Below are positions 1 through 64,000 of a stretch of 64,000 nt of DNA, in pieces. The notes below the pieces were generated by a model. The model did no database searches. It was not told the DNA's origin and saw only the letters and a program-made list of their open reading frames with translations. A program made the position numbers and the translations under genes. This stretch comes from Candidatus Cloacimonadales bacterium (GTDB lineage: Bacteria > Cloacimonadota > Cloacimonadia > Cloacimonadales > DAONDQ01). The stretch covers positions 2,112,001-2,176,000 of the forward strand of contig OY759316.1 of NCBI GenBank assembly GCA_963662275.1. The letters are read 5' to 3'. Each line of letters opens with the position of its first letter. Within the stretch, counting starts at the first letter, position 1.

Positions 1-132
1 TGAAATCACTAAATGCCGTTTACGTGATTATATTCACGTAATATGCCATTTATTACAAGTTTATATTCTTGTAATCGGCAGATATTCCTTGCCAGCTTTT
101 GTTAAACCGCTTTTATCGGTTCAGGAGTAATC

Positions 133-1254
133 ATGATAAAAAGATACATTCTTAGTGACATTATCAATATGTCTTTTAAGCATAAGGCGATTATTATCCA
201 TGGACCTCGTCAGAGTGGAAAGACCACTCTATTAAAGCAATTAGTGACAGAGTTCAATACGACAACCACCTACCTCAATTGTGACGATGCCAGGGACCTC
301 CTGTTTTTCGAAAGCCAATCCACAACAGCACTCAAAGCAAACCTAGGTAATTCGAAACTTCTCATCATTGATGAAGCGCAAAGGATAAGCAATATTGGAA
401 TATCGATTAAACTTATGGTCGATAATTTACCTGATGTCCAGATCATAGCTTCAGGTTCATCCTCTTTTGAATTGTCAAATTCAATCAAAGAACCTCTTAC
501 AGGAAGAAAATTTGAATATAATCTCTTTCCCATCTCCTTTGCTGAAATGGCTGATTACACCAGCCTTTGGGAAGAACAGAAATTCTTAGACCATAGATTA
601 GTATATGGAATGTATCCGGAAATCTTAACAAGTCACGGGACAGAGGAAAGATTATTAACTAGCTTGGCTGGCAGTTATTTATTCAAAGATATTTTTACAT
701 TCCAAGACTTAAGAAAGCCTGAACTATTAGATAAGTTGATTAGGGCACTTGCCTTGCAAATAGGTAACGAAGTCTCATATACAGAACTGGCACAGCTTAC
801 CGGTTCTGACCATAATACTGTTCAAAGGTACATCCAGCTTTTAGAGAATGCATATATCATATTCAGACTACCTAATTATAGCAGTAATTTGAGAAATGAG
901 ATCAAACGAAGTCGCAAGATATACTTTTTTGATAATGGTATTCGAAATGCACTACTTAACGATTTCAGATCCCTTGAATTACGTGATGATATAGGCAAAC
1001 TCTGGGAAAATTACTGCGTCTCTGAAAGAAGGAAACACTTATCGAACAATCTCCTATCTCGCAACAGCTATTTCTGGCGTAATACAAACCAAAGTGAAAT
1101 TGACTATATCGAAATCTATGAGAATAAAATCAATGCATACGAGTTTAAATGGAATCCAAAAGCTAAAATTAGGATTTCAGCTTTCCAAAAAGTCTATCCG
1201 CAGGCTGAAATTGATCTTATTACACCCAATAATTACAGTAAATTTCTGACATAA
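133..1254 (+). CDS. AAA_14 family ATPase with C-terminal DUF4143-type domain
   Basis: Walker A GPRQSGKTT, Walker B IIDEAQ, SGSS motif, C-terminal 'KIYFFDNG...LWEN...YFWR...EIDYI...YEFKW'; SD aggag upstream. Confidence 0.85.
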   Translation: MIKRYILSDIINMSFKHKAIIIHGPRQSGKTTLLKQLVTEFNTTTTYLNCDDARDLLFFESQSTTALKANLGNSKLLIIDEAQRISNIGISIKLMVDNLPDVQIIASGSSSFELSNSIKEPLTGRKFEYNLFPISFAEMADYTSLWEEQKFLDHRLVYGMYPEILTSHGTEERLLTSLAGSYLFKDIFTFQDLRKPELLDKLIRALALQIGNEVSYTELAQLTGSDHNTVQRYIQLLENAYIIFRLPNYSSNLRNEIKRSRKIYFFDNGIRNALLNDFRSLELRDDIGKLWENYCVSERRKHLSNNLLSRNSYFWRNTNQSEIDYIEIYENKINAYEFKWNPKAKIRISAFQKVYPQAEIDLITPNNYSKFLT

Positions 1255-1260
1255 CATTGG

Positions 1261-1358
1261 CATATGAGCACTACGGTACCAATACGGTAGCAATACGGTA
1301 GCATTACGGTAAAAAACCGTATTTGTACCGTAATGGTAAAGCAATGGAACAATAGCTC
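1261..1358 (+). repeat. Dispersed ~98-bp fold-back element with 11-bp periodic units (family A), copy 1
   Basis: Tandem (C/A)ATACGGTA(G/C)-like units followed by inverted ACCGTA units; near-identical reverse-complement copy at 28682-28780. Confidence 0.85.
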
Positions 1359-1406
1359 GTATAGGAGGAGTACATGTGGTTTAGGGATTACCAGCTAATC
1401 TATCAA

Positions 1407-1432
1407 GTGGAGTAGGATTCCAATCCTACTGA
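1407..1432 (+). repeat. REP-like hairpin GTGGAGTAGGAT-N-ATCCTACTGA
   Basis: Perfect stem agtaggat/atcctact; same family as the reverse complement of the 32-bp tandem units at 40011-40163. Confidence 0.7.
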
Positions 1433-1550
1433 AAAACTGACTGGCTGAATTAGATGATTCAATACTACCTCCTAAAGTAGGCGCTACAAGCAGGCGCTAC
1501 ATAGATTGACATTCTCTAATGATGTATAAAGATGAATTCACGAGGTAACA

Positions 1551-2258
1551 ATGGCAACATCCTGGACAACGAGACAAGGTACGGTAATAACACAGCTATT
1601 GAACAAAAGGTGTAATGTGTTTTTGGTATCCTGTGGAGATAAACATTTATTAGTCGATTCCAGCAGGAAGCCTGAACGTGAACTCCTGGTGCAGGGATTG
1701 AAAGCACTTGGCATTGATCATTTAGAGTTCCTTATCCTGACCCATACCCATTTTGACCATACAGAGAATGCTGCGTTTATCCAGAGAAATTATGGAGCAA
1801 AAGTAATCGTGCATGAGAAAGAAGCTGCTTTACTGGGAGCCGGCTATACACCAATTCCACCCGGGACAGTGCTCTTTACGAAATTCATTACTACTTTCAT
1901 TGCTCCCTTCCTGAAGAAGAAATTTGTCTATGAACCCTGTCAGGCTGATGTATTGGTTAAAGATGAGCTGGATCTATCTGATTACGGATTTACTGCGAGG
2001 ATAATTCATACTCCCGGTCATACGAAAGGTTCCATGAGCCTGATTATTGATAATGAGATCGCTTTGGTCGGTGATGCCATGTTTGGCATTCTACCGAATA
2101 AGATTTTTCCTCCCTATGGAGAAGATGTTCCTGGGATTATCAAGAGCTGGGAAAAACTGCTAGCCACCAGTTGTTATCTCTTTATTTCTTCTCACGGTAC
2201 GGAAAATACACGGGCATTGGTGCAGGATGGCTATGGGAAAGAAAAGGCTAGAGACTAA
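1551..2258 (+). CDS. MBL-fold metallo-hydrolase
   Basis: THTHFDH (HxHxDH) motif, HTPGHT, GD, and a terminal H in SSHG. Confidence 0.9.
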   Translation: MATSWTTRQGTVITQLLNKRCNVFLVSCGDKHLLVDSSRKPERELLVQGLKALGIDHLEFLILTHTHFDHTENAAFIQRNYGAKVIVHEKEAALLGAGYTPIPPGTVLFTKFITTFIAPFLKKKFVYEPCQADVLVKDELDLSDYGFTARIIHTPGHTKGSMSLIIDNEIALVGDAMFGILPNKIFPPYGEDVPGIIKSWEKLLATSCYLFISSHGTENTRALVQDGYGKEKARD

Positions 2259-2504
2259 TGGAAATAGGAAGAATTAAGAATTGCAGAGTAGATAAATAGC
2301 ACTAGCTATTTATTTAATGTTCCAGCATACTCACTTCCGGAATATTCATCGGTAACCCAGCTTAAATTTTGTAAAAGAAACTTCTCCTTCTAATTTGTGA
2401 CTTATGGTGAAATCATAATACTAAACAAAATCTTGACTATAATGATTAATAATTATTATTAAAATTCATCAGTAAATTTTATCGCTATACTAATTCATGA
2501 TATT

Positions 2505-3833
2505 TTGAAGAAGATAATTATGGAGTTAACAGATATGATTACTAGAGCAATGATTGATTTTTTTGGATTAGCAGGAGCTATTATTTCAATTATTACAGCG
2601 ATTGTATTAGTAACACTTTTTTTCGCAAAAATTCAAGCTAAAATTACGGAAAGTAAGCTAAAAGATGATAATGACAAATTGCAGCTCAAAATAGCAGAAA
2701 TAAATTCACGATTATCAGTATCAAATGATTTATTATCAGAAGCAAAGAAAGTAGGAACTCCAATTCTTTTATTAAAACTTGAATTAGACAAGACCCTTTC
2801 AATAGCAAAATCTTTTCTTTCTGCAACAGCAGCTTCTATTTTGGTAAAAAACCCTAGATCTGTAAGAGAGGAACTAATTTTTTTAGCAGTTGATTCTCCT
2901 AATGCTTTCAGTTTAATCAAACAGAGAATTCCTTGTGGAGAATCTGATAAAGGAATTGCTGCAACAGTTTTTAAAACTGGAAGAGCATATACTTCAGTTG
3001 ATACAAATGTAGATAAAATATTTAATCCTTCTATTGATAAACGCGTAGATTTCAAAACAGAAAATATACTTGCATTACCTCTAAAGATCGAAGGAAAAAC
3101 TATTGGAGTGATTGAATTTTTAAATAAGATGTCAGGTTCCTTTAATGAAGATGATTTGCGAAGAGCTAATAATTTGCTTAAATCTCTTTCTAATGAAGTT
3201 AATAGCTTTATAGAAAAACCTGAAAATTTTGAAATTTTGGGTATTGCTTCTGAAAAGGGATTAGCAAAAGGAACTGTTTTAATTATTGATTTATCTAACT
3301 CTTCTTCTCTATTAGAATTATATCCTGTACCTTTAGCTGTCGATCTGTTGAATGAATATATGGATGTTCTCGGAGAAGAGGGAACTAAATATGGAGCAAC
3401 AATTGATAAATTCACAGGGGATGGTTTCATTTTGCTTTTCAATGTACCAAAACCATTGAATAATTTCGAATTCAATGCAATAAAAACTGCATGTGATTTG
3501 CAAACAAAATTCATAGAAATGAAGAATAGGTGGGTTGATAGCGGTGTACCTGCCAAAGCCATATATCAGCGTATCAGTATTTCTACAGGTGACTTGGCAG
3601 AAGTTATAATTGGTCCTTATCAACACAAAGAGCAAACGGTACTAGGTATGCCTATGATGATAGCAAGCAATTTGTCATTGATTTCTATTCGAACAGATAA
3701 TTTGATTGTGATAGATAATGAAACTAATGAAGCAGTCAAAGAACTAATAAGTTCAACTGAGTTTTCAATACCAAAGAATTCAAAGTCCCATAAATTAACA
3801 CCTAAAGCATTTGAAGTATTGGAGATTAATTAA
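2505..3833 (+). CDS. Membrane-anchored GAF domain plus class III adenylate/guanylate cyclase-like protein (start may be ATG 2520 or 2535)
   Basis: N-terminal hydrophobic helix; GAF motifs 'GIAATV', 'D..VDFKTENILALPL...IGVIEFLNK..GSFNEDD'; cyclase motifs IIDLSNS and DKFTGDG. Confidence 0.8.
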   Translation: MKKIIMELTDMITRAMIDFFGLAGAIISIITAIVLVTLFFAKIQAKITESKLKDDNDKLQLKIAEINSRLSVSNDLLSEAKKVGTPILLLKLELDKTLSIAKSFLSATAASILVKNPRSVREELIFLAVDSPNAFSLIKQRIPCGESDKGIAATVFKTGRAYTSVDTNVDKIFNPSIDKRVDFKTENILALPLKIEGKTIGVIEFLNKMSGSFNEDDLRRANNLLKSLSNEVNSFIEKPENFEILGIASEKGLAKGTVLIIDLSNSSSLLELYPVPLAVDLLNEYMDVLGEEGTKYGATIDKFTGDGFILLFNVPKPLNNFEFNAIKTACDLQTKFIEMKNRWVDSGVPAKAIYQRISISTGDLAEVIIGPYQHKEQTVLGMPMMIASNLSLISIRTDNLIVIDNETNEAVKELISSTEFSIPKNSKSHKLTPKAFEVLEIN

Positions 3834-4116
3834 TTTTTAAGGAAATTCTGATGTTCTCTCTTTTATGCACCTATTGATGAAATGATTGGTACATCTCAAA
3901 CCATTAGCAGAGACAATAGAAACTAGCTATCAGTTTTGGTTTAACATAACTTTTGTACTTTCTTGCTAGTTAAAACATTTATAAATAATATTCTTAGTCT
4001 AGAGGAAAATGCATAGCCGTTTGAAAACAGCGTTCAATATAATTTTCCTTGACCAATCAGGAGGATTCCAAAGGTTTGAATTTAATCACATTAAGAAATT
4101 ATGCAAGGAGTTATAA

Positions 4117-4281
4117 ATGGGAAAGAATCATCGTGGAAAAGGCATTGTCATGTTACCCGCACACGGCAGAGGTGTATGCCCCATATGCCATCGTACGGGA
4201 ATCAAATTACTGTTTGATATAAAGCAAGAAGACAAGACCATAAAAGTTTGCAAGGTATGTAATAAGATCTCTGCACGCTAA
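4117..4281 (+). CDS. Small basic zinc-ribbon protein, 54 aa (absent from the ORF track)
   Basis: MGKNHRGKGIVMLPAHGRGVCPICHRTGIKLLFDIKQEDKTIKVCKVCNKISAR; two CxxC pairs; SD aaggag at 4105-4110; TTGAC at 4049; its own terminator. Confidence 0.8.
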   Translation: MGKNHRGKGIVMLPAHGRGVCPICHRTGIKLLFDIKQEDKTIKVCKVCNKISAR

Positions 4282-4301
4282 TCATATTGCCTAAAGTTTT
4301 T

Positions 4302-4342
4302 AAACCTGATCCTGTTTGTGATGAATAGATCAGGTTTTTTTT
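4302..4342 (+). terminator. Intrinsic terminator
   Basis: Stem aaacctgatc/gatcaggttt followed by a T tract, just after the small ORF. Confidence 0.7.
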
Positions 4343-4517
4343 ATTTTATGTATGATCGGCATTATCTTTACAAGGAACCGTCTGAAGACAGCGCTACAAT
4401 AGGAATCACGCTCTACAGTTTTTTATTTACAAAAAGAAACATAAAATACATTAGGATTTAACTGGAATAAATTATAATATAAGTACATACAGTCTTAACA
4501 TCAAAAAAGAGCGAATT

Positions 4518-5681
4518 ATGTTGAAAGATAAGAAAGTACTTCTCGGTGTCACAGGTGGAATTGCTGCTTATAAAGCAATCGACCTGGCAAGTCATCTCAC
4601 GAAAGCCGGTGCCATTGTCAGAACGATCATGACTGATCATGCCAGTGAATTTGTGACTCCTATCAATTTTGCTGCCATCACGCACCAACCTGTTTACTGG
4701 AATCAATGGGATGTAGCAGAACCTATAGCTCATATCACATGCGCAGATTGGGCAGATATCGTTGTGATTGCTCCTGCGACAGCAAATATCATTGCCAAGG
4801 CTGCACATGGTATAGCAGACGATCTTCTATCTTCCACAATACTGGCAGTGACCTCTCCCCTATTATTTATACCAGCTATGAATATACATATGTTTGCAAA
4901 TCCTATTACCCAGGACAATATTCAAAGCCTGGCAAAGCGCGGTATTTTCTGTCTTGAACCTGATAAGGGCAGTCTTGCCTGCGGATATGAAGGGAAAGGA
5001 CGTTTTCCTGATACTAAGGAAATCATGTATGCAATAGATACCTATATGGAACACAGCAAAGATCTTCTGCATAAGAAGATTCTCATCACTGCCGGTGGTT
5101 CTGTGGAAAATATAGATCCCATGCGTGCCATTACAAATATGTCATCCGGTAAAATGGGTCTGGCATTGGCACGTGCAGCCTGGTTACGTGGGGCTGAGGT
5201 GACATTTATTCATAGTTCCATCTCAGAAAAAATACCCTACTACCTGGAACCAATTTGCGCCATGTCAGCAGACGAAATGTATAAAGCTGTTCATTCACAA
5301 GCTGATTTCCAGGATATCATTATCATGGCAGCAGCGGTTGCTGATTACACCATTCTAAAACCTGAATCGCAAAAGATCAAGAAAACTGGTGAGTTGAATA
5401 TTTCGCTTGTGAGGACAAAAGACATTTTAGAAGATTTAGGGAAAATACGGAAAAAGCATCTGAAACTAGTCGGTTTTGCAGCAGAAACTAAAGATCTGGA
5501 AAAGTATGCCCGTGAGAAATTAGTTAAGAAGCATCTTGATATGATTGTAGCTAACTACTTAAATGTTAGCGGGAAAGAGGACACGGAGGTTATCATTTTA
5601 TCCTCCAAGACGAACAAAACATTTAATGGCAGTAAGTTTCAAATAGCCCATAACATATTGGACCAGATCATCCATGAATAA
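4518..5681 (+). CDS. coaBC: Bifunctional phosphopantothenoylcysteine decarboxylase / phosphopantothenate-cysteine ligase
   Basis: GVTGGIAAYK, APATAN, PAMN, LACG, ITAG..E.IDPMR.ITN.SSGKMG, AAVADY, VGFAAET motifs. Confidence 0.95.
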   Translation: MLKDKKVLLGVTGGIAAYKAIDLASHLTKAGAIVRTIMTDHASEFVTPINFAAITHQPVYWNQWDVAEPIAHITCADWADIVVIAPATANIIAKAAHGIADDLLSSTILAVTSPLLFIPAMNIHMFANPITQDNIQSLAKRGIFCLEPDKGSLACGYEGKGRFPDTKEIMYAIDTYMEHSKDLLHKKILITAGGSVENIDPMRAITNMSSGKMGLALARAAWLRGAEVTFIHSSISEKIPYYLEPICAMSADEMYKAVHSQADFQDIIIMAAAVADYTILKPESQKIKKTGELNISLVRTKDILEDLGKIRKKHLKLVGFAAETKDLEKYAREKLVKKHLDMIVANYLNVSGKEDTEVIILSSKTNKTFNGSKFQIAHNILDQIIHE

Positions 5682-6423
5682 GCATGTAGTTTTGATCACT
5701 GGAGCAAATAGCAATATTGGTTCAAAGCTTGCAGAAAGCTTCCTGGAAGATGGTTTTTCTGTTCTACTGCTTGTGCATAAAAACCAGGAAAAGATTCAGC
5801 ATTTAAAAAAGCATGTAAATAAAGTATTCATTACTGCCTGTGACCTTTCAAATTGGGAAGAAACAAATGCTGCCGTTCAGCAACTCATCATAGAATCAGA
5901 GTTGAAACCTTATGCGTTAATCCATACTGCAACGGTCAGGAGTAACGATTCATTATCGCTGGTGGAATCTGAATCCTTGAAATGGACTGATGTTCTGCAG
6001 ACGAATGTTGTTTCAGCGTACCATATTTTAAAAGCGGTTCTTCCCTATATGGTAGAACAACATGAGGGAAGAATTGTTTTATTCGGATCGGATGTCAGTC
6101 GCAGCGGATTGGCATACGGTACGGCATATAGTGCTTCCAAATCAGCGATTGCGAATTTAAGTAAAAGCCTGGCTTTGGAACTTGCTGATTCAGGAGTCCT
6201 GGTCAATACATTATCTCCTGGACCAGTACTGACAGATGATAGGCAATTCGACTTAGAATATCGAGAATTCAGAAGAGATTACTTCCAGAAGCAGCTCTCA
6301 AAGATTCCATTAAATCGGTATGTGAATATCTCGGATATTTATCACTTGTGTAAGTTCTTAGTTTCGGAATATAATTCATACTTAACAGGGGATGAAATAT
6401 TCCTGACCGGAGGAAAATCGTAA
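5674..6423 (+). CDS. SDR family NAD(P)-dependent oxidoreductase
   Basis: TGANSNIG Rossmann motif, YSASK catalytic motif, VNTLSPGPV. Confidence 0.9.
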   Translation: MNKHVVLITGANSNIGSKLAESFLEDGFSVLLLVHKNQEKIQHLKKHVNKVFITACDLSNWEETNAAVQQLIIESELKPYALIHTATVRSNDSLSLVESESLKWTDVLQTNVVSAYHILKAVLPYMVEQHEGRIVLFGSDVSRSGLAYGTAYSASKSAIANLSKSLALELADSGVLVNTLSPGPVLTDDRQFDLEYREFRRDYFQKQLSKIPLNRYVNISDIYHLCKFLVSEYNSYLTGDEIFLTGGKS

Positions 6424-7184
6424 TGATGAGATCTTTAGTACTATTATTCATACTTTGCTTTGCTTTGTTTGCAACATCAGGATATGCTTTTATGTCAGGT
6501 GAAAAACTAACCTTTGTTGTCAGTTTTGGCAGCATTAAAGCAGCCGAAGCTACCATAGAAGTCAATGATATGCTTTACATGCGGAAGACACCTGCTTATC
6601 AGATAACTTCAACTGCCAGGACATATCCATTCTTTGATAACTTCTTCAAAGTTCGAGATTCTATAGAATCCATTTGGGATAAGGAAGACCAGGTATCGCT
6701 GCAATTCACCAAGAATTTAAATGAAGGTAAATATAGGCAGTATCGTATCATAAACTATAATCCTGCTAAGAATACCGCTGTTTACAGGAGATGGCAGTTT
6801 AAGGAAAATCTTTTCAAAGATAAGGAGATCTCTATTTTCCCAAAAACACAGGATATCTTCGCTGCTTTTTATCTAACCCGCATGCAGGATCTGCAAGTTG
6901 GTAAGGATTTCTATATCAAATGCTGTACGGAAGGTAAGAACTATACAACCTGCGTAGTCGTACATCGTATTGAAAAAATCAATACGATCTTTGGTCAGAT
7001 TGAGTGTCTAGTCATCGAGCCAAAACTTGCTGGGGAAGCAATCTTCAAACAGACAGGTCAAATTTACATTTGGGTAACAAATGATGCCTATAAAATTCCT
7101 GTTCAAATGGAAAGCAAGATATCCGTAGGCAAATTCAAAGCAAAATTAAGCGAAGCAGTGAATGTCCCTTACAAACAAAAGTAG
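6423..7184 (+). CDS. Secreted DUF3108-like protein
   Basis: Signal peptide; 'GEKLTF', 'FFKVRD', 'IWVTND.YKIPV' pattern typical of this family. Confidence 0.7.
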   Translation: MMRSLVLLFILCFALFATSGYAFMSGEKLTFVVSFGSIKAAEATIEVNDMLYMRKTPAYQITSTARTYPFFDNFFKVRDSIESIWDKEDQVSLQFTKNLNEGKYRQYRIINYNPAKNTAVYRRWQFKENLFKDKEISIFPKTQDIFAAFYLTRMQDLQVGKDFYIKCCTEGKNYTTCVVVHRIEKINTIFGQIECLVIEPKLAGEAIFKQTGQIYIWVTNDAYKIPVQMESKISVGKFKAKLSEAVNVPYKQK

Positions 7185-8193
7185 CTATTATTACGATCTT
7201 CCTCCTGAATTGATAGCCCAGTATCCTCTTACAAGCAGATCTGAATCACGATTGATGTATTTAGATAGAAAAACTGGTGAAGTTAATCACAAATCATTTA
7301 CACAGATCATCCAATTCTTTCAACCAGGCGATGTTTTGGTATTGAATTGTACTAAAGTTATCCCGGCAAGACTTATCGGTCATAAACCCAATGGCGGTAA
7401 AGCAGAAGTTTTTCTTCTTCATCAAATCAAAGATAATACCTGGAAAGCCCTGGTAAGACCTGGAAGACGTTGTCACATTGGAACGGAATTAGTATTCACA
7501 GATGGACTAACCGGTACAATTGTAGGTTATGAAGAAGAACAGACACGTATCATTGAATTCAGTTGGGAAGGAGATTTCTGGCAGGTATTGGAACATGCTG
7601 GTCAGGTTCCGCTACCCCCCTATATCCATCATATACCTGATGCTTTCGATAAAGAGCATTACCAGACAGTCTATGCCAAGGAAAAAGGTTCCGTTGCCGC
7701 TCCAACTGCAGGCTTACATTTTACACAGGAAATTCTTGATCTGTTAACAGAGAAGGGAGTTATTATCCAGGAAGTAATTCTTCATGTAGGTTTGGGTACA
7801 TTTCGCCCCGTCAAAACAGAGAATATACTCGAACATAAGATGCATAAGGAATACTGTCAGATACTACCGGAAACTGCAGCAATAATAAATCAAGCAAAAC
7901 GGGAAAAGCATCGGCTTATCGCAGTTGGAACCACCAGTGCCAGGACGCTTGAAAGTTTTACCAAAGACGGAGTATTGCAATCCGGAGAGCATTGGACAGA
8001 TCTCTTTATGTATCCTGGTAAATCATTTCAACTCATTGATGGATTAATCACCAATTTTCATATGCCGGAATCAACGCTGATGATGCTTGTGTCCGCATTA
8101 GCCGGTTACGAACATATTATGAACGCATATCAGATCGCTGTTCGGGAAAAGTATCGCTTTTTCAGTTATGGTGATGCCATGATTATCATTTAG
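7162..8193 (+). CDS. queA: S-adenosylmethionine:tRNA ribosyltransferase-isomerase
   Basis: YDLPPELIAQYP, VPLPPYI, YQTVYA, GSVAAPTAGLHF, LHVGLGTF, AVGTT, TNFH.P.STL, YRFFSYGDAM. Confidence 0.97.
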   Translation: MSLTNKSSYYYDLPPELIAQYPLTSRSESRLMYLDRKTGEVNHKSFTQIIQFFQPGDVLVLNCTKVIPARLIGHKPNGGKAEVFLLHQIKDNTWKALVRPGRRCHIGTELVFTDGLTGTIVGYEEEQTRIIEFSWEGDFWQVLEHAGQVPLPPYIHHIPDAFDKEHYQTVYAKEKGSVAAPTAGLHFTQEILDLLTEKGVIIQEVILHVGLGTFRPVKTENILEHKMHKEYCQILPETAAIINQAKREKHRLIAVGTTSARTLESFTKDGVLQSGEHWTDLFMYPGKSFQLIDGLITNFHMPESTLMMLVSALAGYEHIMNAYQIAVREKYRFFSYGDAMIII

Positions 8194-8207
8194 GAGTTAA
8201 GCAAATA

Positions 8208-8960
8208 ATGAAAGATTTCTCTCATCCACTTTTCGATGATTATTTCTGGTATCCGAAACTTGCAAGTACTTCAAATCAAGCTTTAAAACTGATTCAAGAT
8301 AGAAGTGTACACGGTCATTTCCTAGTAGTTGCGGATGTTCAGACAAATGGACGAGGTAGAAAAGGGGCTACCTGGTTTTCTCCTGGAGGTGGAATCTGGC
8401 TGACTACTGCTTTTTATGATCTACCGGAACAAAGTACTCTGACAATTCTAATCGGGAATTGCATCCACCAGGCATTAGTGGAAGTATTCCCTGAAATAGC
8501 TGATGATCTTTTACTGAAATGGCCTAATGATGTTATGCTGAGCGGTTTGAAGATCGCCGGTATACTGACGGAGCAGTTCCCTGCTTTGAATTATACATTA
8601 GTTGGTATTGGCATTGATAGCAATGTGCAAAACATTCCAAGCGAAATAGCAGTAATTTCTACCTCTCTTTCCATCTTTACTGGGAAAGAGGTGGATAATG
8701 TACAGATTCTAACTAAAGTATTTGAGACATTAGCCAGAAATTTACCCGGATATCTGGAGAATGGTATTAACGATAGCGTGAAATACCATAATCGGTTTTC
8801 TTTCTTGCGTGACAAACAGATTGAAATAATGACAGACTTTGGCAGCTATAGTGGATTTTGCCGGGGATTAAATCGGGAAGGAGCTATCATTCTGGAAATG
8901 GATTCCGGTTTAAGGCAGCCATTTTTTAGTGGGAGCATCAATATTCATTCAGCAGATTAA
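8208..8960 (+). CDS. birA: Biotin--[acetyl-CoA carboxylase] ligase lacking the N-terminal HTH
   Basis: QT.GRGR.G..W.SP, KWPND and KIAGIL.E motifs. Confidence 0.9.
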   Translation: MKDFSHPLFDDYFWYPKLASTSNQALKLIQDRSVHGHFLVVADVQTNGRGRKGATWFSPGGGIWLTTAFYDLPEQSTLTILIGNCIHQALVEVFPEIADDLLLKWPNDVMLSGLKIAGILTEQFPALNYTLVGIGIDSNVQNIPSEIAVISTSLSIFTGKEVDNVQILTKVFETLARNLPGYLENGINDSVKYHNRFSFLRDKQIEIMTDFGSYSGFCRGLNREGAIILEMDSGLRQPFFSGSINIHSAD

Positions 8961-9126
8961 CGAAATTCACCTGATTTTTAAGTTAGCGCAAGGAATAAAT
9001 TGACGTTTTTTTATCCTAAACAATTATATCTCGTTGACAATGAATTTCCACCCAATATTTGTGGTTTTACATGGAAATAGCGGTTATGAATAGTAAGTAT
9101 AGATCAAAAGATAAAAAACTGGAGGA

Positions 9127-10752
9127 ATGATGAGAAAGTTCTTTTTAGCGAGTGTTGTCTTATTTGTATTTTTTTCAACGCTGATGGCAACGACAAAAGT
9201 TGCAATTATGCCTTTTGAAAAAATGGATCGCAGTAGCGATTATATCGTAAAAATGCTAAATATTCGGGATATAGAACTAATATTTTCCAATAATAAACAA
9301 TTCGAAGTTATTGGAATCAAGCAATCCAAAGAAACTCTTGGGGCATTAAACGGCAAGAAGATCGATGAAATTGATCCTGAAGATATCTTAGCTGCCGGAA
9401 AAACGCTAGGTGTTGATATTGTCATTACAGGTACTGTGTCTACTGTTGATGCCAGAAATTTTCAAGTTCAAACCAAGATTTACAGCGAAATCACAGGTGA
9501 GGTTAATCCCATTTCCTTCAATGTGACAAAGAATAAATTTGAGCGTTGGGATGCTATGCAAAAGCAATTTATCCCTAAAATCGATGCCTTTGTAACGAAT
9601 GAAATTGCTAAGATGGTAACTCTTGCCACCCAACAATTTGACCAGGAAAATATCGATACTGCTGAAGAAGGATTCTTGAATGTACTGAAAGCAGATCCGA
9701 AGAATATTACGGCTTTTCTGTATCTCGGCAGCATCTATTATGAGAAAAAAGATTACCCAAAATCAGAATCCTATCTGACGCAAGGTTTAGTAATCGATCC
9801 GGCAAACGTAAAAATTCTGAATAGCTTGTTCACGACATATAAAGACCAAAATAAAACTGACTTGGCAATTCCGGTACTTAAGAAAATTGCCCAGGCATCA
9901 GATGATGCTGAGATGTGGTTAGCTTTAGCAAATATGCAAGCTGAAAGTGGTGATAACAAGTCTGCCATCTTCTCTCTTGATAAGTCATTGGAAATCAATC
10001 CGACATATAGCAAAGCCATCTATCGTTACGGTTTAATTTATTATGATCAAAAGAACTATGAAGATGCTATTCCTTATCTGGAAAAAGCCACTACTTCTTA
10101 TCCTGATGATACTGTACTGGCTAAGAAACTAGCTTTCGCATACCAGATTACCGGCAAGATCGATGAAGCGATACAGAAATTCGAACAAGTTGTCGCTGCA
10201 AATCCAACAAATGCCACTGCATTCTTCAATTTGGAAGGTATTTATCGTGCTGCTGCCGGTGATGCTGCTGAGAAGAAAAATACTGATTTAGAAGCTTCCT
10301 ATAATAAAAAAGCCTTAAACACTTTAAATCAATTGAAGATTTTTGCACCTGAAAGTGCACTTCTTTATTTACGCTATGCAGATGTGTATTTTGCAACTAA
10401 CAATATGAATGAAGCTGATAATAATGCTACGTTATCAATCCAGAATGATCCATCCAAATATCCGGCATATCTTATTCTTGCCCAGGTGAATCAAAAACGC
10501 GGTTCGGATAAATATAATCAGTTTGTAGATTTTGAAACCGCTGCTGCCAAAGCGATTGGTAAGAAGGCAGATGCATTAATAAAACAGCGTGATACTGCTA
10601 AGATCGATGCATACAGATTTTTCAAATTGTCTGAAGATCAGTTGAATGCTGCTAAAACAAGAACAGATGACCAGGCAGTCATCGCTGATATTAATTCTCG
10701 AATTGCAGCACTGCAACCATTACTCGCTCAAACTAAGAAAGGTTTCTTTTAA
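9127..10752 (+). CDS. Secreted TPR-repeat protein with CsgG/TolB_N-like N-terminal domain
   Basis: Signal peptide; 'KVAIMPFE...GKTLGVDIVITGTV'; multiple TPR-like repeats (A..YLG..Y..., L..DP.N). Confidence 0.75.
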   Translation: MMRKFFLASVVLFVFFSTLMATTKVAIMPFEKMDRSSDYIVKMLNIRDIELIFSNNKQFEVIGIKQSKETLGALNGKKIDEIDPEDILAAGKTLGVDIVITGTVSTVDARNFQVQTKIYSEITGEVNPISFNVTKNKFERWDAMQKQFIPKIDAFVTNEIAKMVTLATQQFDQENIDTAEEGFLNVLKADPKNITAFLYLGSIYYEKKDYPKSESYLTQGLVIDPANVKILNSLFTTYKDQNKTDLAIPVLKKIAQASDDAEMWLALANMQAESGDNKSAIFSLDKSLEINPTYSKAIYRYGLIYYDQKNYEDAIPYLEKATTSYPDDTVLAKKLAFAYQITGKIDEAIQKFEQVVAANPTNATAFFNLEGIYRAAAGDAAEKKNTDLEASYNKKALNTLNQLKIFAPESALLYLRYADVYFATNNMNEADNNATLSIQNDPSKYPAYLILAQVNQKRGSDKYNQFVDFETAAAKAIGKKADALIKQRDTAKIDAYRFFKLSEDQLNAAKTRTDDQAVIADINSRIAALQPLLAQTKKGFF

Positions 10753-10790
10753 AGAAAGAGACTTTGCTGAGTAAAGGGCAATAAATCTTG

Positions 10791-10824
10791 AACTTCCCGG
10801 GAAATCCGTTTTCTGGGAAGTTTT
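10791..10824 (+). terminator. Terminator or REP-like hairpin
   Basis: aacttccc(g)g...c(t)gggaagtt stem followed by T residues, downstream of the TPR gene; a half-copy lies near 18511. Confidence 0.6.
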
Positions 10825-11191
10825 ATTAAATTGTAAAACATCAGCTATCTATTGAGAAAACTCCGAATATCATTTAGATTAAATTACAATTGTCCTGTTC
10901 CCCATGCAACGAGTAGCTTAGTTTTCATGTTCATCTGATCTTTCTGATCAATAAAAAATATCCTGCAATCTGAAACTCTAAACATAGCATGTTAAGCCAA
11001 CTATATTTGCTTTTGTTTCCTTTCAACACAGGCTCTTGGAAACTGCTAATTTCCGTTATTATCAAGCCTCTTAGGAAAGAATTGTGAGTATTCATTAATT
11101 TCAAAATAAAAGATTTGACATTTTATGAAGTTCTTTAGATTATAGTCGATTGCTTTATTGAAACAAAAACCAATATTCATGGAGGTATAAT

Positions 11192-13387
11192 ATGAAAAAA
11201 ATTCTATTCTTTAGTACTCTTATGATGCTAAGTATGGTTCTGTTTGCTTTTACTCCTACCATTGACGGTGTCAAAGATACCGGCTGGGGTACAACTCCCA
11301 CACATAGCACAACAACATTAAAACAGCCTATCGAATTCAATTTGGATGGTGGTTGTTATGTCACAGATGACGCAAATTACGTCTATATCGGAATTCCCAC
11401 AGATAATGATCCCTGGAGTGATGGAAAACCTGTACATTTTCATGTTGCTATTGATTTGAGAAATACGGTTACAGGTGGTTCAAGTGATGCATGGGGTAGT
11501 CAAATGTCTTATGGTCAGCCCTATAAACCAGAGTTCGATATTATCAGTCAGTGGAGCACAACAAGTGAACTTGTCGGATGGACAGGACTTCAAACTTGGA
11601 CTGGGTCTGCCTGGTCGGGATCTGAATTTCCTGGAACAAATATCAAAGGCGGTGGTGGAGCATTCACAGAAATAGCAATTCCACGTAGCGTATTAGGTAA
11701 TATTGAAATCTCTGAAGTAATCAATATCTCTGTTTGGGCGCGACCTGCTTATGATAAACCACGCGGAACAGTATGTTTACCAGCGGATACATCTTTCCCT
11801 GCTGATTGGGGTGATGGTGGAACCAGTACATTTACAACGCAATTTCCCTACATTTTAACAACACTCCTAGCAGATGCAATTCCTCCACAGGTTGTCAATG
11901 CTACTCAGCTCACGGATTCATCTTTCAATTTGACCTTTAATGAACCTATGAAAGAAGAGAACGCCACTGATACAAGTAATTATACTTTCGGTGGAGGTAT
12001 GACAATATCTTCGATTGATGTAGTCAGTTCAACAGTATTCACTTTCCATACAGTTTTAAAGCTTTCTGGTGGGACGACTTACTCAGTGATCGCCCATCCC
12101 GAAATCGTTGATATTGCAGGTAACCCTATTAATGCAACGAATGATAGTACATCATTTGTCGGATTGTATTATTCAAATGTGACTTTCCAAGTTAATATGA
12201 ATGTCCTGATTATTAGTGGTGGATTCGTTCCAGCAACTGACAATGTGGCAGTTCGTGGTAGTTTCAATGGCTGGGGAACTACAAGCTTATCAGACACAGA
12301 TACCGATGGGATATATACTCTTTCCCTTTCAGTACCTTATGGTACCGGTTCATCATTTAGTTACAAATATTGGAACAATCATCTAAGTGGTGATATCTGG
12401 GAAAGTGTTTCTCCAGATCGTTCTTTTACTATTGCTGGCGTTGATAATATCATCCCTGTCGTCTATTGGAATAATACTGAACCTACAGGCCTAACAACCC
12501 ATTATATCGATGTAACCTTCCAAGTAAATATGGCTTTACAAACAGTATCAGCGGATGTCTATGCCGCTGGTGCCTTCAATTCCTGGAGCGGAACGGCTAC
12601 ACCAATGGCACTCGATAGTTTAGCAATCTATTCTGTCACTCATAGGTTCCCTGCCTATTCGCTCAAGAGCCAGGAGTATAAATTTGTGAATGATACTGTT
12701 TGGGAATATATAGATAACAGGACATTTACTCTAAATGATTCCTTATCCTCTATGATTCTTCCCGTAGTTTATTTTAACAATTCCATTCCCACTGAATTAT
12801 CTGGAATTGCATTTCTTCAAAAGGCTTCATCGTCATTCACGAATTTTAACAACGATGATATACTTCCTGCTGGTGATAGCTTAAAATTTGAAGTCAGGAT
12901 GACTCCAGTTGATATTGCTGCAAATTCACAATACTCTGCTACGCTGCGTTACCGTATTCTGCCGTGGGTGGATTTTCTTTATAAGACCTTCACCTATAAT
13001 AACACATACGGAAGTGATTCTTATTGGCAAACCACTTTAGATAATGGTATTGAAGTCAGTGATGGAGATACAATAGAATTCTATGTAACCGCTACTGATT
13101 ACAATGGTCCAATTTTCACTGATGATAATAGCGGAGCATTTTATCGCGTAATCATCGGTGGTGGAAGCTTACCTTCTCCTGACAGTTTACTGATAAGCCT
13201 TTCCGGAGAAGACATTCATATCACTTGGGGTGCAGTTACAGGAGCATCATCTTATCGCGTTTACTACTTTAATGATCCTAGTAACCCTAGTTATCAAAAT
13301 TTTAGCGATGTTACAGACGCTGAAATTACCCTTTCAGGGCATGCCTTATTTGGTAGTGAATTCTACTGTGTAGAAGCACGACCATAA
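11192..13387 (+). CDS. Secreted multi-domain carbohydrate-binding protein (DOMON/CBM9-like, Ig-like, two CBM20-like repeats, C-terminal FN3-like domain)
   Basis: Signal peptide; two repeats 'VTFQVNM...V.V.G.FN.W...Y...YK(Y/F)...WE...R.FT...IPVVY(W/F)NN'; 'D..PPQV...FNEP...DIAGN' Ig-like module; no recognisable catalytic domain. Confidence 0.7.
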   Translation: MKKILFFSTLMMLSMVLFAFTPTIDGVKDTGWGTTPTHSTTTLKQPIEFNLDGGCYVTDDANYVYIGIPTDNDPWSDGKPVHFHVAIDLRNTVTGGSSDAWGSQMSYGQPYKPEFDIISQWSTTSELVGWTGLQTWTGSAWSGSEFPGTNIKGGGGAFTEIAIPRSVLGNIEISEVINISVWARPAYDKPRGTVCLPADTSFPADWGDGGTSTFTTQFPYILTTLLADAIPPQVVNATQLTDSSFNLTFNEPMKEENATDTSNYTFGGGMTISSIDVVSSTVFTFHTVLKLSGGTTYSVIAHPEIVDIAGNPINATNDSTSFVGLYYSNVTFQVNMNVLIISGGFVPATDNVAVRGSFNGWGTTSLSDTDTDGIYTLSLSVPYGTGSSFSYKYWNNHLSGDIWESVSPDRSFTIAGVDNIIPVVYWNNTEPTGLTTHYIDVTFQVNMALQTVSADVYAAGAFNSWSGTATPMALDSLAIYSVTHRFPAYSLKSQEYKFVNDTVWEYIDNRTFTLNDSLSSMILPVVYFNNSIPTELSGIAFLQKASSSFTNFNNDDILPAGDSLKFEVRMTPVDIAANSQYSATLRYRILPWVDFLYKTFTYNNTYGSDSYWQTTLDNGIEVSDGDTIEFYVTATDYNGPIFTDDNSGAFYRVIIGGGSLPSPDSLLISLSGEDIHITWGAVTGASSYRVYYFNDPSNPSYQNFSDVTDAEITLSGHALFGSEFYCVEARP

Positions 13388-13400
13388 TGAATATTTAGAG

Positions 13401-13430
13401 AACGGGTCTGCTGATATGGCAGACCCGTTT
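13401..13430 (+). terminator. Intrinsic terminator
   Basis: aacgggtctgc/gcagacccgtt stem directly after the stop codon. Confidence 0.75.
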
Positions 13431-13587
13431 GATTTCTTTAATTTTATATAACTTATAATCGCAGGAATCAATGAAGAAGATTGACTTGCATGTGAAATAG
13501 AAAAATAAACTTCTATATTTGAAATTGCTTGAAGAAATAGCAGTAAATGATGTATAAATAAATCTAGGTAATTAAGAGGAGATTTCT

Positions 13588-15156
13588 ATGAAAACGTTAC
13601 GTTTAATTTTAGTTTTTGCAATGCTATTGATGATCTGTAATGCCATTGCGACCCCAAGAGTGGTAGGTTCTTTTGCACAGGCTGGATATACAGATTGGGA
13701 TCCAGGAAATGCCGCTTTGGAAATGACTTCAGTCGGCGGTACAATTTATTCAATAACGCTTAGCCTGCCTGCTGGAACCTATGCTTATAAAATCGTAGAT
13801 GGCACTGTGTGGCAGGATCCAAATTACCCGGGAAATAATCAGGGCTTTACTATAGCTTCTACGACTTCATGTACTTTTTTATGTAATAGGACTGCCCATT
13901 TAGTCATGCACACTGCTCCTATAATCGCAGGTAATTTTATCTCTGAGTTAGGTGGAACTGACTGGACTCCTTCAGATCCTATTGGTTTAATGACAATTCA
14001 GCCCTCACCTTTACAGTTCTATCAATGGGAAGGTATCGTTCCTGCTGGAACATACGAATTCAAGGTTACATTAAATGGTAATTGGGATCAGAGTACAACT
14101 TCAAATAACATTCCCTTTGTATCTGATGGTATCATATCGACAATAATTTCTTATAATTTCGATACAAACGTTGTATCTACAAGTGCAGGTGCTCCACCTT
14201 CAGCCTCCATCAAATTTACTGTTGATGATCGAGCATATCATACTCACACCGCTTTCTATCTCAAAGGTTCTTGGAACGGAGATGGTTATTATGATGTATC
14301 ATGGGGAGGTGGCATGGAACATATTGCTCTAACAGATGATGGATTGAATGGTGATGTAGCTGCTGGAGACCATATATTTACAGCAGTTCAGGACTTAGTG
14401 ACAGATGCCGGAAGCAACACTTGGTATTGGGGTTTGAATGATGAAAACCATAACTGGGTAGATGCTTCTTATGCCACTTTTACAAACCCGACTACTGATC
14501 CGCAAACAATGGGAATTCAATTAGGGGATATTGAACTCCCTGTTGAACTATCTTCCTTTACAGCTATTAATTATGATGAAACTACTGTATCAATTCAATG
14601 GGTTACTCAATCAGAAACTGAATTGCTCGGATACAATGTCTTACGTAATTCATCAGCAGACCTGAATACTGCTAATGTTCTCAATAATCATATCATTGGT
14701 GCAACTAACACTGCACAGACACAATCCTATTCTATCCAGGATAACGAACTGACCACTGATATGACATATTTCTACTGGTTGGAATCTGTAAATTTAGATG
14801 GAACGAATAAGCTCTTCGGGCCTGTAACATTATACTTCAATATTAACGATCCTATTACTCCAACTCCAAATATCTCAAAAACTACGCAGTTGTTCGCTGC
14901 TTATCCCAATCCGTTTAATCCGAATACAACGCTTAGTTTTCAATTGGAAACAGGTGCTAAAACGGATTTGAGTATATTCAATGTAAGAGGGGAATTGATC
15001 AAACACATCTTCAACGGTTCTCTTACATCTGGTGTATATCGTTGGAATTGGGATGGGACAGATACCCAGGGTAATAGTGTTAGTAGTGGTGTGTATTATT
15101 ACCGTTTAGATGCCGGAAAATACCACCAAACAAATAAAATGGTACTCATGAAATAA
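13588..15156 (+). CDS. Secreted protein with tandem pullulanase X25-like starch-binding domains and a T9SS/FlgD-like C-terminal domain
   Basis: Two 'G.F..E.G..DW.P...PAGTY.(Y/F)K...W' repeats; LPVELSSF linker; 'YPNPFNP...IFNVRG...SSGVYYYRL' CTD. Confidence 0.75.
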   Translation: MKTLRLILVFAMLLMICNAIATPRVVGSFAQAGYTDWDPGNAALEMTSVGGTIYSITLSLPAGTYAYKIVDGTVWQDPNYPGNNQGFTIASTTSCTFLCNRTAHLVMHTAPIIAGNFISELGGTDWTPSDPIGLMTIQPSPLQFYQWEGIVPAGTYEFKVTLNGNWDQSTTSNNIPFVSDGIISTIISYNFDTNVVSTSAGAPPSASIKFTVDDRAYHTHTAFYLKGSWNGDGYYDVSWGGGMEHIALTDDGLNGDVAAGDHIFTAVQDLVTDAGSNTWYWGLNDENHNWVDASYATFTNPTTDPQTMGIQLGDIELPVELSSFTAINYDETTVSIQWVTQSETELLGYNVLRNSSADLNTANVLNNHIIGATNTAQTQSYSIQDNELTTDMTYFYWLESVNLDGTNKLFGPVTLYFNINDPITPTPNISKTTQLFAAYPNPFNPNTTLSFQLETGAKTDLSIFNVRGELIKHIFNGSLTSGVYRWNWDGTDTQGNSVSSGVYYYRLDAGKYHQTNKMVLMK

Positions 15157-15167
15157 ACATAGCTGTC

Positions 15168-15203
15168 AGAAAAAGGCGTCTTGTTCAGACGCCTTTTTCT
15201 TTT
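15168..15203 (+). terminator. Intrinsic terminator
   Basis: agaaaaaggcgtc/gacgcctttttct stem with T tract. Confidence 0.85.
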
Positions 15204-15318
15204 GTCGTAAAATGCTGTAAATAACCATTCACTATAACAAATCATTTGACACTATAACACGAATATTCAATGCTCATATTCTCATGAATCATCATGAATT
15301 ACTATATTGGGAGTTTAT

Positions 15319-17064
15319 ATGAGCTGGGTCTTTGCCGCAATCAGTCATAATCCAATTACCAGGGAAATTAAAAATAAATTCAAAGTAATACATCATTACC
15401 CTCAGTACCTCCAAGAATCAGCATATATATACATCGCGTCAGCAGGACCTGATCTAACTACATGCTGTCATTTGAATTATCATGAGGATAATTCAGGTTA
15501 TATCATACTAGGTAGTCCTTTATGGGCAATTGAAAACGGATATCATTTCCTGACCAAGAATGATTGGGATCACTTTTCATGGGAAGATGATGATATATGT
15601 AGATTGGAAGGTCATTATGCCTTATTGCGATGGCATGGTAATCATTTTGAATGCTGGACTGACCCTATCGGTTTACGTGATTTCCTGATCGTGAATACCG
15701 TGTGGGGTTATGTTATCACAACACGACTGGATTGGGCATCACGGATGATTGATGCCAGTTCTTTCAACCTCGAAGCATTGTCCACGCACATCATCGTTGG
15801 TGCTACTCTTGGTGAGGATATGATTATTAATGGCATCAGACGTGTTTATAGAGGTATGAAGGCAGAAATAACTGCGATAAGCTGCATTATACAGCAGATG
15901 CCTTGTAGCGAAATTAAACCCAGCATCCATACTCGTGATGAATTAAATTCAGATATGATGAAACGTGTCTTGCTGCCATTCAAGGAAAATAGAAGATTAT
16001 CAATGGCTCTATCTGGTGGACTTGATTCACGAACTGTCCTCAGTTACTTGTTGCTTCCTGAAGCCAAGCACTATCGTTCCCTATGGGATGCATATACTAT
16101 CGGCTCTGCAGGGGAATCTGATCTGAAAATAGCCAAGCGAATTAGCAATGAATTTCACATCAAACATAAAATTATAGAACCTGATCTTGCACCTGTGTCA
16201 GAACTATGGAATTATATGAAGGAAAATGTTCTTTCTATGAGAATGGATATGTTTCCCTCCATAACCAATCGGTATCAGTTTATGTTCGATATGGCTAAGT
16301 ATTATGATGGTATTATCGACGGTGGCTCAGGATGGTTACTGAAGTACCAGGTATCCCGGAAAACAGGTTTTAAGCATAGAAATGACATCATAACAGGGAA
16401 TTGGGATAATATAGTTCCTGATCTGATGCGAAATGACGCTTTCTTCTTCAGTAATGAAGCCAGGGAGCAGATGACATCAAAAATTCATACACGAACAATA
16501 GAACTGATGTCAAGGATTGAAAGTCCCAATACTTTGGGTTTCTATAATTGGCTGAATCAATTCTTCATAGATTCGCATCTGCCATTTAAATACAGCAGTC
16601 ATCAAATCTGGGTTGATAATATTCTCCAGGATTATATGCCTACAATGTCACATATCTTTATGAAAAATATTCTTCAAATACCAACTGAACAAAAAATAGA
16701 TAATCGTTTATGCTATTACTTTATTCGAAAGAATAAGGAAAAACTCATACATATACCACGTGTTGCTTATGGTTTGCAGCTTCCCTGTCGGACAAACACA
16801 CTGTATTTTGCCACATACGCAAAAATACATCATAAATTGTTTCCCGTTCAACCACAACATTCGAATATGAGGCTCTGGAATCATCTAAGAGAACCTGTAT
16901 TAGATCAATTGAATTCCAATACTGTCAGGCAATATGAAAGATATGACTGGATGAATCTGCGAAACCACGTGGAATCTTTTTATCAAGGAAAAACGGAGAA
17001 TGCTAACTGGATAGATCATTGGCTGCGTTTTGATTTCTGGCGAGAACTTGTGGAAGGAAAATAA
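15319..17064 (+). CDS. Asparagine synthetase-related protein (ATP-pyrophosphatase fold)
   Basis: LSGGLDSR PP-loop; degenerate Ntn-like N-terminal half ('LEGHYAL', 'TDPIG.R') with no N-terminal Cys. ATG 15319 follows ggag (the ORF track uses TTG 15307). Confidence 0.7.
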   Translation: MSWVFAAISHNPITREIKNKFKVIHHYPQYLQESAYIYIASAGPDLTTCCHLNYHEDNSGYIILGSPLWAIENGYHFLTKNDWDHFSWEDDDICRLEGHYALLRWHGNHFECWTDPIGLRDFLIVNTVWGYVITTRLDWASRMIDASSFNLEALSTHIIVGATLGEDMIINGIRRVYRGMKAEITAISCIIQQMPCSEIKPSIHTRDELNSDMMKRVLLPFKENRRLSMALSGGLDSRTVLSYLLLPEAKHYRSLWDAYTIGSAGESDLKIAKRISNEFHIKHKIIEPDLAPVSELWNYMKENVLSMRMDMFPSITNRYQFMFDMAKYYDGIIDGGSGWLLKYQVSRKTGFKHRNDIITGNWDNIVPDLMRNDAFFFSNEAREQMTSKIHTRTIELMSRIESPNTLGFYNWLNQFFIDSHLPFKYSSHQIWVDNILQDYMPTMSHIFMKNILQIPTEQKIDNRLCYYFIRKNKEKLIHIPRVAYGLQLPCRTNTLYFATYAKIHHKLFPVQPQHSNMRLWNHLREPVLDQLNSNTVRQYERYDWMNLRNHVESFYQGKTENANWIDHWLRFDFWRELVEGK

Positions 17065-17301
17065 GGATTTAGTTGAATGATAATCGGAATCTCATTATTC
17101 TTAATCTTCTCGCATACTTTTCTTTTTCCCAAATCGGCAAAGAGTTTCATCTTCTCTCGAGAGGAATTAAACCTCATTTTGTCAAAGACACATCTGTATG
17201 TTGATGATTTGTCTTTGTTGAAAAGAAACAGATAAACCTATATTCTATATGTTATTCAATATTCGCAAGATTCTTTAAAAAATTTCTAACTGGAGGTGTA
17301 T

Positions 17302-18018
17302 ATGAAATATGATTCTATCTATCAGGATGCTAAAAATCAGTTTGAGTTATGGGCAAACCCTGAAATCGTAAAGAAGTACTCCCGCTACTTTAAGGAAGGA
17401 TATAATGCTTATGGGTTAGGAGAAGGGCAGTTGGTTTCCTACATCCGGACTGTACTTGAGCAATATCCATCAATTACAGTTGATGAAATCCTGGAATTAG
17501 GTGACATCCTTTTTGCTGATGGAAAATACGAAATAGGCAGTATGGCAGTTTTTTAACTGAAAGAAAGAAAGTCTGAGTTTAACAAATCAACTCTTATTGG
17601 AGTTAAAAAGTGGTTTGATAATGGAGTCAATAACTGGGGTCACAGCGATGTTCTATGTTCTCTCATTACACCGGTTTTCTTCCATGAGAATATTGCCACA
17701 TACATTGATATGAAAGACTGGCGGGTCTCCCCCAGCCGTTGGACGAGGAGAGCTGTTCCTGTATCATTACTTGCCTTGATCAAAACTGTTGAACCGAGTT
17801 TACTGCTTGAATTTGTTGAGCCAATGATGCTTGACCAGGAACGAGTTGTACACCAGGGACTAGGCTGGTTCCTTCGTGAATTATGGAAAAAACATCCCAC
17901 TGAAGTAGAAGAACTTTTATTGAAATACAAGAATATATCTGCCCGACTGATCTTTCAATACGCAACAGAGAAAATGACAAAAGAACAGAAACTGAGATTT
18001 TCTAAAGATAAGAAGTGA
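17302..18018 (+). pseudogene. DNA alkylation repair protein (AlkD-like HEAT repeat) with an in-frame premature stop
   Basis: ORFs 17296-17556 and 17710-18018 are in the same frame. The single TAA at 17554-17556 (gtt ttt TAA ctg) is followed by open reading '...NNWGHSD...W.RR..PV...VHQGLGWFLRE'. Confidence 0.75.
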
Positions 18019-18038
18019 CTATCATGTAGAGCATGATA

Positions 18039-18196
18039 CCGTTCCTGCTGAATTATAACTCCGCATTAACGCGGTTGTCGAGTAGTACTCCGTTCCAGCT
18101 GATTTGTAACTCCGCATTTACGCGGTTGTCGAGTAGTACTCCGTTCCAGCTGATTTGTAACTCCGCATTTACGCGGTTGTCGAGTAGTACTCCGTT
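18039..18196. repeat. Tandem repeat, 51-bp unit x3, with a small internal hairpin
   Basis: Unit ccgttccagctgatttgtaactccgcatttacgcggttgtcgagtagtact starts at 18039, 18090 and 18141, with a partial copy at 18192; no spacers. Confidence 0.9.
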
Positions 18197-18228
18197 TTCT
18201 GTAAATCCCCATACGATCTTCAAAGATT

Positions 18229-18370
18229 ATACCAATTTCAATCCAATTTCATACCTGTTTCAATCCTGTTTCAATCCTGTTTCATACCAATCTCATTCCT
18301 GTTTCGAGAAATAGGTATGAATTAAGTATGAAGTTAGATTCATGTTGCTTTGGAATAGGTATAATCTATG
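18229..18370 (+). repeat. 11-bp-periodic fold-back element (family B), copy 1
   Basis: Seven units of A(T/A)(A/T)CC(AA/TG)TTTC, then inverted degenerate units and a tail ttgcttt..atag.ta..atctatg shared with 60091-60199. Confidence 0.75.
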
Positions 18371-18555
18371 GGCAACATAGGTGCTTTTATTGTACCATAC
18401 TACCGGAGTTTGATATCGTAGATGCTTTTTCATGAAGGTAATTAATGAATGAATATAGAAGAAGAGGTTAGACACGCTAGTCAATCCCGGCATCGTGCTC
18501 TGGAATTATGAACTTCCCAGAAAAGGATTTTCGCTACCGAGGATGAAAGGTCGTA

Positions 18556-18730
18556 TCATGAAGTCCACTTGCCCTTTTAGTCAGGTATTCAATGATAACT
18601 TGTTTAGGGCATTTGAACTCCAAACTCTTAGCTTTCATGTAAAGTCCATTTTCCCTTTTAGCCTGGTGGTAATTGATAGTTTTGCTTGGGAAATTGAACT
18701 CCAGATACTTAGCTTTCATGTAAAGTCCGC
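18556..18730. repeat. Diverged 81-bp tandem duplication
   Basis: cccttttag...ttgaactcca.a..cttagctttcatgtaaagtcc occurs at 18572 and 18653 (offset 81). Confidence 0.75.
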
Positions 18731-18868
18731 AACGCCTTTAAGCATCAAAAAAACTTCAATCTCGAAGGCGTTTTGGACTCCAGGGATGAGTAGGTACACA
18801 TATTTCTTTACAATTCATCCAGTTTTATGCGTTGTATTTCATGAATACATTAACTTCTGGAGAATATT

Positions 18869-21800
18869 ATGAAAAGAATGGGATTCATTATTATATTATC
18901 GTGTTTTTTAATCAGTATCTCGGCAAATGTACATACATCCTATCTCTGGCATTTAGACCAGCCTATTTATTGGGCTGACAAGAGTACCTGGAATACATAT
19001 CAGTATCAGAAGGTATGGGAATCAGATTATAAAAAGAACCACGGCGGTAATATCTATTCCGATGGTCAGGCACATCCGTTGAATAACCTGCCCGATATCT
19101 TTGGGAATGCAGACCGTGTGGCAGCATATCAATACAGAATGCGGGATGCTATCAGTTCTATAGGCTCCCTGCCCGAAGCTGGAGCTCAGGTCAGTATATC
19201 CGGGTGTTTGATGGAGAATATCAATGATCTCGCAACGGCAGGACAATGGGGCTATTATAGCGGTTGGAACAATAGCTATGCACAAGCACGAGGCTGGACT
19301 ACAACCGGTGGAAAGCCGCGTATGGATGTTCTTGCCTTTACTATGGATCATGCCCTCTCCCCTCTCGTGGACGAAAGTTGTCTGAAGAAACAGATTGAAG
19401 CTCATAAATACTTATATACCCAATTATTCGGTTCTACACCTGTTTACTCAAAAGGCTATTGGCCTGCTGAATGTGCTTTTTCAGAACGTATTATTAAAGT
19501 ACTTGTCCAGGAAGGAATACAATGGTCTGTGATTGCCAATAGCCACCTGGCACGAACACTCAACGACTATCCTGTTAATTATGGCACTTCAGGCTGTAAC
19601 ATCGATCCACCAAATAAAGCAGATAAAGTGGCTACCAACGGAACACACTGGTGGAATGGACAGATCGATGGAAGAGGTGGTACATTCGCAGCTCCTTATT
19701 GCTACCAGGTACATAAAGCTAAATACGTAGATCCTGATAATGGACAGGAATATAAAATATCTGTTGTACCTATGGACGATCTGCTCAGTTATCAGAACGG
19801 ATATTCTTCTATGGGTACAGGAGACATCGATACTAAAATTGCACCATATGACAATCCGGCACAACCTTCCATCGTTCTCATGGCTCACGACGGAGATAAC
19901 GCCTGGGGTGGTGGATACAGTTATTATGGGGAATCTGTTCCAGGCTTTGCCAATGCTGCTGCTGCCCAGGGCTATACACCTTCGACAGTGGAACAATTCA
20001 TTTTGAATCATCCTACACCCGATACTGATATTGTTCATGTGGAAGACGGTGCATGGGTCAATGCTGCCAATGACTGGGGGCATCCGCAATTCATCAACTG
20101 GATATGGCCTATGTACAATGCATCCAAAGTATTTGACCCGACCGGCTGGACGGAAGATGCAAGAAACTGGGCTGTTCTAACCGCTGCTCAAAATCGTGTG
20201 GATATGGCTGAACAATTGACAGGTACTTTGAATATAGCAAAGATAGTAAGCCCCGATGCTGCTGCCAATAATGCAGAACGTGCCTGGCATTATTTCCTTC
20301 CGGCATTCAACAGCGGTTATATGTACTATGGGACTGCCATAGATATGGAAGTGAAACCTACTCTTGCTGCCAATAATGCTACAGAATATGCGAATTATGT
20401 TATCAATGCTCATCCAGGTGTGGATAATACTCCACCAACTGTCTTTATCCCACAACGCTTTCCTTATAACCCGGGAGGGAAAGGTTTCGGTCCTATCTAT
20501 GGATACCAGGAACACCAGAATTCATCTGACTTTCATGTTTGGACGTTTGCCTATGATGCCTCAGGACTGCAAACCATTACTTTGAAATATCGTACTGACT
20601 CAGATGGTTCCAATCCGGAGTCAGATAATGCCAATGATACATATGCAGGCGGAGCTGGTGTAGGTGGATGGACATCACTGCCAATGACTGAAAGGGTCTT
20701 CCCCACAGGCAATGTGACTAATAATTCAGAGATCAATTTCTTCATATTGCCAACCTATATTGCGAATGAATATTATGCTCAGATTACTGGATTGACGGAT
20801 GTCTTAGTCGATTACTACGTTGAAGCAACAGATACACATGGAAATATTCGCAAATCCCCAATCCAGCATGTATATGTGGGAACAGGTGGAGGAACAACAC
20901 CAACCACTTCTGTTACTTATACACCAACGAATCCGGTTGCCGGACAATCCATGACCGTTACCTATGGAAATGCAGGAACTCTGTATAGTGCTGCTCAATT
21001 GAAGATTCACCTGGGTCAGAATACCTGGCAGGGTGTCACTGATTACAACATGACCCTCTTCCCCGCTGAGAACTGCTGGAAATACACATTTACCGTGCCT
21101 ACAGATGCCACACAGGTTGATTTTGTGTTCACTGATGGATTGAATCATTGGGATAACAATAGCGGTGCTGATTGGCATATCACAGTCACAGGTGCGGTAA
21201 CAGGTTATGTTATAGATGGCACGCTCGATGCTTCAGCACAACTAGTAGGACAAAGCGGAACGCTGAAGCTGTATACGGCTAAACAGGGCAATATCTTGTA
21301 TGTGGCAACAACTCCGGCTGCCAGCACAACTGATGTCTTTATGTTTATCTGTAAGAGTAAAACAACGATGGTTGCTTCACCCTGGGCGAAAGCCGGACAA
21401 GTCAATCAATGGGAGCTGTTTACTGCCAATGAAGGCACCAATGGTTATAACACTTGGACTGATCAAAATGGCTCAGCAACGCTAGCCCGTGGAACAGTCC
21501 TGGAAGGCAAATTTAATGTACTTACCGAATGTGGCTCTGTTGATACGCTATACCTCGCAGTTGGAGAATATGGTACTTCGGATACCGGAACATTGATCAG
21601 GCAAGTTCCTCTTGGTAATGGAGATGGCAACATCAATTTCAATGAATACTTTACATGGGCGTTGAATCCAATTCCCAATCCACCAACAAACCTGATGATC
21701 TCGAAAGCCGGAAATGATATCCAGTTAAGTTGGAGTGCTACCAATTTACCGGATTATGCGTATAAAATTCTATATGCCGATGCTCCTTATACACCAATAG

Positions 21801-21937
21801 CTTCATATCATTATTTGGCTACAACATCTGCTACTACATACATTCATACAAATGGAGTAAATTGGTCTGACCGTTTATTTTATAGAGTAATTGCAGTACC
21901 GATTACTAGAAATACAATGAAACATTACAATAGATAA
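18869..21937 (+). CDS. Secreted GH57/GH119-like alpha-amylase with a CBM25/CBM53-like starch-binding module and C-terminal FN3-like domain
   Basis: Signal peptide; WHLDQP (CSR-1), GYWPAECAFS (putative nucleophile Glu), AHDGDN (putative acid/base Asp); 'IHLG.N.W...FVF.DG..WDNNSG.DW' starch-binding module. Confidence 0.75.
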   Translation: MKRMGFIIILSCFLISISANVHTSYLWHLDQPIYWADKSTWNTYQYQKVWESDYKKNHGGNIYSDGQAHPLNNLPDIFGNADRVAAYQYRMRDAISSIGSLPEAGAQVSISGCLMENINDLATAGQWGYYSGWNNSYAQARGWTTTGGKPRMDVLAFTMDHALSPLVDESCLKKQIEAHKYLYTQLFGSTPVYSKGYWPAECAFSERIIKVLVQEGIQWSVIANSHLARTLNDYPVNYGTSGCNIDPPNKADKVATNGTHWWNGQIDGRGGTFAAPYCYQVHKAKYVDPDNGQEYKISVVPMDDLLSYQNGYSSMGTGDIDTKIAPYDNPAQPSIVLMAHDGDNAWGGGYSYYGESVPGFANAAAAQGYTPSTVEQFILNHPTPDTDIVHVEDGAWVNAANDWGHPQFINWIWPMYNASKVFDPTGWTEDARNWAVLTAAQNRVDMAEQLTGTLNIAKIVSPDAAANNAERAWHYFLPAFNSGYMYYGTAIDMEVKPTLAANNATEYANYVINAHPGVDNTPPTVFIPQRFPYNPGGKGFGPIYGYQEHQNSSDFHVWTFAYDASGLQTITLKYRTDSDGSNPESDNANDTYAGGAGVGGWTSLPMTERVFPTGNVTNNSEINFFILPTYIANEYYAQITGLTDVLVDYYVEATDTHGNIRKSPIQHVYVGTGGGTTPTTSVTYTPTNPVAGQSMTVTYGNAGTLYSAAQLKIHLGQNTWQGVTDYNMTLFPAENCWKYTFTVPTDATQVDFVFTDGLNHWDNNSGADWHITVTGAVTGYVIDGTLDASAQLVGQSGTLKLYTAKQGNILYVATTPAASTTDVFMFICKSKTTMVASPWAKAGQVNQWELFTANEGTNGYNTWTDQNGSATLARGTVLEGKFNVLTECGSVDTLYLAVGEYGTSDTGTLIRQVPLGNGDGNINFNEYFTWALNPIPNPPTNLMISKAGNDIQLSWSATNLPDYAYKILYADAPYTPIASYHYLATTSATTYIHTNGVNWSDRLFYRVIAVPITRNTMKHYNR

Positions 21938-22281
21938 TAAGAAAGATATTTCCCTAATATCATGAGTATCAAATATATGTACTATTAAAATTCCAAGGCT
22001 TATTATACTTTGGAAATATAAATCTTGTTACAAAAACCTTCATTTTTAATGAATAATCTATTAAAAAACAACACTCTTTACTATATTTGTTAAAAAAAAC
22101 TTGACTGTATGTACAGATACTTCAATTATACACATGAGTGCATCTTAGGAGCAGGAATGTATTCGGAATTATGTATTATGCTCTTATTAATTATGTTATC
22201 TGAAAACTAGATAGGCGATAATCCAAAAAATGCTATGGATGTATCGAAAACAAAACAATGATGTTAATTAGGAGGTTCAAA

Positions 22282-23589
22282 ATGCAACGTTACGCAATAG
22301 TTCTTATCATTTTACTTATCCCCTTGTTAGCTTTCGCAACCGTCATACCCAACCTTTTCGGTAGTCACTTTGGGAGCACACAAATTCTGAATAATCATGA
22401 AAGATCATGGAGATTAAACTACAATCTGGAAGAAATGTATCAAGATAATCTTTGGGCAAATAGTGCTAAAAACGTCTATTATTACAATTCCGTTCATCCA
22501 ACTGCAATTGATAGTATTGTTACATACAGCTATGAAGAACAAACTATGACGTGGAATATTCAATCTGCAACGATATTTACATACGATGCCACCTATGAAT
22601 ATGTGATTGAGGGAGATGTGTATATGATCAATCTCAATCCACCGATTCGAATGCTTTTTATGCGTGAATACATAGATTACAATGAAAACAATTATTTGAA
22701 AGATGTTACTATTCAGTTTTTGGACTCTTTTACAAGAACTTTAGCTGATGTTTCCAGGTTGCACTTGACTTATGCAAACAACAATGTCTCTTCCTCAATC
22801 ACTTGGTATGCAGAAGATTTACATGCTCCGCAACACCTCGAGAAAACAACTTTTGCTTTTGATTTTCGAGGGAGAATCATCCAGGAATTTATGATGACTT
22901 CTGCCGATTCATCCAACTGGGTTAATTCTGAACAAACTGACAGAACCTATCATCAAAACGATATTACGACAAGTGCTATATTCCTCAATAATGTAGCACA
23001 TATGTGGGGATTAGATGCGATGACTGGAGGTTCAATGATGTTCGGTATGGTTAGCACGGAAATTATCCAGACATGGTTGGGCGATGCCTGGATTAATAGT
23101 AGCAGTGCAACCTATACGTATAACGCTTCGAACAAATTGATACAAGTACTTAATCAAGAGTGGGATGGAACTTCTGCTTGGGTCAATTTAGAAAACAATA
23201 TCTATACGTATGATGCTAACAACAATATGGATCAGTATGTCAACCAGGAATGGACAGATCCAAATTGGGTAAATAAATCACGTATGACATACTTTTGGAA
23301 TAATTCAACTGCCAATGATGATCCAATTGTAGTAGCACCTGGCAACTTATCGATGGTTGCTTCTCCCAATCCTTTCCAATCAAATTTGGACATGAAGGTA
23401 AATGCAAAATCTAATCAACCAGTACAGATCGAAGTGTTCAACATCAAAGGACAATCAGTTTATCAAACCAAAACAATGCCTAACACCGAGATTTCCATCA
23501 ATGGAAAAGAATTCAGTTCCGGTATCTATTTCGTGAAGGCAAAGCAGGGAAATCAAACCATAACTCATAAAATATTGAAGCTAAAATAG
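22282..23589 (+). CDS. Secreted beta-repeat (DUF3836-like) protein with T9SS-like CTD, paralog 1
   Basis: SD aggagg before ATG 22282; signal peptide; 'W.N...YTYD.N.N' repeats; 'SPNPF...FNIKGQ...SSGIYFV' CTD. Confidence 0.7.
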   Translation: MQRYAIVLIILLIPLLAFATVIPNLFGSHFGSTQILNNHERSWRLNYNLEEMYQDNLWANSAKNVYYYNSVHPTAIDSIVTYSYEEQTMTWNIQSATIFTYDATYEYVIEGDVYMINLNPPIRMLFMREYIDYNENNYLKDVTIQFLDSFTRTLADVSRLHLTYANNNVSSSITWYAEDLHAPQHLEKTTFAFDFRGRIIQEFMMTSADSSNWVNSEQTDRTYHQNDITTSAIFLNNVAHMWGLDAMTGGSMMFGMVSTEIIQTWLGDAWINSSSATYTYNASNKLIQVLNQEWDGTSAWVNLENNIYTYDANNNMDQYVNQEWTDPNWVNKSRMTYFWNNSTANDDPIVVAPGNLSMVASPNPFQSNLDMKVNAKSNQPVQIEVFNIKGQSVYQTKTMPNTEISINGKEFSSGIYFVKAKQGNQTITHKILKLK

Positions 23590-23606
23590 AAAAGCAATAA
23601 CCAATG

Positions 23607-23640
23607 AAAAAAGGGACGACTTGAAAGCCGTCCTTTTTTT
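23607..23640 (+). terminator. Intrinsic terminator
   Basis: aaagggacg/cgtcctttt stem with a long T tract. Confidence 0.75.
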
Positions 23641-23720
23641 ATTAATATAATTTATGAGAAATGCTTGACATTCAATGAATATTCATCACACAATGTCTCT
23701 ATCAAAAGGAGGTATTCACT

Positions 23721-25013
23721 ATGCGACGTTATTTAATCGTTCTTATCTTTCTTTTAATAAATATATCAGCTAGGGCAGCAGATATTTTTTTTAATCCTGT
23801 CGATACACGACCTGGAAATGGTCCAGTGATGAACAATCCGGAACGTGGTTGGTATTTAATTCAAAAAATCCAGTCTTCCTACTCGGATAGTCTCTGGGTT
23901 GATAATATAAAAAGATTATATTATTATCATCCTGAGCAGCCAAGTTTCATTGATAGTGTAGAAATCTTCCAATATGACCAGGTTTCTACGACATGGATCT
24001 TAAGAAATACCATTGTTGCTACATATGACCCTGTTTCTGAAAATATCTCCGAAATCATTTGGTATTCATTTTATGGTACTGATATTAGAGTACCTGGTCA
24101 GCGGATACTCTTAGAATACAATGACAACCATTATCTCTTAAATTGGGCTTTCCAGCATAAGGATACTCTAACAGGAAACTGGATTGTTGGACAGAGAATG
24201 CACTTTGTGTACGTAAATAACAATGTATCTGCTCTTGTAACTTGGTATGATGGAGTTCCAACTCCCTATGATCAGAAGATTTTTAATACTGATCTGCAAG
24301 GACGAATCATACAGGAAACTTGGCAGACTTCTTCCGATTCAACGAATTGGACAGATTATAAGCAAGTATTTAGAACATTTCATCCTTTGGATACATCGAC
24401 GGGAACCTCTTTCATGACTAGTTATGCTCAACTGGGATATGTGATAATTACCGATAGCCCTATGGATTTGGGTATGTGGAGTGAAGAACTGACAAAATCG
24501 TGGATTAATGATATTATGGATAATGAATCGAAAGCTACTTATGATTATGATATCTCAAATAAGCTGGTTAGCGAGCTTTATCAGAAATGGATTAATTTTT
24601 CATGGAATAATGAATCGAAATTTACTTATGATTATGATAATAACGGAAATCTAATTCATGAAATATACCAGCGTTGGAACACGATGAACTGGGATTACTC
24701 TAGTAGGGATACCAATACCTGGGAATATACAACAGCCAATGATGACCACACTACTCCAGCGATTAATGGATTATCCCTTTTATCCTATCCCAATCCCTTC
24801 CATTCTAATTTGGATATGAAGGTAAATGCAAAATCTAATCAACCTGTACAGATCGAAGTGTTCAATATCAAAGGACAATCAGTATATCAAACAAATGCCA
24901 TGCCTAATACTCAGATCATGATGGATGGAATGAAGTTCAGTTCCGGTATTTATTTTGTGAAAGCAATGCAGGGGACGGAAACCAGTGTACGGAAAGTCGT
25001 GAAGCTGAAATGA
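23721..25013 (+). CDS. Secreted beta-repeat protein with T9SS-like CTD, paralog 2
   Basis: Collinear with paralog 1 (ER.W, IDS, GRIIQE...S.DS.NW); near-identical CTD; SD aggagg. Confidence 0.7.
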   Translation: MRRYLIVLIFLLINISARAADIFFNPVDTRPGNGPVMNNPERGWYLIQKIQSSYSDSLWVDNIKRLYYYHPEQPSFIDSVEIFQYDQVSTTWILRNTIVATYDPVSENISEIIWYSFYGTDIRVPGQRILLEYNDNHYLLNWAFQHKDTLTGNWIVGQRMHFVYVNNNVSALVTWYDGVPTPYDQKIFNTDLQGRIIQETWQTSSDSTNWTDYKQVFRTFHPLDTSTGTSFMTSYAQLGYVIITDSPMDLGMWSEELTKSWINDIMDNESKATYDYDISNKLVSELYQKWINFSWNNESKFTYDYDNNGNLIHEIYQRWNTMNWDYSSRDTNTWEYTTANDDHTTPAINGLSLLSYPNPFHSNLDMKVNAKSNQPVQIEVFNIKGQSVYQTNAMPNTQIMMDGMKFSSGIYFVKAMQGTETSVRKVVKLK

Positions 25014-25119
25014 GAAGTAGGTAAACTGAATTGTCTTGACAATAATCCAATTAGTTAATTAATATTAGTATTAAATGTTTTCGTGATGATTCAAATAGAA
25101 ATCTGGTTATCTAGTTAAT

Positions 25120-27378
25120 ATGGGAGTAAGAATGACAAGTGAGCTTTCCAAAGAAATAATTCAAGAATTGGATTTGCAGTCTGAACTCAATCCCCTTGAT
25201 GTAATTCAGCGAATTAAAGTCTATCCTCTCAATGGTCTTTCACCCCATGCTATGAATCAGCTTAAGTATTTCGAGGCAAAATCGCATGTAACCATGCGAC
25301 ATTTCCAAGAAGCGGAACAAATTGCGATTGAGTGTTTAAGCTTGGCTATCCCTGAAAGAGACTATTTTATTTTAGTAAAATGCAATGTCATGCAAGGTTT
25401 ATGTTATCTGCACATGGGCATCGAATTATCGATAAGACCTTGTTTGGAGTTGGCAATAGAATTTGCCATCCAATCCGGTGATTTTGAACTTCTGATTTAT
25501 GCCAGTTCAAACTATCTCATTTATCTTAGGACTCGAACACAATTTAGTTCAGCATTAGAGGAGGAGAAACGAATCGTTGATCTTGTTAAACGCACACCGC
25601 CCTCTTTTACTTCAATGAATGCTTTAATGAATGTAGCAAAATTGTATCTCGACCTGAATAAATTAGATAAAACCATCAGGTTTCTTCGTCAGGCTTTAGC
25701 TTATGCCCAAGTACTGGAGATACCTACTTATCAACTTACGATCATTAATAATCTTGCTTCTGGATATATTAGAATTGAAGATTACCGAAAAGCAGAAGAA
25801 ATTCTTTTAAATGGACTACGAGTAGCCCAGGATCTTTCTCAAATTCAGCAGATAGCACATATGCTGTTCAATCTGGGAAACCTGATGAATCAGCAAAAAA
25901 GATATTCGGAATCAATTGAATACTACGATAAGTGTTATGCAAAAGTGACTGAATGTAATTTTATGTCTCCTATGTTTTTGATTGATCTGTATAATAATTA
26001 TTCGATGTGTTATTGGTACTTGAATAATCCTGAAGAATCGATAAAATATATTGATAAAGCCATTGAAATAGCAACTGAGAATGGTTTTGAAAATGACAAA
26101 ATCCAGATGGAAGAGAGCAAGACGAATATTATGATTGGTTTGGGTGAATACAAAGCCGCTAAAACCATTTTGAATAATTCCATCAAATATTACAAAAAGG
26201 GGAAACAATATACTCATCTTCTGAGGGCAAGCCGTTCCCTGGCATACCTATATTCAAAGCTAAATGATTATAAAAAAAGCTATGAGATTTGTCGAAAAGT
26301 TGATGAAATTACTGACGAATACATCAGCCAGATTCTAAATAAACAGACAGTTGATGATTCTGGCAATCTTAGCTTGGCAGATCTTAACTTTGATTCCATA
26401 TCATCCGCTTCACCTCTCCAGCACAAGATTGATCATTCACACGGTTTTATCGGTCGGAGTAAAGCGCATCAAAAGGTACTGAATGCTGCATTATTGGCAG
26501 CTCAGCATAATAATACCAATGTCCTGATTATGGGAGAATCCGGTACCGGAAAAGAAGTGATAGCTCAAATCATACACAAAAACAGTATTCGCAGGAACAA
26601 TCCATTTATCCCTGTAAATATTGGTGCTTTATCTGCGACTCTCCTCGAGAGTGAACTCTTCGGACACACCAAGGGAGCATTTACAGGGGCAGATACGCAA
26701 ACGAAGGGATATTTCCTACAGGCAGATAAAGGTTCCATATTCCTGGATGAAATAGCTGAAATGCCCTATGAACTGCAAAGCAAATTATTAAGAGTCATTG
26801 AAACCCGCAAGGTGTCTTCGGTGGGCAGCAGCAAAGAAACCACCTTTGATTGTCGCATTATATGTGCTACAAATCAGGATCTGCGGGAAAAGATGTTTGA
26901 ACAGAAATTTCGTCTCGATCTATTTCATAGGCTGAATACGATTGAAATCATTATACCACCGTTACGTGAAAGACGGGAAGATATTGAACCTATTATCCAG
27001 TATTATGTGGAAAACTATTCTTATGAGCTTAAGAAGCCAAAACCCTTTCTTGATCGCTCTTTCATCGATATGATGCTGCAATATTCCTTTCCTGGAAACG
27101 TTCGGGAACTGAAAAATATCATCGAACGCATGTTCATTTTGAGCAAAAACCTGCACTGGGATGACAAGCTTGTAAGCAGTATAAATCCTTTCAACTTTGG
27201 TATTGAGGAGAAAAGTCATCTTCAACAATCAGATGAAGAAGATATGATCTTGAAAGCTCTCATCAAAGCCAAAGGAAAACAAAAAGAAGCTGCAATCTTA
27301 CTTAATATGTCCGAAGCCACCCTCTATCGCAGAATTGTAAAATACAACTTACAAAAACATACCCGCAAAGGAAGTTGA
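25120..27378 (+). CDS. TPR-containing sigma54-dependent transcriptional activator (bEBP, Fis-type HTH)
   Basis: GESGTGKE, ESELFGH.KGAFTGA, FLDEI, RII.ATN, FRLDLFHRL, FPGNVREL and a C-terminal HTH 'AA.LL.MSEATLYRRI'; TPR-like N-terminal half. Confidence 0.9.
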   Translation: MGVRMTSELSKEIIQELDLQSELNPLDVIQRIKVYPLNGLSPHAMNQLKYFEAKSHVTMRHFQEAEQIAIECLSLAIPERDYFILVKCNVMQGLCYLHMGIELSIRPCLELAIEFAIQSGDFELLIYASSNYLIYLRTRTQFSSALEEEKRIVDLVKRTPPSFTSMNALMNVAKLYLDLNKLDKTIRFLRQALAYAQVLEIPTYQLTIINNLASGYIRIEDYRKAEEILLNGLRVAQDLSQIQQIAHMLFNLGNLMNQQKRYSESIEYYDKCYAKVTECNFMSPMFLIDLYNNYSMCYWYLNNPEESIKYIDKAIEIATENGFENDKIQMEESKTNIMIGLGEYKAAKTILNNSIKYYKKGKQYTHLLRASRSLAYLYSKLNDYKKSYEICRKVDEITDEYISQILNKQTVDDSGNLSLADLNFDSISSASPLQHKIDHSHGFIGRSKAHQKVLNAALLAAQHNNTNVLIMGESGTGKEVIAQIIHKNSIRRNNPFIPVNIGALSATLLESELFGHTKGAFTGADTQTKGYFLQADKGSIFLDEIAEMPYELQSKLLRVIETRKVSSVGSSKETTFDCRIICATNQDLREKMFEQKFRLDLFHRLNTIEIIIPPLRERREDIEPIIQYYVENYSYELKKPKPFLDRSFIDMMLQYSFPGNVRELKNIIERMFILSKNLHWDDKLVSSINPFNFGIEEKSHLQQSDEEDMILKALIKAKGKQKEAAILLNMSEATLYRRIVKYNLQKHTRKGS

Positions 27379-27460
27379 ATAATTACACTGCCAGAAAACC
27401 ACTTTAAATGCTTCTCTGAACCTGGGGTACAGGATTTATTAAAGACTAGCTTCGCTCAAA

Positions 27461-27988
27461 GAATTAAGAATTAAGAATTAAAAATCAAGAACTGGCGGAA
27501 CAGAGAAGCATCGTAGCAACGAATTTATTCGTTGGATCAACTGCTTCAGCCGTTTAGAGGTTTCAACCTCTCAGAGAAGACGGGTCTACTTCCGTGGACC
27601 CCTACGTGGCATTTCAGACCTCGCACTTCCATTCTCCCAGAGGTTCCACCACTGGCTATCGGATTTCATATCTCCGATATGTGAAGGAATCTTCCCTTAT
27701 CAATTCTTCAATCTCTTCTCTGAAAAATCTTCAATTCTGCTCTCTCCTCCATTTTTTTAACCACTAAACACACTAAACACACAAAAAAGAAGATCTTAAG
27801 TCTTTGAACTATTAGCTAACATCAGACTCATTGTTTTCACTTAATCTTTCATAAATAGCCAGATAAATGATACAAATAATATCTTCTCTGCTTTTCGTGT
27901 TGTTCGTGTTTTTCGTGGTTTCTTTCTTCTTCCCATTCTTCAATCTTAAATCTCCCCTCTGCCAATTCTTAATTTTTAATTCTTAATT
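27461..27988. repeat. Nested inverted-repeat and REP cluster
   Basis: Outer IR (gaattaa)n-gaactggc at 27461-27496 with gccaattcttaatttttaattcttaatt at 27961-27988; inner IR aaccactaaacacactaaacacacaaaa at 27759-27786 with ttttcgtgttgttcgtgtttttcgtggtt at 27892-27920; several small hairpins in between. Confidence 0.7.
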
Positions 27989-28395
27989 TATATGACCTCC
28001 TTCCATCTCTCGTATCCCGTAACTTTGGGCAGCAGCTCCGCATCAATGGCAGCTTTCAGCGAGATGCAGGGAAGGTTCTGCTCAAATATCTGTTCCCTGG
28101 TGATGGTGGAAAGGTTAACTTTATCCGGCATGGCAGTCTGCATTGCCCACATCAGCTTATTATAGACGTGGCACCAGGTGAAGATCGGGAATCCTGCGTT
28201 TTGAGGAAGATTGTTGTAGGATAGACAGTAGTCTTTCAGGTTATACTTGTAGTATTGACTTGGTTCGAGGGTGTATATCTGCTTTTGTGCTGATTTGAAC
28301 GGTTTCTGACCGGGATGGTTCTTGAATGTGAATGATGTCCTGGCTCGTGGCTTACCCGTAAATCCGTGGATCATGTGTTTGAAGTATGGTTTCAT
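27988..28395 (-). CDS. Hypothetical protein, 135 aa; resembles a multicopy Cloacimonadota family
   Basis: SD aggaga before ATG at 28395; 'MK..FK.MIHGFTGK...YNKLMWAM...TITREQI...LPCISLKAAI.A.LLP'. The longer ORF-track start runs through heptamer repeats. Confidence 0.6.
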   Translation of the reverse strand: MKPYFKHMIHGFTGKPRARTSFTFKNHPGQKPFKSAQKQIYTLEPSQYYKYNLKDYCLSYNNLPQNAGFPIFTWCHVYNKLMWAMQTAMPDKVNLSTITREQIFEQNLPCISLKAAIDAELLPKVTGYERWKEVI

Positions 28396-28440
28396 TTTAT
28401 CTCCTATTTTTCTTTTCTTCTCCCTCCCATTTCTTCTCGT

Positions 28441-28917
28441 TCGAACTTCGCACTTCGGACTTCGCACTTCGAGATGGGAGAGCTCGTTCTGTTCTTGCAC
28501 TGCTCTGAACTAGCACCTAACACCTAAAACCTAGAACCTTCTGCAAAAACACCTCTCATATATATATAGGGGGGAGCATTTTGCCTAAATCGAGGGAGCA
28601 TTTGAAAATAATTCGATTTTTATTGATTTTTCTTTCTTATTCCAATTCTTCATTCTTCATTTTAATTTTTAATTCTTAATTGAACTACTGTTTCATTTCT
28701 ATACGATTACGGTACTAATACGGTTTTTTTACCGTAATGATACCGTATTGCTACCGTATTGGTACCGTAATGCTCATATGTGTACTTTGATTGTAATGCA
28801 AGACGCCGTTCTTGCTGTCTGCTCTGTTCTGAACAATAAGCTACAAGCAATCAGCTATAAGCTTCTTCCTGGATTGTTTGCTCTGGACTGTAAGCTGTCC
28901 GCTGTACGCTGTAAGCT
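28441..28917. repeat. Cluster of different heptamer tandem repeats
   Basis: (ACTTCGC/G)n at 28441-28471, (ACCTAAC/A)n at 28510-28540, (TTTTAAT/TTCTTAA)n at 28641-28682, (AGCTATA-like)n at 28837-28863, (GCTGTAA-like)n at 28888-28917. Confidence 0.7.
28682..28780 (-). repeat. Family A 11-bp-periodic fold-back element, copy 2 (inverted relative to 1261-1358)
   Basis: Reverse complement reads catatgagcattacggtaccaatacggtagcaatacggtatcattacggtaaaaaaaccgtattagtaccgtaatc..., matching 1261 onward with few mismatches and one indel. Confidence 0.85.
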
Positions 28918-29364
28918 TCTGCAATGCGTGAAATAAGCGACAGGATCTTCCACTTTATCGTATTTTTCTTTTAAGAATTCGGATAAAACATCTACTGTTT
29001 TGGAAATACTCGGTTTCTCGATGGTGAAGAACGAATGTATTTCGAATCCCCGCAGGATTGGATTACCGTCTTTGATAACATATTTTGCTTTTCCGTTCAG
29101 TCTCAAGAGATCATAATATAATGATGGTGCTAGTTTATGTGCTGTTTCCATATCTGCAATATCACAAGTCACCATCTTTCCACTGAGATTCAGAATATGT
29201 GCTTTTGCTTCATTCTTACCGCCAATGAATTGCAGGTAGCCATATATCTCAGTAAAATCTGAAAAAGTACACTTATTTTCTTCAATCAAATCCACAATAT
29301 CGATATCAGAAGGTCTGGTATCTGTACCAGGGATGTCTATGTAACAATTGAAATCTTCGTTCAT
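28855..29364 (-). CDS. Hypothetical protein; the C-terminus reads into heptamer repeats, so it may be degraded
   Basis: Strong SD ggaggt and TTGAC at 29436-29440 (minus strand); the last ~20 codons are repeat-derived. Confidence 0.55.
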   Translation of the reverse strand: MNEDFNCYIDIPGTDTRPSDIDIVDLIEENKCTFSDFTEIYGYLQFIGGKNEAKAHILNLSGKMVTCDIADMETAHKLAPSLYYDLLRLNGKAKYVIKDGNPILRGFEIHSFFTIEKPSISKTVDVLSEFLKEKYDKVEDPVAYFTHCRSLQRTADSLQSRANNPGRSL

Positions 29365-29572
29365 CCCTACCTCCTTCTATGCGTTTTGTATCTTCATATT
29401 GTATAAAATAACAGAGAATCCGATTTAAGAAAATAGTCAATGCTTTTTAGGAGAAAGAAAGGAAGTTCTATTTTTTCTTGAAATTGATAGGGCATTTGTC
29501 TGAATGAAGATGAACTGAAAATGAGAAATAAAGAGATTGATTACAAAGGAAAATCAATTTCTAATATGAATC

Positions 29573-29578
29573 TTGACA
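29573..29578 (+). promoter_or_regulatory. Putative -35 box of the vsr-methyltransferase operon
   Basis: TTGACA 46 nt upstream of the vsr ATG; the same motif recurs before most transcription units in the window; no clear -10 box. Confidence 0.45.
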
Positions 29579-29618
29579 TATTATTACACATTCATTTGAT
29601 GATAAAGAAGGGGTTTGA

Positions 29619-30065
29619 ATGTCTGATTATGTAAGAGACAAAAGGTCGCCATGGCCCAAGAATGAAAATACATCAAAGGTGATGAGTGCCAATAAAGCAA
29701 AAAATACAAAACCTGAATTGAAATTACGACATGCTCTCTGGTCTAATGGGATAAAAGGATATCGAATTCATTATAAAAAAGTTCCTGGAAATCCTGATAT
29801 CTGTTTTGTTGGGAAAAGAATAGCTATATTTGTTAATGGATGCTTTTGGCATCATTGTCCTGAATGTCAGCATGATTACCCAAAAAATAATAGACAATTT
29901 TGGATTGATAAATTAAATAGAAATAAATTACGTGATATTAGAAAAATTGAAGAGCTCGAAATTATAGGTTGGAAAGCAATAGTAATTTGGGAATGTCAAA
30001 TTCAGTCCGATATAAATTTATGTGTCGATTTAATCAGATTAAATGTGGAGTTATCAATTGGATGA
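29619..30065 (+). CDS. vsr: Very short patch repair endonuclease
   Basis: MS.NK.KNTKPE..LR..LW..G..GYR, PG.PDI, IFVNGCFWH, FW..K...N..RD, WECQ motifs. Confidence 0.92.
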   Translation: MSDYVRDKRSPWPKNENTSKVMSANKAKNTKPELKLRHALWSNGIKGYRIHYKKVPGNPDICFVGKRIAIFVNGCFWHHCPECQHDYPKNNRQFWIDKLNRNKLRDIRKIEELEIIGWKAIVIWECQIQSDINLCVDLIRLNVELSIG

Positions 30066-31758
30066 ATCATTAACTGTCATTGATTTCTTTTGTGGTGCTG
30101 GTGGCTTTTCTGAAGGCTTCAGACAAAATGGATTTAAAATTATTCGCGGCATCGATAATTGGAAGCCAGCAATCGATACTTATAATTTTAATTTTGAATT
30201 AAATTGTTCCGTTAAAAATGTTCTTGATTTTGAAAAATCAATTGAAGAAATTGAACAAATTGAAAACTCCGATGTTATTCTTGGTAGTCCTCCTTGTGTC
30301 TCTTTCTCGAATTCGAATAAATCTGGTAAAGCTGATAAAGCTCTTGGTGTTAAGCTTGTAGAAGTATTTTTAAGAATTGTAGCAATAAAAAAATATATGA
30401 AAGATTCCATTCTCAAAGCTTGGTATATGGAAAATGTGCCTAATTCTCAAAAGCACTTGAAGGATAAATATTCATTCGTTGATCTTGGCTTGTCTGATTG
30501 GGCAGAAACAAATGGAATAGATGCTGAATCAATTGCAATAGATATTACTGATAGCAAATTTGTAGTTGATGCTGCAAATTATGGAACACCACAGCATAGA
30601 AAAAGACTAATCACTGGTGAGATTGTAAATCTTAAAAAGTTGCCCTTACCTTCATATACTCATGGGCAAGAATCAATTTTTGAAAAGGACTTTATTACTC
30701 TTTCTCTTATAAAAAATCATTTACCATGCCCAACTTGTCACAATCAAAATAGATTGGTTGTTGATCCGAACTATCCCAATTTAGAAATATCTTCAGAACT
30801 TCTTTCAGATCATTTTTACGATACTGGCATTTATGAATCAGAATGGAAAGATTCTTTATTTTTAAAACAAAATCATCCATATATGGGTAAAATGTCTTTT
30901 CCTGAGAATGAGACTAAACCAAGTAGGACAGTAACAGCCACAAATATTGCAGCTTCAAGAGAAGCTTTAATTTATCGATCAGAAATCTATCGAAAAGGAA
31001 ATGGGGAATATAGAAAACCCACAATAAGAGAAACTGGTTGTTTAATGGGATTCCCGATAACTTATCAGTTCATTGGATCTGAACATACTAAAGCCAGATT
31101 GGTTGGAAATGCCGTATGCCCTCCATTAAGTTCACACCTTGCCAAAAATCTATTAGAAATCCTTGAATTGCCAATCTTGGAAATACCTATTTTCACGAAT
31201 ATTGTAGTTCCAAATCCTACGAATCTTAATGTGGATACACTTAAATTATTTAATAATCCCCCTCAAAGGAAACCAGGTTCAAGGTTTAGAAGACATCCAT
31301 TGAAAGAAAATAACATAACTGTAAGTTTATCAAATTATCAGATTAAGGAATCAGAACCAAAGAGAAACGGATGGTATTGTTCAATCCAGAAGGGAACAGG
31401 AATAGATTTTATTACGATAGAAATTCCAAATGGCTATTGTTTTACCATAGAAGATAGAATTATGATACTTGAAAAGGGTGAGGAATTTTTAACAACTTAT
31501 TATCAACATATTGGAAATAAAATTGCTAAGTCTGAAACGCTACAAAAAATGTATGAAGAAAAAATGAACTTTAATGAGTATTTAGAACCGTCAACTTTAA
31601 TTGCTCTTCTTGGTGAGAAAATTGCAGAGTTTAAAATCGATAATAACAAAATATCGACCCTTAATTTTCCTTATATTGATAGACTTGAATACTTCACAGT
31701 TAGACAATTGTTTGCCTTATACGCGGTAAGCCATATTACTACTATAGCCAATAATTAG
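30043..31758 (+). CDS. DNA (cytosine-5)-methyltransferase with a ~200-aa C-terminal extension (start may be TTG 30058)
   Basis: Motif I FCGAGG, IV GSPPC..FS, VI ENV, VIII PQHRKR, IX RE...LMGFP, X VGNAV.P, followed by about 200 additional residues. Confidence 0.92.
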   Translation: MWSYQLDESLTVIDFFCGAGGFSEGFRQNGFKIIRGIDNWKPAIDTYNFNFELNCSVKNVLDFEKSIEEIEQIENSDVILGSPPCVSFSNSNKSGKADKALGVKLVEVFLRIVAIKKYMKDSILKAWYMENVPNSQKHLKDKYSFVDLGLSDWAETNGIDAESIAIDITDSKFVVDAANYGTPQHRKRLITGEIVNLKKLPLPSYTHGQESIFEKDFITLSLIKNHLPCPTCHNQNRLVVDPNYPNLEISSELLSDHFYDTGIYESEWKDSLFLKQNHPYMGKMSFPENETKPSRTVTATNIAASREALIYRSEIYRKGNGEYRKPTIRETGCLMGFPITYQFIGSEHTKARLVGNAVCPPLSSHLAKNLLEILELPILEIPIFTNIVVPNPTNLNVDTLKLFNNPPQRKPGSRFRRHPLKENNITVSLSNYQIKESEPKRNGWYCSIQKGTGIDFITIEIPNGYCFTIEDRIMILEKGEEFLTTYYQHIGNKIAKSETLQKMYEEKMNFNEYLEPSTLIALLGEKIAEFKIDNNKISTLNFPYIDRLEYFTVRQLFALYAVSHITTIANN

Positions 31759-31766
31759 GAGGAAAC

Positions 31767-33092
31767 ATGGAACAAAAGCATCGGGAAGAATATTTGAAAA
31801 AATTGTTGCTTGAAGGAACACCATATTCTGCTAAAGATATTTCGTATAAAGCAAGTACGAAAACGATGAAGGTATATGAAATTAACATAGATTATCTAGT
31901 ATATAATCCATACAATGGTAGAATTGCAAGTTTAGTTAAATCTTTTGAGCGTCAAAGAGGAAATCAGCTCAACCCAGAAAGTACTGAAGATATGCAGTTT
32001 ATAGAGAAATTTCTTTGGGAATCTAACTCAACTAGCAATGAAAAGACTCTCAAGGATTTGAAAGATAAACAACAACTTGAACCAGGAATTGTTACACTAG
32101 ACGGGGTAATAATCGATGGAAACAGAAGAGCGTTTCTATTAAAGAAGTTAGGGGTTAAGTTTTTTAAAGCAATTATATTGCCTGATGAATTGAATAGCGA
32201 ACCACAAGAAATAATGAAGCTTGAAACTACTTATCAGATGGGAGAAGATGCAAAAGTAGATTACAATGCGATTGAAAAATATCTGAAATGCAAAGATTTA
32301 ATAAATTTCTTCAAACCAAAAGAAATTGCCGATATGATGGGTGAGTCGGAATCACAAATTAAAGAGTATCTCGGAATTATGTCTCTGATGGAAGATTATT
32401 TAGAATCACTTGGGTGTGCTGGTATCTACACTGCTCTGGATAAAACTGAAGGTGCTTTTGTTGATATTTGCAAATATTTCAAAGCTTATAGTAAGAGTGT
32501 AACAGCAAAATCAGATTGGGAGTATGATGATTCAGATGTTAATGACTTAAAACTGATATATTTTGATTATATCACTTTTATTTATAACAAGTCCAAATCA
32601 AGAAATGATGATGAAGATACAATCCTGGGAGGTTCTAAAGATTATCGTTTTATTGGGCAACCAAATAAAAAGACAGGAATTTTCTGTAATGGAAAAGTAT
32701 GGGACAAATTCAGTACAGACCATTTTAGAGAGATTGATCCCATTCGTCAGAAATATACTGATGGTGAATATTCAATTGATTCATTAAGAGAAGCAAACCC
32801 AACTCAATCTCTAGAACAAATTATTAAGGGAAGGAATGAACAATGGGCAAAGGAAACGGGTAGTTTTCTTAAAAGGAACTTGGGTGAAGGTAAATATTCA
32901 TTAGAAAATAAAAACTTACAGAATCAGCCAGAGGAGTTATTGCAACGTGCACTTACAATATTGGAAAATATAGATCCTGAAAAGGAAGGCTTTGCTGCAA
33001 GGAAAAATGTTCATGAGATAGTCTCACAAATCAATAAAATAATGTGGATATTCAAGAAAAAATGCGAAAAATGGAAAGGAGAGGTCGTATGA
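31767..33092 (+). CDS. ParB/Srx-like N-terminal domain protein with a putative HTH
   Basis: 'YNPYNGRI' and 'Q.EPGIV..DG.IIDGNRR' (ParB box II-like GxRR); HTH-like 'KEIADMMGESESQIKEYL'; SD aggagg. Confidence 0.7.
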   Translation: MEQKHREEYLKKLLLEGTPYSAKDISYKASTKTMKVYEINIDYLVYNPYNGRIASLVKSFERQRGNQLNPESTEDMQFIEKFLWESNSTSNEKTLKDLKDKQQLEPGIVTLDGVIIDGNRRAFLLKKLGVKFFKAIILPDELNSEPQEIMKLETTYQMGEDAKVDYNAIEKYLKCKDLINFFKPKEIADMMGESESQIKEYLGIMSLMEDYLESLGCAGIYTALDKTEGAFVDICKYFKAYSKSVTAKSDWEYDDSDVNDLKLIYFDYITFIYNKSKSRNDDEDTILGGSKDYRFIGQPNKKTGIFCNGKVWDKFSTDHFREIDPIRQKYTDGEYSIDSLREANPTQSLEQIIKGRNEQWAKETGSFLKRNLGEGKYSLENKNLQNQPEELLQRALTILENIDPEKEGFAARKNVHEIVSQINKIMWIFKKKCEKWKGEVV

Positions 33093-35080
33093 CTTATCCT
33101 CAAATAGATGATCAAGTTACTTCAAACAGTTTCGTCATTCGAGATACTGACGGTTTCATCAACTCTAATTATCGAGCTTTTGATTATTTCATGAAAATTT
33201 TAAAAGCTAATTTTGTTGAAGATTTGATATATGTTAAATATACTGAAGAGAATAAGTATCAATTACTGGATCAGGTTACGAAAATTCTACGTAAGTACGG
33301 TATCGAGCTTTCAAGCTCAGATGAAATTCGAGAAATCAACCAGCAGTATTATGCTGAAAAAGAGAATTTCTTGCGTTTTAGTGAATCTGCTTTTAAAATT
33401 AGGAATAATATCGTTGATGCACAAGATTTGGATTACTTCACAAGTGCTTTAAAAAGAAAACTCACTTTCAGAACTTTATATGACCTACAATTGCTATCTT
33501 CTTATCATCTGGCTTTTTCTCAGAATTCATGTAATTTTTCAGTACCGGGGTCTGGTAAAACATCTATTGTTTTCGGTGCTTTTTCATATCTTTCAGGTCT
33601 ATCTGAAGAAAATTCAAAATATGTTAATAAGTTATTTGTTGTTGGTCCACTAAGCTCATTCGGACCATGGGAAGATGAATATGAGAATTGTTTTGGGAGA
33701 AAGCCATACTCAAGAAGATTATCAGGTGGTATATCAAAATCTGAAAGAGATGCCACACTGCTTTCGGTGGATAATTCGCAAAATACACCAGAAATGTTGT
33801 TAATATCTTATCCTGGGCTATGCTCTGATTACGATAACATAATTACCTATTTATCTAAACCTTCAAACAAAGTAATGATGGTCCTAGATGAAGCTCATCG
33901 AATAAAAAATACTGAAGAAGGTTTATGGGCGCAAACTGTTCTAAGTTTAGCAAAATATTGTAAATCTAGGGTTGTACTTACAGGAACTCCAGCACCAAAT
34001 GGATACGAAGATTTATATAATTTATACAAGTTTATTTGGCCACAAAGTAAAATTATCAATTATAGTCCAAGACAACTAAAAGATATGACCCAAAATCGGT
34101 TTGATTATCGAGTCAATGATCTAATTTCAAGCATTTCTCCCTTTTTTATTAGGATTAGGAAATCTGATTTGCATCTCCCCTCATTTATAAATCACAAACC
34201 AGATTTTATTGAAATGAATCCTGCCCAAAAAGAAATATATAACTTGATTGAAAATCGATATTTATTTGGTTATGTTGATGATCATCCAGATATTGATGTT
34301 TCAAAATCATTTTTCAAAGCTCGACTAGTTAGGTTAATGCAAGCCGCATCTAACCCAGTTTTATTGAAGTATTCTATAACAGATTATTATCTTGATGGAG
34401 AAAAAATAACTTCAGATGAATCTCTTGATAATGATATACTTAGAAAGATAGATGACTATTTAAAAACAAATGAATATCCTACAAAATACTGGATTATATT
34501 AAGTATGGTCCAAGATATTATTAAACAAAATCAAAAAGTAGTTATTTGGGGTCTGTATATCCAAAGCATAAAGGAACTACAGAAATTCCTTAATAACAAC
34601 GGTATCAATTCAGAATTACTTATCGGTGAAACCCCAGTTGAGGTAGATACTTCCCAAGATGAGATAAGAACACGTGAATGTATAATAAGAGACTTTAATA
34701 ATACAAAGATTGATTTGAAAGTCATTATTGCTAACCCAATGGCAGTTGCAGAATCTATATCAATCCATAAAGCTTGTCACAATGCTATTTATTTTGAAAG
34801 AAATTTTAACGCAGCTTATTTTATACAATCTAAGGACAGGATTCACAGAGTTGGGTTACCGGAAGGAGTTTCAACGAACTATTATTATTTAATTTCTCAG
34901 GATACAGTAGAAGAGACTATTCATAAAAGTCTATTGGTAAAAGAAGAAAGAATGTTGCAAATACTTGAATCCCAAGAAATACCCCTATTTACTGAAAATA
35001 TGAATTATGATATTGACATTAACTCTGATTTTAAACTTGTAATAAAAGACTATGTTAACAGAGTATCTGAAAACCACTGA
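33089..35080 (+). CDS. SNF2-family (SF2) helicase/translocase
   Basis: FSVPGSGKT, LDEAHRIKN, LTGTP.PN..EDL, 'LVRLMQAASNP.LL', 'AESISIH', 'QSKDRIHRVG'; ATGA overlap with the upstream stop. Confidence 0.9.
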   Translation: MTYPQIDDQVTSNSFVIRDTDGFINSNYRAFDYFMKILKANFVEDLIYVKYTEENKYQLLDQVTKILRKYGIELSSSDEIREINQQYYAEKENFLRFSESAFKIRNNIVDAQDLDYFTSALKRKLTFRTLYDLQLLSSYHLAFSQNSCNFSVPGSGKTSIVFGAFSYLSGLSEENSKYVNKLFVVGPLSSFGPWEDEYENCFGRKPYSRRLSGGISKSERDATLLSVDNSQNTPEMLLISYPGLCSDYDNIITYLSKPSNKVMMVLDEAHRIKNTEEGLWAQTVLSLAKYCKSRVVLTGTPAPNGYEDLYNLYKFIWPQSKIINYSPRQLKDMTQNRFDYRVNDLISSISPFFIRIRKSDLHLPSFINHKPDFIEMNPAQKEIYNLIENRYLFGYVDDHPDIDVSKSFFKARLVRLMQAASNPVLLKYSITDYYLDGEKITSDESLDNDILRKIDDYLKTNEYPTKYWIILSMVQDIIKQNQKVVIWGLYIQSIKELQKFLNNNGINSELLIGETPVEVDTSQDEIRTRECIIRDFNNTKIDLKVIIANPMAVAESISIHKACHNAIYFERNFNAAYFIQSKDRIHRVGLPEGVSTNYYYLISQDTVEETIHKSLLVKEERMLQILESQEIPLFTENMNYDIDINSDFKLVIKDYVNRVSENH

Positions 35081-36044
35081 TTTGATTCAGCTTGAGGATT
35101 TAGATTTTTTTCTTTTCAATGCTATATCAAGCAAAGTACAGAAGTTAGAGTCAATTAGGAAATATTGTTTAAATAGTAGATATACGATGGTTAGTACATT
35201 TAACTCAATAATTGTGTTTTTAATTTGGTTAAATCTTATTGATCTGATTGATGGAAAATATGTAAGAAGAAATTCCAATTTTGATAAGAAATACTCTAAA
35301 TTTGAATCCCTAGCGTATTTCAAAGATATTGATTTTTGTAATTTGATTATGAAGTATTTGAAAAAGGATCATGAATTGGAGTCCATTTTTAATGTAAGGA
35401 CTTTAAAACTGGATATTGTTAGCAATAGCTATTTTTTACATGATAATTTGATTCCTAATAGATTTAGGAGCTTACTAAATATCCTTATTCAAGTTGGTTT
35501 CTTTAGTAGAAAGCAGAGCCAATTGTATATTTCTGATAAATACAGGAAGTTAATCGAAAAAGATTTAATACCCTTTTTGATTAACAAACACCAGCATAAA
35601 CTCAAACTATCGCTAGATGATTTGAAAAAGAAGATTGATCTGAATAATTTGCATGGAGAAGCAGCTGAACATTTAGTATTGAATTATGAGCTACAACGAC
35701 TTGCCAATCATCCCAATATTCAGTTAGTAAAAATAATCTCAGAAGTTGATGTATGCGCTGGTTATGATATTGTTTCCTTTAATAACCTTAACTCATGCAT
35801 TCCAGACAGATACATAGAAGTTAAATCTTATAGTGATGAATGCACGTTTTACATTTCAAGAAATGAAATAGAAACAGCAAAAAAATACTTAACTAATTAT
35901 TACTTATACTTAGTTGATAGAAATCGAATTGATGAATTTGATTATCAACCTTTTATTATTCAAAACCCCTATTTAAACGTATTTTGCAATAAAAAATGGG
36001 ATAAATTTGTTGATAACTGGTTCATTAGACGTAATATAGATTAG
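35052..36044 (+). CDS. DUF3883 (NOV C-terminal) PD-(D/E)xK nuclease domain protein
   Basis: 'GEAAE..V..YE', 'AGYDIVSF', 'YIEVKS', 'FYISRNE', 'YYLYLV'; overlaps the helicase stop by 29 nt. Confidence 0.8.
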   Translation: MLTEYLKTTDLIQLEDLDFFLFNAISSKVQKLESIRKYCLNSRYTMVSTFNSIIVFLIWLNLIDLIDGKYVRRNSNFDKKYSKFESLAYFKDIDFCNLIMKYLKKDHELESIFNVRTLKLDIVSNSYFLHDNLIPNRFRSLLNILIQVGFFSRKQSQLYISDKYRKLIEKDLIPFLINKHQHKLKLSLDDLKKKIDLNNLHGEAAEHLVLNYELQRLANHPNIQLVKIISEVDVCAGYDIVSFNNLNSCIPDRYIEVKSYSDECTFYISRNEIETAKKYLTNYYLYLVDRNRIDEFDYQPFIIQNPYLNVFCNKKWDKFVDNWFIRRNID

Positions 36045-36625
36045 ACTCATTATTGAAATTAATTCTTATCTAATTATGAATGAAAACTTTTATCCCATCA
36101 CATCTTCCACCAATCCATTCGGATAGAGATAGCTCATAGACTCTTTTCGGAATATGGGATTGATCTTATGGATAATCCTGTGATGATTTGGACAAATGAC
36201 AAGCAGGTTATCTGAATCATTATTCAAAGAACGGGTATAATAATCGATATGATGAATTTCGGAAAGGGGTGTCCAGTATCTGTCAGTAAAATCATGACCG
36301 CAGATCTGGCATTTGTTATTATAGATTTCCTTGAGCGTATCTCCGATGGAGCGATTGTATTTCCTGATTTTGATATTGCTGGATATTTCGGAGTGAGAGA
36401 GCATAGTGTACGCTCCAACAGAGCCACGTCTTCGGAAAAATAGAGCCACCTAATTCGGAGATGAGAGCCACTCTTCTATTTTCAATAATTAATACAGGTA
36501 ATATACAAAAAAATAAGCTATAACTAATCTTTTTGCGACGGCTGCCGTGAAGTGAGGCCGTAGGCCGAGCGAAGCGGCAGCCGTCGCCGGGAAAGTTGTA
36601 GTACCATCCCAAGTATTAACTATCG

Positions 36626-37372
36626 TTATTCTTTCTTAATGCCATTGCGTTCTCTCATTGACACTTTACCATCGATAAAAATAGGATAGGAATCGTGTAT
36701 AATCCGGTCAAGGATGGCATCGGCAAGGGTTTCCTGACCAATCTTCTCATGCCATCCTCCGGTTCTGAACTGAGAACAGAAGATCGTTGATGAGTGCTGA
36801 TGCCTCGCTTCGATAATCTCCAAAAGATCTCTTGCCTCTTGTTCTCTGAGTGGTGTCAGCAGCCATTCATCAAGTATCAGCAGTTTGATCTGCTTGTATT
36901 GTTTTATGACTTTCTTAAAAATACCTTCACCTCTGGCAACTGCCAGGTCATCCAGCAATTCGGGAAGTCGTATATATCTGACAGGATAATAGTTCCGGCA
37001 GGCTGCTATCCCGAAAGCACAACCCAGCCAGGATTTCCCGTTTCCTGATGCTCCCATAATGATTATATTCCGATTTTCGCTGATGTAACTGCAGGTTGAT
37101 AAACGGATAATCTCAGATCGATCCAGCTTTCTGTCATCATGATATTCTACGTCTTCAATACTTGCCTGGCTGAACTTCAAGTTTGCCTTCTTAATTAGCC
37201 TCTGCAGTCTGTTATTTTTGCGTCTGGCCCATTCAGCATCTACGAGCAGACTGAAGCGTTCTTCGAAAAGCAAATCCTTAAATGCACCATCATGTAATTG
37301 CTGGCAGAAAGTATCAGCCATAGCACTCAAATGCATCTCGTGAAGCTTATTGACTGTTGATTGGCTGATCAT
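36626..37372 (-). CDS. istB: IS21 helper ATPase
   Basis: GASGNGKS, LLILDEW, STIFCSQ, ADAILDRIIH, SMR motifs; overlaps the istA stop. Confidence 0.95.
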   Translation of the reverse strand: MISQSTVNKLHEMHLSAMADTFCQQLHDGAFKDLLFEERFSLLVDAEWARRKNNRLQRLIKKANLKFSQASIEDVEYHDDRKLDRSEIIRLSTCSYISENRNIIIMGASGNGKSWLGCAFGIAACRNYYPVRYIRLPELLDDLAVARGEGIFKKVIKQYKQIKLLILDEWLLTPLREQEARDLLEIIEARHQHSSTIFCSQFRTGGWHEKIGQETLADAILDRIIHDSYPIFIDGKVSMRERNGIKKE

Positions 37373-38913
37373 TTATTTTTCCTCCCGTAGTAGTCTGCAC
37401 CTCTGGTAATACCAAAATCAGAAGCAGGATCATTCTTTGCAGTCTCTGCCGCATTATTGATCTTATCAAAACCCGTCTTGAGTATGGTTTGGATATTTTT
37501 ATAACCGGGATTGGGTGTATAAGATAATGCCCTTTGACATGCACTTTCGAGCCTCTGCACAGAATACCTGTCAGCTGATTTCAGAAGTGCCATACAGGAA
37601 CGGTATCCCTGCTGTTCAACACGATAGGATGCCAGAATAGACTTAATTACGATCATCGTATGTTCCCCTATTTCCTTTGCCCAGGAGATAAACCTCTCTG
37701 CATTCCATTCCTGATATTTCTGATGCTGTTCAGGCATATGTTCAGGGAGTGTCTGATACTGACCGGGATGACCAAATTTCCTGACATGGGAAGCGATTCT
37801 GTTGGAGTTATAGAAAACCTCGACAACTCTGCTTGTGATGCGTACATCCACATAGTATTTTATGTATTCATAAGGAACCGAATAGTACATCTTATCCACG
37901 CTTATATGATAATTGAACTGTACTGTTGCCTTTGACCAGGCAGCAAGCTCATATGGCGACAATGACAATGGAATAAGCATGGGCTGTTCTTCTGCCTGAA
38001 AGACACTTTCTCTGCTTCCTTCTTTCTTTTGAAAGGGCTTGGTATTGAACTCTCCCAGTTTTTCCCTGATTGACATATTGAGTTCATGAAGCGAAAAGAA
38101 TGTCTGGTTTCGCAAGGCAGCAATGATCCAGGTTGAGATGACTCCAACTGTGCCTTCTGCACTGGGCTTATCCTTTGGTCTTCTAACTCTGGCAGGTATT
38201 ACCGCAGTATCGTAATAAGCAGACATTTCTCCATAGGTTCTGTTGATAACGGGAGTATACCACGACACATGGTCAACTCCCGTCTTAAGATTATCAGGAA
38301 CAAGTATTTTAGTAACTCCATTAAAGTACTTGAAGCTATTTATATGAGCCTGAATCCAGCTTTCCATATTCATGGAAAGAAAGGCTTCCACATAGGAATA
38401 ACCACTGTACGGGAGGGTTGCTACAAAAACATAGGCTTTGATCGGTTCACCGGTAATGTTGTTTTTGATGGCGGCAGTCTGTCCAGCCCAGTCCACTTCC
38501 AGCTTTTCTCCTGGTTTGTGTTTTATTCGCATGGTTGCTTTTGTCTTTTGTGAGTAATCATGGTAATGTTTGCAAAATTGCGTATACTTGTAGGGAATAG
38601 CCTGATTATTCCTGCATCCCTCAGAGTATTCATGCCAGAGTAGCGACAGTGTTACACCACTCTTGGCAAGTTCCTTGTGTATGTGTTCATAATCAGGCAT
38701 CTTCTGCGGGTTTGACGATAAGTAAGCCGGAAAGAGCTGCTCTTCGATCATCTCATTTGTTAATGTATCAGGAAGCGGCCATTCAAGGCTCTGGTCTGTT
38801 GCCCTTTGAATGATCATCGACACGTTATTGCGGGAACAGGATAAACTCGCCGCTATGCCTCGTCTGCTTATTCCCTGGCTGTGTAAGCGAAGGATCTCTC
38901 GGTAATTGGTCAT
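37369..38913 (-). CDS. istA: IS21 DDE transposase
   Basis: N-terminal HTH, HKPGE.LEVDWAG, LVPDNLKTGV, RPKDK..AEG; SD ggaggt before ATG at 38913. Confidence 0.95.
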   Translation of the reverse strand: MTNYREILRLHSQGISRRGIAASLSCSRNNVSMIIQRATDQSLEWPLPDTLTNEMIEEQLFPAYLSSNPQKMPDYEHIHKELAKSGVTLSLLWHEYSEGCRNNQAIPYKYTQFCKHYHDYSQKTKATMRIKHKPGEKLEVDWAGQTAAIKNNITGEPIKAYVFVATLPYSGYSYVEAFLSMNMESWIQAHINSFKYFNGVTKILVPDNLKTGVDHVSWYTPVINRTYGEMSAYYDTAVIPARVRRPKDKPSAEGTVGVISTWIIAALRNQTFFSLHELNMSIREKLGEFNTKPFQKKEGSRESVFQAEEQPMLIPLSLSPYELAAWSKATVQFNYHISVDKMYYSVPYEYIKYYVDVRITSRVVEVFYNSNRIASHVRKFGHPGQYQTLPEHMPEQHQKYQEWNAERFISWAKEIGEHTMIVIKSILASYRVEQQGYRSCMALLKSADRYSVQRLESACQRALSYTPNPGYKNIQTILKTGFDKINNAAETAKNDPASDFGITRGADYYGRKNK

Positions 38914-39612
38914 TGCATTGACCTCCATGAATTGATTTACACTGATACAGTGCATTAATTCATGTTGGTTTTTTCTTTCAAAATAGCAAGGTGGCTCTAT
39001 TTTAGCGAAGACGTGGCTCTAAAACTCCGTACAAGTGGCTCTCATTTAGAATATTATTCAATTGCCCAGTTTATTGATAATTCCACTGTTTTGATCCGCC
39101 ATATAGTAGTTCAGGTATTCTTCGACTTGCGTTTCATTATACTGTTGGATGCTGTTTTGTTCTTCCGCAATATCAGAAGCGAAAATGCATTCTGCAATGA
39201 AGGTATCGGGTTGGCTGGTGAAATAGAAGACTACATATTCTTTCAAGTTTTCGGGGAGTACCAGGTATTTACCTTTTGTTCTATTTTGCAGGATATAAGC
39301 GTAAGAACTTTTGAATACATTCTGGAATTCGAAAGCCATCTTGCTTTTCCTTGAATAACGGAATTGCAGGATGTCCTTATGATCAGGATAATCTGTCTCA
39401 CTGAACCCGACATTGTTGAGGTTAACTTCATATTTTGTATGATCAAGAACAATATGAACTTTTTGACTAGAACCTTTCTCCCTGGTGCTTGGCAGTAACT
39501 CATAGATCATTTCACGAAAAGCGTTAGTTAATGTGATACCGTCAGTCAGTAAAGACCAATCCACTACTTTTTTGAAAGCATAGAGATTATTGCTGCTCAT
39601 ATACGTTCCTTT

Positions 39613-39975
39613 CTATTTTATCGATTTGGACGTATTTGCTTTTTTCAATTTCTTTTGAATAGATTTAACTTCTTCTTCCGTAAAATCAGAATTAACATCT
39701 TCAATGTCCAAATAGTTATATAACTGATAAAGTACAGCAACCACATGCTCGCATACATCTCCCCTATTATCCGGACAAGAGCATTTCCAGGATTTGATCT
39801 TTTCACCGGATAGGGTTATGCTGACGTTATACTTAGTTTTTCCACTGATAACGGCAGTCCACTTCCCTGGTCCTGTGATTGTGAGCTTCTGAACACGATT
39901 CGCATTACAGTAATACATGCCTTTATCCAAGATATCTACTGGTAACTCGGCTTCAAAGTTTTTGAGTGTTAGCAT
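39613..39975 (-). CDS. Short SWIM zinc-finger protein, 120 aa; truncated paralog of the upstream gene
   Basis: CSCP....VCEH SWIM motif; collinear with the N-terminus of 40161-41966 and the same RBS region (ggagttcttatgctaac). Confidence 0.75.
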   Translation of the reverse strand: MLTLKNFEAELPVDILDKGMYYCNANRVQKLTITGPGKWTAVISGKTKYNVSITLSGEKIKSWKCSCPDNRGDVCEHVVAVLYQLYNYLDIEDVNSDFTEEEVKSIQKKLKKANTSKSIK

Positions 39976-40010
39976 AAGAACTCCTTTTAGTAAGCGTACA
40001 GGGTACAAGG

Positions 40011-40163
40011 TCAGTAGGATCGGCATCCTACTCCACATAAGTTCAGTAGGATCGGCATCCTACTCCACATAAGTTCAGTAGGATCGGCATCCTACTCCAC
40101 ATAAGTTCAGCAGGATCGGCGTCCTACTCTACGAAGGTTCAGCAAGAACGGTGTCTTGCTTTA
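40011..40163. repeat. Tandem REP-like array, 32-bp unit x5, degenerating to the right
   Basis: tcagtaggatcggcatcctactccacataagt at 40011, 40043 and 40075 (identical), 40107 and 40139 (diverged); each unit carries a hairpin; no spacers. Confidence 0.9.
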
Positions 40164-41966
40164 CAGAAGATCAGGGAAAGAGCGTTTGAATATCTCTTTC
40201 ATTGCAGGTCGGTTGGAATGGGTGGTTAACAAGTATTTTAATGTGGATTGAACAACCTCTTTTCCGCCTTGTATTTTCAGCATTTTCTTTAAATAACGGG
40301 CAATCATTTCATAGGAATAACGGTCGGTAATTTTGCCCTGCTCAACCATTTTGTCTGCATAGATCGTAAGCATTTCAGCCGGGTATCTCTTCGTAAGATG
40401 TTTGGCATATTCATCAATAAATTGCAAAGATAATTTACTATGTTGAATCATACTTAATAAACGGTCGATGTAGCCTTCTGTAATGAAAATATCTGCAAGA
40501 AATGAAGCTCTGTATATCACATCATCTTTTGATTTGTTGAGGTGATAATCGATGAACTCTTCTGCCTTATCTTTCCAAAGATCAGCTGGATAGAGAGCTT
40601 TCATTTTGATATAGTAATCATGCTTACAAGCCTTATCCCAATATAATTCTTCGGCATATTTCTGTTGATCCGGTATGTTGTTTTCCAATTCAGCAATATT
40701 ATGAAGATGCCCCAGATAGGTTGAACCGATATGCCTGAATTCCTTGTTCTTGCCATTCATTATAGCTTCTCTGCACAGAATCTTTGCTTTCTCGAAGTTA
40801 CCTTCCGTTATACATTTTTCGATAAGCATCTGTCTGAAAGATTCGAATTGGAGATTGGACATGATAATGGCATTCGCTTCTTCAATACGTTTACTATTTT
40901 GAAAGTAATAATACTTCTTTAGCATCAGATTCTCAACCATATGCTGCCTGTTCTTAGAACTGCTGTTTTCCTTTATCTGATTATCCAAAAGAGAAAGAAA
41001 CAGCTTTTCCTGCTCTTGAGAGTGAATCATATCAGCCATGATATCAAGATAATAATCGGCATTATCGGTATTGTATAAATACGGTTTATGATATTCTTTC
41101 ATAATATAATCGAACATTTCGTTTTGAAATTTCGAATCAGCATTACTATGGATAAAGGCAACTGTGTTTACTATTTCATTCATTAATCCGGCAAGATAAT
41201 CTTCAGAATTTTCTGTGATTCTCTTAGCCTTTAGTATCTGTTCCGTTATGTTCTGACAAATAGCCCAAGCCTGCATTGTGTCCTCTTTTTCTGTTAATGC
41301 AATGGCTTTTTTGATGAGATCAGATAATTCATCATAGCATTCAGAGTTATTTTCGAAGGAATCGAAGTCGTCGTAGTCTTCGTAATCATATTCTTCGTAA
41401 TCTGAATAATCAGCAAATTTATTGATAATTTCAGAAACTATCTTCTTGTATTTTTTAAAAGGATCACCAGGTATTTTGTCTGAAAAGTAATGTGTAAAGT
41501 AAGTATGAGCTTCATCAACATCCTTAAAGATATCTTCACAAAACTTAATTAATTCAGGCATTGTGAGACTCGCTAGAATCAGTGCGGTTTGCTTATCCTT
41601 GGCATCTTTTTTAGGCTTTAGAGCTTTGGCTTTGCTAATTTCCTTAACAAGAAATTCAGTCTCTTCTTCAGTAAAGTCATCATCCTGATCAATAATTTCC
41701 AGATGATCATACAATTTGTATATTACAGCCACCACATGCTTGCAAATATCTCCCATATCATATGGGCAATTACAGTGCCAATCCGTGATGTTTTCTCCGT
41801 TCAGGGAGACTTGTACTTTGTATTTATTTGTACCATGTACAACAGCTTTCCATAAGCCGGGTTTTGATTCAGTCAGCATGTTGACACGCTTTTCACGATA
41901 GTAATCATTTCCACGATCTAAAATCGAATCTGCAATTTCTACTTCAAAGTTTTGAAAAGTTAGCAT
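40161..41966 (-). CDS. SWIM zinc-finger family protein with a helical C-terminal region
   Basis: 'ILDRG..YY', 'W.A.V.GT..Y.V', CNCPY....CKH; C-terminal 'RPAM.E'. Confidence 0.85.
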   Translation of the reverse strand: MLTFQNFEVEIADSILDRGNDYYREKRVNMLTESKPGLWKAVVHGTNKYKVQVSLNGENITDWHCNCPYDMGDICKHVVAVIYKLYDHLEIIDQDDDFTEEETEFLVKEISKAKALKPKKDAKDKQTALILASLTMPELIKFCEDIFKDVDEAHTYFTHYFSDKIPGDPFKKYKKIVSEIINKFADYSDYEEYDYEDYDDFDSFENNSECYDELSDLIKKAIALTEKEDTMQAWAICQNITEQILKAKRITENSEDYLAGLMNEIVNTVAFIHSNADSKFQNEMFDYIMKEYHKPYLYNTDNADYYLDIMADMIHSQEQEKLFLSLLDNQIKENSSSKNRQHMVENLMLKKYYYFQNSKRIEEANAIIMSNLQFESFRQMLIEKCITEGNFEKAKILCREAIMNGKNKEFRHIGSTYLGHLHNIAELENNIPDQQKYAEELYWDKACKHDYYIKMKALYPADLWKDKAEEFIDYHLNKSKDDVIYRASFLADIFITEGYIDRLLSMIQHSKLSLQFIDEYAKHLTKRYPAEMLTIYADKMVEQGKITDRYSYEMIARYLKKMLKIQGGKEVVQSTLKYLLTTHSNRPAMKEIFKRSFPDLL

Positions 41967-41980
41967 AAGAACTCCCTGTT

Positions 41981-42180
41981 GAATTAAAAATTAAAAATTA
42001 AGAATTGGGAGTCAAGGGAATTACAGAAAATGATCGGAACGCCTCACCCCGTGAGGTGGCACAACGCACCCCGTGCGTTTCGAACTCGGTAAGGAATATT
42101 GGTGTTCGCGGAAATATGTTACCACGGCGGGGTTTAATATAATCGGGGATTCGCTCACCCATAGCTCACGCTATGGGCTA
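41981..42180. repeat. Heptamer repeat plus REP-like hairpins
   Basis: gaattaaaaattaaaaattaagaattgg at 41981-42008; cctcac/gtgagg and cgcac/gtgcg hairpins at ~42040-42080; cccatagc/gctatggg at 42158-42177. Confidence 0.6.
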
Positions 42181-42194
42181 TCATCTGCAATTCT

Positions 42195-44681
42195 TCAATA
42201 GAGAATTAGCTTCTTATTGGAGATGTTTTTGCTGGATTCCAAACGCAGGAAATAGATGCCGGGACTACAGATATTACCGCTGGAGTCTTTGCTATTCCAG
42301 GTTAAAGTCTGCTGCCCAGAAGTTTTGGTTCCGCTAAAGAGAGTAGTTACGCATTGTCCTTTGATGTTATAGACACTTACTGTGATGTTTTCAGTCTTTG
42401 CCAGGTTTAATTCAAAGGTAGCAATCCCATGGAAAGGATTGGGATAGATATGATTGATCGTTGCCTGGATGGACGGAAGATAGTTATCATGAATACCCGT
42501 AAAACTACTGACAGATGTAACATTGGAAGACATGCTATAGCCAACGGTGAAAAAAGAACGCAGTCTATAGTAATATTTTTGCTGCGCAGGCAGATTGCCC
42601 ACAACATAACTTGTTACATTATTGACGTTTAGATTCTGGTAACCGGTCACATAATGAGTGAATAGACTATCTGTTGCCACATCTAAAACATAAGAACCGG
42701 CATTCACCGCAGAAGTCCAGTTAGCAGTAAAACCGGCGGGATTAATATTCGTGGCATTCGTTGTAGTCGGAGCCCAAATCATATTCACAAATTCGGGGTG
42801 GTCAATGAAAGGATTACGGTTTCCCTGCCGTTCCTGGATACGGTTATTCCTGCGCAGCTCCCAGGAGTCGGGAGGGTCTTGGACATGCCATTGCAGAAGA
42901 GTGGACAGCTTGCCGTAATAGGGTGAACTATTGGTGGATGCAGGAGTAGTATCAGCCATTTCCAAATTATAAGATGTATCTGTTCCCTCATAACGTACAG
43001 CCATATAAAGAAGCATACGGGCAATATCTCCCTTTTCCACAGACCTGGGTTCATAGGAATCAGCATCGGTGTAGCAGCCCGTAACTCCGGAATATGTGCC
43101 ATAAGGAGCATCACTGATGACTGGAGTTCCACCATCATCAAAGTCTTTGTTACCTTTGGAACCATTCACAAAGGCATCGGCAGGACGTAGATGATGCAAA
43201 TCTGTTCCTGCTGGAGCAACATCACCGAAGTCACCATGGCTTTTAGACCATGTATGTTCACGAGTCCATACATTAGTTCCCACACCATAATAGCTTTTGG
43301 GAACAGACCAGCCTGTATATTGCTCAATGATGTTGTTTGTATTTGTACTGTCTTCATCTGTATATTGAATCTGTGTCCAAAGAGCATCATATGAAAAATG
43401 GGTTAGGTGAGTTGTTCGAATTAAATTACTGAGATTGGATTTCAAAGCTGCACCAGTGCCAGTAATATCATCGTAATAACCCGTAACCACTGCATTGAGA
43501 GTTGTACTATTTGCCGGATTCCCCTGTGCTGCTACAGTATTATATAATGAGGCAGCATTGTCTCCATTACATTCAAATATCCTGAACCAGTAGTTCGTAG
43601 CAGGAGTAAGATTGGTAGCTGTAACAGCGTTAATCTCCTGACTTTCAACGACCTGGGTGGCTCCATTATAAATGACCTGTTCCCCACTTCCCGAATAGGC
43701 TGTATTTGCAGGATAATCAGTTCCATTCACAGGAAGAGTGAAATTATTCACAGTATTGATCTTTACAATTCTTTTGGCTCCGTTACCAGGAATCCAGGTT
43801 GCCTGGATGGAATAACTGCCCGGATAAAAGACAAGATTCGTGGACTGAATTGTAGGTACAACAATATTTCCTGAATGAAACACAACATCTTCTCCATAAC
43901 TTGTTCCTGAGCTATTGGTTGCATAAGCCCGAACATAATAGTCCGTTTCTGGCTGCAAGCCTGTAATATTGCTTGTAAAAACACCAATGCCAGTACCGTC
44001 GCTGGTAAAATTGTTCGTTAAATTCGGAAACGGAGATGAATTCCAGCAAACCCCTTTTGTAATGATGGCAGAAGTACCGGAATAACCAATATCGCCTCCA
44101 CCTGTTGCAGCATTATATATGATACTAGTAACCGTAGAAGTTGTTACCATCGGCATTACGCTACTTTGGTAATCAGTGATTATGATATCATGTACATACA
44201 ATACATGACTGGCTCTTGCAAGCCTGATTGTCGTTGGAGTCTGAATATTTACATTATAGGAGTAAGTGGAACCTGCCGATGTTATACCAGTGAAAGTAGT
44301 GATATCATCCCAGTTTGCTCCATTAAGTTTTTGCAGTTTGATAGATCTTCCCGTTGAACCAGCTACAAGATGGAATTCAACCTGACCAATAGATGGCAGC
44401 TCAGGAAATTGGGCACAGCCATTTGTAGCTTGTACCTGGATTTTACCCATGGAGCAGGTGCCTGTTGCCATGGCATTCGGAGTGACGATACATGAAGTCA
44501 AGGTGACTGTTCCTGCCGGAATAGCCTGTGTATAATTGCCGTAGGCTGTTTGAGCTGTCCAGTTCTGAATGTTTTCATCGATTAGGGTAAGTGCTGAAAG
44601 AGTAACTATACTAATCATCATAATTAGGAGTAGTGAGATAACTTTCTTATATTTGATATTGCCTACATCAAGTTTAATCAT
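42195..44681 (-). CDS. Secreted endonuclease I-family nuclease with FN3 domains and T9SS-like CTD
   Basis: REHTW.KS, TDLHHLRP, N..KGN, KGDIAR.L.YM.VRY, W...DP.D.WE..RN..I...QGNRNPFIDHPE; FN3 repeats; 'YPNPF...YNIKGQ...GIYFLRL' CTD. Exact start uncertain (44681 or 44699). Confidence 0.88.
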   Translation of the reverse strand: MIKLDVGNIKYKKVISLLLIMMISIVTLSALTLIDENIQNWTAQTAYGNYTQAIPAGTVTLTSCIVTPNAMATGTCSMGKIQVQATNGCAQFPELPSIGQVEFHLVAGSTGRSIKLQKLNGANWDDITTFTGITSAGSTYSYNVNIQTPTTIRLARASHVLYVHDIIITDYQSSVMPMVTTSTVTSIIYNAATGGGDIGYSGTSAIITKGVCWNSSPFPNLTNNFTSDGTGIGVFTSNITGLQPETDYYVRAYATNSSGTSYGEDVVFHSGNIVVPTIQSTNLVFYPGSYSIQATWIPGNGAKRIVKINTVNNFTLPVNGTDYPANTAYSGSGEQVIYNGATQVVESQEINAVTATNLTPATNYWFRIFECNGDNAASLYNTVAAQGNPANSTTLNAVVTGYYDDITGTGAALKSNLSNLIRTTHLTHFSYDALWTQIQYTDEDSTNTNNIIEQYTGWSVPKSYYGVGTNVWTREHTWSKSHGDFGDVAPAGTDLHHLRPADAFVNGSKGNKDFDDGGTPVISDAPYGTYSGVTGCYTDADSYEPRSVEKGDIARMLLYMAVRYEGTDTSYNLEMADTTPASTNSSPYYGKLSTLLQWHVQDPPDSWELRRNNRIQERQGNRNPFIDHPEFVNMIWAPTTTNATNINPAGFTANWTSAVNAGSYVLDVATDSLFTHYVTGYQNLNVNNVTSYVVGNLPAQQKYYYRLRSFFTVGYSMSSNVTSVSSFTGIHDNYLPSIQATINHIYPNPFHGIATFELNLAKTENITVSVYNIKGQCVTTLFSGTKTSGQQTLTWNSKDSSGNICSPGIYFLRLESSKNISNKKLILY

Positions 44682-44791
44682 TTGTAACCTTCCTTTCATG
44701 TATTTATTGTATTTTTATAAGCAGTATTTTGTCAATTCAAAAACTATAGGTTATTGAAGAATATGAGACTGAAGTTTAGTAGCGAGTTAAG

Positions 44792-44873
44792 AACAGACAA
44801 GACTGTCTGTTGTTCGCAGAAGTTTCGATATCGGGACGATTTCTCACAGAACAGACAAGACTGTCTGTTATAC
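44792..44873. repeat. Two identical REP-like palindromes
   Basis: aacagacaagactgtctgtt at 44792-44811 and 44850-44869, in the divergent intergenic region. Confidence 0.75.
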
Positions 44874-44967
44874 AGGTTTCGAGGTTACAAAATTAGTATG
44901 AGAATTAAAGGACAGCGGAATAATTATTGCATATAAGCAGAGAGTATAAAATATTCTGGAGGAATGA

Positions 44968-45984
44968 ATGCGTTTTCTGATCGTCATTCTTGGAGTTATG
45001 CTAATTATTCTTGCCGGGTGCGCAAAAGCGAACAATCCGGCTGATACATCTGTTATGGAATTAATGGGATCAATACCAACCGTGGGGAATCCACTTAACA
45101 TCGATGTTTCTCCTACAAAAATCTATGTTGCTGAGGATCTTGCAGGTGTTTCTATCATCAATCGCAGTAATTTTCAGCGAACCTGGTATACGCAAGTTAT
45201 CGGGAGAGATGGTACAATACGTGATCTCTATAGAATAAAAAATATATCTGCCGTGGACAATGAACATCTACTGTTTGTAAACGAAGTCGACCAGGCGGAT
45301 GAGATTCAGATTATCAATACTTTAGAACATCCAGATACTCTGACGATAATTGATACTGCAATTGGTGGTACAGGTGGTATTACGGATATGAAGTTCGCAG
45401 CAATCACCGATACAACTAGCCTTTACTCCATTGAAGGTACAATTGTAAATGGTAAAGAATTTCAGTGGGGTGGTTATTCTAGGGAATTAGATGCATGGTA
45501 CGGATTCACTCAGAATATAGCTCTTCCAACCTTTTTGGGAGGATTTGCGCTTACGAATCAATATATTTATTTGGCAGCCAAGCAGCGCGGTCTAATGATT
45601 TTAGATCGTACGAGCGGAGCAATTGTTAGTGAATTCGATTTACCAGGTGAAGCAAATAAGATTGCCATTCAAGGTAATTATGCATATGTTGCCTGCCGCC
45701 AGGAAGGTTTACAGGTTATTGATATTACTAACATTAACAATCCTATAAAGGTTTATTCTTTTGATACAACAGGATATGCCAGTTCCATTTCCGTAAATGA
45801 CCATTACGCTCTTGTCGGTTCCGGAGGTGGTGGGTATTATCTATTCGATATATTGAATCCTCATAAAATACGTTTACTTGAAAACAATGTTTCCATTGGT
45901 TATGTGAATGATGTTGTAATAGATGGTTCTGATGCCATTGTCGCAACACGTGACCAAGGAATTTTAGTTTATCGTTTACCCTAA
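44968..45984 (+). CDS. LVIVD-repeat beta-propeller lipoprotein
   Basis: Lipobox LAGC; repeats such as 'GNYAYVA...GLQVIDITN..NP'. Confidence 0.8.
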   Translation: MRFLIVILGVMLIILAGCAKANNPADTSVMELMGSIPTVGNPLNIDVSPTKIYVAEDLAGVSIINRSNFQRTWYTQVIGRDGTIRDLYRIKNISAVDNEHLLFVNEVDQADEIQIINTLEHPDTLTIIDTAIGGTGGITDMKFAAITDTTSLYSIEGTIVNGKEFQWGGYSRELDAWYGFTQNIALPTFLGGFALTNQYIYLAAKQRGLMILDRTSGAIVSEFDLPGEANKIAIQGNYAYVACRQEGLQVIDITNINNPIKVYSFDTTGYASSISVNDHYALVGSGGGGYYLFDILNPHKIRLLENNVSIGYVNDVVIDGSDAIVATRDQGILVYRLP

Positions 45985-46003
45985 AATACAAAGAGGTGTT
46001 TTT

Positions 46004-49000
46004 ATGAAAAAAATCTGCTTAGCGTTTTTTACGCTATCCTTGTTTTCGTTAATTTTAGCTGTTACTACAACTCCAGCTCAAGTTACTGTCCATTCGTTTA
46101 AAGTTCTCAGTCAACATTCTGATTACGTAGATGTTGAGTTTACTCTTCCTCAATATAAAGTAGAGAATGAAGTAATTGAAAATATCACTTATCAACATTA
46201 TTCTATTGAATCCGGTACAACTTCTATTGAACCTGGGATGCCGGAATTTCCAATTTTCTCTACGATGATTGCTGTACCATACAAAGGAAATGTTAGATTA
46301 GAAGTGCTTTCCCAAAAAAGCACATTCATTTCCAACCAGGTACCTTATCCTTGTCAGTATCAATTAGAGACTCAGCAATCACCCAAAACGTTTCTGAAAG
46401 ATACTGAATATTATCAAACCGGTTCTCAGTATCCTACAAAAACTATCAATATAAGTAATCCACAGGTAATTAGAGATTTTCGAGTTGTCTCCTTAATGGT
46501 CAGTCCGTTTTCCTATAATGCCAAGAACCGTGACGTCCAGGTTCAGGAAACAATGACAATGCGAATTCATTTTTTACCCGGTCAAGGTGAAAATGAAATG
46601 ACACCTCCAATCCAATATTCAAGAAGTTTTGAAAATATATATCAATCGATGATCCTGAATTATGAAAATATGAGAGATACAACAACTCCCCTGCAACCTC
46701 GGACTGTTTTAATCATTTATCCAAATTCAAATGATACAAATTACATGACGGCATTGAACAACTTCGCTGCCTGGAAAGCTCAAAAAGGCTTTGAGATACA
46801 TCTTGCCAGTACAACTCAAACAGGAACGACGAATACTTCCATAAAAACATATATCCAAAATGCATATAATACTTGGGAAAATAAACCTGATTTTATCATA
46901 CTTATTGGTGATGTTAGCGGTACCTATTCTATTGCTACCTGGAATGAGAGTTTTTCCGGTAACAATGCCGAAGGAGACTATCCTTATACGCATCTTTCAG
47001 GCGGAACAGGAGATTATCTAGGTGACGCATTCATTGGTAGAATTTCGATTTCTAATATAGGTGATTTCCAGACAATCTTAGCAAAAATATATGCCTATGA
47101 GAAGACACCCACTTTAACGAATACTGCCTGGTATAATCATTTGCTGCTCGTGGGTGATACTACCCATTCCGGAATATCTACAATTTATACAAATAAATAT
47201 ATCAAGGAAATTTCTTTCGCTCATAATCCTAGTTATACATATTCGGAATTGTACGAAGGGAATTTTTCTTCGTTAATGACAAGTGCACTTAACCAAGGTT
47301 CAGCTCTCTTCAATTACCGTGGATATATCAATATGAGTACTTGGGATCCGAGTACGGCTAATTTAGTCAATGGCAATAAGCTTACACATGCTATCATAAT
47401 TACTTGTGCAACGGGTAACTTTGGCTCAAGTTATGATACAGCAACAACAGAAGATTTTATCCGCTTAGGTACAGCAAGTTCACTTAAAGGTGCTATTACC
47501 GCAACAGGAATGTGTACTTCCAGTACGCATACAATGCTGAATAATACTCTTGCGGGTGGTATTTTTGATGGTATTTATTCTTATGATATGCATACTATGG
47601 GTGAAGCTATCTTAAATGGTAAATTGTATTTAAGCAAGGTCTTTGGTGTATCGAATACGGTTTTATGTAATACTTTTGCTCATTGGTGTAATCTGATGGG
47701 AGATCCAACGGTTGAAGTTTATACAAAAATTCCTGATACTTTCAATGTCACATATCCAACCTCTATTCCGGTTGGGACCAATTACCTGGATGTTACGGTA
47801 TCAAATATTGATGGTATACCCGTACAGAATGCCTGTGTAACTTTATATCAAACAACGAATCTAGCTCTGGCAGGATATACTGATGCACAAGGTAAATTCT
47901 CATTTCAATTACCTCAAACCCTCACAGGAACTATAATTCTAACAACCAGCAAAGATAATTTTGCACCTGACATACATAATATAGCTTTAAATGCGACTGG
48001 TTCACTTGCTTTTGATAGCGCAGCAATAACCGATAACAATACAGGTTCTTCATCCGGAAATGGAAATGGTATAGCAGAAGCGGGAGAAACTATCGATCTG
48101 CTAGTTCATGTAAAGAACTCAATGGATGATTTAAACGTCACAGTTGCTGGAATATTGACTTCAAATGATCCTTATGTAACTATTAGCTCATCAACATCTC
48201 CTTTTGGGCAAATTCAAGCTGGTTCTTCAAATGTCAACGAGGTTCCATTTACTTTTCACATACTACAGACAATGCCCGATTTACATCAAGCCAGGTTTGA
48301 AATTGCCTTGCTGGATAGTCAGCAACACAATTATACAGTGGTTTTTCCAGTCGTGTTTCGAAATGGAAACTTGCAATCTCAAACTATCACGATAGCCGAT
48401 GAAGCCAATGGAATATTAGATCCAGGCGAAACAGTCAGTCTGCTTCCCATGCTGCATAATTCTGGTTCAGTATCTCTTACGGGAATCAGTGCAGTTCTAC
48501 ATTCATTAAATTCATTGGTGACGGTGAATGATTCTCTTGCATATTACGGTGATATTCCTGCAGGAGATAATGTGACCTGCAACCTCAATTCTTTCAATAT
48601 TTCTGCAAGACTCCAACTTGTCCCAGGAATGATCATACCCTTTGAATTAAGACTATCCAATGCTGAAGGATATACGCAGCGAGCTAATTTCAATGTACCG
48701 ATTGGACATGTAACTCTAAATGATCCACTGGGACCGGATGAGTATGGCTACTTGATCTATGATATGGGCGATACTTCATATCCTGATTGTCCGCAATATA
48801 ACTGGATCGGAATCGCTCCTTCAGAAGGTGGAAGTGGAACATTACTGGCATTAAATGATACAGGACAGGGATCAAGCGGTTCTGAAGGTGATGCAACGGG
48901 AGCAATTACAACGATTGGTGTAAATCTGCCCTTCTCATTCAGTTTTTATGGGCAATTGTATCCAAATATTACAGTTTGTTCCAATGGATTTATTGGTATG

Positions 49001-51484
49001 GGAACTTCTAGTGATGGTGAATTCAGAAATTACCGTTTACCAGGTGCTTTGGGACCAAACCCGATGATAGCAGCTTTTTGGGATGATCTTCAAATACCTT
49101 CTAGTGGTGGCGTTTATACATATTACGATGCATCCCAGCATTACTTCGTGATAGAATGGTACCACGCTGTAAATGGCTGCAATGAGCTTGGAGTAGAAGA
49201 GACGTTCCAGATCATACTTTATGATCAATCATTTTATCCAACATCACTTGGTGACGGACAAATCAAATTACAATACAAAGTAGTGAATAACATAGATGTC
49301 GGCTCATCAGATTATCCTCCAACATTTGGTAACTATGCCACAGTTGGTATCAAGGATTTTACCGGTAAACGCGGTTTGGAGTATACATTCAATAACCAAT
49401 ATCCTACAGCAGCAAAAACACTCAACAATTTAAGTGCGCTTCTCATTACCGGACCTCCAATTTTTCACCAGGAACCTCATTTATTATTAAATGAAATGGT
49501 GATTCATGATGTGGATCACAATCAGGTAGTGGAACCGGGAGAAACGATTGAGCTAGGATTGAGATTAACCAATATGGGTGAAAGTACCGCATCAAATATC
49601 AATGCCACGCTTTCAACAACAGACCCATATGTTACAATGATTAATGCTAATTCAAGTTATGATCCAATTGCAGGTGAAACGATGGGAATCAATAGAACAT
49701 ATTTTGAATTCCAGGTTGCCTCAACCTGTCCTAATGATCATATCATTACTTTTACAGTAGATATCACAGCGAATGGAAACAATTGGCAAAGATATACAAA
49801 TGTGAGAGTATCGAAACCGCAATTGGTTTTTCTTGAAACTTATATTAATGATCTCCTGAACGGCGGTAATGGAAATGGTAAAGCTGATCCAAATGAGAAT
49901 TTGAAACTGATTCTGAATATATCAAACCCAAGTTTGGTTGATGCAAATAATGTGAATGTTAGCTTAACATGTACCAACAGTCAAATCGTTATTGCGGACT
50001 CAACGTTCAATGATTTTACGATACCCGTTCAAAAAACTATTCAGAAAGCATTCGATGTATATCTGCCAGAAAATCTGGTTCCAAATACCTATCTTACTTT
50101 CAATTATGTTATTAATGCGCAAAATGCATTACCTGTGACCGGTAACTTTACAGTAGGAGTTAGTACAACCGGTTTATCCCTGGACTTTGAAGCAAATAAT
50201 GGCGGTTTTATTTCATCCGCTGGTTGGACTTGGGGTATACCAACTCCCCTCAATGCACATTCTGGAACTCATCTTTGGGCAACTGGTTTGAGTGGTAGTA
50301 ATTATCCTGATATGGCACATTATGAATTAACTTCAACACCTATTAATATCGGTGAAAATGCCTCATTAACTTTCTGGCATCATTTTGGATTTGAACTGAA
50401 TTATGATGGTGGCAACGTCAAGGTTTCGACGAATAACGGGCAATCATTCAGCTTGGTAACTCCAACAGGCGGATACACTATCACTTCTGTCAGTGCATTA
50501 AGTGAACCGGGATTTTCAGGTGAATTGAGTACATGGACTCAAGTGACTATCCCCCTTTCTTCATACTCAAACCAACAAATTATTGTCAAATGGACAATGG
50601 GTTCAGACATATCCCTCGAGAGTGTTGGCTGGTTCATTGATGATGTTCAGATCACTGGTTTTATTACAAGCACCAGTATGATTGCAGGTCAGATCGAATT
50701 TCCACCTTCCATTACATCAATAACCGATGCCATAGTAAGTGCCGGAGCTTTTGATGTGCATCCAAATCCAAATGGACAGTATGCAATGTACTTACGTAAT
50801 AATACCTATCCAGTATCCATTTACATGCCTTTCTGTCAGACAATTCCAACACAAAATGTGACGTTGTCCCCAACAAATCAGATGTATGATTTGAATTTCA
50901 ATCTGAATTACCTGGTGGGACCAACAATAACTGGAAATATCGTTAATAATTTGGTTCACTTAAACTGGAATACACCTGAAACAACTAATACAATACAGTA
51001 TTACAGCTTACATCGCCAACGTAATGCAGATATTTTCCATACCTTTGCCGAAACACCAGACAGCACATTTGCAGACTCTTTAACAATGAATGGTCAATAT
51101 TTGTATTATGTAACGGTGCATTATGCTGAAGGAGAAAGTGCTCCGAGTAATCTCATCCAGATCAATGCACAAGATGTCGGAACCAATGATCACATTGTAT
51201 CGGTTCCGGTGACGAAGTTATTCAATAATTATCCCAATCCATTTAACCCTGATACTCATATAGCTTTCTCCTTAAATAACGCAGCTAATGTTTCTCTGAA
51301 GATTTTCAATATTCGAGGACAATTGGTTAAAACTCTTGCGGATGGAAAATACAATACAGGTTATCATGATCTTATTTGGAATGGAAAGAATGATCAAAAC
51401 AAACCTGTTTCTTCTGGAGTATATTTCTACAGAATCGTAACGCCAGGTTATACGGATGTAAAAAAAGCTATTTTACTTAAATAA
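46004..51484 (+). CDS. C25 (gingipain-like) peptidase family protein with propeptide, adhesin/Ig-like domains and T9SS-like CTD, paralog 1
   Basis: Propeptide 'PG.PE.P..S..IAVP', 'WK.QKG', 'PD.IILIGD', 'D.PYT', 'IGRIS', 'NLMGDP'; CTD 'NYPNPFNP...SSGVYFYR'. Confidence 0.85.
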   Translation: MKKICLAFFTLSLFSLILAVTTTPAQVTVHSFKVLSQHSDYVDVEFTLPQYKVENEVIENITYQHYSIESGTTSIEPGMPEFPIFSTMIAVPYKGNVRLEVLSQKSTFISNQVPYPCQYQLETQQSPKTFLKDTEYYQTGSQYPTKTINISNPQVIRDFRVVSLMVSPFSYNAKNRDVQVQETMTMRIHFLPGQGENEMTPPIQYSRSFENIYQSMILNYENMRDTTTPLQPRTVLIIYPNSNDTNYMTALNNFAAWKAQKGFEIHLASTTQTGTTNTSIKTYIQNAYNTWENKPDFIILIGDVSGTYSIATWNESFSGNNAEGDYPYTHLSGGTGDYLGDAFIGRISISNIGDFQTILAKIYAYEKTPTLTNTAWYNHLLLVGDTTHSGISTIYTNKYIKEISFAHNPSYTYSELYEGNFSSLMTSALNQGSALFNYRGYINMSTWDPSTANLVNGNKLTHAIIITCATGNFGSSYDTATTEDFIRLGTASSLKGAITATGMCTSSTHTMLNNTLAGGIFDGIYSYDMHTMGEAILNGKLYLSKVFGVSNTVLCNTFAHWCNLMGDPTVEVYTKIPDTFNVTYPTSIPVGTNYLDVTVSNIDGIPVQNACVTLYQTTNLALAGYTDAQGKFSFQLPQTLTGTIILTTSKDNFAPDIHNIALNATGSLAFDSAAITDNNTGSSSGNGNGIAEAGETIDLLVHVKNSMDDLNVTVAGILTSNDPYVTISSSTSPFGQIQAGSSNVNEVPFTFHILQTMPDLHQARFEIALLDSQQHNYTVVFPVVFRNGNLQSQTITIADEANGILDPGETVSLLPMLHNSGSVSLTGISAVLHSLNSLVTVNDSLAYYGDIPAGDNVTCNLNSFNISARLQLVPGMIIPFELRLSNAEGYTQRANFNVPIGHVTLNDPLGPDEYGYLIYDMGDTSYPDCPQYNWIGIAPSEGGSGTLLALNDTGQGSSGSEGDATGAITTIGVNLPFSFSFYGQLYPNITVCSNGFIGMGTSSDGEFRNYRLPGALGPNPMIAAFWDDLQIPSSGGVYTYYDASQHYFVIEWYHAVNGCNELGVEETFQIILYDQSFYPTSLGDGQIKLQYKVVNNIDVGSSDYPPTFGNYATVGIKDFTGKRGLEYTFNNQYPTAAKTLNNLSALLITGPPIFHQEPHLLLNEMVIHDVDHNQVVEPGETIELGLRLTNMGESTASNINATLSTTDPYVTMINANSSYDPIAGETMGINRTYFEFQVASTCPNDHIITFTVDITANGNNWQRYTNVRVSKPQLVFLETYINDLLNGGNGNGKADPNENLKLILNISNPSLVDANNVNVSLTCTNSQIVIADSTFNDFTIPVQKTIQKAFDVYLPENLVPNTYLTFNYVINAQNALPVTGNFTVGVSTTGLSLDFEANNGGFISSAGWTWGIPTPLNAHSGTHLWATGLSGSNYPDMAHYELTSTPINIGENASLTFWHHFGFELNYDGGNVKVSTNNGQSFSLVTPTGGYTITSVSALSEPGFSGELSTWTQVTIPLSSYSNQQIIVKWTMGSDISLESVGWFIDDVQITGFITSTSMIAGQIEFPPSITSITDAIVSAGAFDVHPNPNGQYAMYLRNNTYPVSIYMPFCQTIPTQNVTLSPTNQMYDLNFNLNYLVGPTITGNIVNNLVHLNWNTPETTNTIQYYSLHRQRNADIFHTFAETPDSTFADSLTMNGQYLYYVTVHYAEGESAPSNLIQINAQDVGTNDHIVSVPVTKLFNNYPNPFNPDTHIAFSLNNAANVSLKIFNIRGQLVKTLADGKYNTGYHDLIWNGKNDQNKPVSSGVYFYRIVTPGYTDVKKAILLK

Positions 51485-51511
51485 CCCCAACCCTCTCGAA
51501 AAACCCCATAT

Positions 51512-51540
51512 AAAATCCCTGCAATTGCAGGGATTTTTTT
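51512..51540 (+). terminator. Intrinsic terminator
   Basis: aaaatccctgca/tgcagggatttt stem with T tract. Confidence 0.85.
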
Positions 51541-51697
51541 ATTCTTCATTTATTCAAGTTTCTAAATCCACAGATGGTATTTCTCTAATAAAAAAGAATC
51601 TATTTTATGATTTCAGCAAATTTATTATTTTTTAGAATACTAATTGCTTAATTAATTCAATAGATAAATCAACATCAAAACGTAAAAGGGGTTTCAG

Positions 51698-54600
51698 ATG
51701 AAAAGAATGAGTTTTATTGTGTTATTACTGATGATCGTAAGTTTACATGCCTTGAATGTACAAAATGTTAATTCACCTTTTCGTATTACTAATCAAACTT
51801 CAGATCATATGGATATCGAGTTTACACTACCAGCGTATAAGATCGTTACTGAAACAAGTTCAAACCAAAGTTTCCAGCGAATTCAGATAGAAAATGCTGA
51901 TTATCTGTCCAAGGAAGGAATGCCTGAATTACCAGTATTTAGCGGTATGCTCGCAATTCCATATCATGGAAGTGCAAAGTTGCAACTCATTTCCTCTCAT
52001 AAAAATACACTCACAGGTATAAATCCTTACCCCGTACAATCAAAAGTTGATGATCAATCCAATGTCCCTGAATTTCAAATTAACAGAAGTTATTACGAAA
52101 ATGGCGGTAAGTATCCTGAACAAATTACCACATCAGATGATCCTGCCATTTTACGTGATTTCAGGGTGATGAATTTTTCGGTTCATCCATTTGAATACAA
52201 TGCTGCAACCAAGCAAATGCTAGCGAATGATAAAATTGTCATTCGTGTCACTTTCAACAATACTCCCGGTATGAATGAAATGGATGCTCCTACAGCCTAT
52301 TCAACGAGTTTTGAGTCTATGTATAAAGCTCTTCTTCTCAATTATGATGATGTCAGAGATGTGAGTCTTTCCTATAAACCAGAACGTATTTTGATAATTT
52401 ATGCAAATTCAAATGATAATATCTTTTTGAATAAACTGACAGAATTTGTAAATTGGAAGCAGCAGAAAGGTTATGTTGTTCAACTTGCAAGTACACTTCA
52501 GACCGGATCTCAAAATACAACAATCAAAACATATATCCAAAATACATATAATAATGCTGAGACAAGACCTGATTATATCATTCTGATTGGTGATGCAAAT
52601 GGTACTTTTACAATTCCAGCTTGGGATTTTTCTTGGGGTTCAAGATATACCGGTGAAGGAGACTATCCATATACACATCTAGCAGGAAATGATTTACTCG
52701 GAGATGTTTTTATCGGGCGCATGTCAATTTCCACAACAACTGACTTCCTGAACCTTGTGGCAAAGGGATTTGCTTATGAAAGAGATATGAATATAGCAAC
52801 ATCAGCAGCATTTCTGAATAGAATGCTGCTTGTCGGTGATACTGGCAACTCTGGAATCTCCACAATTTATACGAACAAGTATATCAAGGATATCACCTTC
52901 GCTTACAATCATGATTATACTTATTCCGAAGTTTATGGTGGCAGTTTTGCAACTTCCATGAATTCAGCTCTTAATATGGGAGTCGGGTTCATGAATTACC
53001 GTGGTTGGCTGGGAATGAGTTCCTGGTCACCTGGAACATCTCTAGTTAATGGTGGTAAAACACCTCATGCTGTCATCATCACATGCGGAACAGGTTCATA
53101 TGCTGGTTCCTACGCGAGTACTACAGAAGCTTTCACCCTATTCGGAACTGTTTCCAGTCCCGGCGGAGCCTTAACGGCAATCGGTATGGCAACTTCCGGC
53201 ACACATACGATGCTCAATAATTGTCTTTCTGGCAGCATCTATGAAGGTTTATTCACCTACAATATGCATACGATGTCCCAAGCTATGCTTTATGGTAAAA
53301 TTTATTTAGATAAAATTTATCGTGCCGAAACCGTAGAATTAACACATGCATTTACCCATATATGTAATCTTATGGGTGATCCTACCGTTGAAGTTTTTAA
53401 AGGAATACCTGGTTTATTACAAATCAATACCCTTTCTTCTATTGCCGTTGGAACAAATCTGCTTGATATTACTGTTAACGGAAATGCTCCTGTACCTGTA
53501 GAAAATGCACATGTAACCGTTACACAAGGTGCAAGTGTGTTGTTTCGTGGTGTTTCAGATGCTTCTGGACACGTTTCAGCGACCTTACCCGCCGATTGGA
53601 CAGGTAATCTCACGGTGACAGCCAGTAAACAAGACTTCCTGCCAAAAATTATTACAGTTAATGCTACTACTTCAGGATCTTTCATTTTTCGGAATATCGT
53701 AATTGATGATGATAACAATGGAAACTCTATCGGAAATGGAGATTCTGTTCCTGAAGGTAATGAAACAGTTGAACTCAATGTTAATGTGAAAAATACTTTT
53801 AGTTCGAATCAAGACAATATGTTTGGCATTTTATCTTGTTCTGATCCCTATATTTCAATCATCCAGGATTCAACTTTCTATGGGATGATCATAAGTGATA
53901 CTGTCGGAACTGGCGCAACTCCATTTGTAGTTCATATCGCAAATAATTGTCCGAATTTTTACCAAGCCCGTATGAAAGCTGTCATCCAGAATAATGCTGG
54001 TGATACATATGATGTATTTTTCTTAATGACAATTCGTAATGCTGATTTAGATTTTGTTTCTATTCAAGTTGAGGATGAATCAAATCAAATCCTTGATCCT
54101 GGAGAAAATGCTCTTTTGAATATTACTCTCAATAATAATGGGCTTATTGCTGCAGATAATATTTACGCATCCTTAAGAAGCTTAAGCTCTTTGGTTGAAG
54201 TTACAGACACACTTGCATATTTTGGAACCGTAGCTGTCAACACAACTGTCAATTGCAGTTCAAATCCTTTTGGTATAACTGGTAAATTACAATTAGTTCC
54301 AGGCATGATGATACCTTTTGAATTAACGCTATACAATGAAAATGGATATCAAGAAATAGAATCCTTCCAATTAACTGTTGGAACAGTTGCATCACATGAT
54401 CCATTAGGACCTGATACTTATGGATATTACATTTATGATGTAACTGATGTTGGATATCCGGATGTTCCAACTTACCAATGGATCGGCATTTCACCTGAAG
54501 AAGGAGGAAGTGGAACTCTTCTGACTTTAAACGATACAGGTGCTTCGGGTGATGAAGGTGATACGACAACAGCAGTCTCACTTGCTTCAGTAACATTACC

Positions 54601-57151
54601 TTTTGCTTTTTCTTTCTATGGACAGCAATATACTCAAATCAGTGTATGTTCCAACGGATTTATTGCCTTTGGTAGTACCCAAAATGGTGATTTCCGTAAC
54701 TGGCATATCCCTGGAGCACTTGGACCAAATCCTATGATAGCAGCATTTTGGGATGACTTATGTTTAATTAGTGGTGGTGGTGTATATACTTATTACAATG
54801 CTGTAGAACACTGTTTCGTCATTGAATGGTATCATACAATGAATGGTTATAACCGTACTTCTGAAGAAACATTCCAAGCGATTCTCTACAACCAGGATTT
54901 TAACCCAACTTCTCTTGGAGATGGACAAATCAAATTACAGTATAAGACATTTAATAATGTTGATGCAGGCTCTTTCGGTGGCTATTCTCCAACACATGGT
55001 AATTATTGCACGATTGGAATTAAGGATCACACAGGAACACGTGGATTGGAATATACTTTCAATAACCAGTATCCGACTGCTGCTTCATCCTTAGGAAACA
55101 ATAAGGCGTTATTTATTACCGGCACACCTATTATCCACCAGGAACCTCATTTATTATTATCGGAAATCGTACTTCATAATACGAACAGCAGTCAGATTCT
55201 GGAACCAAACGAAATTGCCGACCTCAGTTTACGAATCAATAATTTAGGAGAAACAACAGCAACGAATGTAAGTGCGACAATTTCATCTGCTGACCCATAT
55301 GTTGAGATTCTTACCGCTACTGCTAATTATGACCCGATAGAAGGTGAACATACGGCACTAAATAAAACATATTATCGTATCCGGGTTTTACCTTCCTGCC
55401 CAGATGGACATGTAATCATCTTCAACGTCGATATCAATGCCTTAGGATTTAATTGGCAAAGACAGACTTCGATTTCTGTGGTGAAACCAAAACTTACAAT
55501 TATCAGCAATTTCATCAATGATCATGCGGGTAATGGTAATGGAGTTGCTGATCCAGGAGAACATATCAAAATAGCTGTGAATGTTCAGAATCCTGGGTCT
55601 GTTATTGCTCATGATGCAATTGTACATTTAACGACAACAAGTGATGTCATAATTCAAAGTGAAACTACCTATACCTATGGAGATATTCCCGTGAATGGAA
55701 CTCTCCAGAAGAATTTCTCTCTCCAAATCAGTTCAGATGCAACTGTAAACGATTATGTAGCTTTTGATTATTCTATTACTGCTCAAAATATGGATACGGT
55801 TACGGGGCAGATATCCTTGGCAATTGGTTTGTCTGGATTATCGAATAATTTCGAACTTAATAATGGAGATTTTGCTGCTGGTGGTTGGACTTGTGGAACG
55901 TCTACAATAACGTTAGGACATTCCGGTGCAAGGATGTGGGGTACGTCTCTAAATGCAAATTATCCCAATAATGCACATTATGAATTAGTTTCAACTCCTG
56001 TTACGGTTGGAGCAAATGCTTCTTTAGATTTCTGGCAAAGATATGGATTTGAATCAGGTTATGATGGCGGTAATGTCTGGATATCAATCAATAACGGACA
56101 GAATTATACGTTAATTACTCCCATAGGTGGATATCCAAACCAGAGTATTTCCATTTTGGGGAACCGACCTGGATATACTGGAACCTTATCGACATGGACG
56201 CAAGCCCATTTTAATCTGAGTCAGTTTGCTGGTCAATCGATACGCATAAAATGGAATTTTCAATCTGATAATATGCAGCAAAATACCGGATGGTTCGTTG
56301 ATGATGTTGAAATCAGCGGTTTTATGCAGTCTGCTGGGATTTTTGACGGTAACGTGATTCTTCCATCTGATGTTCATAATCCTGACCTGGCTTTAATATC
56401 TGCCGGTAATTATCTCACGCATCCAAATGCTGTTGGACATTTTGAATTATTGCTTCCAAATGGCACCTATCAAGTATCAGCTAAGATGGCATCTTGCCAA
56501 GATTCCTCTCCAGAATCAATTACATTCGCTGAGGATTCCGTTGAACATACAATTGATTTTACATTCAATTATCTAAGACCAATAACCTATATATTCTATT
56601 CGGTGAACTCACAGATAGCTTATTTCTCTTGGGTTCGTCCACCATTTAGTTCTAATCATCTTTTACGTTATGATGTATATCAGCAGATAGAAACTGATAT
56701 CTTCCGCAAAATAACCGAAACAGTAGATACTTCCTTTACGGATTCATTGCATGTGGCGGGAGATTATGCCTATTATGTGAAAGTTGTTTATGCTGAAGGA
56801 GAAAGTAATCCATCTGATACTCTTTCATTCAATGCCTTGATTACAGATAACGATGATTATTCTATCATTCCTTTGACGACGAAGTTGAACAGAAACTATC
56901 CAAATCCATTCAATCCTGATACCAACATCAGCTTCGATTTAGCAGAGAATGGACCCGTGAACTTGACAATATATAACATCAAAGGACAAAGAGTTAGAAC
57001 GCTGGTAAATGAACGTCTTTCTCCCGGTAATTACAACTTCAAGTGGAATGGGAAGAATGAGTATAACAAACCCGTAGCTTCAGGAGTATATTTCTTCAGA
57101 CTAAAGTCACCTCGTTTCACTGGAGTAACAAAAGCCATACTACTGAAATAA
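51698..57151 (+). CDS. C25 (gingipain-like) peptidase family protein, paralog 2
   Basis: Collinear with paralog 1 along its whole length, with the same motifs and CTD. Confidence 0.85.
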   Translation: MKRMSFIVLLLMIVSLHALNVQNVNSPFRITNQTSDHMDIEFTLPAYKIVTETSSNQSFQRIQIENADYLSKEGMPELPVFSGMLAIPYHGSAKLQLISSHKNTLTGINPYPVQSKVDDQSNVPEFQINRSYYENGGKYPEQITTSDDPAILRDFRVMNFSVHPFEYNAATKQMLANDKIVIRVTFNNTPGMNEMDAPTAYSTSFESMYKALLLNYDDVRDVSLSYKPERILIIYANSNDNIFLNKLTEFVNWKQQKGYVVQLASTLQTGSQNTTIKTYIQNTYNNAETRPDYIILIGDANGTFTIPAWDFSWGSRYTGEGDYPYTHLAGNDLLGDVFIGRMSISTTTDFLNLVAKGFAYERDMNIATSAAFLNRMLLVGDTGNSGISTIYTNKYIKDITFAYNHDYTYSEVYGGSFATSMNSALNMGVGFMNYRGWLGMSSWSPGTSLVNGGKTPHAVIITCGTGSYAGSYASTTEAFTLFGTVSSPGGALTAIGMATSGTHTMLNNCLSGSIYEGLFTYNMHTMSQAMLYGKIYLDKIYRAETVELTHAFTHICNLMGDPTVEVFKGIPGLLQINTLSSIAVGTNLLDITVNGNAPVPVENAHVTVTQGASVLFRGVSDASGHVSATLPADWTGNLTVTASKQDFLPKIITVNATTSGSFIFRNIVIDDDNNGNSIGNGDSVPEGNETVELNVNVKNTFSSNQDNMFGILSCSDPYISIIQDSTFYGMIISDTVGTGATPFVVHIANNCPNFYQARMKAVIQNNAGDTYDVFFLMTIRNADLDFVSIQVEDESNQILDPGENALLNITLNNNGLIAADNIYASLRSLSSLVEVTDTLAYFGTVAVNTTVNCSSNPFGITGKLQLVPGMMIPFELTLYNENGYQEIESFQLTVGTVASHDPLGPDTYGYYIYDVTDVGYPDVPTYQWIGISPEEGGSGTLLTLNDTGASGDEGDTTTAVSLASVTLPFAFSFYGQQYTQISVCSNGFIAFGSTQNGDFRNWHIPGALGPNPMIAAFWDDLCLISGGGVYTYYNAVEHCFVIEWYHTMNGYNRTSEETFQAILYNQDFNPTSLGDGQIKLQYKTFNNVDAGSFGGYSPTHGNYCTIGIKDHTGTRGLEYTFNNQYPTAASSLGNNKALFITGTPIIHQEPHLLLSEIVLHNTNSSQILEPNEIADLSLRINNLGETTATNVSATISSADPYVEILTATANYDPIEGEHTALNKTYYRIRVLPSCPDGHVIIFNVDINALGFNWQRQTSISVVKPKLTIISNFINDHAGNGNGVADPGEHIKIAVNVQNPGSVIAHDAIVHLTTTSDVIIQSETTYTYGDIPVNGTLQKNFSLQISSDATVNDYVAFDYSITAQNMDTVTGQISLAIGLSGLSNNFELNNGDFAAGGWTCGTSTITLGHSGARMWGTSLNANYPNNAHYELVSTPVTVGANASLDFWQRYGFESGYDGGNVWISINNGQNYTLITPIGGYPNQSISILGNRPGYTGTLSTWTQAHFNLSQFAGQSIRIKWNFQSDNMQQNTGWFVDDVEISGFMQSAGIFDGNVILPSDVHNPDLALISAGNYLTHPNAVGHFELLLPNGTYQVSAKMASCQDSSPESITFAEDSVEHTIDFTFNYLRPITYIFYSVNSQIAYFSWVRPPFSSNHLLRYDVYQQIETDIFRKITETVDTSFTDSLHVAGDYAYYVKVVYAEGESNPSDTLSFNALITDNDDYSIIPLTTKLNRNYPNPFNPDTNISFDLAENGPVNLTIYNIKGQRVRTLVNERLSPGNYNFKWNGKNEYNKPVASGVYFFRLKSPRFTGVTKAILLK

Positions 57152-57170
57152 CCATCTCCTCATAATAATA

Positions 57171-57200
57171 AAAATCCCTGCTCGAAAGAGCAGGGATTTT
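57171..57200. terminator. Bidirectional intrinsic terminator
   Basis: aaaatccctgctc/gagcagggatttt stem between convergent genes. Confidence 0.85.
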
Positions 57201-57217
57201 CTGTTTAGGGTAGGATT

Positions 57218-58507
57218 TTAGAAGGAAGTTTTATCTACAAAGTTGAAATCTTTGATCAATATCGTAGGAATCATTGTTTCAGTATCTTGAAGAATACTCT
57301 CTCCAAGAGCCATTATTCTACGTGTAGCCTCATGTGGAATTTCGTTAAAACGGAAATTATTAACTGCTTTTACGACCTTACCATTTTCGAAATAGAGAAC
57401 TCCATCTCTTGTCATTCCGGTTAGCTCCCCTCGTTTTCGATCAATATCACGAATATACCAAAATCGATTAATGATTAAACCCATGCCGGCTATTTTCATC
57501 ATTTCTTGTTCAGTTGCATTTCCGCCATGAATATGTACATTAATAAAGTCAGGTATGTGTTTCAGTTTTTTTAGTTTCGCATAATAACGTGATACAGGCA
57601 TATTTTCCAATACTCCATTTTTTATCCAAGAAGTATTTTTCGACGGTATACCTTCATTTGAAAATCCAGGAGTATTTAGACCTTTTATCTGTGTATCTGA
57701 AGTTAGAGAAAACATCTTTCCGAACATTTCCTTCCCTATCTTATCTGTGAATGGTGTGAGACCGTCATCTGCTTCACGACGATCAAAGCCATAGAGCATG
57801 AATAAGAAAAATTCAACGACTGCATTTGGTCTTAATATGACGTTGTATTTTCCTGGTTCTAAGGAAGCAGGAGCTGTTAAACTATCAAATTGTTCATTTA
57901 GTTGATCGATTTGAGACTTCAGATCAAAATCATGATAATCAAGTACAGAATGTGAGACTTTAGTTTCTCTGTCATCCTTCTTCATGGTCATGGAGTGTTC
58001 AAACTTAGACTCACTATCTTTTCCGTAGAATCCATTCTTAGTGACTAAGAATCTTTCACTCAAATGATGTTCTGTCATTCCTGAAACGACTGCATCTTTC
58101 CCTATGGCATTTTCAATACACATGCGAACAAGTTCCACATGATCCTGTACTTTCAAGTTTTCCGTGGTTGTAAAATAATTCTGGTGTTCCTCGTACTCTG
58201 CAGCAGGTACAGATGGCATAAACTCAGGATCTACTTCACTTACTGAGGCAACTGTTTTTGCTTTTTGAATAAGCTGAAGAATACTCTGCTGATCTGTCTG
58301 GTTCGTTCGAGCTGATCCCCATTGAGGACCATATGCCAATTGAAGTAGAATATCTGAGTTTTTACCAGAAATATGCTGTGTTATTCTGTTTTGGGCAAAT
58401 CTTGTTTCAAGGCTATCATAAAAGCTAATACGTATTATGTAATCATCAGCATCGCAATTCTTTTTGATGAATTTGATGATAGAATCAATTCTGCTCTTGC
58501 TTATCAT
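57218..58507 (-). CDS. TldE/PmbA-like partner subunit
   Basis: 'TRFAQN.ITQ', 'LEPGKY.VIL.P.AV', 'LTGMTRDG...ENG....V.NFRFN'; ATGA overlap with tldD; no HExxxH. Confidence 0.8.
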   Translation of the reverse strand: MISKSRIDSIIKFIKKNCDADDYIIRISFYDSLETRFAQNRITQHISGKNSDILLQLAYGPQWGSARTNQTDQQSILQLIQKAKTVASVSEVDPEFMPSVPAAEYEEHQNYFTTTENLKVQDHVELVRMCIENAIGKDAVVSGMTEHHLSERFLVTKNGFYGKDSESKFEHSMTMKKDDRETKVSHSVLDYHDFDLKSQIDQLNEQFDSLTAPASLEPGKYNVILRPNAVVEFFLFMLYGFDRREADDGLTPFTDKIGKEMFGKMFSLTSDTQIKGLNTPGFSNEGIPSKNTSWIKNGVLENMPVSRYYAKLKKLKHIPDFINVHIHGGNATEQEMMKIAGMGLIINRFWYIRDIDRKRGELTGMTRDGVLYFENGKVVKAVNNFRFNEIPHEATRRIMALGESILQDTETMIPTILIKDFNFVDKTSF

Positions 58508-59946
58508 TGTGAACCTCCCACACGAATCTTCCTGAATCTTGCAGGCGAAGCTCCATGGGTCATACGACCTGTTTGAGAAGGTTGACCTTTCCCACAGTTG
58601 TTGACTCCCCATGCTTTCCAAAAACGCTGGTCACAAATTGCATCACAGCTATTCCAAAATTCAGGATTGTTGGATTTATATAGAACTTTCTTCAACATTC
58701 TGGTCTTCTTGCCATTTTTAATTTCCCAGAATAAATCTCCGCCAAATTGGAAATTAACACGATGTTGATCTATAGAAAAAGATCCCTGTCCTTCTATTAA
58801 AACACCATCCTCTGTATCCTCAATCAATTGGGCTGGAGTGAGTTCTTTCTTCCCTGCCTCTAAATACAGATTTGGAATACGATTGATTGGAAAATCATAA
58901 TAATAAGTAGCCCGACTGCATCCGCGGCTGAGTTTGCCTCCAATAAAGGGAATTGTATCACGAGTGCTGCCATATTCATTAAGAATACCGTCTTTAACTA
59001 TATACCATTTCTGGCTTGGTACTCCATCATCATCGTAACCGAGAGAAGCCAAACCATTCGGTAAAAGATTATCACCCAAAAAATTGACTATAGGAGAGCC
59101 ATATTGAAACTTCCCAAGCTTTTCAGGTGTTGCAAAGGATATACCTGCATAATCAGCTTCCCATCCTAGAACACGATCTAATTCAGTCGGATGACCAACA
59201 GACTCATGCATAGTAAGAGCTAGATTAGCAGGATCAAGGATAAGATCGCGCCTTTTCTCTTCCCCTAAATCACCCGCATGAACCTTCATTATTGCTTCTT
59301 CAGCAATCCGCGGTGCATTTTCCAGTAAACCTAATTCTTCCATATATTCCCAACCGGCATTCCTTCCACCTGGATTGAACGAACGAGTTTGGGAATCATC
59401 TTCAGCTACCGCAGTTGCAGCTATATATGGTGTGATATGTGTGTTCTTAATGATTAAATGAGTTCCTAGTGTAGAAGCAAAAATCTTATCGTTGGATTCC
59501 GTAACAACATAGCTTCTTACAACCTTGATCGGCTCATAGTTCAATAAAGTCCGATTCACTTCCAGCAGGTTATCGACTTTCTCTTTGATCGGAATCATGA
59601 AAGGATTGATTTTAACAGGAGACTCAAAAGAATCCTGGTAACTTCGTTCAGAAGCAAGAGTCAGCTTTAGATTCTTGTTGATTGAAGCTGAATTCTTGGC
59701 AATCAACACAGCTCTTTTCACTGTATCTTGAACTGCTTCAGGAGTAAAAACGTTGTTGTGGGCAAAACCCCAAGCTCCATTTTTGAAGACACGAATTCCA
59801 TACCCATATAATTCACCTTCATTAAGCGCTTTAACGCTTAGATTTCGAATGAAAATGACTTCAGTATGGCTTCGTTGAATACGGATATCTGCATATTCAG
59901 CACCAAGCTTGACCGCAGTATCCATGGCTAAGAGAGAATAATCCAT
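58504..59946 (-). CDS. tldD: TldD family metalloprotease
   Basis: 'GAEYADIR', 'GIRV...G.WGFA', HESVGH zinc motif, 'YDDDG', 'CGKGQP'; SD ggagg before ATG at 59946. Confidence 0.88.
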   Translation of the reverse strand: MDYSLLAMDTAVKLGAEYADIRIQRSHTEVIFIRNLSVKALNEGELYGYGIRVFKNGAWGFAHNNVFTPEAVQDTVKRAVLIAKNSASINKNLKLTLASERSYQDSFESPVKINPFMIPIKEKVDNLLEVNRTLLNYEPIKVVRSYVVTESNDKIFASTLGTHLIIKNTHITPYIAATAVAEDDSQTRSFNPGGRNAGWEYMEELGLLENAPRIAEEAIMKVHAGDLGEEKRRDLILDPANLALTMHESVGHPTELDRVLGWEADYAGISFATPEKLGKFQYGSPIVNFLGDNLLPNGLASLGYDDDGVPSQKWYIVKDGILNEYGSTRDTIPFIGGKLSRGCSRATYYYDFPINRIPNLYLEAGKKELTPAQLIEDTEDGVLIEGQGSFSIDQHRVNFQFGGDLFWEIKNGKKTRMLKKVLYKSNNPEFWNSCDAICDQRFWKAWGVNNCGKGQPSQTGRMTHGASPARFRKIRVGGSQ

Positions 59947-60090
59947 ATCGGTTCCTCCATAATAAGTTAGCACGTTATATTACACACATGTGCAATATAT
60001 ACATGCTTATGTTTAGCAGTCAAGATTTTTTTTAGTAAATGTAGAATAACACAAAAAGAATCGGAATCTTCCCTCAAGTCCACATATATG

Positions 60091-60199
60091 ATACCAAGTT
60101 CATACCAGTTTCAATCCTGTTTCATACCAAGCTCATGAGCTTGGTTTGAAACAGGTTTGGCTTTGGTTTGGACTTGCTTTTGTATAGCTATTATCTATG
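60091..60199 (+). repeat. Family B 11-bp-periodic fold-back element, copy 2
   Basis: Four units ataccaagttc, ataccagtttc, aatcctgtttc, ataccaagctc; centre ctcatgag; inverted units; tail shared with 18345-18370. Confidence 0.75.
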
Positions 60200-60415
60200 C
60201 GAAATTTATTAGTGATGTAAGTGGGTGTTAAATTAGTATAATTTAGTGGACATCAAACACAAAGAAGACGTATGCAGGAATCTTATCATTCACATAATCA
60301 TCTCTTCGCATACTAGTGTAGTAAAACATAATATCTATTTATATTTTACTGGCTATATTTCACTTGACATTAACTGATATGATATTATTAAATTGGCTCT
60401 ATATAAGGAGGTCTT

Positions 60416-61726
60416 ATGAAGAAGACAATGTTCTTAATCGTTTTCATCATCACTTCAAGCTTGTTATTGGGTCATTCAGTATCGCAAATTCATCAATGGA
60501 ATCATCGACACAAGGGATTCCCAGTCGTTCAAAGTAGAGATTCAAACCGTTCCTGGTTGCCTTCACAATGGACATATGAGTCCTTTGATACTTCCTGGTA
60601 TTTCGAAGAAAAAATGATTCATTCTTATAATTCAATTTATCCAACCCAAGTCGATTCAACTATTGATTACCTTACTAATGAATGGGGCGAGTGGTATGCA
60701 CATGGTATTTTTCGAATCTCGTATGATCCAACATTTCAATATATGACGGAGTTTCTCATTGAATGGATCGGAGAAGCTGATACAGGAGCGAGAATCCTGT
60801 TCACTTATGATAATCAGCATCGTCTTGTTTCAGAAATCGGGCAAGATAATACATTCGCCGGATACGTAGATAGTTTCAGGAATTATTGGGAATATTCAAA
60901 TGGTACAGAATTCACATACTATTATTGGAGTTATGATTCCAATCCTGCTTTTAATAAAGATATATATACATTCGATTCCGATGGAAGAATCCTGGAGGAT
61001 ATTGGACAAACATCAGCCGATTCCCTAAATTGGATCAACGATACGAAGAAGGTATACTCTTACAACCCAAATGATACATCAACAGGAAGTACTTTAGTCG
61101 ACTATTTTGCTACTACCTACACAAAAGAATGGTATAATAATATGTACTTCATGCCTTCCATATATGATGAAGTACTCGATTCAATATGGAATGGAAGTGA
61201 CTGGGTCTTATCCGGGAAACAAGTCAATACATACAATAATCAGAATCAGATGATTCAAACCCATTGGCTGTCATGGAATTCCGTTCTCAATGTTTGGGAT
61301 TATAACGATCGAGATGAATATACGTATGATAACAATGGAAATCTATCTACTGACGTATATAGCTATTGTGATTCTGATACAACAAATTGGCAATTTTCAG
61401 ATCGATATACATATTCCTGGATGCAGGGAACACAGAATGAAGATGTAACTGTCCCTGCTTCAAAGGAGATTCAATTGCATATTTATCCTAATCCGTTCTC
61501 AAAGGAACTGAACATTTCGAACCAATCAAAATCAAACCAAATGGTTAAATATCAGATATTTAACCTGAAAGGACAATTAGTCAGCACTTTCGATACAACG
61601 CCTAATACATCGATGATTTGGAATGGAAAGGATAAGGATGGCAGTAATGTCAGTTCAGGTATTTATTTCCTGAAAATGGAACAAGGAAAGAACAATCTAA
61701 CTTCACGATTCCTGAAAATAAAGTAG
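60416..61726 (+). CDS. Secreted beta-repeat protein with T9SS-like CTD, paralog 3
   Basis: Shares 'RSW', 'YNS..PT..DS', 'GRI.E...TSADS.NW', 'YTYD.NGN' with 22282 and 23721; CTD present; SD aggagg. Confidence 0.7.
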   Translation: MKKTMFLIVFIITSSLLLGHSVSQIHQWNHRHKGFPVVQSRDSNRSWLPSQWTYESFDTSWYFEEKMIHSYNSIYPTQVDSTIDYLTNEWGEWYAHGIFRISYDPTFQYMTEFLIEWIGEADTGARILFTYDNQHRLVSEIGQDNTFAGYVDSFRNYWEYSNGTEFTYYYWSYDSNPAFNKDIYTFDSDGRILEDIGQTSADSLNWINDTKKVYSYNPNDTSTGSTLVDYFATTYTKEWYNNMYFMPSIYDEVLDSIWNGSDWVLSGKQVNTYNNQNQMIQTHWLSWNSVLNVWDYNDRDEYTYDNNGNLSTDVYSYCDSDTTNWQFSDRYTYSWMQGTQNEDVTVPASKEIQLHIYPNPFSKELNISNQSKSNQMVKYQIFNLKGQLVSTFDTTPNTSMIWNGKDKDGSNVSSGIYFLKMEQGKNNLTSRFLKIK

Positions 61727-61739
61727 TTCCTCAAAGTAC

Positions 61740-61770
61740 ATGGGGAGTCACTATTACAGTGACTCCCCAT
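61740..61770. terminator. Hairpin between convergent genes
   Basis: atggggagtcac/gtgactccccat perfect 12-bp stem. Confidence 0.7.
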
Positions 61771-61832
61771 CTTACATGAAAGCAATGAGTTCCCCGAGTT
61801 TGCTTTTTCCTGGTTAAGTTTTTTAAAGAAAG

Positions 61833-62147
61833 TTATCGATCACAACCTCTGCGGCATTTCCTGGCACTATGGCTTCCCCCAAAAATAATACCTGCCCCTA
61901 ACACAAATCCAAAGTTATACCAGCCACCATTATTATGAACTTCATAGAACTGAATATTCTTCATAAAAAGTGAGAGAAAAAAGGTTATTGGTGAGATTAT
62001 ACCATGCCACAGACCTAACAGAAAACCTGCAACCTGCCCATTGGAACCAGGAATATTAGTCATGTTATTAGGTCCGGCAGCACATCCTGCAATGAAACTC
62101 ATGACCAGAAACAGGAAAAACATAAGAGCGAACGTTTTTATAGACAT
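61833..62147 (-). CDS. Small membrane lipoprotein of unknown function
   Basis: Lipobox IAGC; 'AGFLLGLWHG.I.P', 'YEVHN.GGWYNFGF.LG'. Confidence 0.7.
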   Translation of the reverse strand: MSIKTFALMFFLFLVMSFIAGCAAGPNNMTNIPGSNGQVAGFLLGLWHGIISPITFFLSLFMKNIQFYEVHNNGGWYNFGFVLGAGIIFGGSHSARKCRRGCDR

Positions 62148-62193
62148 TATATCTCCTTCGGATAATAATTATATTCAATTATGATCGCAAACT

Positions 62194-63516
62194 TCAAAAA
62201 TCAGTTAATTCTTGGTTATCAGTTTTTATCGTACTAGTATTCAGTTTTGCCATTCCGGTAATACAAGTTGCATGAACTCCGGCAAAATAGATCCAGACTA
62301 AATAATAGAACCTGATAGAACTGGGAAGAGCAGAAGCAGGTATAAACATCAATAGAGAGAAGAAATGGGCACGATAAATCGGACGCATGTCCTCCTCCCC
62401 TTTCTTGATTAAATGCCATAAACAATATAACCAATAGAGATACAAAAAAAGAAACCCCAGGAATATCATAATTCCAAAATCACCCAGGATTTCAAGTGAG
62501 TAATTATGTGGATTGGTCATACCACCTGCTCGCTGCATTCTACCATGCCTCATGATATCTTCAAAGTTTCCACTACCAACACCAACTAACCCATATTGAA
62601 CAAACATATCAATGCCTTCTTTAATCAACTGAACTCTGATTTTAATCGAACTCATTGATGCAGATTGTGATTCAGTATGAATACTTGTTATCTGTTCTTC
62701 AGCATATTTTCCTAAGGCATTCCAAATCACGGGATAATTATGTGCAAAATATAGTGGAATTATGATCAGCAAAGCAATAAAACCTATCTTAAGTGCTCTG
62801 GATGCCCAACGTACCAGGTAGATAATTCCTCCCAGCGCTATTGCTATCATTGCTATCCTGGCACCTTGTAGTATAATAATGATATAGATTGCTAAAATTA
62901 TAAGAATCGTCAGAGTACTGAGAAACCAGCCTTTATTTATACAAGTAGGGACCGTCAGATATGGAAGTAAAAGCAACCAGAAGGCAGCAAGCATGTTTTC
63001 CCCATAAAATGGACCTGTCGGATAGGGAAAAAAAGTACCAAACCATTTGGACGAGGGTAGGTGTTGTCCGCTGCTCAGTTCCCATATGGCTATTCCTAAA
63101 TAGACCATAACGACGATTTGGTAAAAAATAATTAGTAATTTTTGGTATTTTCGAACAAAAAAGAATTGAGTAAAGATGATAAATATTGGTACATAGCGGA
63201 TGATCAGAAAAGAATAATCCAGGACATGCTTTGAGTTATCAGCCCAAAGAATACTCAAAAAGCTATATGCTAACCAAATACAAAGAAAGAGATAAGCTTC
63301 AGATGTGCGTATGTCTAAGATTAAATTTCGCTTCCAGACAAAGTGAATGATAATGCAACTGCCTGCAAGTAAAGTAAATGCATAGATATTCAGACTTGAA
63401 AATACTGGAATAAACTCTAACAAGGCATAGATGAAACATAAGATAGCCAGGTAAGATTGCCAGCTAATTCCTGCGAGTTGCTTCTGATTTTCAACGTTAG
63501 AAGAAGCAAACAACAT
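62194..63516 (-). CDS. O-antigen ligase/polymerase (Wzy_C) family membrane protein
   Basis: Many hydrophobic helices; 'GAR.A', 'R..L...G.DM.....LVGVG.GNF', 'PHN..LEIL...G'. Confidence 0.8.
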   Translation of the reverse strand: MLFASSNVENQKQLAGISWQSYLAILCFIYALLEFIPVFSSLNIYAFTLLAGSCIIIHFVWKRNLILDIRTSEAYLFLCIWLAYSFLSILWADNSKHVLDYSFLIIRYVPIFIIFTQFFFVRKYQKLLIIFYQIVVMVYLGIAIWELSSGQHLPSSKWFGTFFPYPTGPFYGENMLAAFWLLLLPYLTVPTCINKGWFLSTLTILIILAIYIIIILQGARIAMIAIALGGIIYLVRWASRALKIGFIALLIIIPLYFAHNYPVIWNALGKYAEEQITSIHTESQSASMSSIKIRVQLIKEGIDMFVQYGLVGVGSGNFEDIMRHGRMQRAGGMTNPHNYSLEILGDFGIMIFLGFLFLYLYWLYCLWHLIKKGEEDMRPIYRAHFFSLLMFIPASALPSSIRFYYLVWIYFAGVHATCITGMAKLNTSTIKTDNQELTDF

Positions 63517-63521
63517 TATGG

Positions 63522-64000
63522 TTAATTTTTATGCTTGAAGGATAATTCAGTGATGATACTTCGAAACAACGACTTCTGACTTTCAGAGGAAAACACTAGG
63601 ATGATGGATAATACACATGCCAGGATAAATGCAGCCAGGGTAACTAAGATCACCGTCAAAGCACGTTTTGGTTTCGATTTTAATCCGGCTAGATTGGGTG
63701 AATCGATAATTTCCATTGAAGGCATATCTCTCAATTCTTCGATTTTAGCTGCTTCATATTGAGGATAAAGATACTCAAATATCTTTTTTTGGATCTCCAG
63801 ATTCATTTTTAATTGAGCAAAACGTAATGTTAAATCAGGAATAGCATCGATTTGAAGTAAATATTTAGGATTCAATTCCGAATGCTTACTTTCCAAATCC
63901 TTTACTCTTTCCGTGACTAATTCCTTCTTTTTTTGTAAAGCTACCATCTGGGGTGAGTCCATACTAAATGAAAGTTTAGCTATCTCGTATTCAAAATTTG
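63522..64000 (-). CDS. Polysaccharide chain-length determinant (Wzz/GumC-like), 5' end outside the window
   Basis: Coiled coil 'L..QYE.AKIEE', 'IIDSP......KPKR' followed by a TM helix; the frame is open to the window edge. Confidence 0.8.
   Translation of the reverse strand, partial: NFEYEIAKLSFSMDSPQMVALQKKKELVTERVKDLESKHSELNPKYLLQIDAIPDLTLRFAQLKMNLEIQKKIFEYLYPQYEAAKIEELRDMPSMEIIDSPNLAGLKSKPKRALTVILVTLAAFILACVLSIILVFSSESQKSLFRSIITELSFKHKN

Follow-up and report, generated by a model that had tools for sequence, protein, structure and literature searches.

An intact five-gene operon of a Candidatus Cloacimonadales bacterium as a probable variant of an AbiR-like, restriction-modification-like defence system

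The operon and its products

Within the window (the whole 64,000-nucleotide stretch of contig OY759316.1 that was analysed), positions 29619-36044 of the + strand hold five intact, co-oriented genes, which the list of open reading frames (ORFs) indicates are translationally coupled. Their successive junctions are a 23-nt overlap, an 8-nt gap, an ATGA overlap in which the start of the fourth gene is ATG 33089, and a 29-nt overlap. The 254-nt intergenic leader at 29365-29618 (+ strand), an ORF-free gap 5' of the first gene, vsr, is the presumed promoter region; no + strand ORF of at least 60 aa lies between the end of the divergent ORF at 29364 and the vsr start. (A scan for promoters and terminators gave no more than the shuffled expectation; for the sigma-70 consensus it found 35 sites, with 38 expected.) Between 29001 and 36000 the GC content, taken in seven bins of 1 kb, is 0.275-0.331; the four preceding bins have 0.348-0.412 and the three following ones 0.401-0.430. 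An IS21 element adjoins the operon. A same-genus genome, 66-74% identical, aligns only to window positions 20006-21768 and ~45.0-51.5 kb, and with an alignment that limited a broad variable region of ~21.8-45 kb can be given rather than island borders; there is no tRNA gene in the window between 20 and 45 kb. The initial annotation had described five co-oriented, overlapping, AT-rich genes with intact catalytic motifs. The ORF coordinates, the junctions and the 1-kb GC bins bear out the first part of that description, and motif reading and family matches the second.

The first gene (29619-30065, + strand) encodes a 148-aa Vsr very-short-patch repair endonuclease, which is matched by PF03852 (5e-23), by TIGR00632 (119.1 bits, cut-off 97.85) and by the PADLOC Vsr model (4e-21). 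It is followed at 30043-31758 (+ strand) by the gene for a 571-aa C5 cytosine DNA methyltransferase (MTase), which matches PF00145 (1.8e-37 over aa 11-371) and in which the motifs FCGAGG, PPC, ENV, QHRKR and GNAV can be read. A catalytic and target-recognition part (~aa 1-375) is joined in this protein to a family-specific C-terminal domain of ~190 aa (~aa 380-571, 31180-31755), which is conserved across 37 aligned orthologues and for which a confident fold is predicted (pLDDT 90.3). Known folds were considered for this domain and set aside: the best Foldseek match in the PDB has an E of 0.36, the best VIA-align match, an EVH1 domain, has a Z of 4.6, and a PDB profile search returned nothing convincing. 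This missing match does not make the predicted fold a new one.

The third gene (31767-33092, + strand) encodes a 441-aa protein for which no Pfam, NCBIfam or PADLOC match was found. Its AlphaFold model (pLDDT 84.6) has a ParB-type N-domain with the box DGNRR, a ParB-type helix-turn-helix (HTH) and, as its C-terminal half, a long helical region. Foldseek matches this model over ~240 columns to Noc (7nfu, E 9.5e-5, target TM 0.59), ParB-CDP (7bnk/6sdk) and KorB (8qa8), and further to the N-domain of pNOB8 ParB (5k5d), with E values from 1e-4 to 1e-3; the ParB-domain nuclease 5k5a is matched with an E of 0.002. The ParB/Srx fold of the third protein is thereby confirmed at the level of predicted structure. 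In 18 aligned relatives DGNRR is invariant (18/18), and among the same relatives there are weak model matches to ddrB-ParB in 15 and to HTH_ParB in 4.

An SNF2-family ATPase of 663 aa is encoded by the fourth gene (33089-35080, + strand). It matches PF00176 (4e-20), and in addition ResIII (9e-8) and Helicase_C (5e-5). The reading frame extends 5' to GTG 33044; the start at ATG 33089 is supported by orthologues from five loci (L001, L033, L043, L068 and L078), which align from residue 1. Across 56 aligned orthologues the motifs GSGKT, DEAH, TGTP and QSKDRIHRVG are kept, and the N-terminal ~85 aa are poorly conserved. The fifth gene (35052-36044, + strand) encodes a 330-aa protein with a family-specific N-terminal domain (aa 1 to ~190) and a NOV_C/DUF3883 PD-(D/E)xK nuclease domain (aa ~200-330; PF13020, 6e-14). 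NOV_C is found in 34/34 aligned orthologues, and residues D239, E256 and K258 are invariant in all of them. The ESM Atlas gave a lead (0.82) to BpuJI_N, a Type IIS recognition domain, for the N-terminal domain; this candidate was dropped, as none of the family matches listed at E<=1 in these 34 orthologues is to BpuJI_N. A PDB profile search with the same domain returned nothing.

Recurrence of the cassette and exchange of its last protein

A ParB-like protein and an SNF2 motor are paired with a methylase in no fewer than 221 species genomes, and the protein clusters number over 1700 (1705 for the ParB-like family at E<=1e-3). Gene neighbourhoods were compared for the 80 best of 221 relatives, found in contigs representing one genome per species. 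At least 76 of these 80 loci share one order of ParB-like protein, SNF2 ATPase and effector. The hosts are spread over Bacteroidota, Bacillota, Chloroflexota, Nitrospirota, Omnitrophota, Saccharibacteria, Campylobacterota and one archaeon, a Methanolobus. The SNF2 gene lies directly 3' of the ParB-like gene and co-oriented with it in 76 loci, and an SNF2 homologue is present in 78, the two misses being contig ends. A C5 MTase is found in 74/80 loci, and the remaining six are short contigs. A gene order that repeats in dozens of genomes is far beyond chance, and this linkage of the four core genes across phyla, which the initial annotation had put up for checking, supports the cassette as one conserved, horizontally mobile unit. 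Its distribution is sporadic: of 61 genomes in the order to which the window belongs, a single one has the gene, namely the window's own genome. Relatives occur on plasmids too, and 24 further ones lie on IMG/VR viral contigs.

The methylase comes in more than one form. In 52/80 loci the long form, with its C-terminal domain, is encoded directly 5' of the ParB-like gene, which it overlaps or abuts; in 19/80 a BanI/DpnII-like protein stands in for the C-terminal domain, and there a canonical C5 MTase has a gene of its own, which may lie on either strand. (That the C-terminal domain might itself be a hidden BanI/DpnII-like relative was considered and rejected: the hhalign probability is 1.2%, and BLASTP was empty.) No recognisable Type II restriction endonuclease is encoded in the window. 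Many restriction-modification (R-M) systems switch specificity rapidly, whereas the target-recognition region of the MTase in this family (aa 201-320) is fairly conserved, with mean column conservation of 0.33-0.82 and few gaps, which speaks against the R-M-like reading. Vsr had been counted as a member of the gene set. The gene is indeed present and intact in the window, but a Vsr homologue occurs in 32/80 loci, and by this occurrence Vsr is an optional accessory of the 5-methylcytosine (5mC) methylase.

At the position of the fifth gene, 66 of the 80 loci have a protein of the NOV_C type and 6 a protein of the TIR type; 7 are cut off by the end of the contig, and 1 has another arrangement. 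In the six loci where TIR replaces the nuclease, the effector N-terminal domain is retained: the N-domains of the NOV_C and TIR counterparts match each other with an hhalign probability of 99.4% (E 2e-21, 181 columns), and the TIR domain matches ThsB (9.5e-46). Since the fifth protein is exchangeable, the logic of the family appears to be that of a sensor plus effector rather than that of a simple motor-licensed nuclease acting on target DNA. Consequently, the initial annotation's proposal that a ParB-like clamp or sensor and the SNF2 motor license the nuclease on unmethylated DNA is unsupported as written. The TIR variants further show that the logic of the family can do without DNA cutting, so that "restriction" may be the wrong word. 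The swap of nuclease and TIR on a common adaptor domain provides a handle on how a methylation-based self/non-self check might drive different outputs.

Relation to AbiR

The window operon had been put forward as an undescribed system. PADLOC indeed gives no full-system match for it, only generic matches (ZorD, DpdE, DrmD, DrmMII and the Tiamat C-terminus), and no paper describing the operon was found in the literature on the five-gene set, supplements aside; the nearest papers concern Hma, BREX-related systems, Dnd, polyvalent proteins and AbiR. The claim does not hold for the ParB-like/SNF2 pair. AbiR is a lactococcal phage-defence system, carried by L. lactis plasmid pKR223 and known since 2000 (PMC13064643). 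According to that source, its components are AbiRi/a, AbiRii/b, AbiRiii/c and the C5 methylase LlaKR2I, which AbiR requires and in whose absence it is toxic, a phenotype for which Yang 2006 is cited; the AbiRii model is superimposed on PDB 5K5D, and an endonuclease-like N-domain is reported for AbiRiii (PMC13064643). Enterococcus plasmids carry a trio of genes for an 864-aa Sigma70_r4 protein, a 405-aa ParB-like protein and a 620-aa SNF2 protein, which fits the published AbiRi/ii/iii architecture. The window SNF2 protein is 27% identical over 618 aa to the SNF2 protein of the trio with this architecture, and 27-29% identical over ~615 aa to the products of plasmid SNF2 genes 3' of ParB-like genes in Enterococcus and Lactococcus (BLASTP E 4e-69 and 3e-69); the window ParB-like profile matches the plasmid ParB-like protein with an hhalign probability of 99.6%. 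As the trio both fits the AbiR architecture and is homologous to the window pair, the cassette is not wholly undescribed. The trio itself was not named as AbiR: PADLOC gave no AbiR match, and no AbiR name stands among 120 listed relatives of its ParB-like protein. The cassette is most likely an unnamed relative of AbiR, likened to it via the published architecture and not via AbiR's own sequences.

The two have in common a ParB-like protein immediately followed by an SNF2-family ATPase and either dependence on a C5 methylase (AbiR) or linkage to one (the window); the window ParB-like protein also matches 5k5d and 5k5a, and the first of these is the entry used for AbiRii. Unlike AbiR, the window operon has Vsr, an MTase with a dedicated C-terminal domain and, as a separate protein, a NOV_C effector whose place is taken by TIR in some relatives. 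No Sigma70_r4 match that would point to a counterpart of the sigma70-like AbiRi was found in the five proteins or the flanking ORFs, and the AbiRi position is taken in the window operon by the MTase with its C-terminal domain. The endonuclease-like N-domain reported for AbiRiii also differs from the first ~85 aa of the window SNF2 protein, where an AbiRiii-style nuclease domain was considered but finds no support, as this stretch is poorly conserved and has no conserved acidic motif. AbiR is the sole experimentally studied relative of the cassette, and its mechanism has been missing since 2000; the compact operon of the window is intact and fit for cloning.

Proposed mechanism, alternatives and comparison with other systems

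Our assessment is that the cassette is a real, intact variant of an AbiR-like, restriction-modification-like defence system, with a mechanism that we infer. We think it likely that this intact, horizontally acquired operon belongs to an unnamed family related to AbiR and acts like an ATP-dependent R-M system with a detachable effector. The computed basis comprises gene content, motifs, folds, linkage, the effector swap, sporadic distribution and homology to AbiR-architecture loci; the biochemical steps below, and the defence phenotype of the operon, are inferred. The C5 methyltransferase would place 5mC on a host sequence, and Vsr would repair the T:G mismatches that arise by 5mC deamination. 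The ParB-like protein, with its ParB/Noc/KorB-type N-domain and HTH, and the SNF2 protein, as a double-stranded DNA translocase, would form a constant sensor-motor pair that engages unmarked DNA. The site might be read via the methylase, coupled to the pair by the family-specific C-terminal domain, or via the HTH of the ParB-like protein; in the sister loci the BanI/DpnII-like protein is possibly the site reader. Engagement would then switch on the fifth protein via its conserved N-terminal domain. In the window the NOV_C PD-(D/E)xK nuclease would nick or cut DNA, and in relatives of the TIR type NAD+ depletion would take the place of DNA cutting. The earlier suggestion of a self-marking 5mC methylase that guards a ParB-like/SNF2/nuclease module survives here as the best reading.

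A more specific form of this scheme can be offered tentatively. It would be a hybrid immunity in which methylation supplies the self mark, and a ParB-type nucleotide-switch clamp that loads solely on unmarked DNA, together with the SNF2 motor, triggers an exchangeable effector (nuclease or TIR NADase). If it is true, a methylation check would be wired to abortive-infection outputs, and AbiR's 25-year-old phenotype would be explained.

A different division of the operon, which we regard as rather unlikely, makes it two co-travelling units, namely a solitary Dcm-Vsr methylation module and a methylation-independent abortive-infection module of ParB-like protein, SNF2 ATPase and effector. The trigger would then be a phage protein or a DNA structure, and the role of the methylase would be at most regulatory or antitoxin-like. 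The dispensability of Vsr (present in 32/80 loci) agrees with such a division, as does the variation of the methylase partner between the long fused form of 52 loci and the separate C5 MTases of the BanI-type loci; ParB-like/SNF2 pairs also follow Type III Mod-Res or a sigma-like protein without an adjacent MTase, and TIR effectors are typical of Abi systems. However, the only loci without a C5 MTase are the six short contigs, in 52 loci the MTase gene that adjoins or overlaps the ParB-like gene encodes the family-specific C-terminal domain, and AbiR reportedly becomes toxic when its methylase is missing (PMC13064643).

It is considerably less probable that the cassette is an establishment or anti-restriction module of a mobile element, in which a methylase-helicase dyad and a ParB-family domain shield the DNA of the incoming element and not the host. 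In phages and conjugative elements, polyvalent proteins are reported to combine ParB-superfamily domains recurrently with SWI2/SNF2 ATPases and DNA methylases (PMC5512222), relatives of the cassette occur on plasmids and viral contigs, and 15 of 18 ParB-like relatives have the weak ddrB-ParB match. Against this, the cassette closes with a nuclease or TIR effector (66 NOV_C and 6 TIR of 80), its proteins are separate and come without a processing peptidase, the window operon is chromosomal with no conjugation or virion genes around it in 24-42 kb of the window, and phage resistance is the AbiR phenotype. A modification-dependent, Type IV-like attack of the ParB-like/SNF2/nuclease module on foreign modified DNA, with a methylase unrelated to self-protection, is very improbable, for although modification-dependent GmrSD/DUF262 enzymes are reported to have ParB-fold domains (PMC12839542), the five proteins contain neither DUF262 nor SRA nor any other reader of modified bases that is known, and obligate methylase linkage marks modification-protected rather than modification-dependent systems.

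An SNF2 ATPase, a NOV_C/DUF3883 PD-(D/E)xK nuclease and a DNA methyltransferase also occur together in Hma (HmaA-HmaB-HmaC), which also goes by the name of Type-1 BREX-related system (PMC11232893; PMC12839542), and in HmaA the fusion of NOV_C to SNF2 is reported to be a nickase needed in T4 defence (PMC11232893). However, the Hma helicase and nuclease form one protein of ~1150 aa, whereas the window has two separate overlapping genes; the Hma methylase is of the DUF1156 N6 type, whereas the window MTase is a PF00145 C5 enzyme; and the third gene encodes a DUF499 ATPase, with no ParB-like protein. As to the window, the PADLOC HmaA model does not match its SNF2 protein at E<=0.01, and no DUF499-like ATPase was found among the ORFs scanned from 23.7 to 42 kb. 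DISARM likewise pairs a C5 methylase with an SNF2-like helicase, and PADLOC gives DrmMII-like matches of 1e-20 to 1e-23 for the former and weak DrmD matches for the latter, but DISARM has neither a ParB-like protein nor a NOV_C effector. For the operon PADLOC finds no DrmB (DUF1998) and no DrmC (PLD), and DrmA only as a marginal generic match (E 0.0032), in agreement with the initial annotation, which had excluded DISARM.

ParB-fold CTP switches have roles in chromosome segregation, nucleoid occlusion and plasmid gene silencing; we know of no immune system that has such a switch as its core. The window ParB-like protein resembles the CTP-dependent clamps ParB, Noc and KorB in its N-terminal nucleotide-binding fold, its HTH and its GxxRR-type box (here DGNRR), and differs from them in having neither a ParA partner nor a partition context, in the different, long helical region of its C-terminal half and in its place within a methylase/SNF2/effector operon; nucleotide binding by this protein is putative.

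The logic of the proposed scheme is common to Type III R-M (Mod plus Res), in which sites are marked by a methylase, and DNA without the mark is acted on by an SF2 ATPase and a nuclease that consume NTP; CglI and NgoAVII, which are ATP-dependent and Type II-like, follow the same logic of mark plus SF2 ATPase/nuclease. One Lactococcus plasmid has a Type III Mod-Res operon to whose end a ParB-like/SNF2 pair is fused. The protein families of the window operon differ from those of these systems: the MTase is a C5 enzyme, the ATPase belongs to an SNF2 clade, and the nuclease sits on a protein of its own that can be exchanged. The operon also has a ParB-fold component that the classical R-M types lack.

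Layout and surroundings of the operon

The five plus-strand genes (29619-36044) begin with vsr (29619-30065), which matches PF03852 (5e-23) and scores above the cut-off of TIGR00632. It is followed by genes for a C5 methyltransferase (30043-31758; PF00145, 1.8e-37), a 441-residue ParB-like protein (31767-33092) assigned by its fold match to ParB, Noc and KorB, an SNF2 protein (PF00176, 4e-20), and a 330-residue NOV_C/DUF3883 protein (35052-36044; PF13020, 6e-14). The SNF2 reading frame extends upstream to GTG 33044, but translation probably begins at ATG 33089: orthologues align from residue 1 of the ATG form, and this codon overlaps the stop of the ParB-like gene as ATGA. From vsr onwards, successive genes overlap by 23 nt, are separated by 8 nt, and then overlap by 4 nt and by 29 nt. 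The coordinates and overlaps claimed in the initial annotation were reproduced exactly. The AT-richness that it described is also seen (GC of 0.275-0.331 over 29-36 kb versus 0.348-0.430 in the adjoining bins), and the translations contain the full set of catalytic motifs, which fall in invariant positions when orthologues are aligned.

An IS21-family element (36626-38955, minus strand) lies 0.6 kb 3' of the operon and carries genes for an IstB-like ATPase (36626-37372; PF01695, 2e-57) and a 528-residue transposase with a Mu-transposase C-domain (37369-38955). The region from about 21.8 to 45 kb has no counterpart in a same-genus genome, and the ParB-like gene is found in 1 of 61 genomes of the order, that of the window itself. 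The operon is a mobile accessory cassette. (Convergent with its end is a minus-strand ORF for a 119-residue HNH endonuclease, at 36090-36449; PF01844, 8e-6. Past the IS21 element, two adjoining SWIM zinc-finger proteins are encoded on the minus strand, at 39613-40038, 141 residues, and 40161-41966, 601 residues.) A stretch of about 44 nt at 42036-42079 has about 20 matches, 84-100% identical, in the same-genus genome, and stretches at about 28440-28499 and 28679-28782 have many matches there at 74-94%; these repeats look REP- or MITE-like. Upstream of the island, 23721-27378 encodes a Por_Secre_tail protein (T9SS C-terminal sorting domain) and a TPR/sigma-54 activator, which are host genes unrelated to the operon.

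The ParB-like protein, its SNF2 partner and their effectors

The ParB-like protein has no match in Pfam, NCBIfam or PADLOC, and phmmer aligns it to the N-domain of a pNOB8-type ParB (5k5a) at E 0.002. Its AlphaFold model, made with 18 relatives as input (pLDDT 84.6, pTM 0.80), best matches Noc (7nfu; E 9.5e-5, TM 0.59 on the target), and also CDP-bound ParB (7bnk/6sdk), KorB (8qa8) and 5k5d, each over about 240 columns. Given these matches, the protein has a ParB/Srx nucleotide-binding domain and a ParB-type HTH. DGNRR is unchanged in all 18 aligned sequences, as is a second block, LET.YQ.GED.K..Y..IEKYL; a ddrB-ParB model matches weakly in 15 of 18 relatives and HTH_ParB in 4 of 18. The C-terminal 200 residues are predicted as long helices and gave no match. 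The fold match and the invariant DGNRR bear out the ParB-like identity first proposed for the third protein.

The family comprises 1705 clusters at E<=1e-3. Related loci were taken from the best 80 of 221 relatives, with one genome per species scanned, and their gene content was determined by tblastn with the window's five proteins and extra queries. Hosts come from many bacterial phyla and include one archaeon, a Methanolobus; 24 relatives lie on IMG/VR viral contigs. Within these best 80 of 221, an SNF2 homologue is found in 78 loci, both misses being contig ends, and it lies directly 3' of the ParB-like gene in the same orientation in 76. A C5 methylase is present somewhere in 74 (the six without are short contigs) and Vsr in 32. 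The conserved linkage of the core genes across phyla is thus upheld. In two loci (L036 and L064) the search picked up a second ParB-like paralogue, which is followed by a PGAP1/DUF676-like alpha/beta hydrolase gene and a small gene of no assigned family (L064:7995-10656, L036:6384-9448). This set is divergent from the canonical Vsr-MTase-ParB-SNF2-NOV_C operon, which in L064 lies on the opposite strand with its own ParB-like gene, and may represent another effector variant.

The fifth gene is of the NOV_C type in 66 of these 80 loci, once truncated and once cut at a contig end; it encodes a TIR protein in 6, is lost at contig ends in 7, and 1 has another arrangement. All six fifth genes without NOV_C that were examined (L010, L013, L014, L017, L018 and L020; e.g. 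L010:11241-12293) carry TIR (PF13676, 6e-6 to 7e-16), which matches the PADLOC model of ThsB at 9.5e-46. Over their first 180 or so residues they are homologous to the N-domain that the NOV_C effectors carry (hhalign 99.4%, E 2e-21). Sensor-effector immune systems follow this pattern, in which the adaptor is constant and the nuclease or NADase domain attached to it is exchanged. The swap of nuclease and TIR on a shared N-domain thus speaks for activation of the effector by the ParB-like/SNF2 pair, as opposed to mere delivery of a nuclease along DNA. It favours a sensor-plus-effector logic over the original proposal, in which the motor licenses a nuclease.

Methylase linkage and a proposed mechanism

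Two architectures precede the ParB-like gene in the best 80 of 221. The first, seen in 52 loci and also the arrangement of the window, is a long C5 methylase (535-607 aa), the last 190 or so residues of which form a family-specific domain with a confidently predicted fold (pLDDT 90.3) and no match among solved structures by structure comparison. In 19, mostly from Bacillota, a protein of about 309 aa lies directly upstream instead (e.g. L055:7013-7942). It resembles the restriction enzymes BanI and DpnII over their C-terminal two thirds (PF24447, down to 1.6e-11), and a canonical C5 methylase is close by on either strand. At one further locus, L080, a Sau3AI/MutH-like gene occurs with a plain C5 methylase. 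Relationship of the methylase C-terminal domain to the BanI/DpnII-like protein was ruled out (hhalign 1.2%); we infer that each links site recognition to the constant module. Among the long-MTase loci, the part of the methylase that recognises the target shows moderate conservation, which suggests a similar DNA target throughout this class.

Taken together, these features suggest a mechanism in which the methylase would mark host DNA while Vsr would curb the mutations that 5mC entails. Together, the ParB-like protein and SNF2 motor would form a constant sensor-motor. Candidate readers of the mark are the methylase, acting through its C-terminal domain, the HTH of the ParB-like protein and, in sister loci, the REase-like protein. 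DNA lacking the mark would provoke nucleotide-dependent engagement and ATP-driven translocation, which would activate the effector nuclease or, in relatives, the TIR domain. In the main rival reading, the methylase functions independently of the ParB-like/SNF2/effector module; against it stand the near-universal methylase linkage (74/80), the fusion of a family-specific domain to the methylase, and the toxicity of the lactococcal phage-defence system AbiR without its methylase, in the AbiR account of a review (PMC13064643).

Comparison with known systems

At the level of a whole system, PADLOC (2023) has no match for the operon, and its hits to single proteins are generic ones: ZorD, DpdE, DrmD, DrmMII, the C-terminus of Tiamat TmtA, and PDC-S36. 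The Type-1 BREX-related system Hma shares the SNF2 and NOV_C nuclease, and its nickase activity is required against T4 in the published accounts (PMC11232893; PMC12839542). However, Hma as described there has a fused SNF2/NOV_C protein, a DUF1156 methylase and a DUF499 ATPase, and no ParB-like gene.

AbiR is closer. In the AbiR account of the 2026 review (PMC13064643), it has three proteins. One is sigma70-like and was superimposed on an 820-aa model, the second is ParB-like and was superimposed on 5K5D, and the third has an SNF2 ATPase and an endonuclease-like N-domain. According to the review, the C5 methylase LlaKR2I is necessary for function, and AbiR is toxic without it. Association of AbiR with R-M systems is noted in a passage of a 2013 survey (PMC3632139). 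Distant ParB-like relatives occur on 60 plasmids, 46 of them from Enterococcus. One, E. faecalis pQZ076-2 (locus L081, 4390-10065), encodes an 864-aa Sigma70_r4 protein, a 405-aa ParB-like protein and a 620-aa SNF2 protein, with no adjacent methylase; its sigma-like gene matches 70 plasmids (68 Enterococcus), with copies of at least 99% identity on 61. This trio matches the AbiR architecture as the review describes it, the comparison being with that description. The window's SNF2 protein is 27% identical to that of the trio over 618 residues (E 4e-69), and its ParB-like profile aligns to the 405-aa protein at 99.6% (hhalign). Sequence homology thus ties the operon to loci of AbiR architecture, as distinct from AbiR itself. 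In Lactococcus lactis plasmid pIBB109_AgSa_3 (locus L083, 2026-10732), the pair is appended to a Type III operon in the order Mod, Res, ParB N-domain protein, SNF2 helicase and a 201-aa protein of no assigned family, with overlapping starts, so that this pair can also join an R-M system of another type.

A literature search, supplements aside, found no description of the Vsr/C5 MTase/ParB-like/SNF2/NOV_C gene set. "Undescribed" accordingly stands for the gene set, but not for its ParB-like/SNF2 pair, which has homologues in AbiR-architecture loci. The present analysis adds the TIR swap on a common adaptor, counts of the two upstream architectures, the fold check of the methylase C-terminal domain, and direct alignments to AbiR-architecture plasmid loci. 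We class the operon as an AbiR-like, R-M-like system variant, intact in the window and a good subject for experiment.
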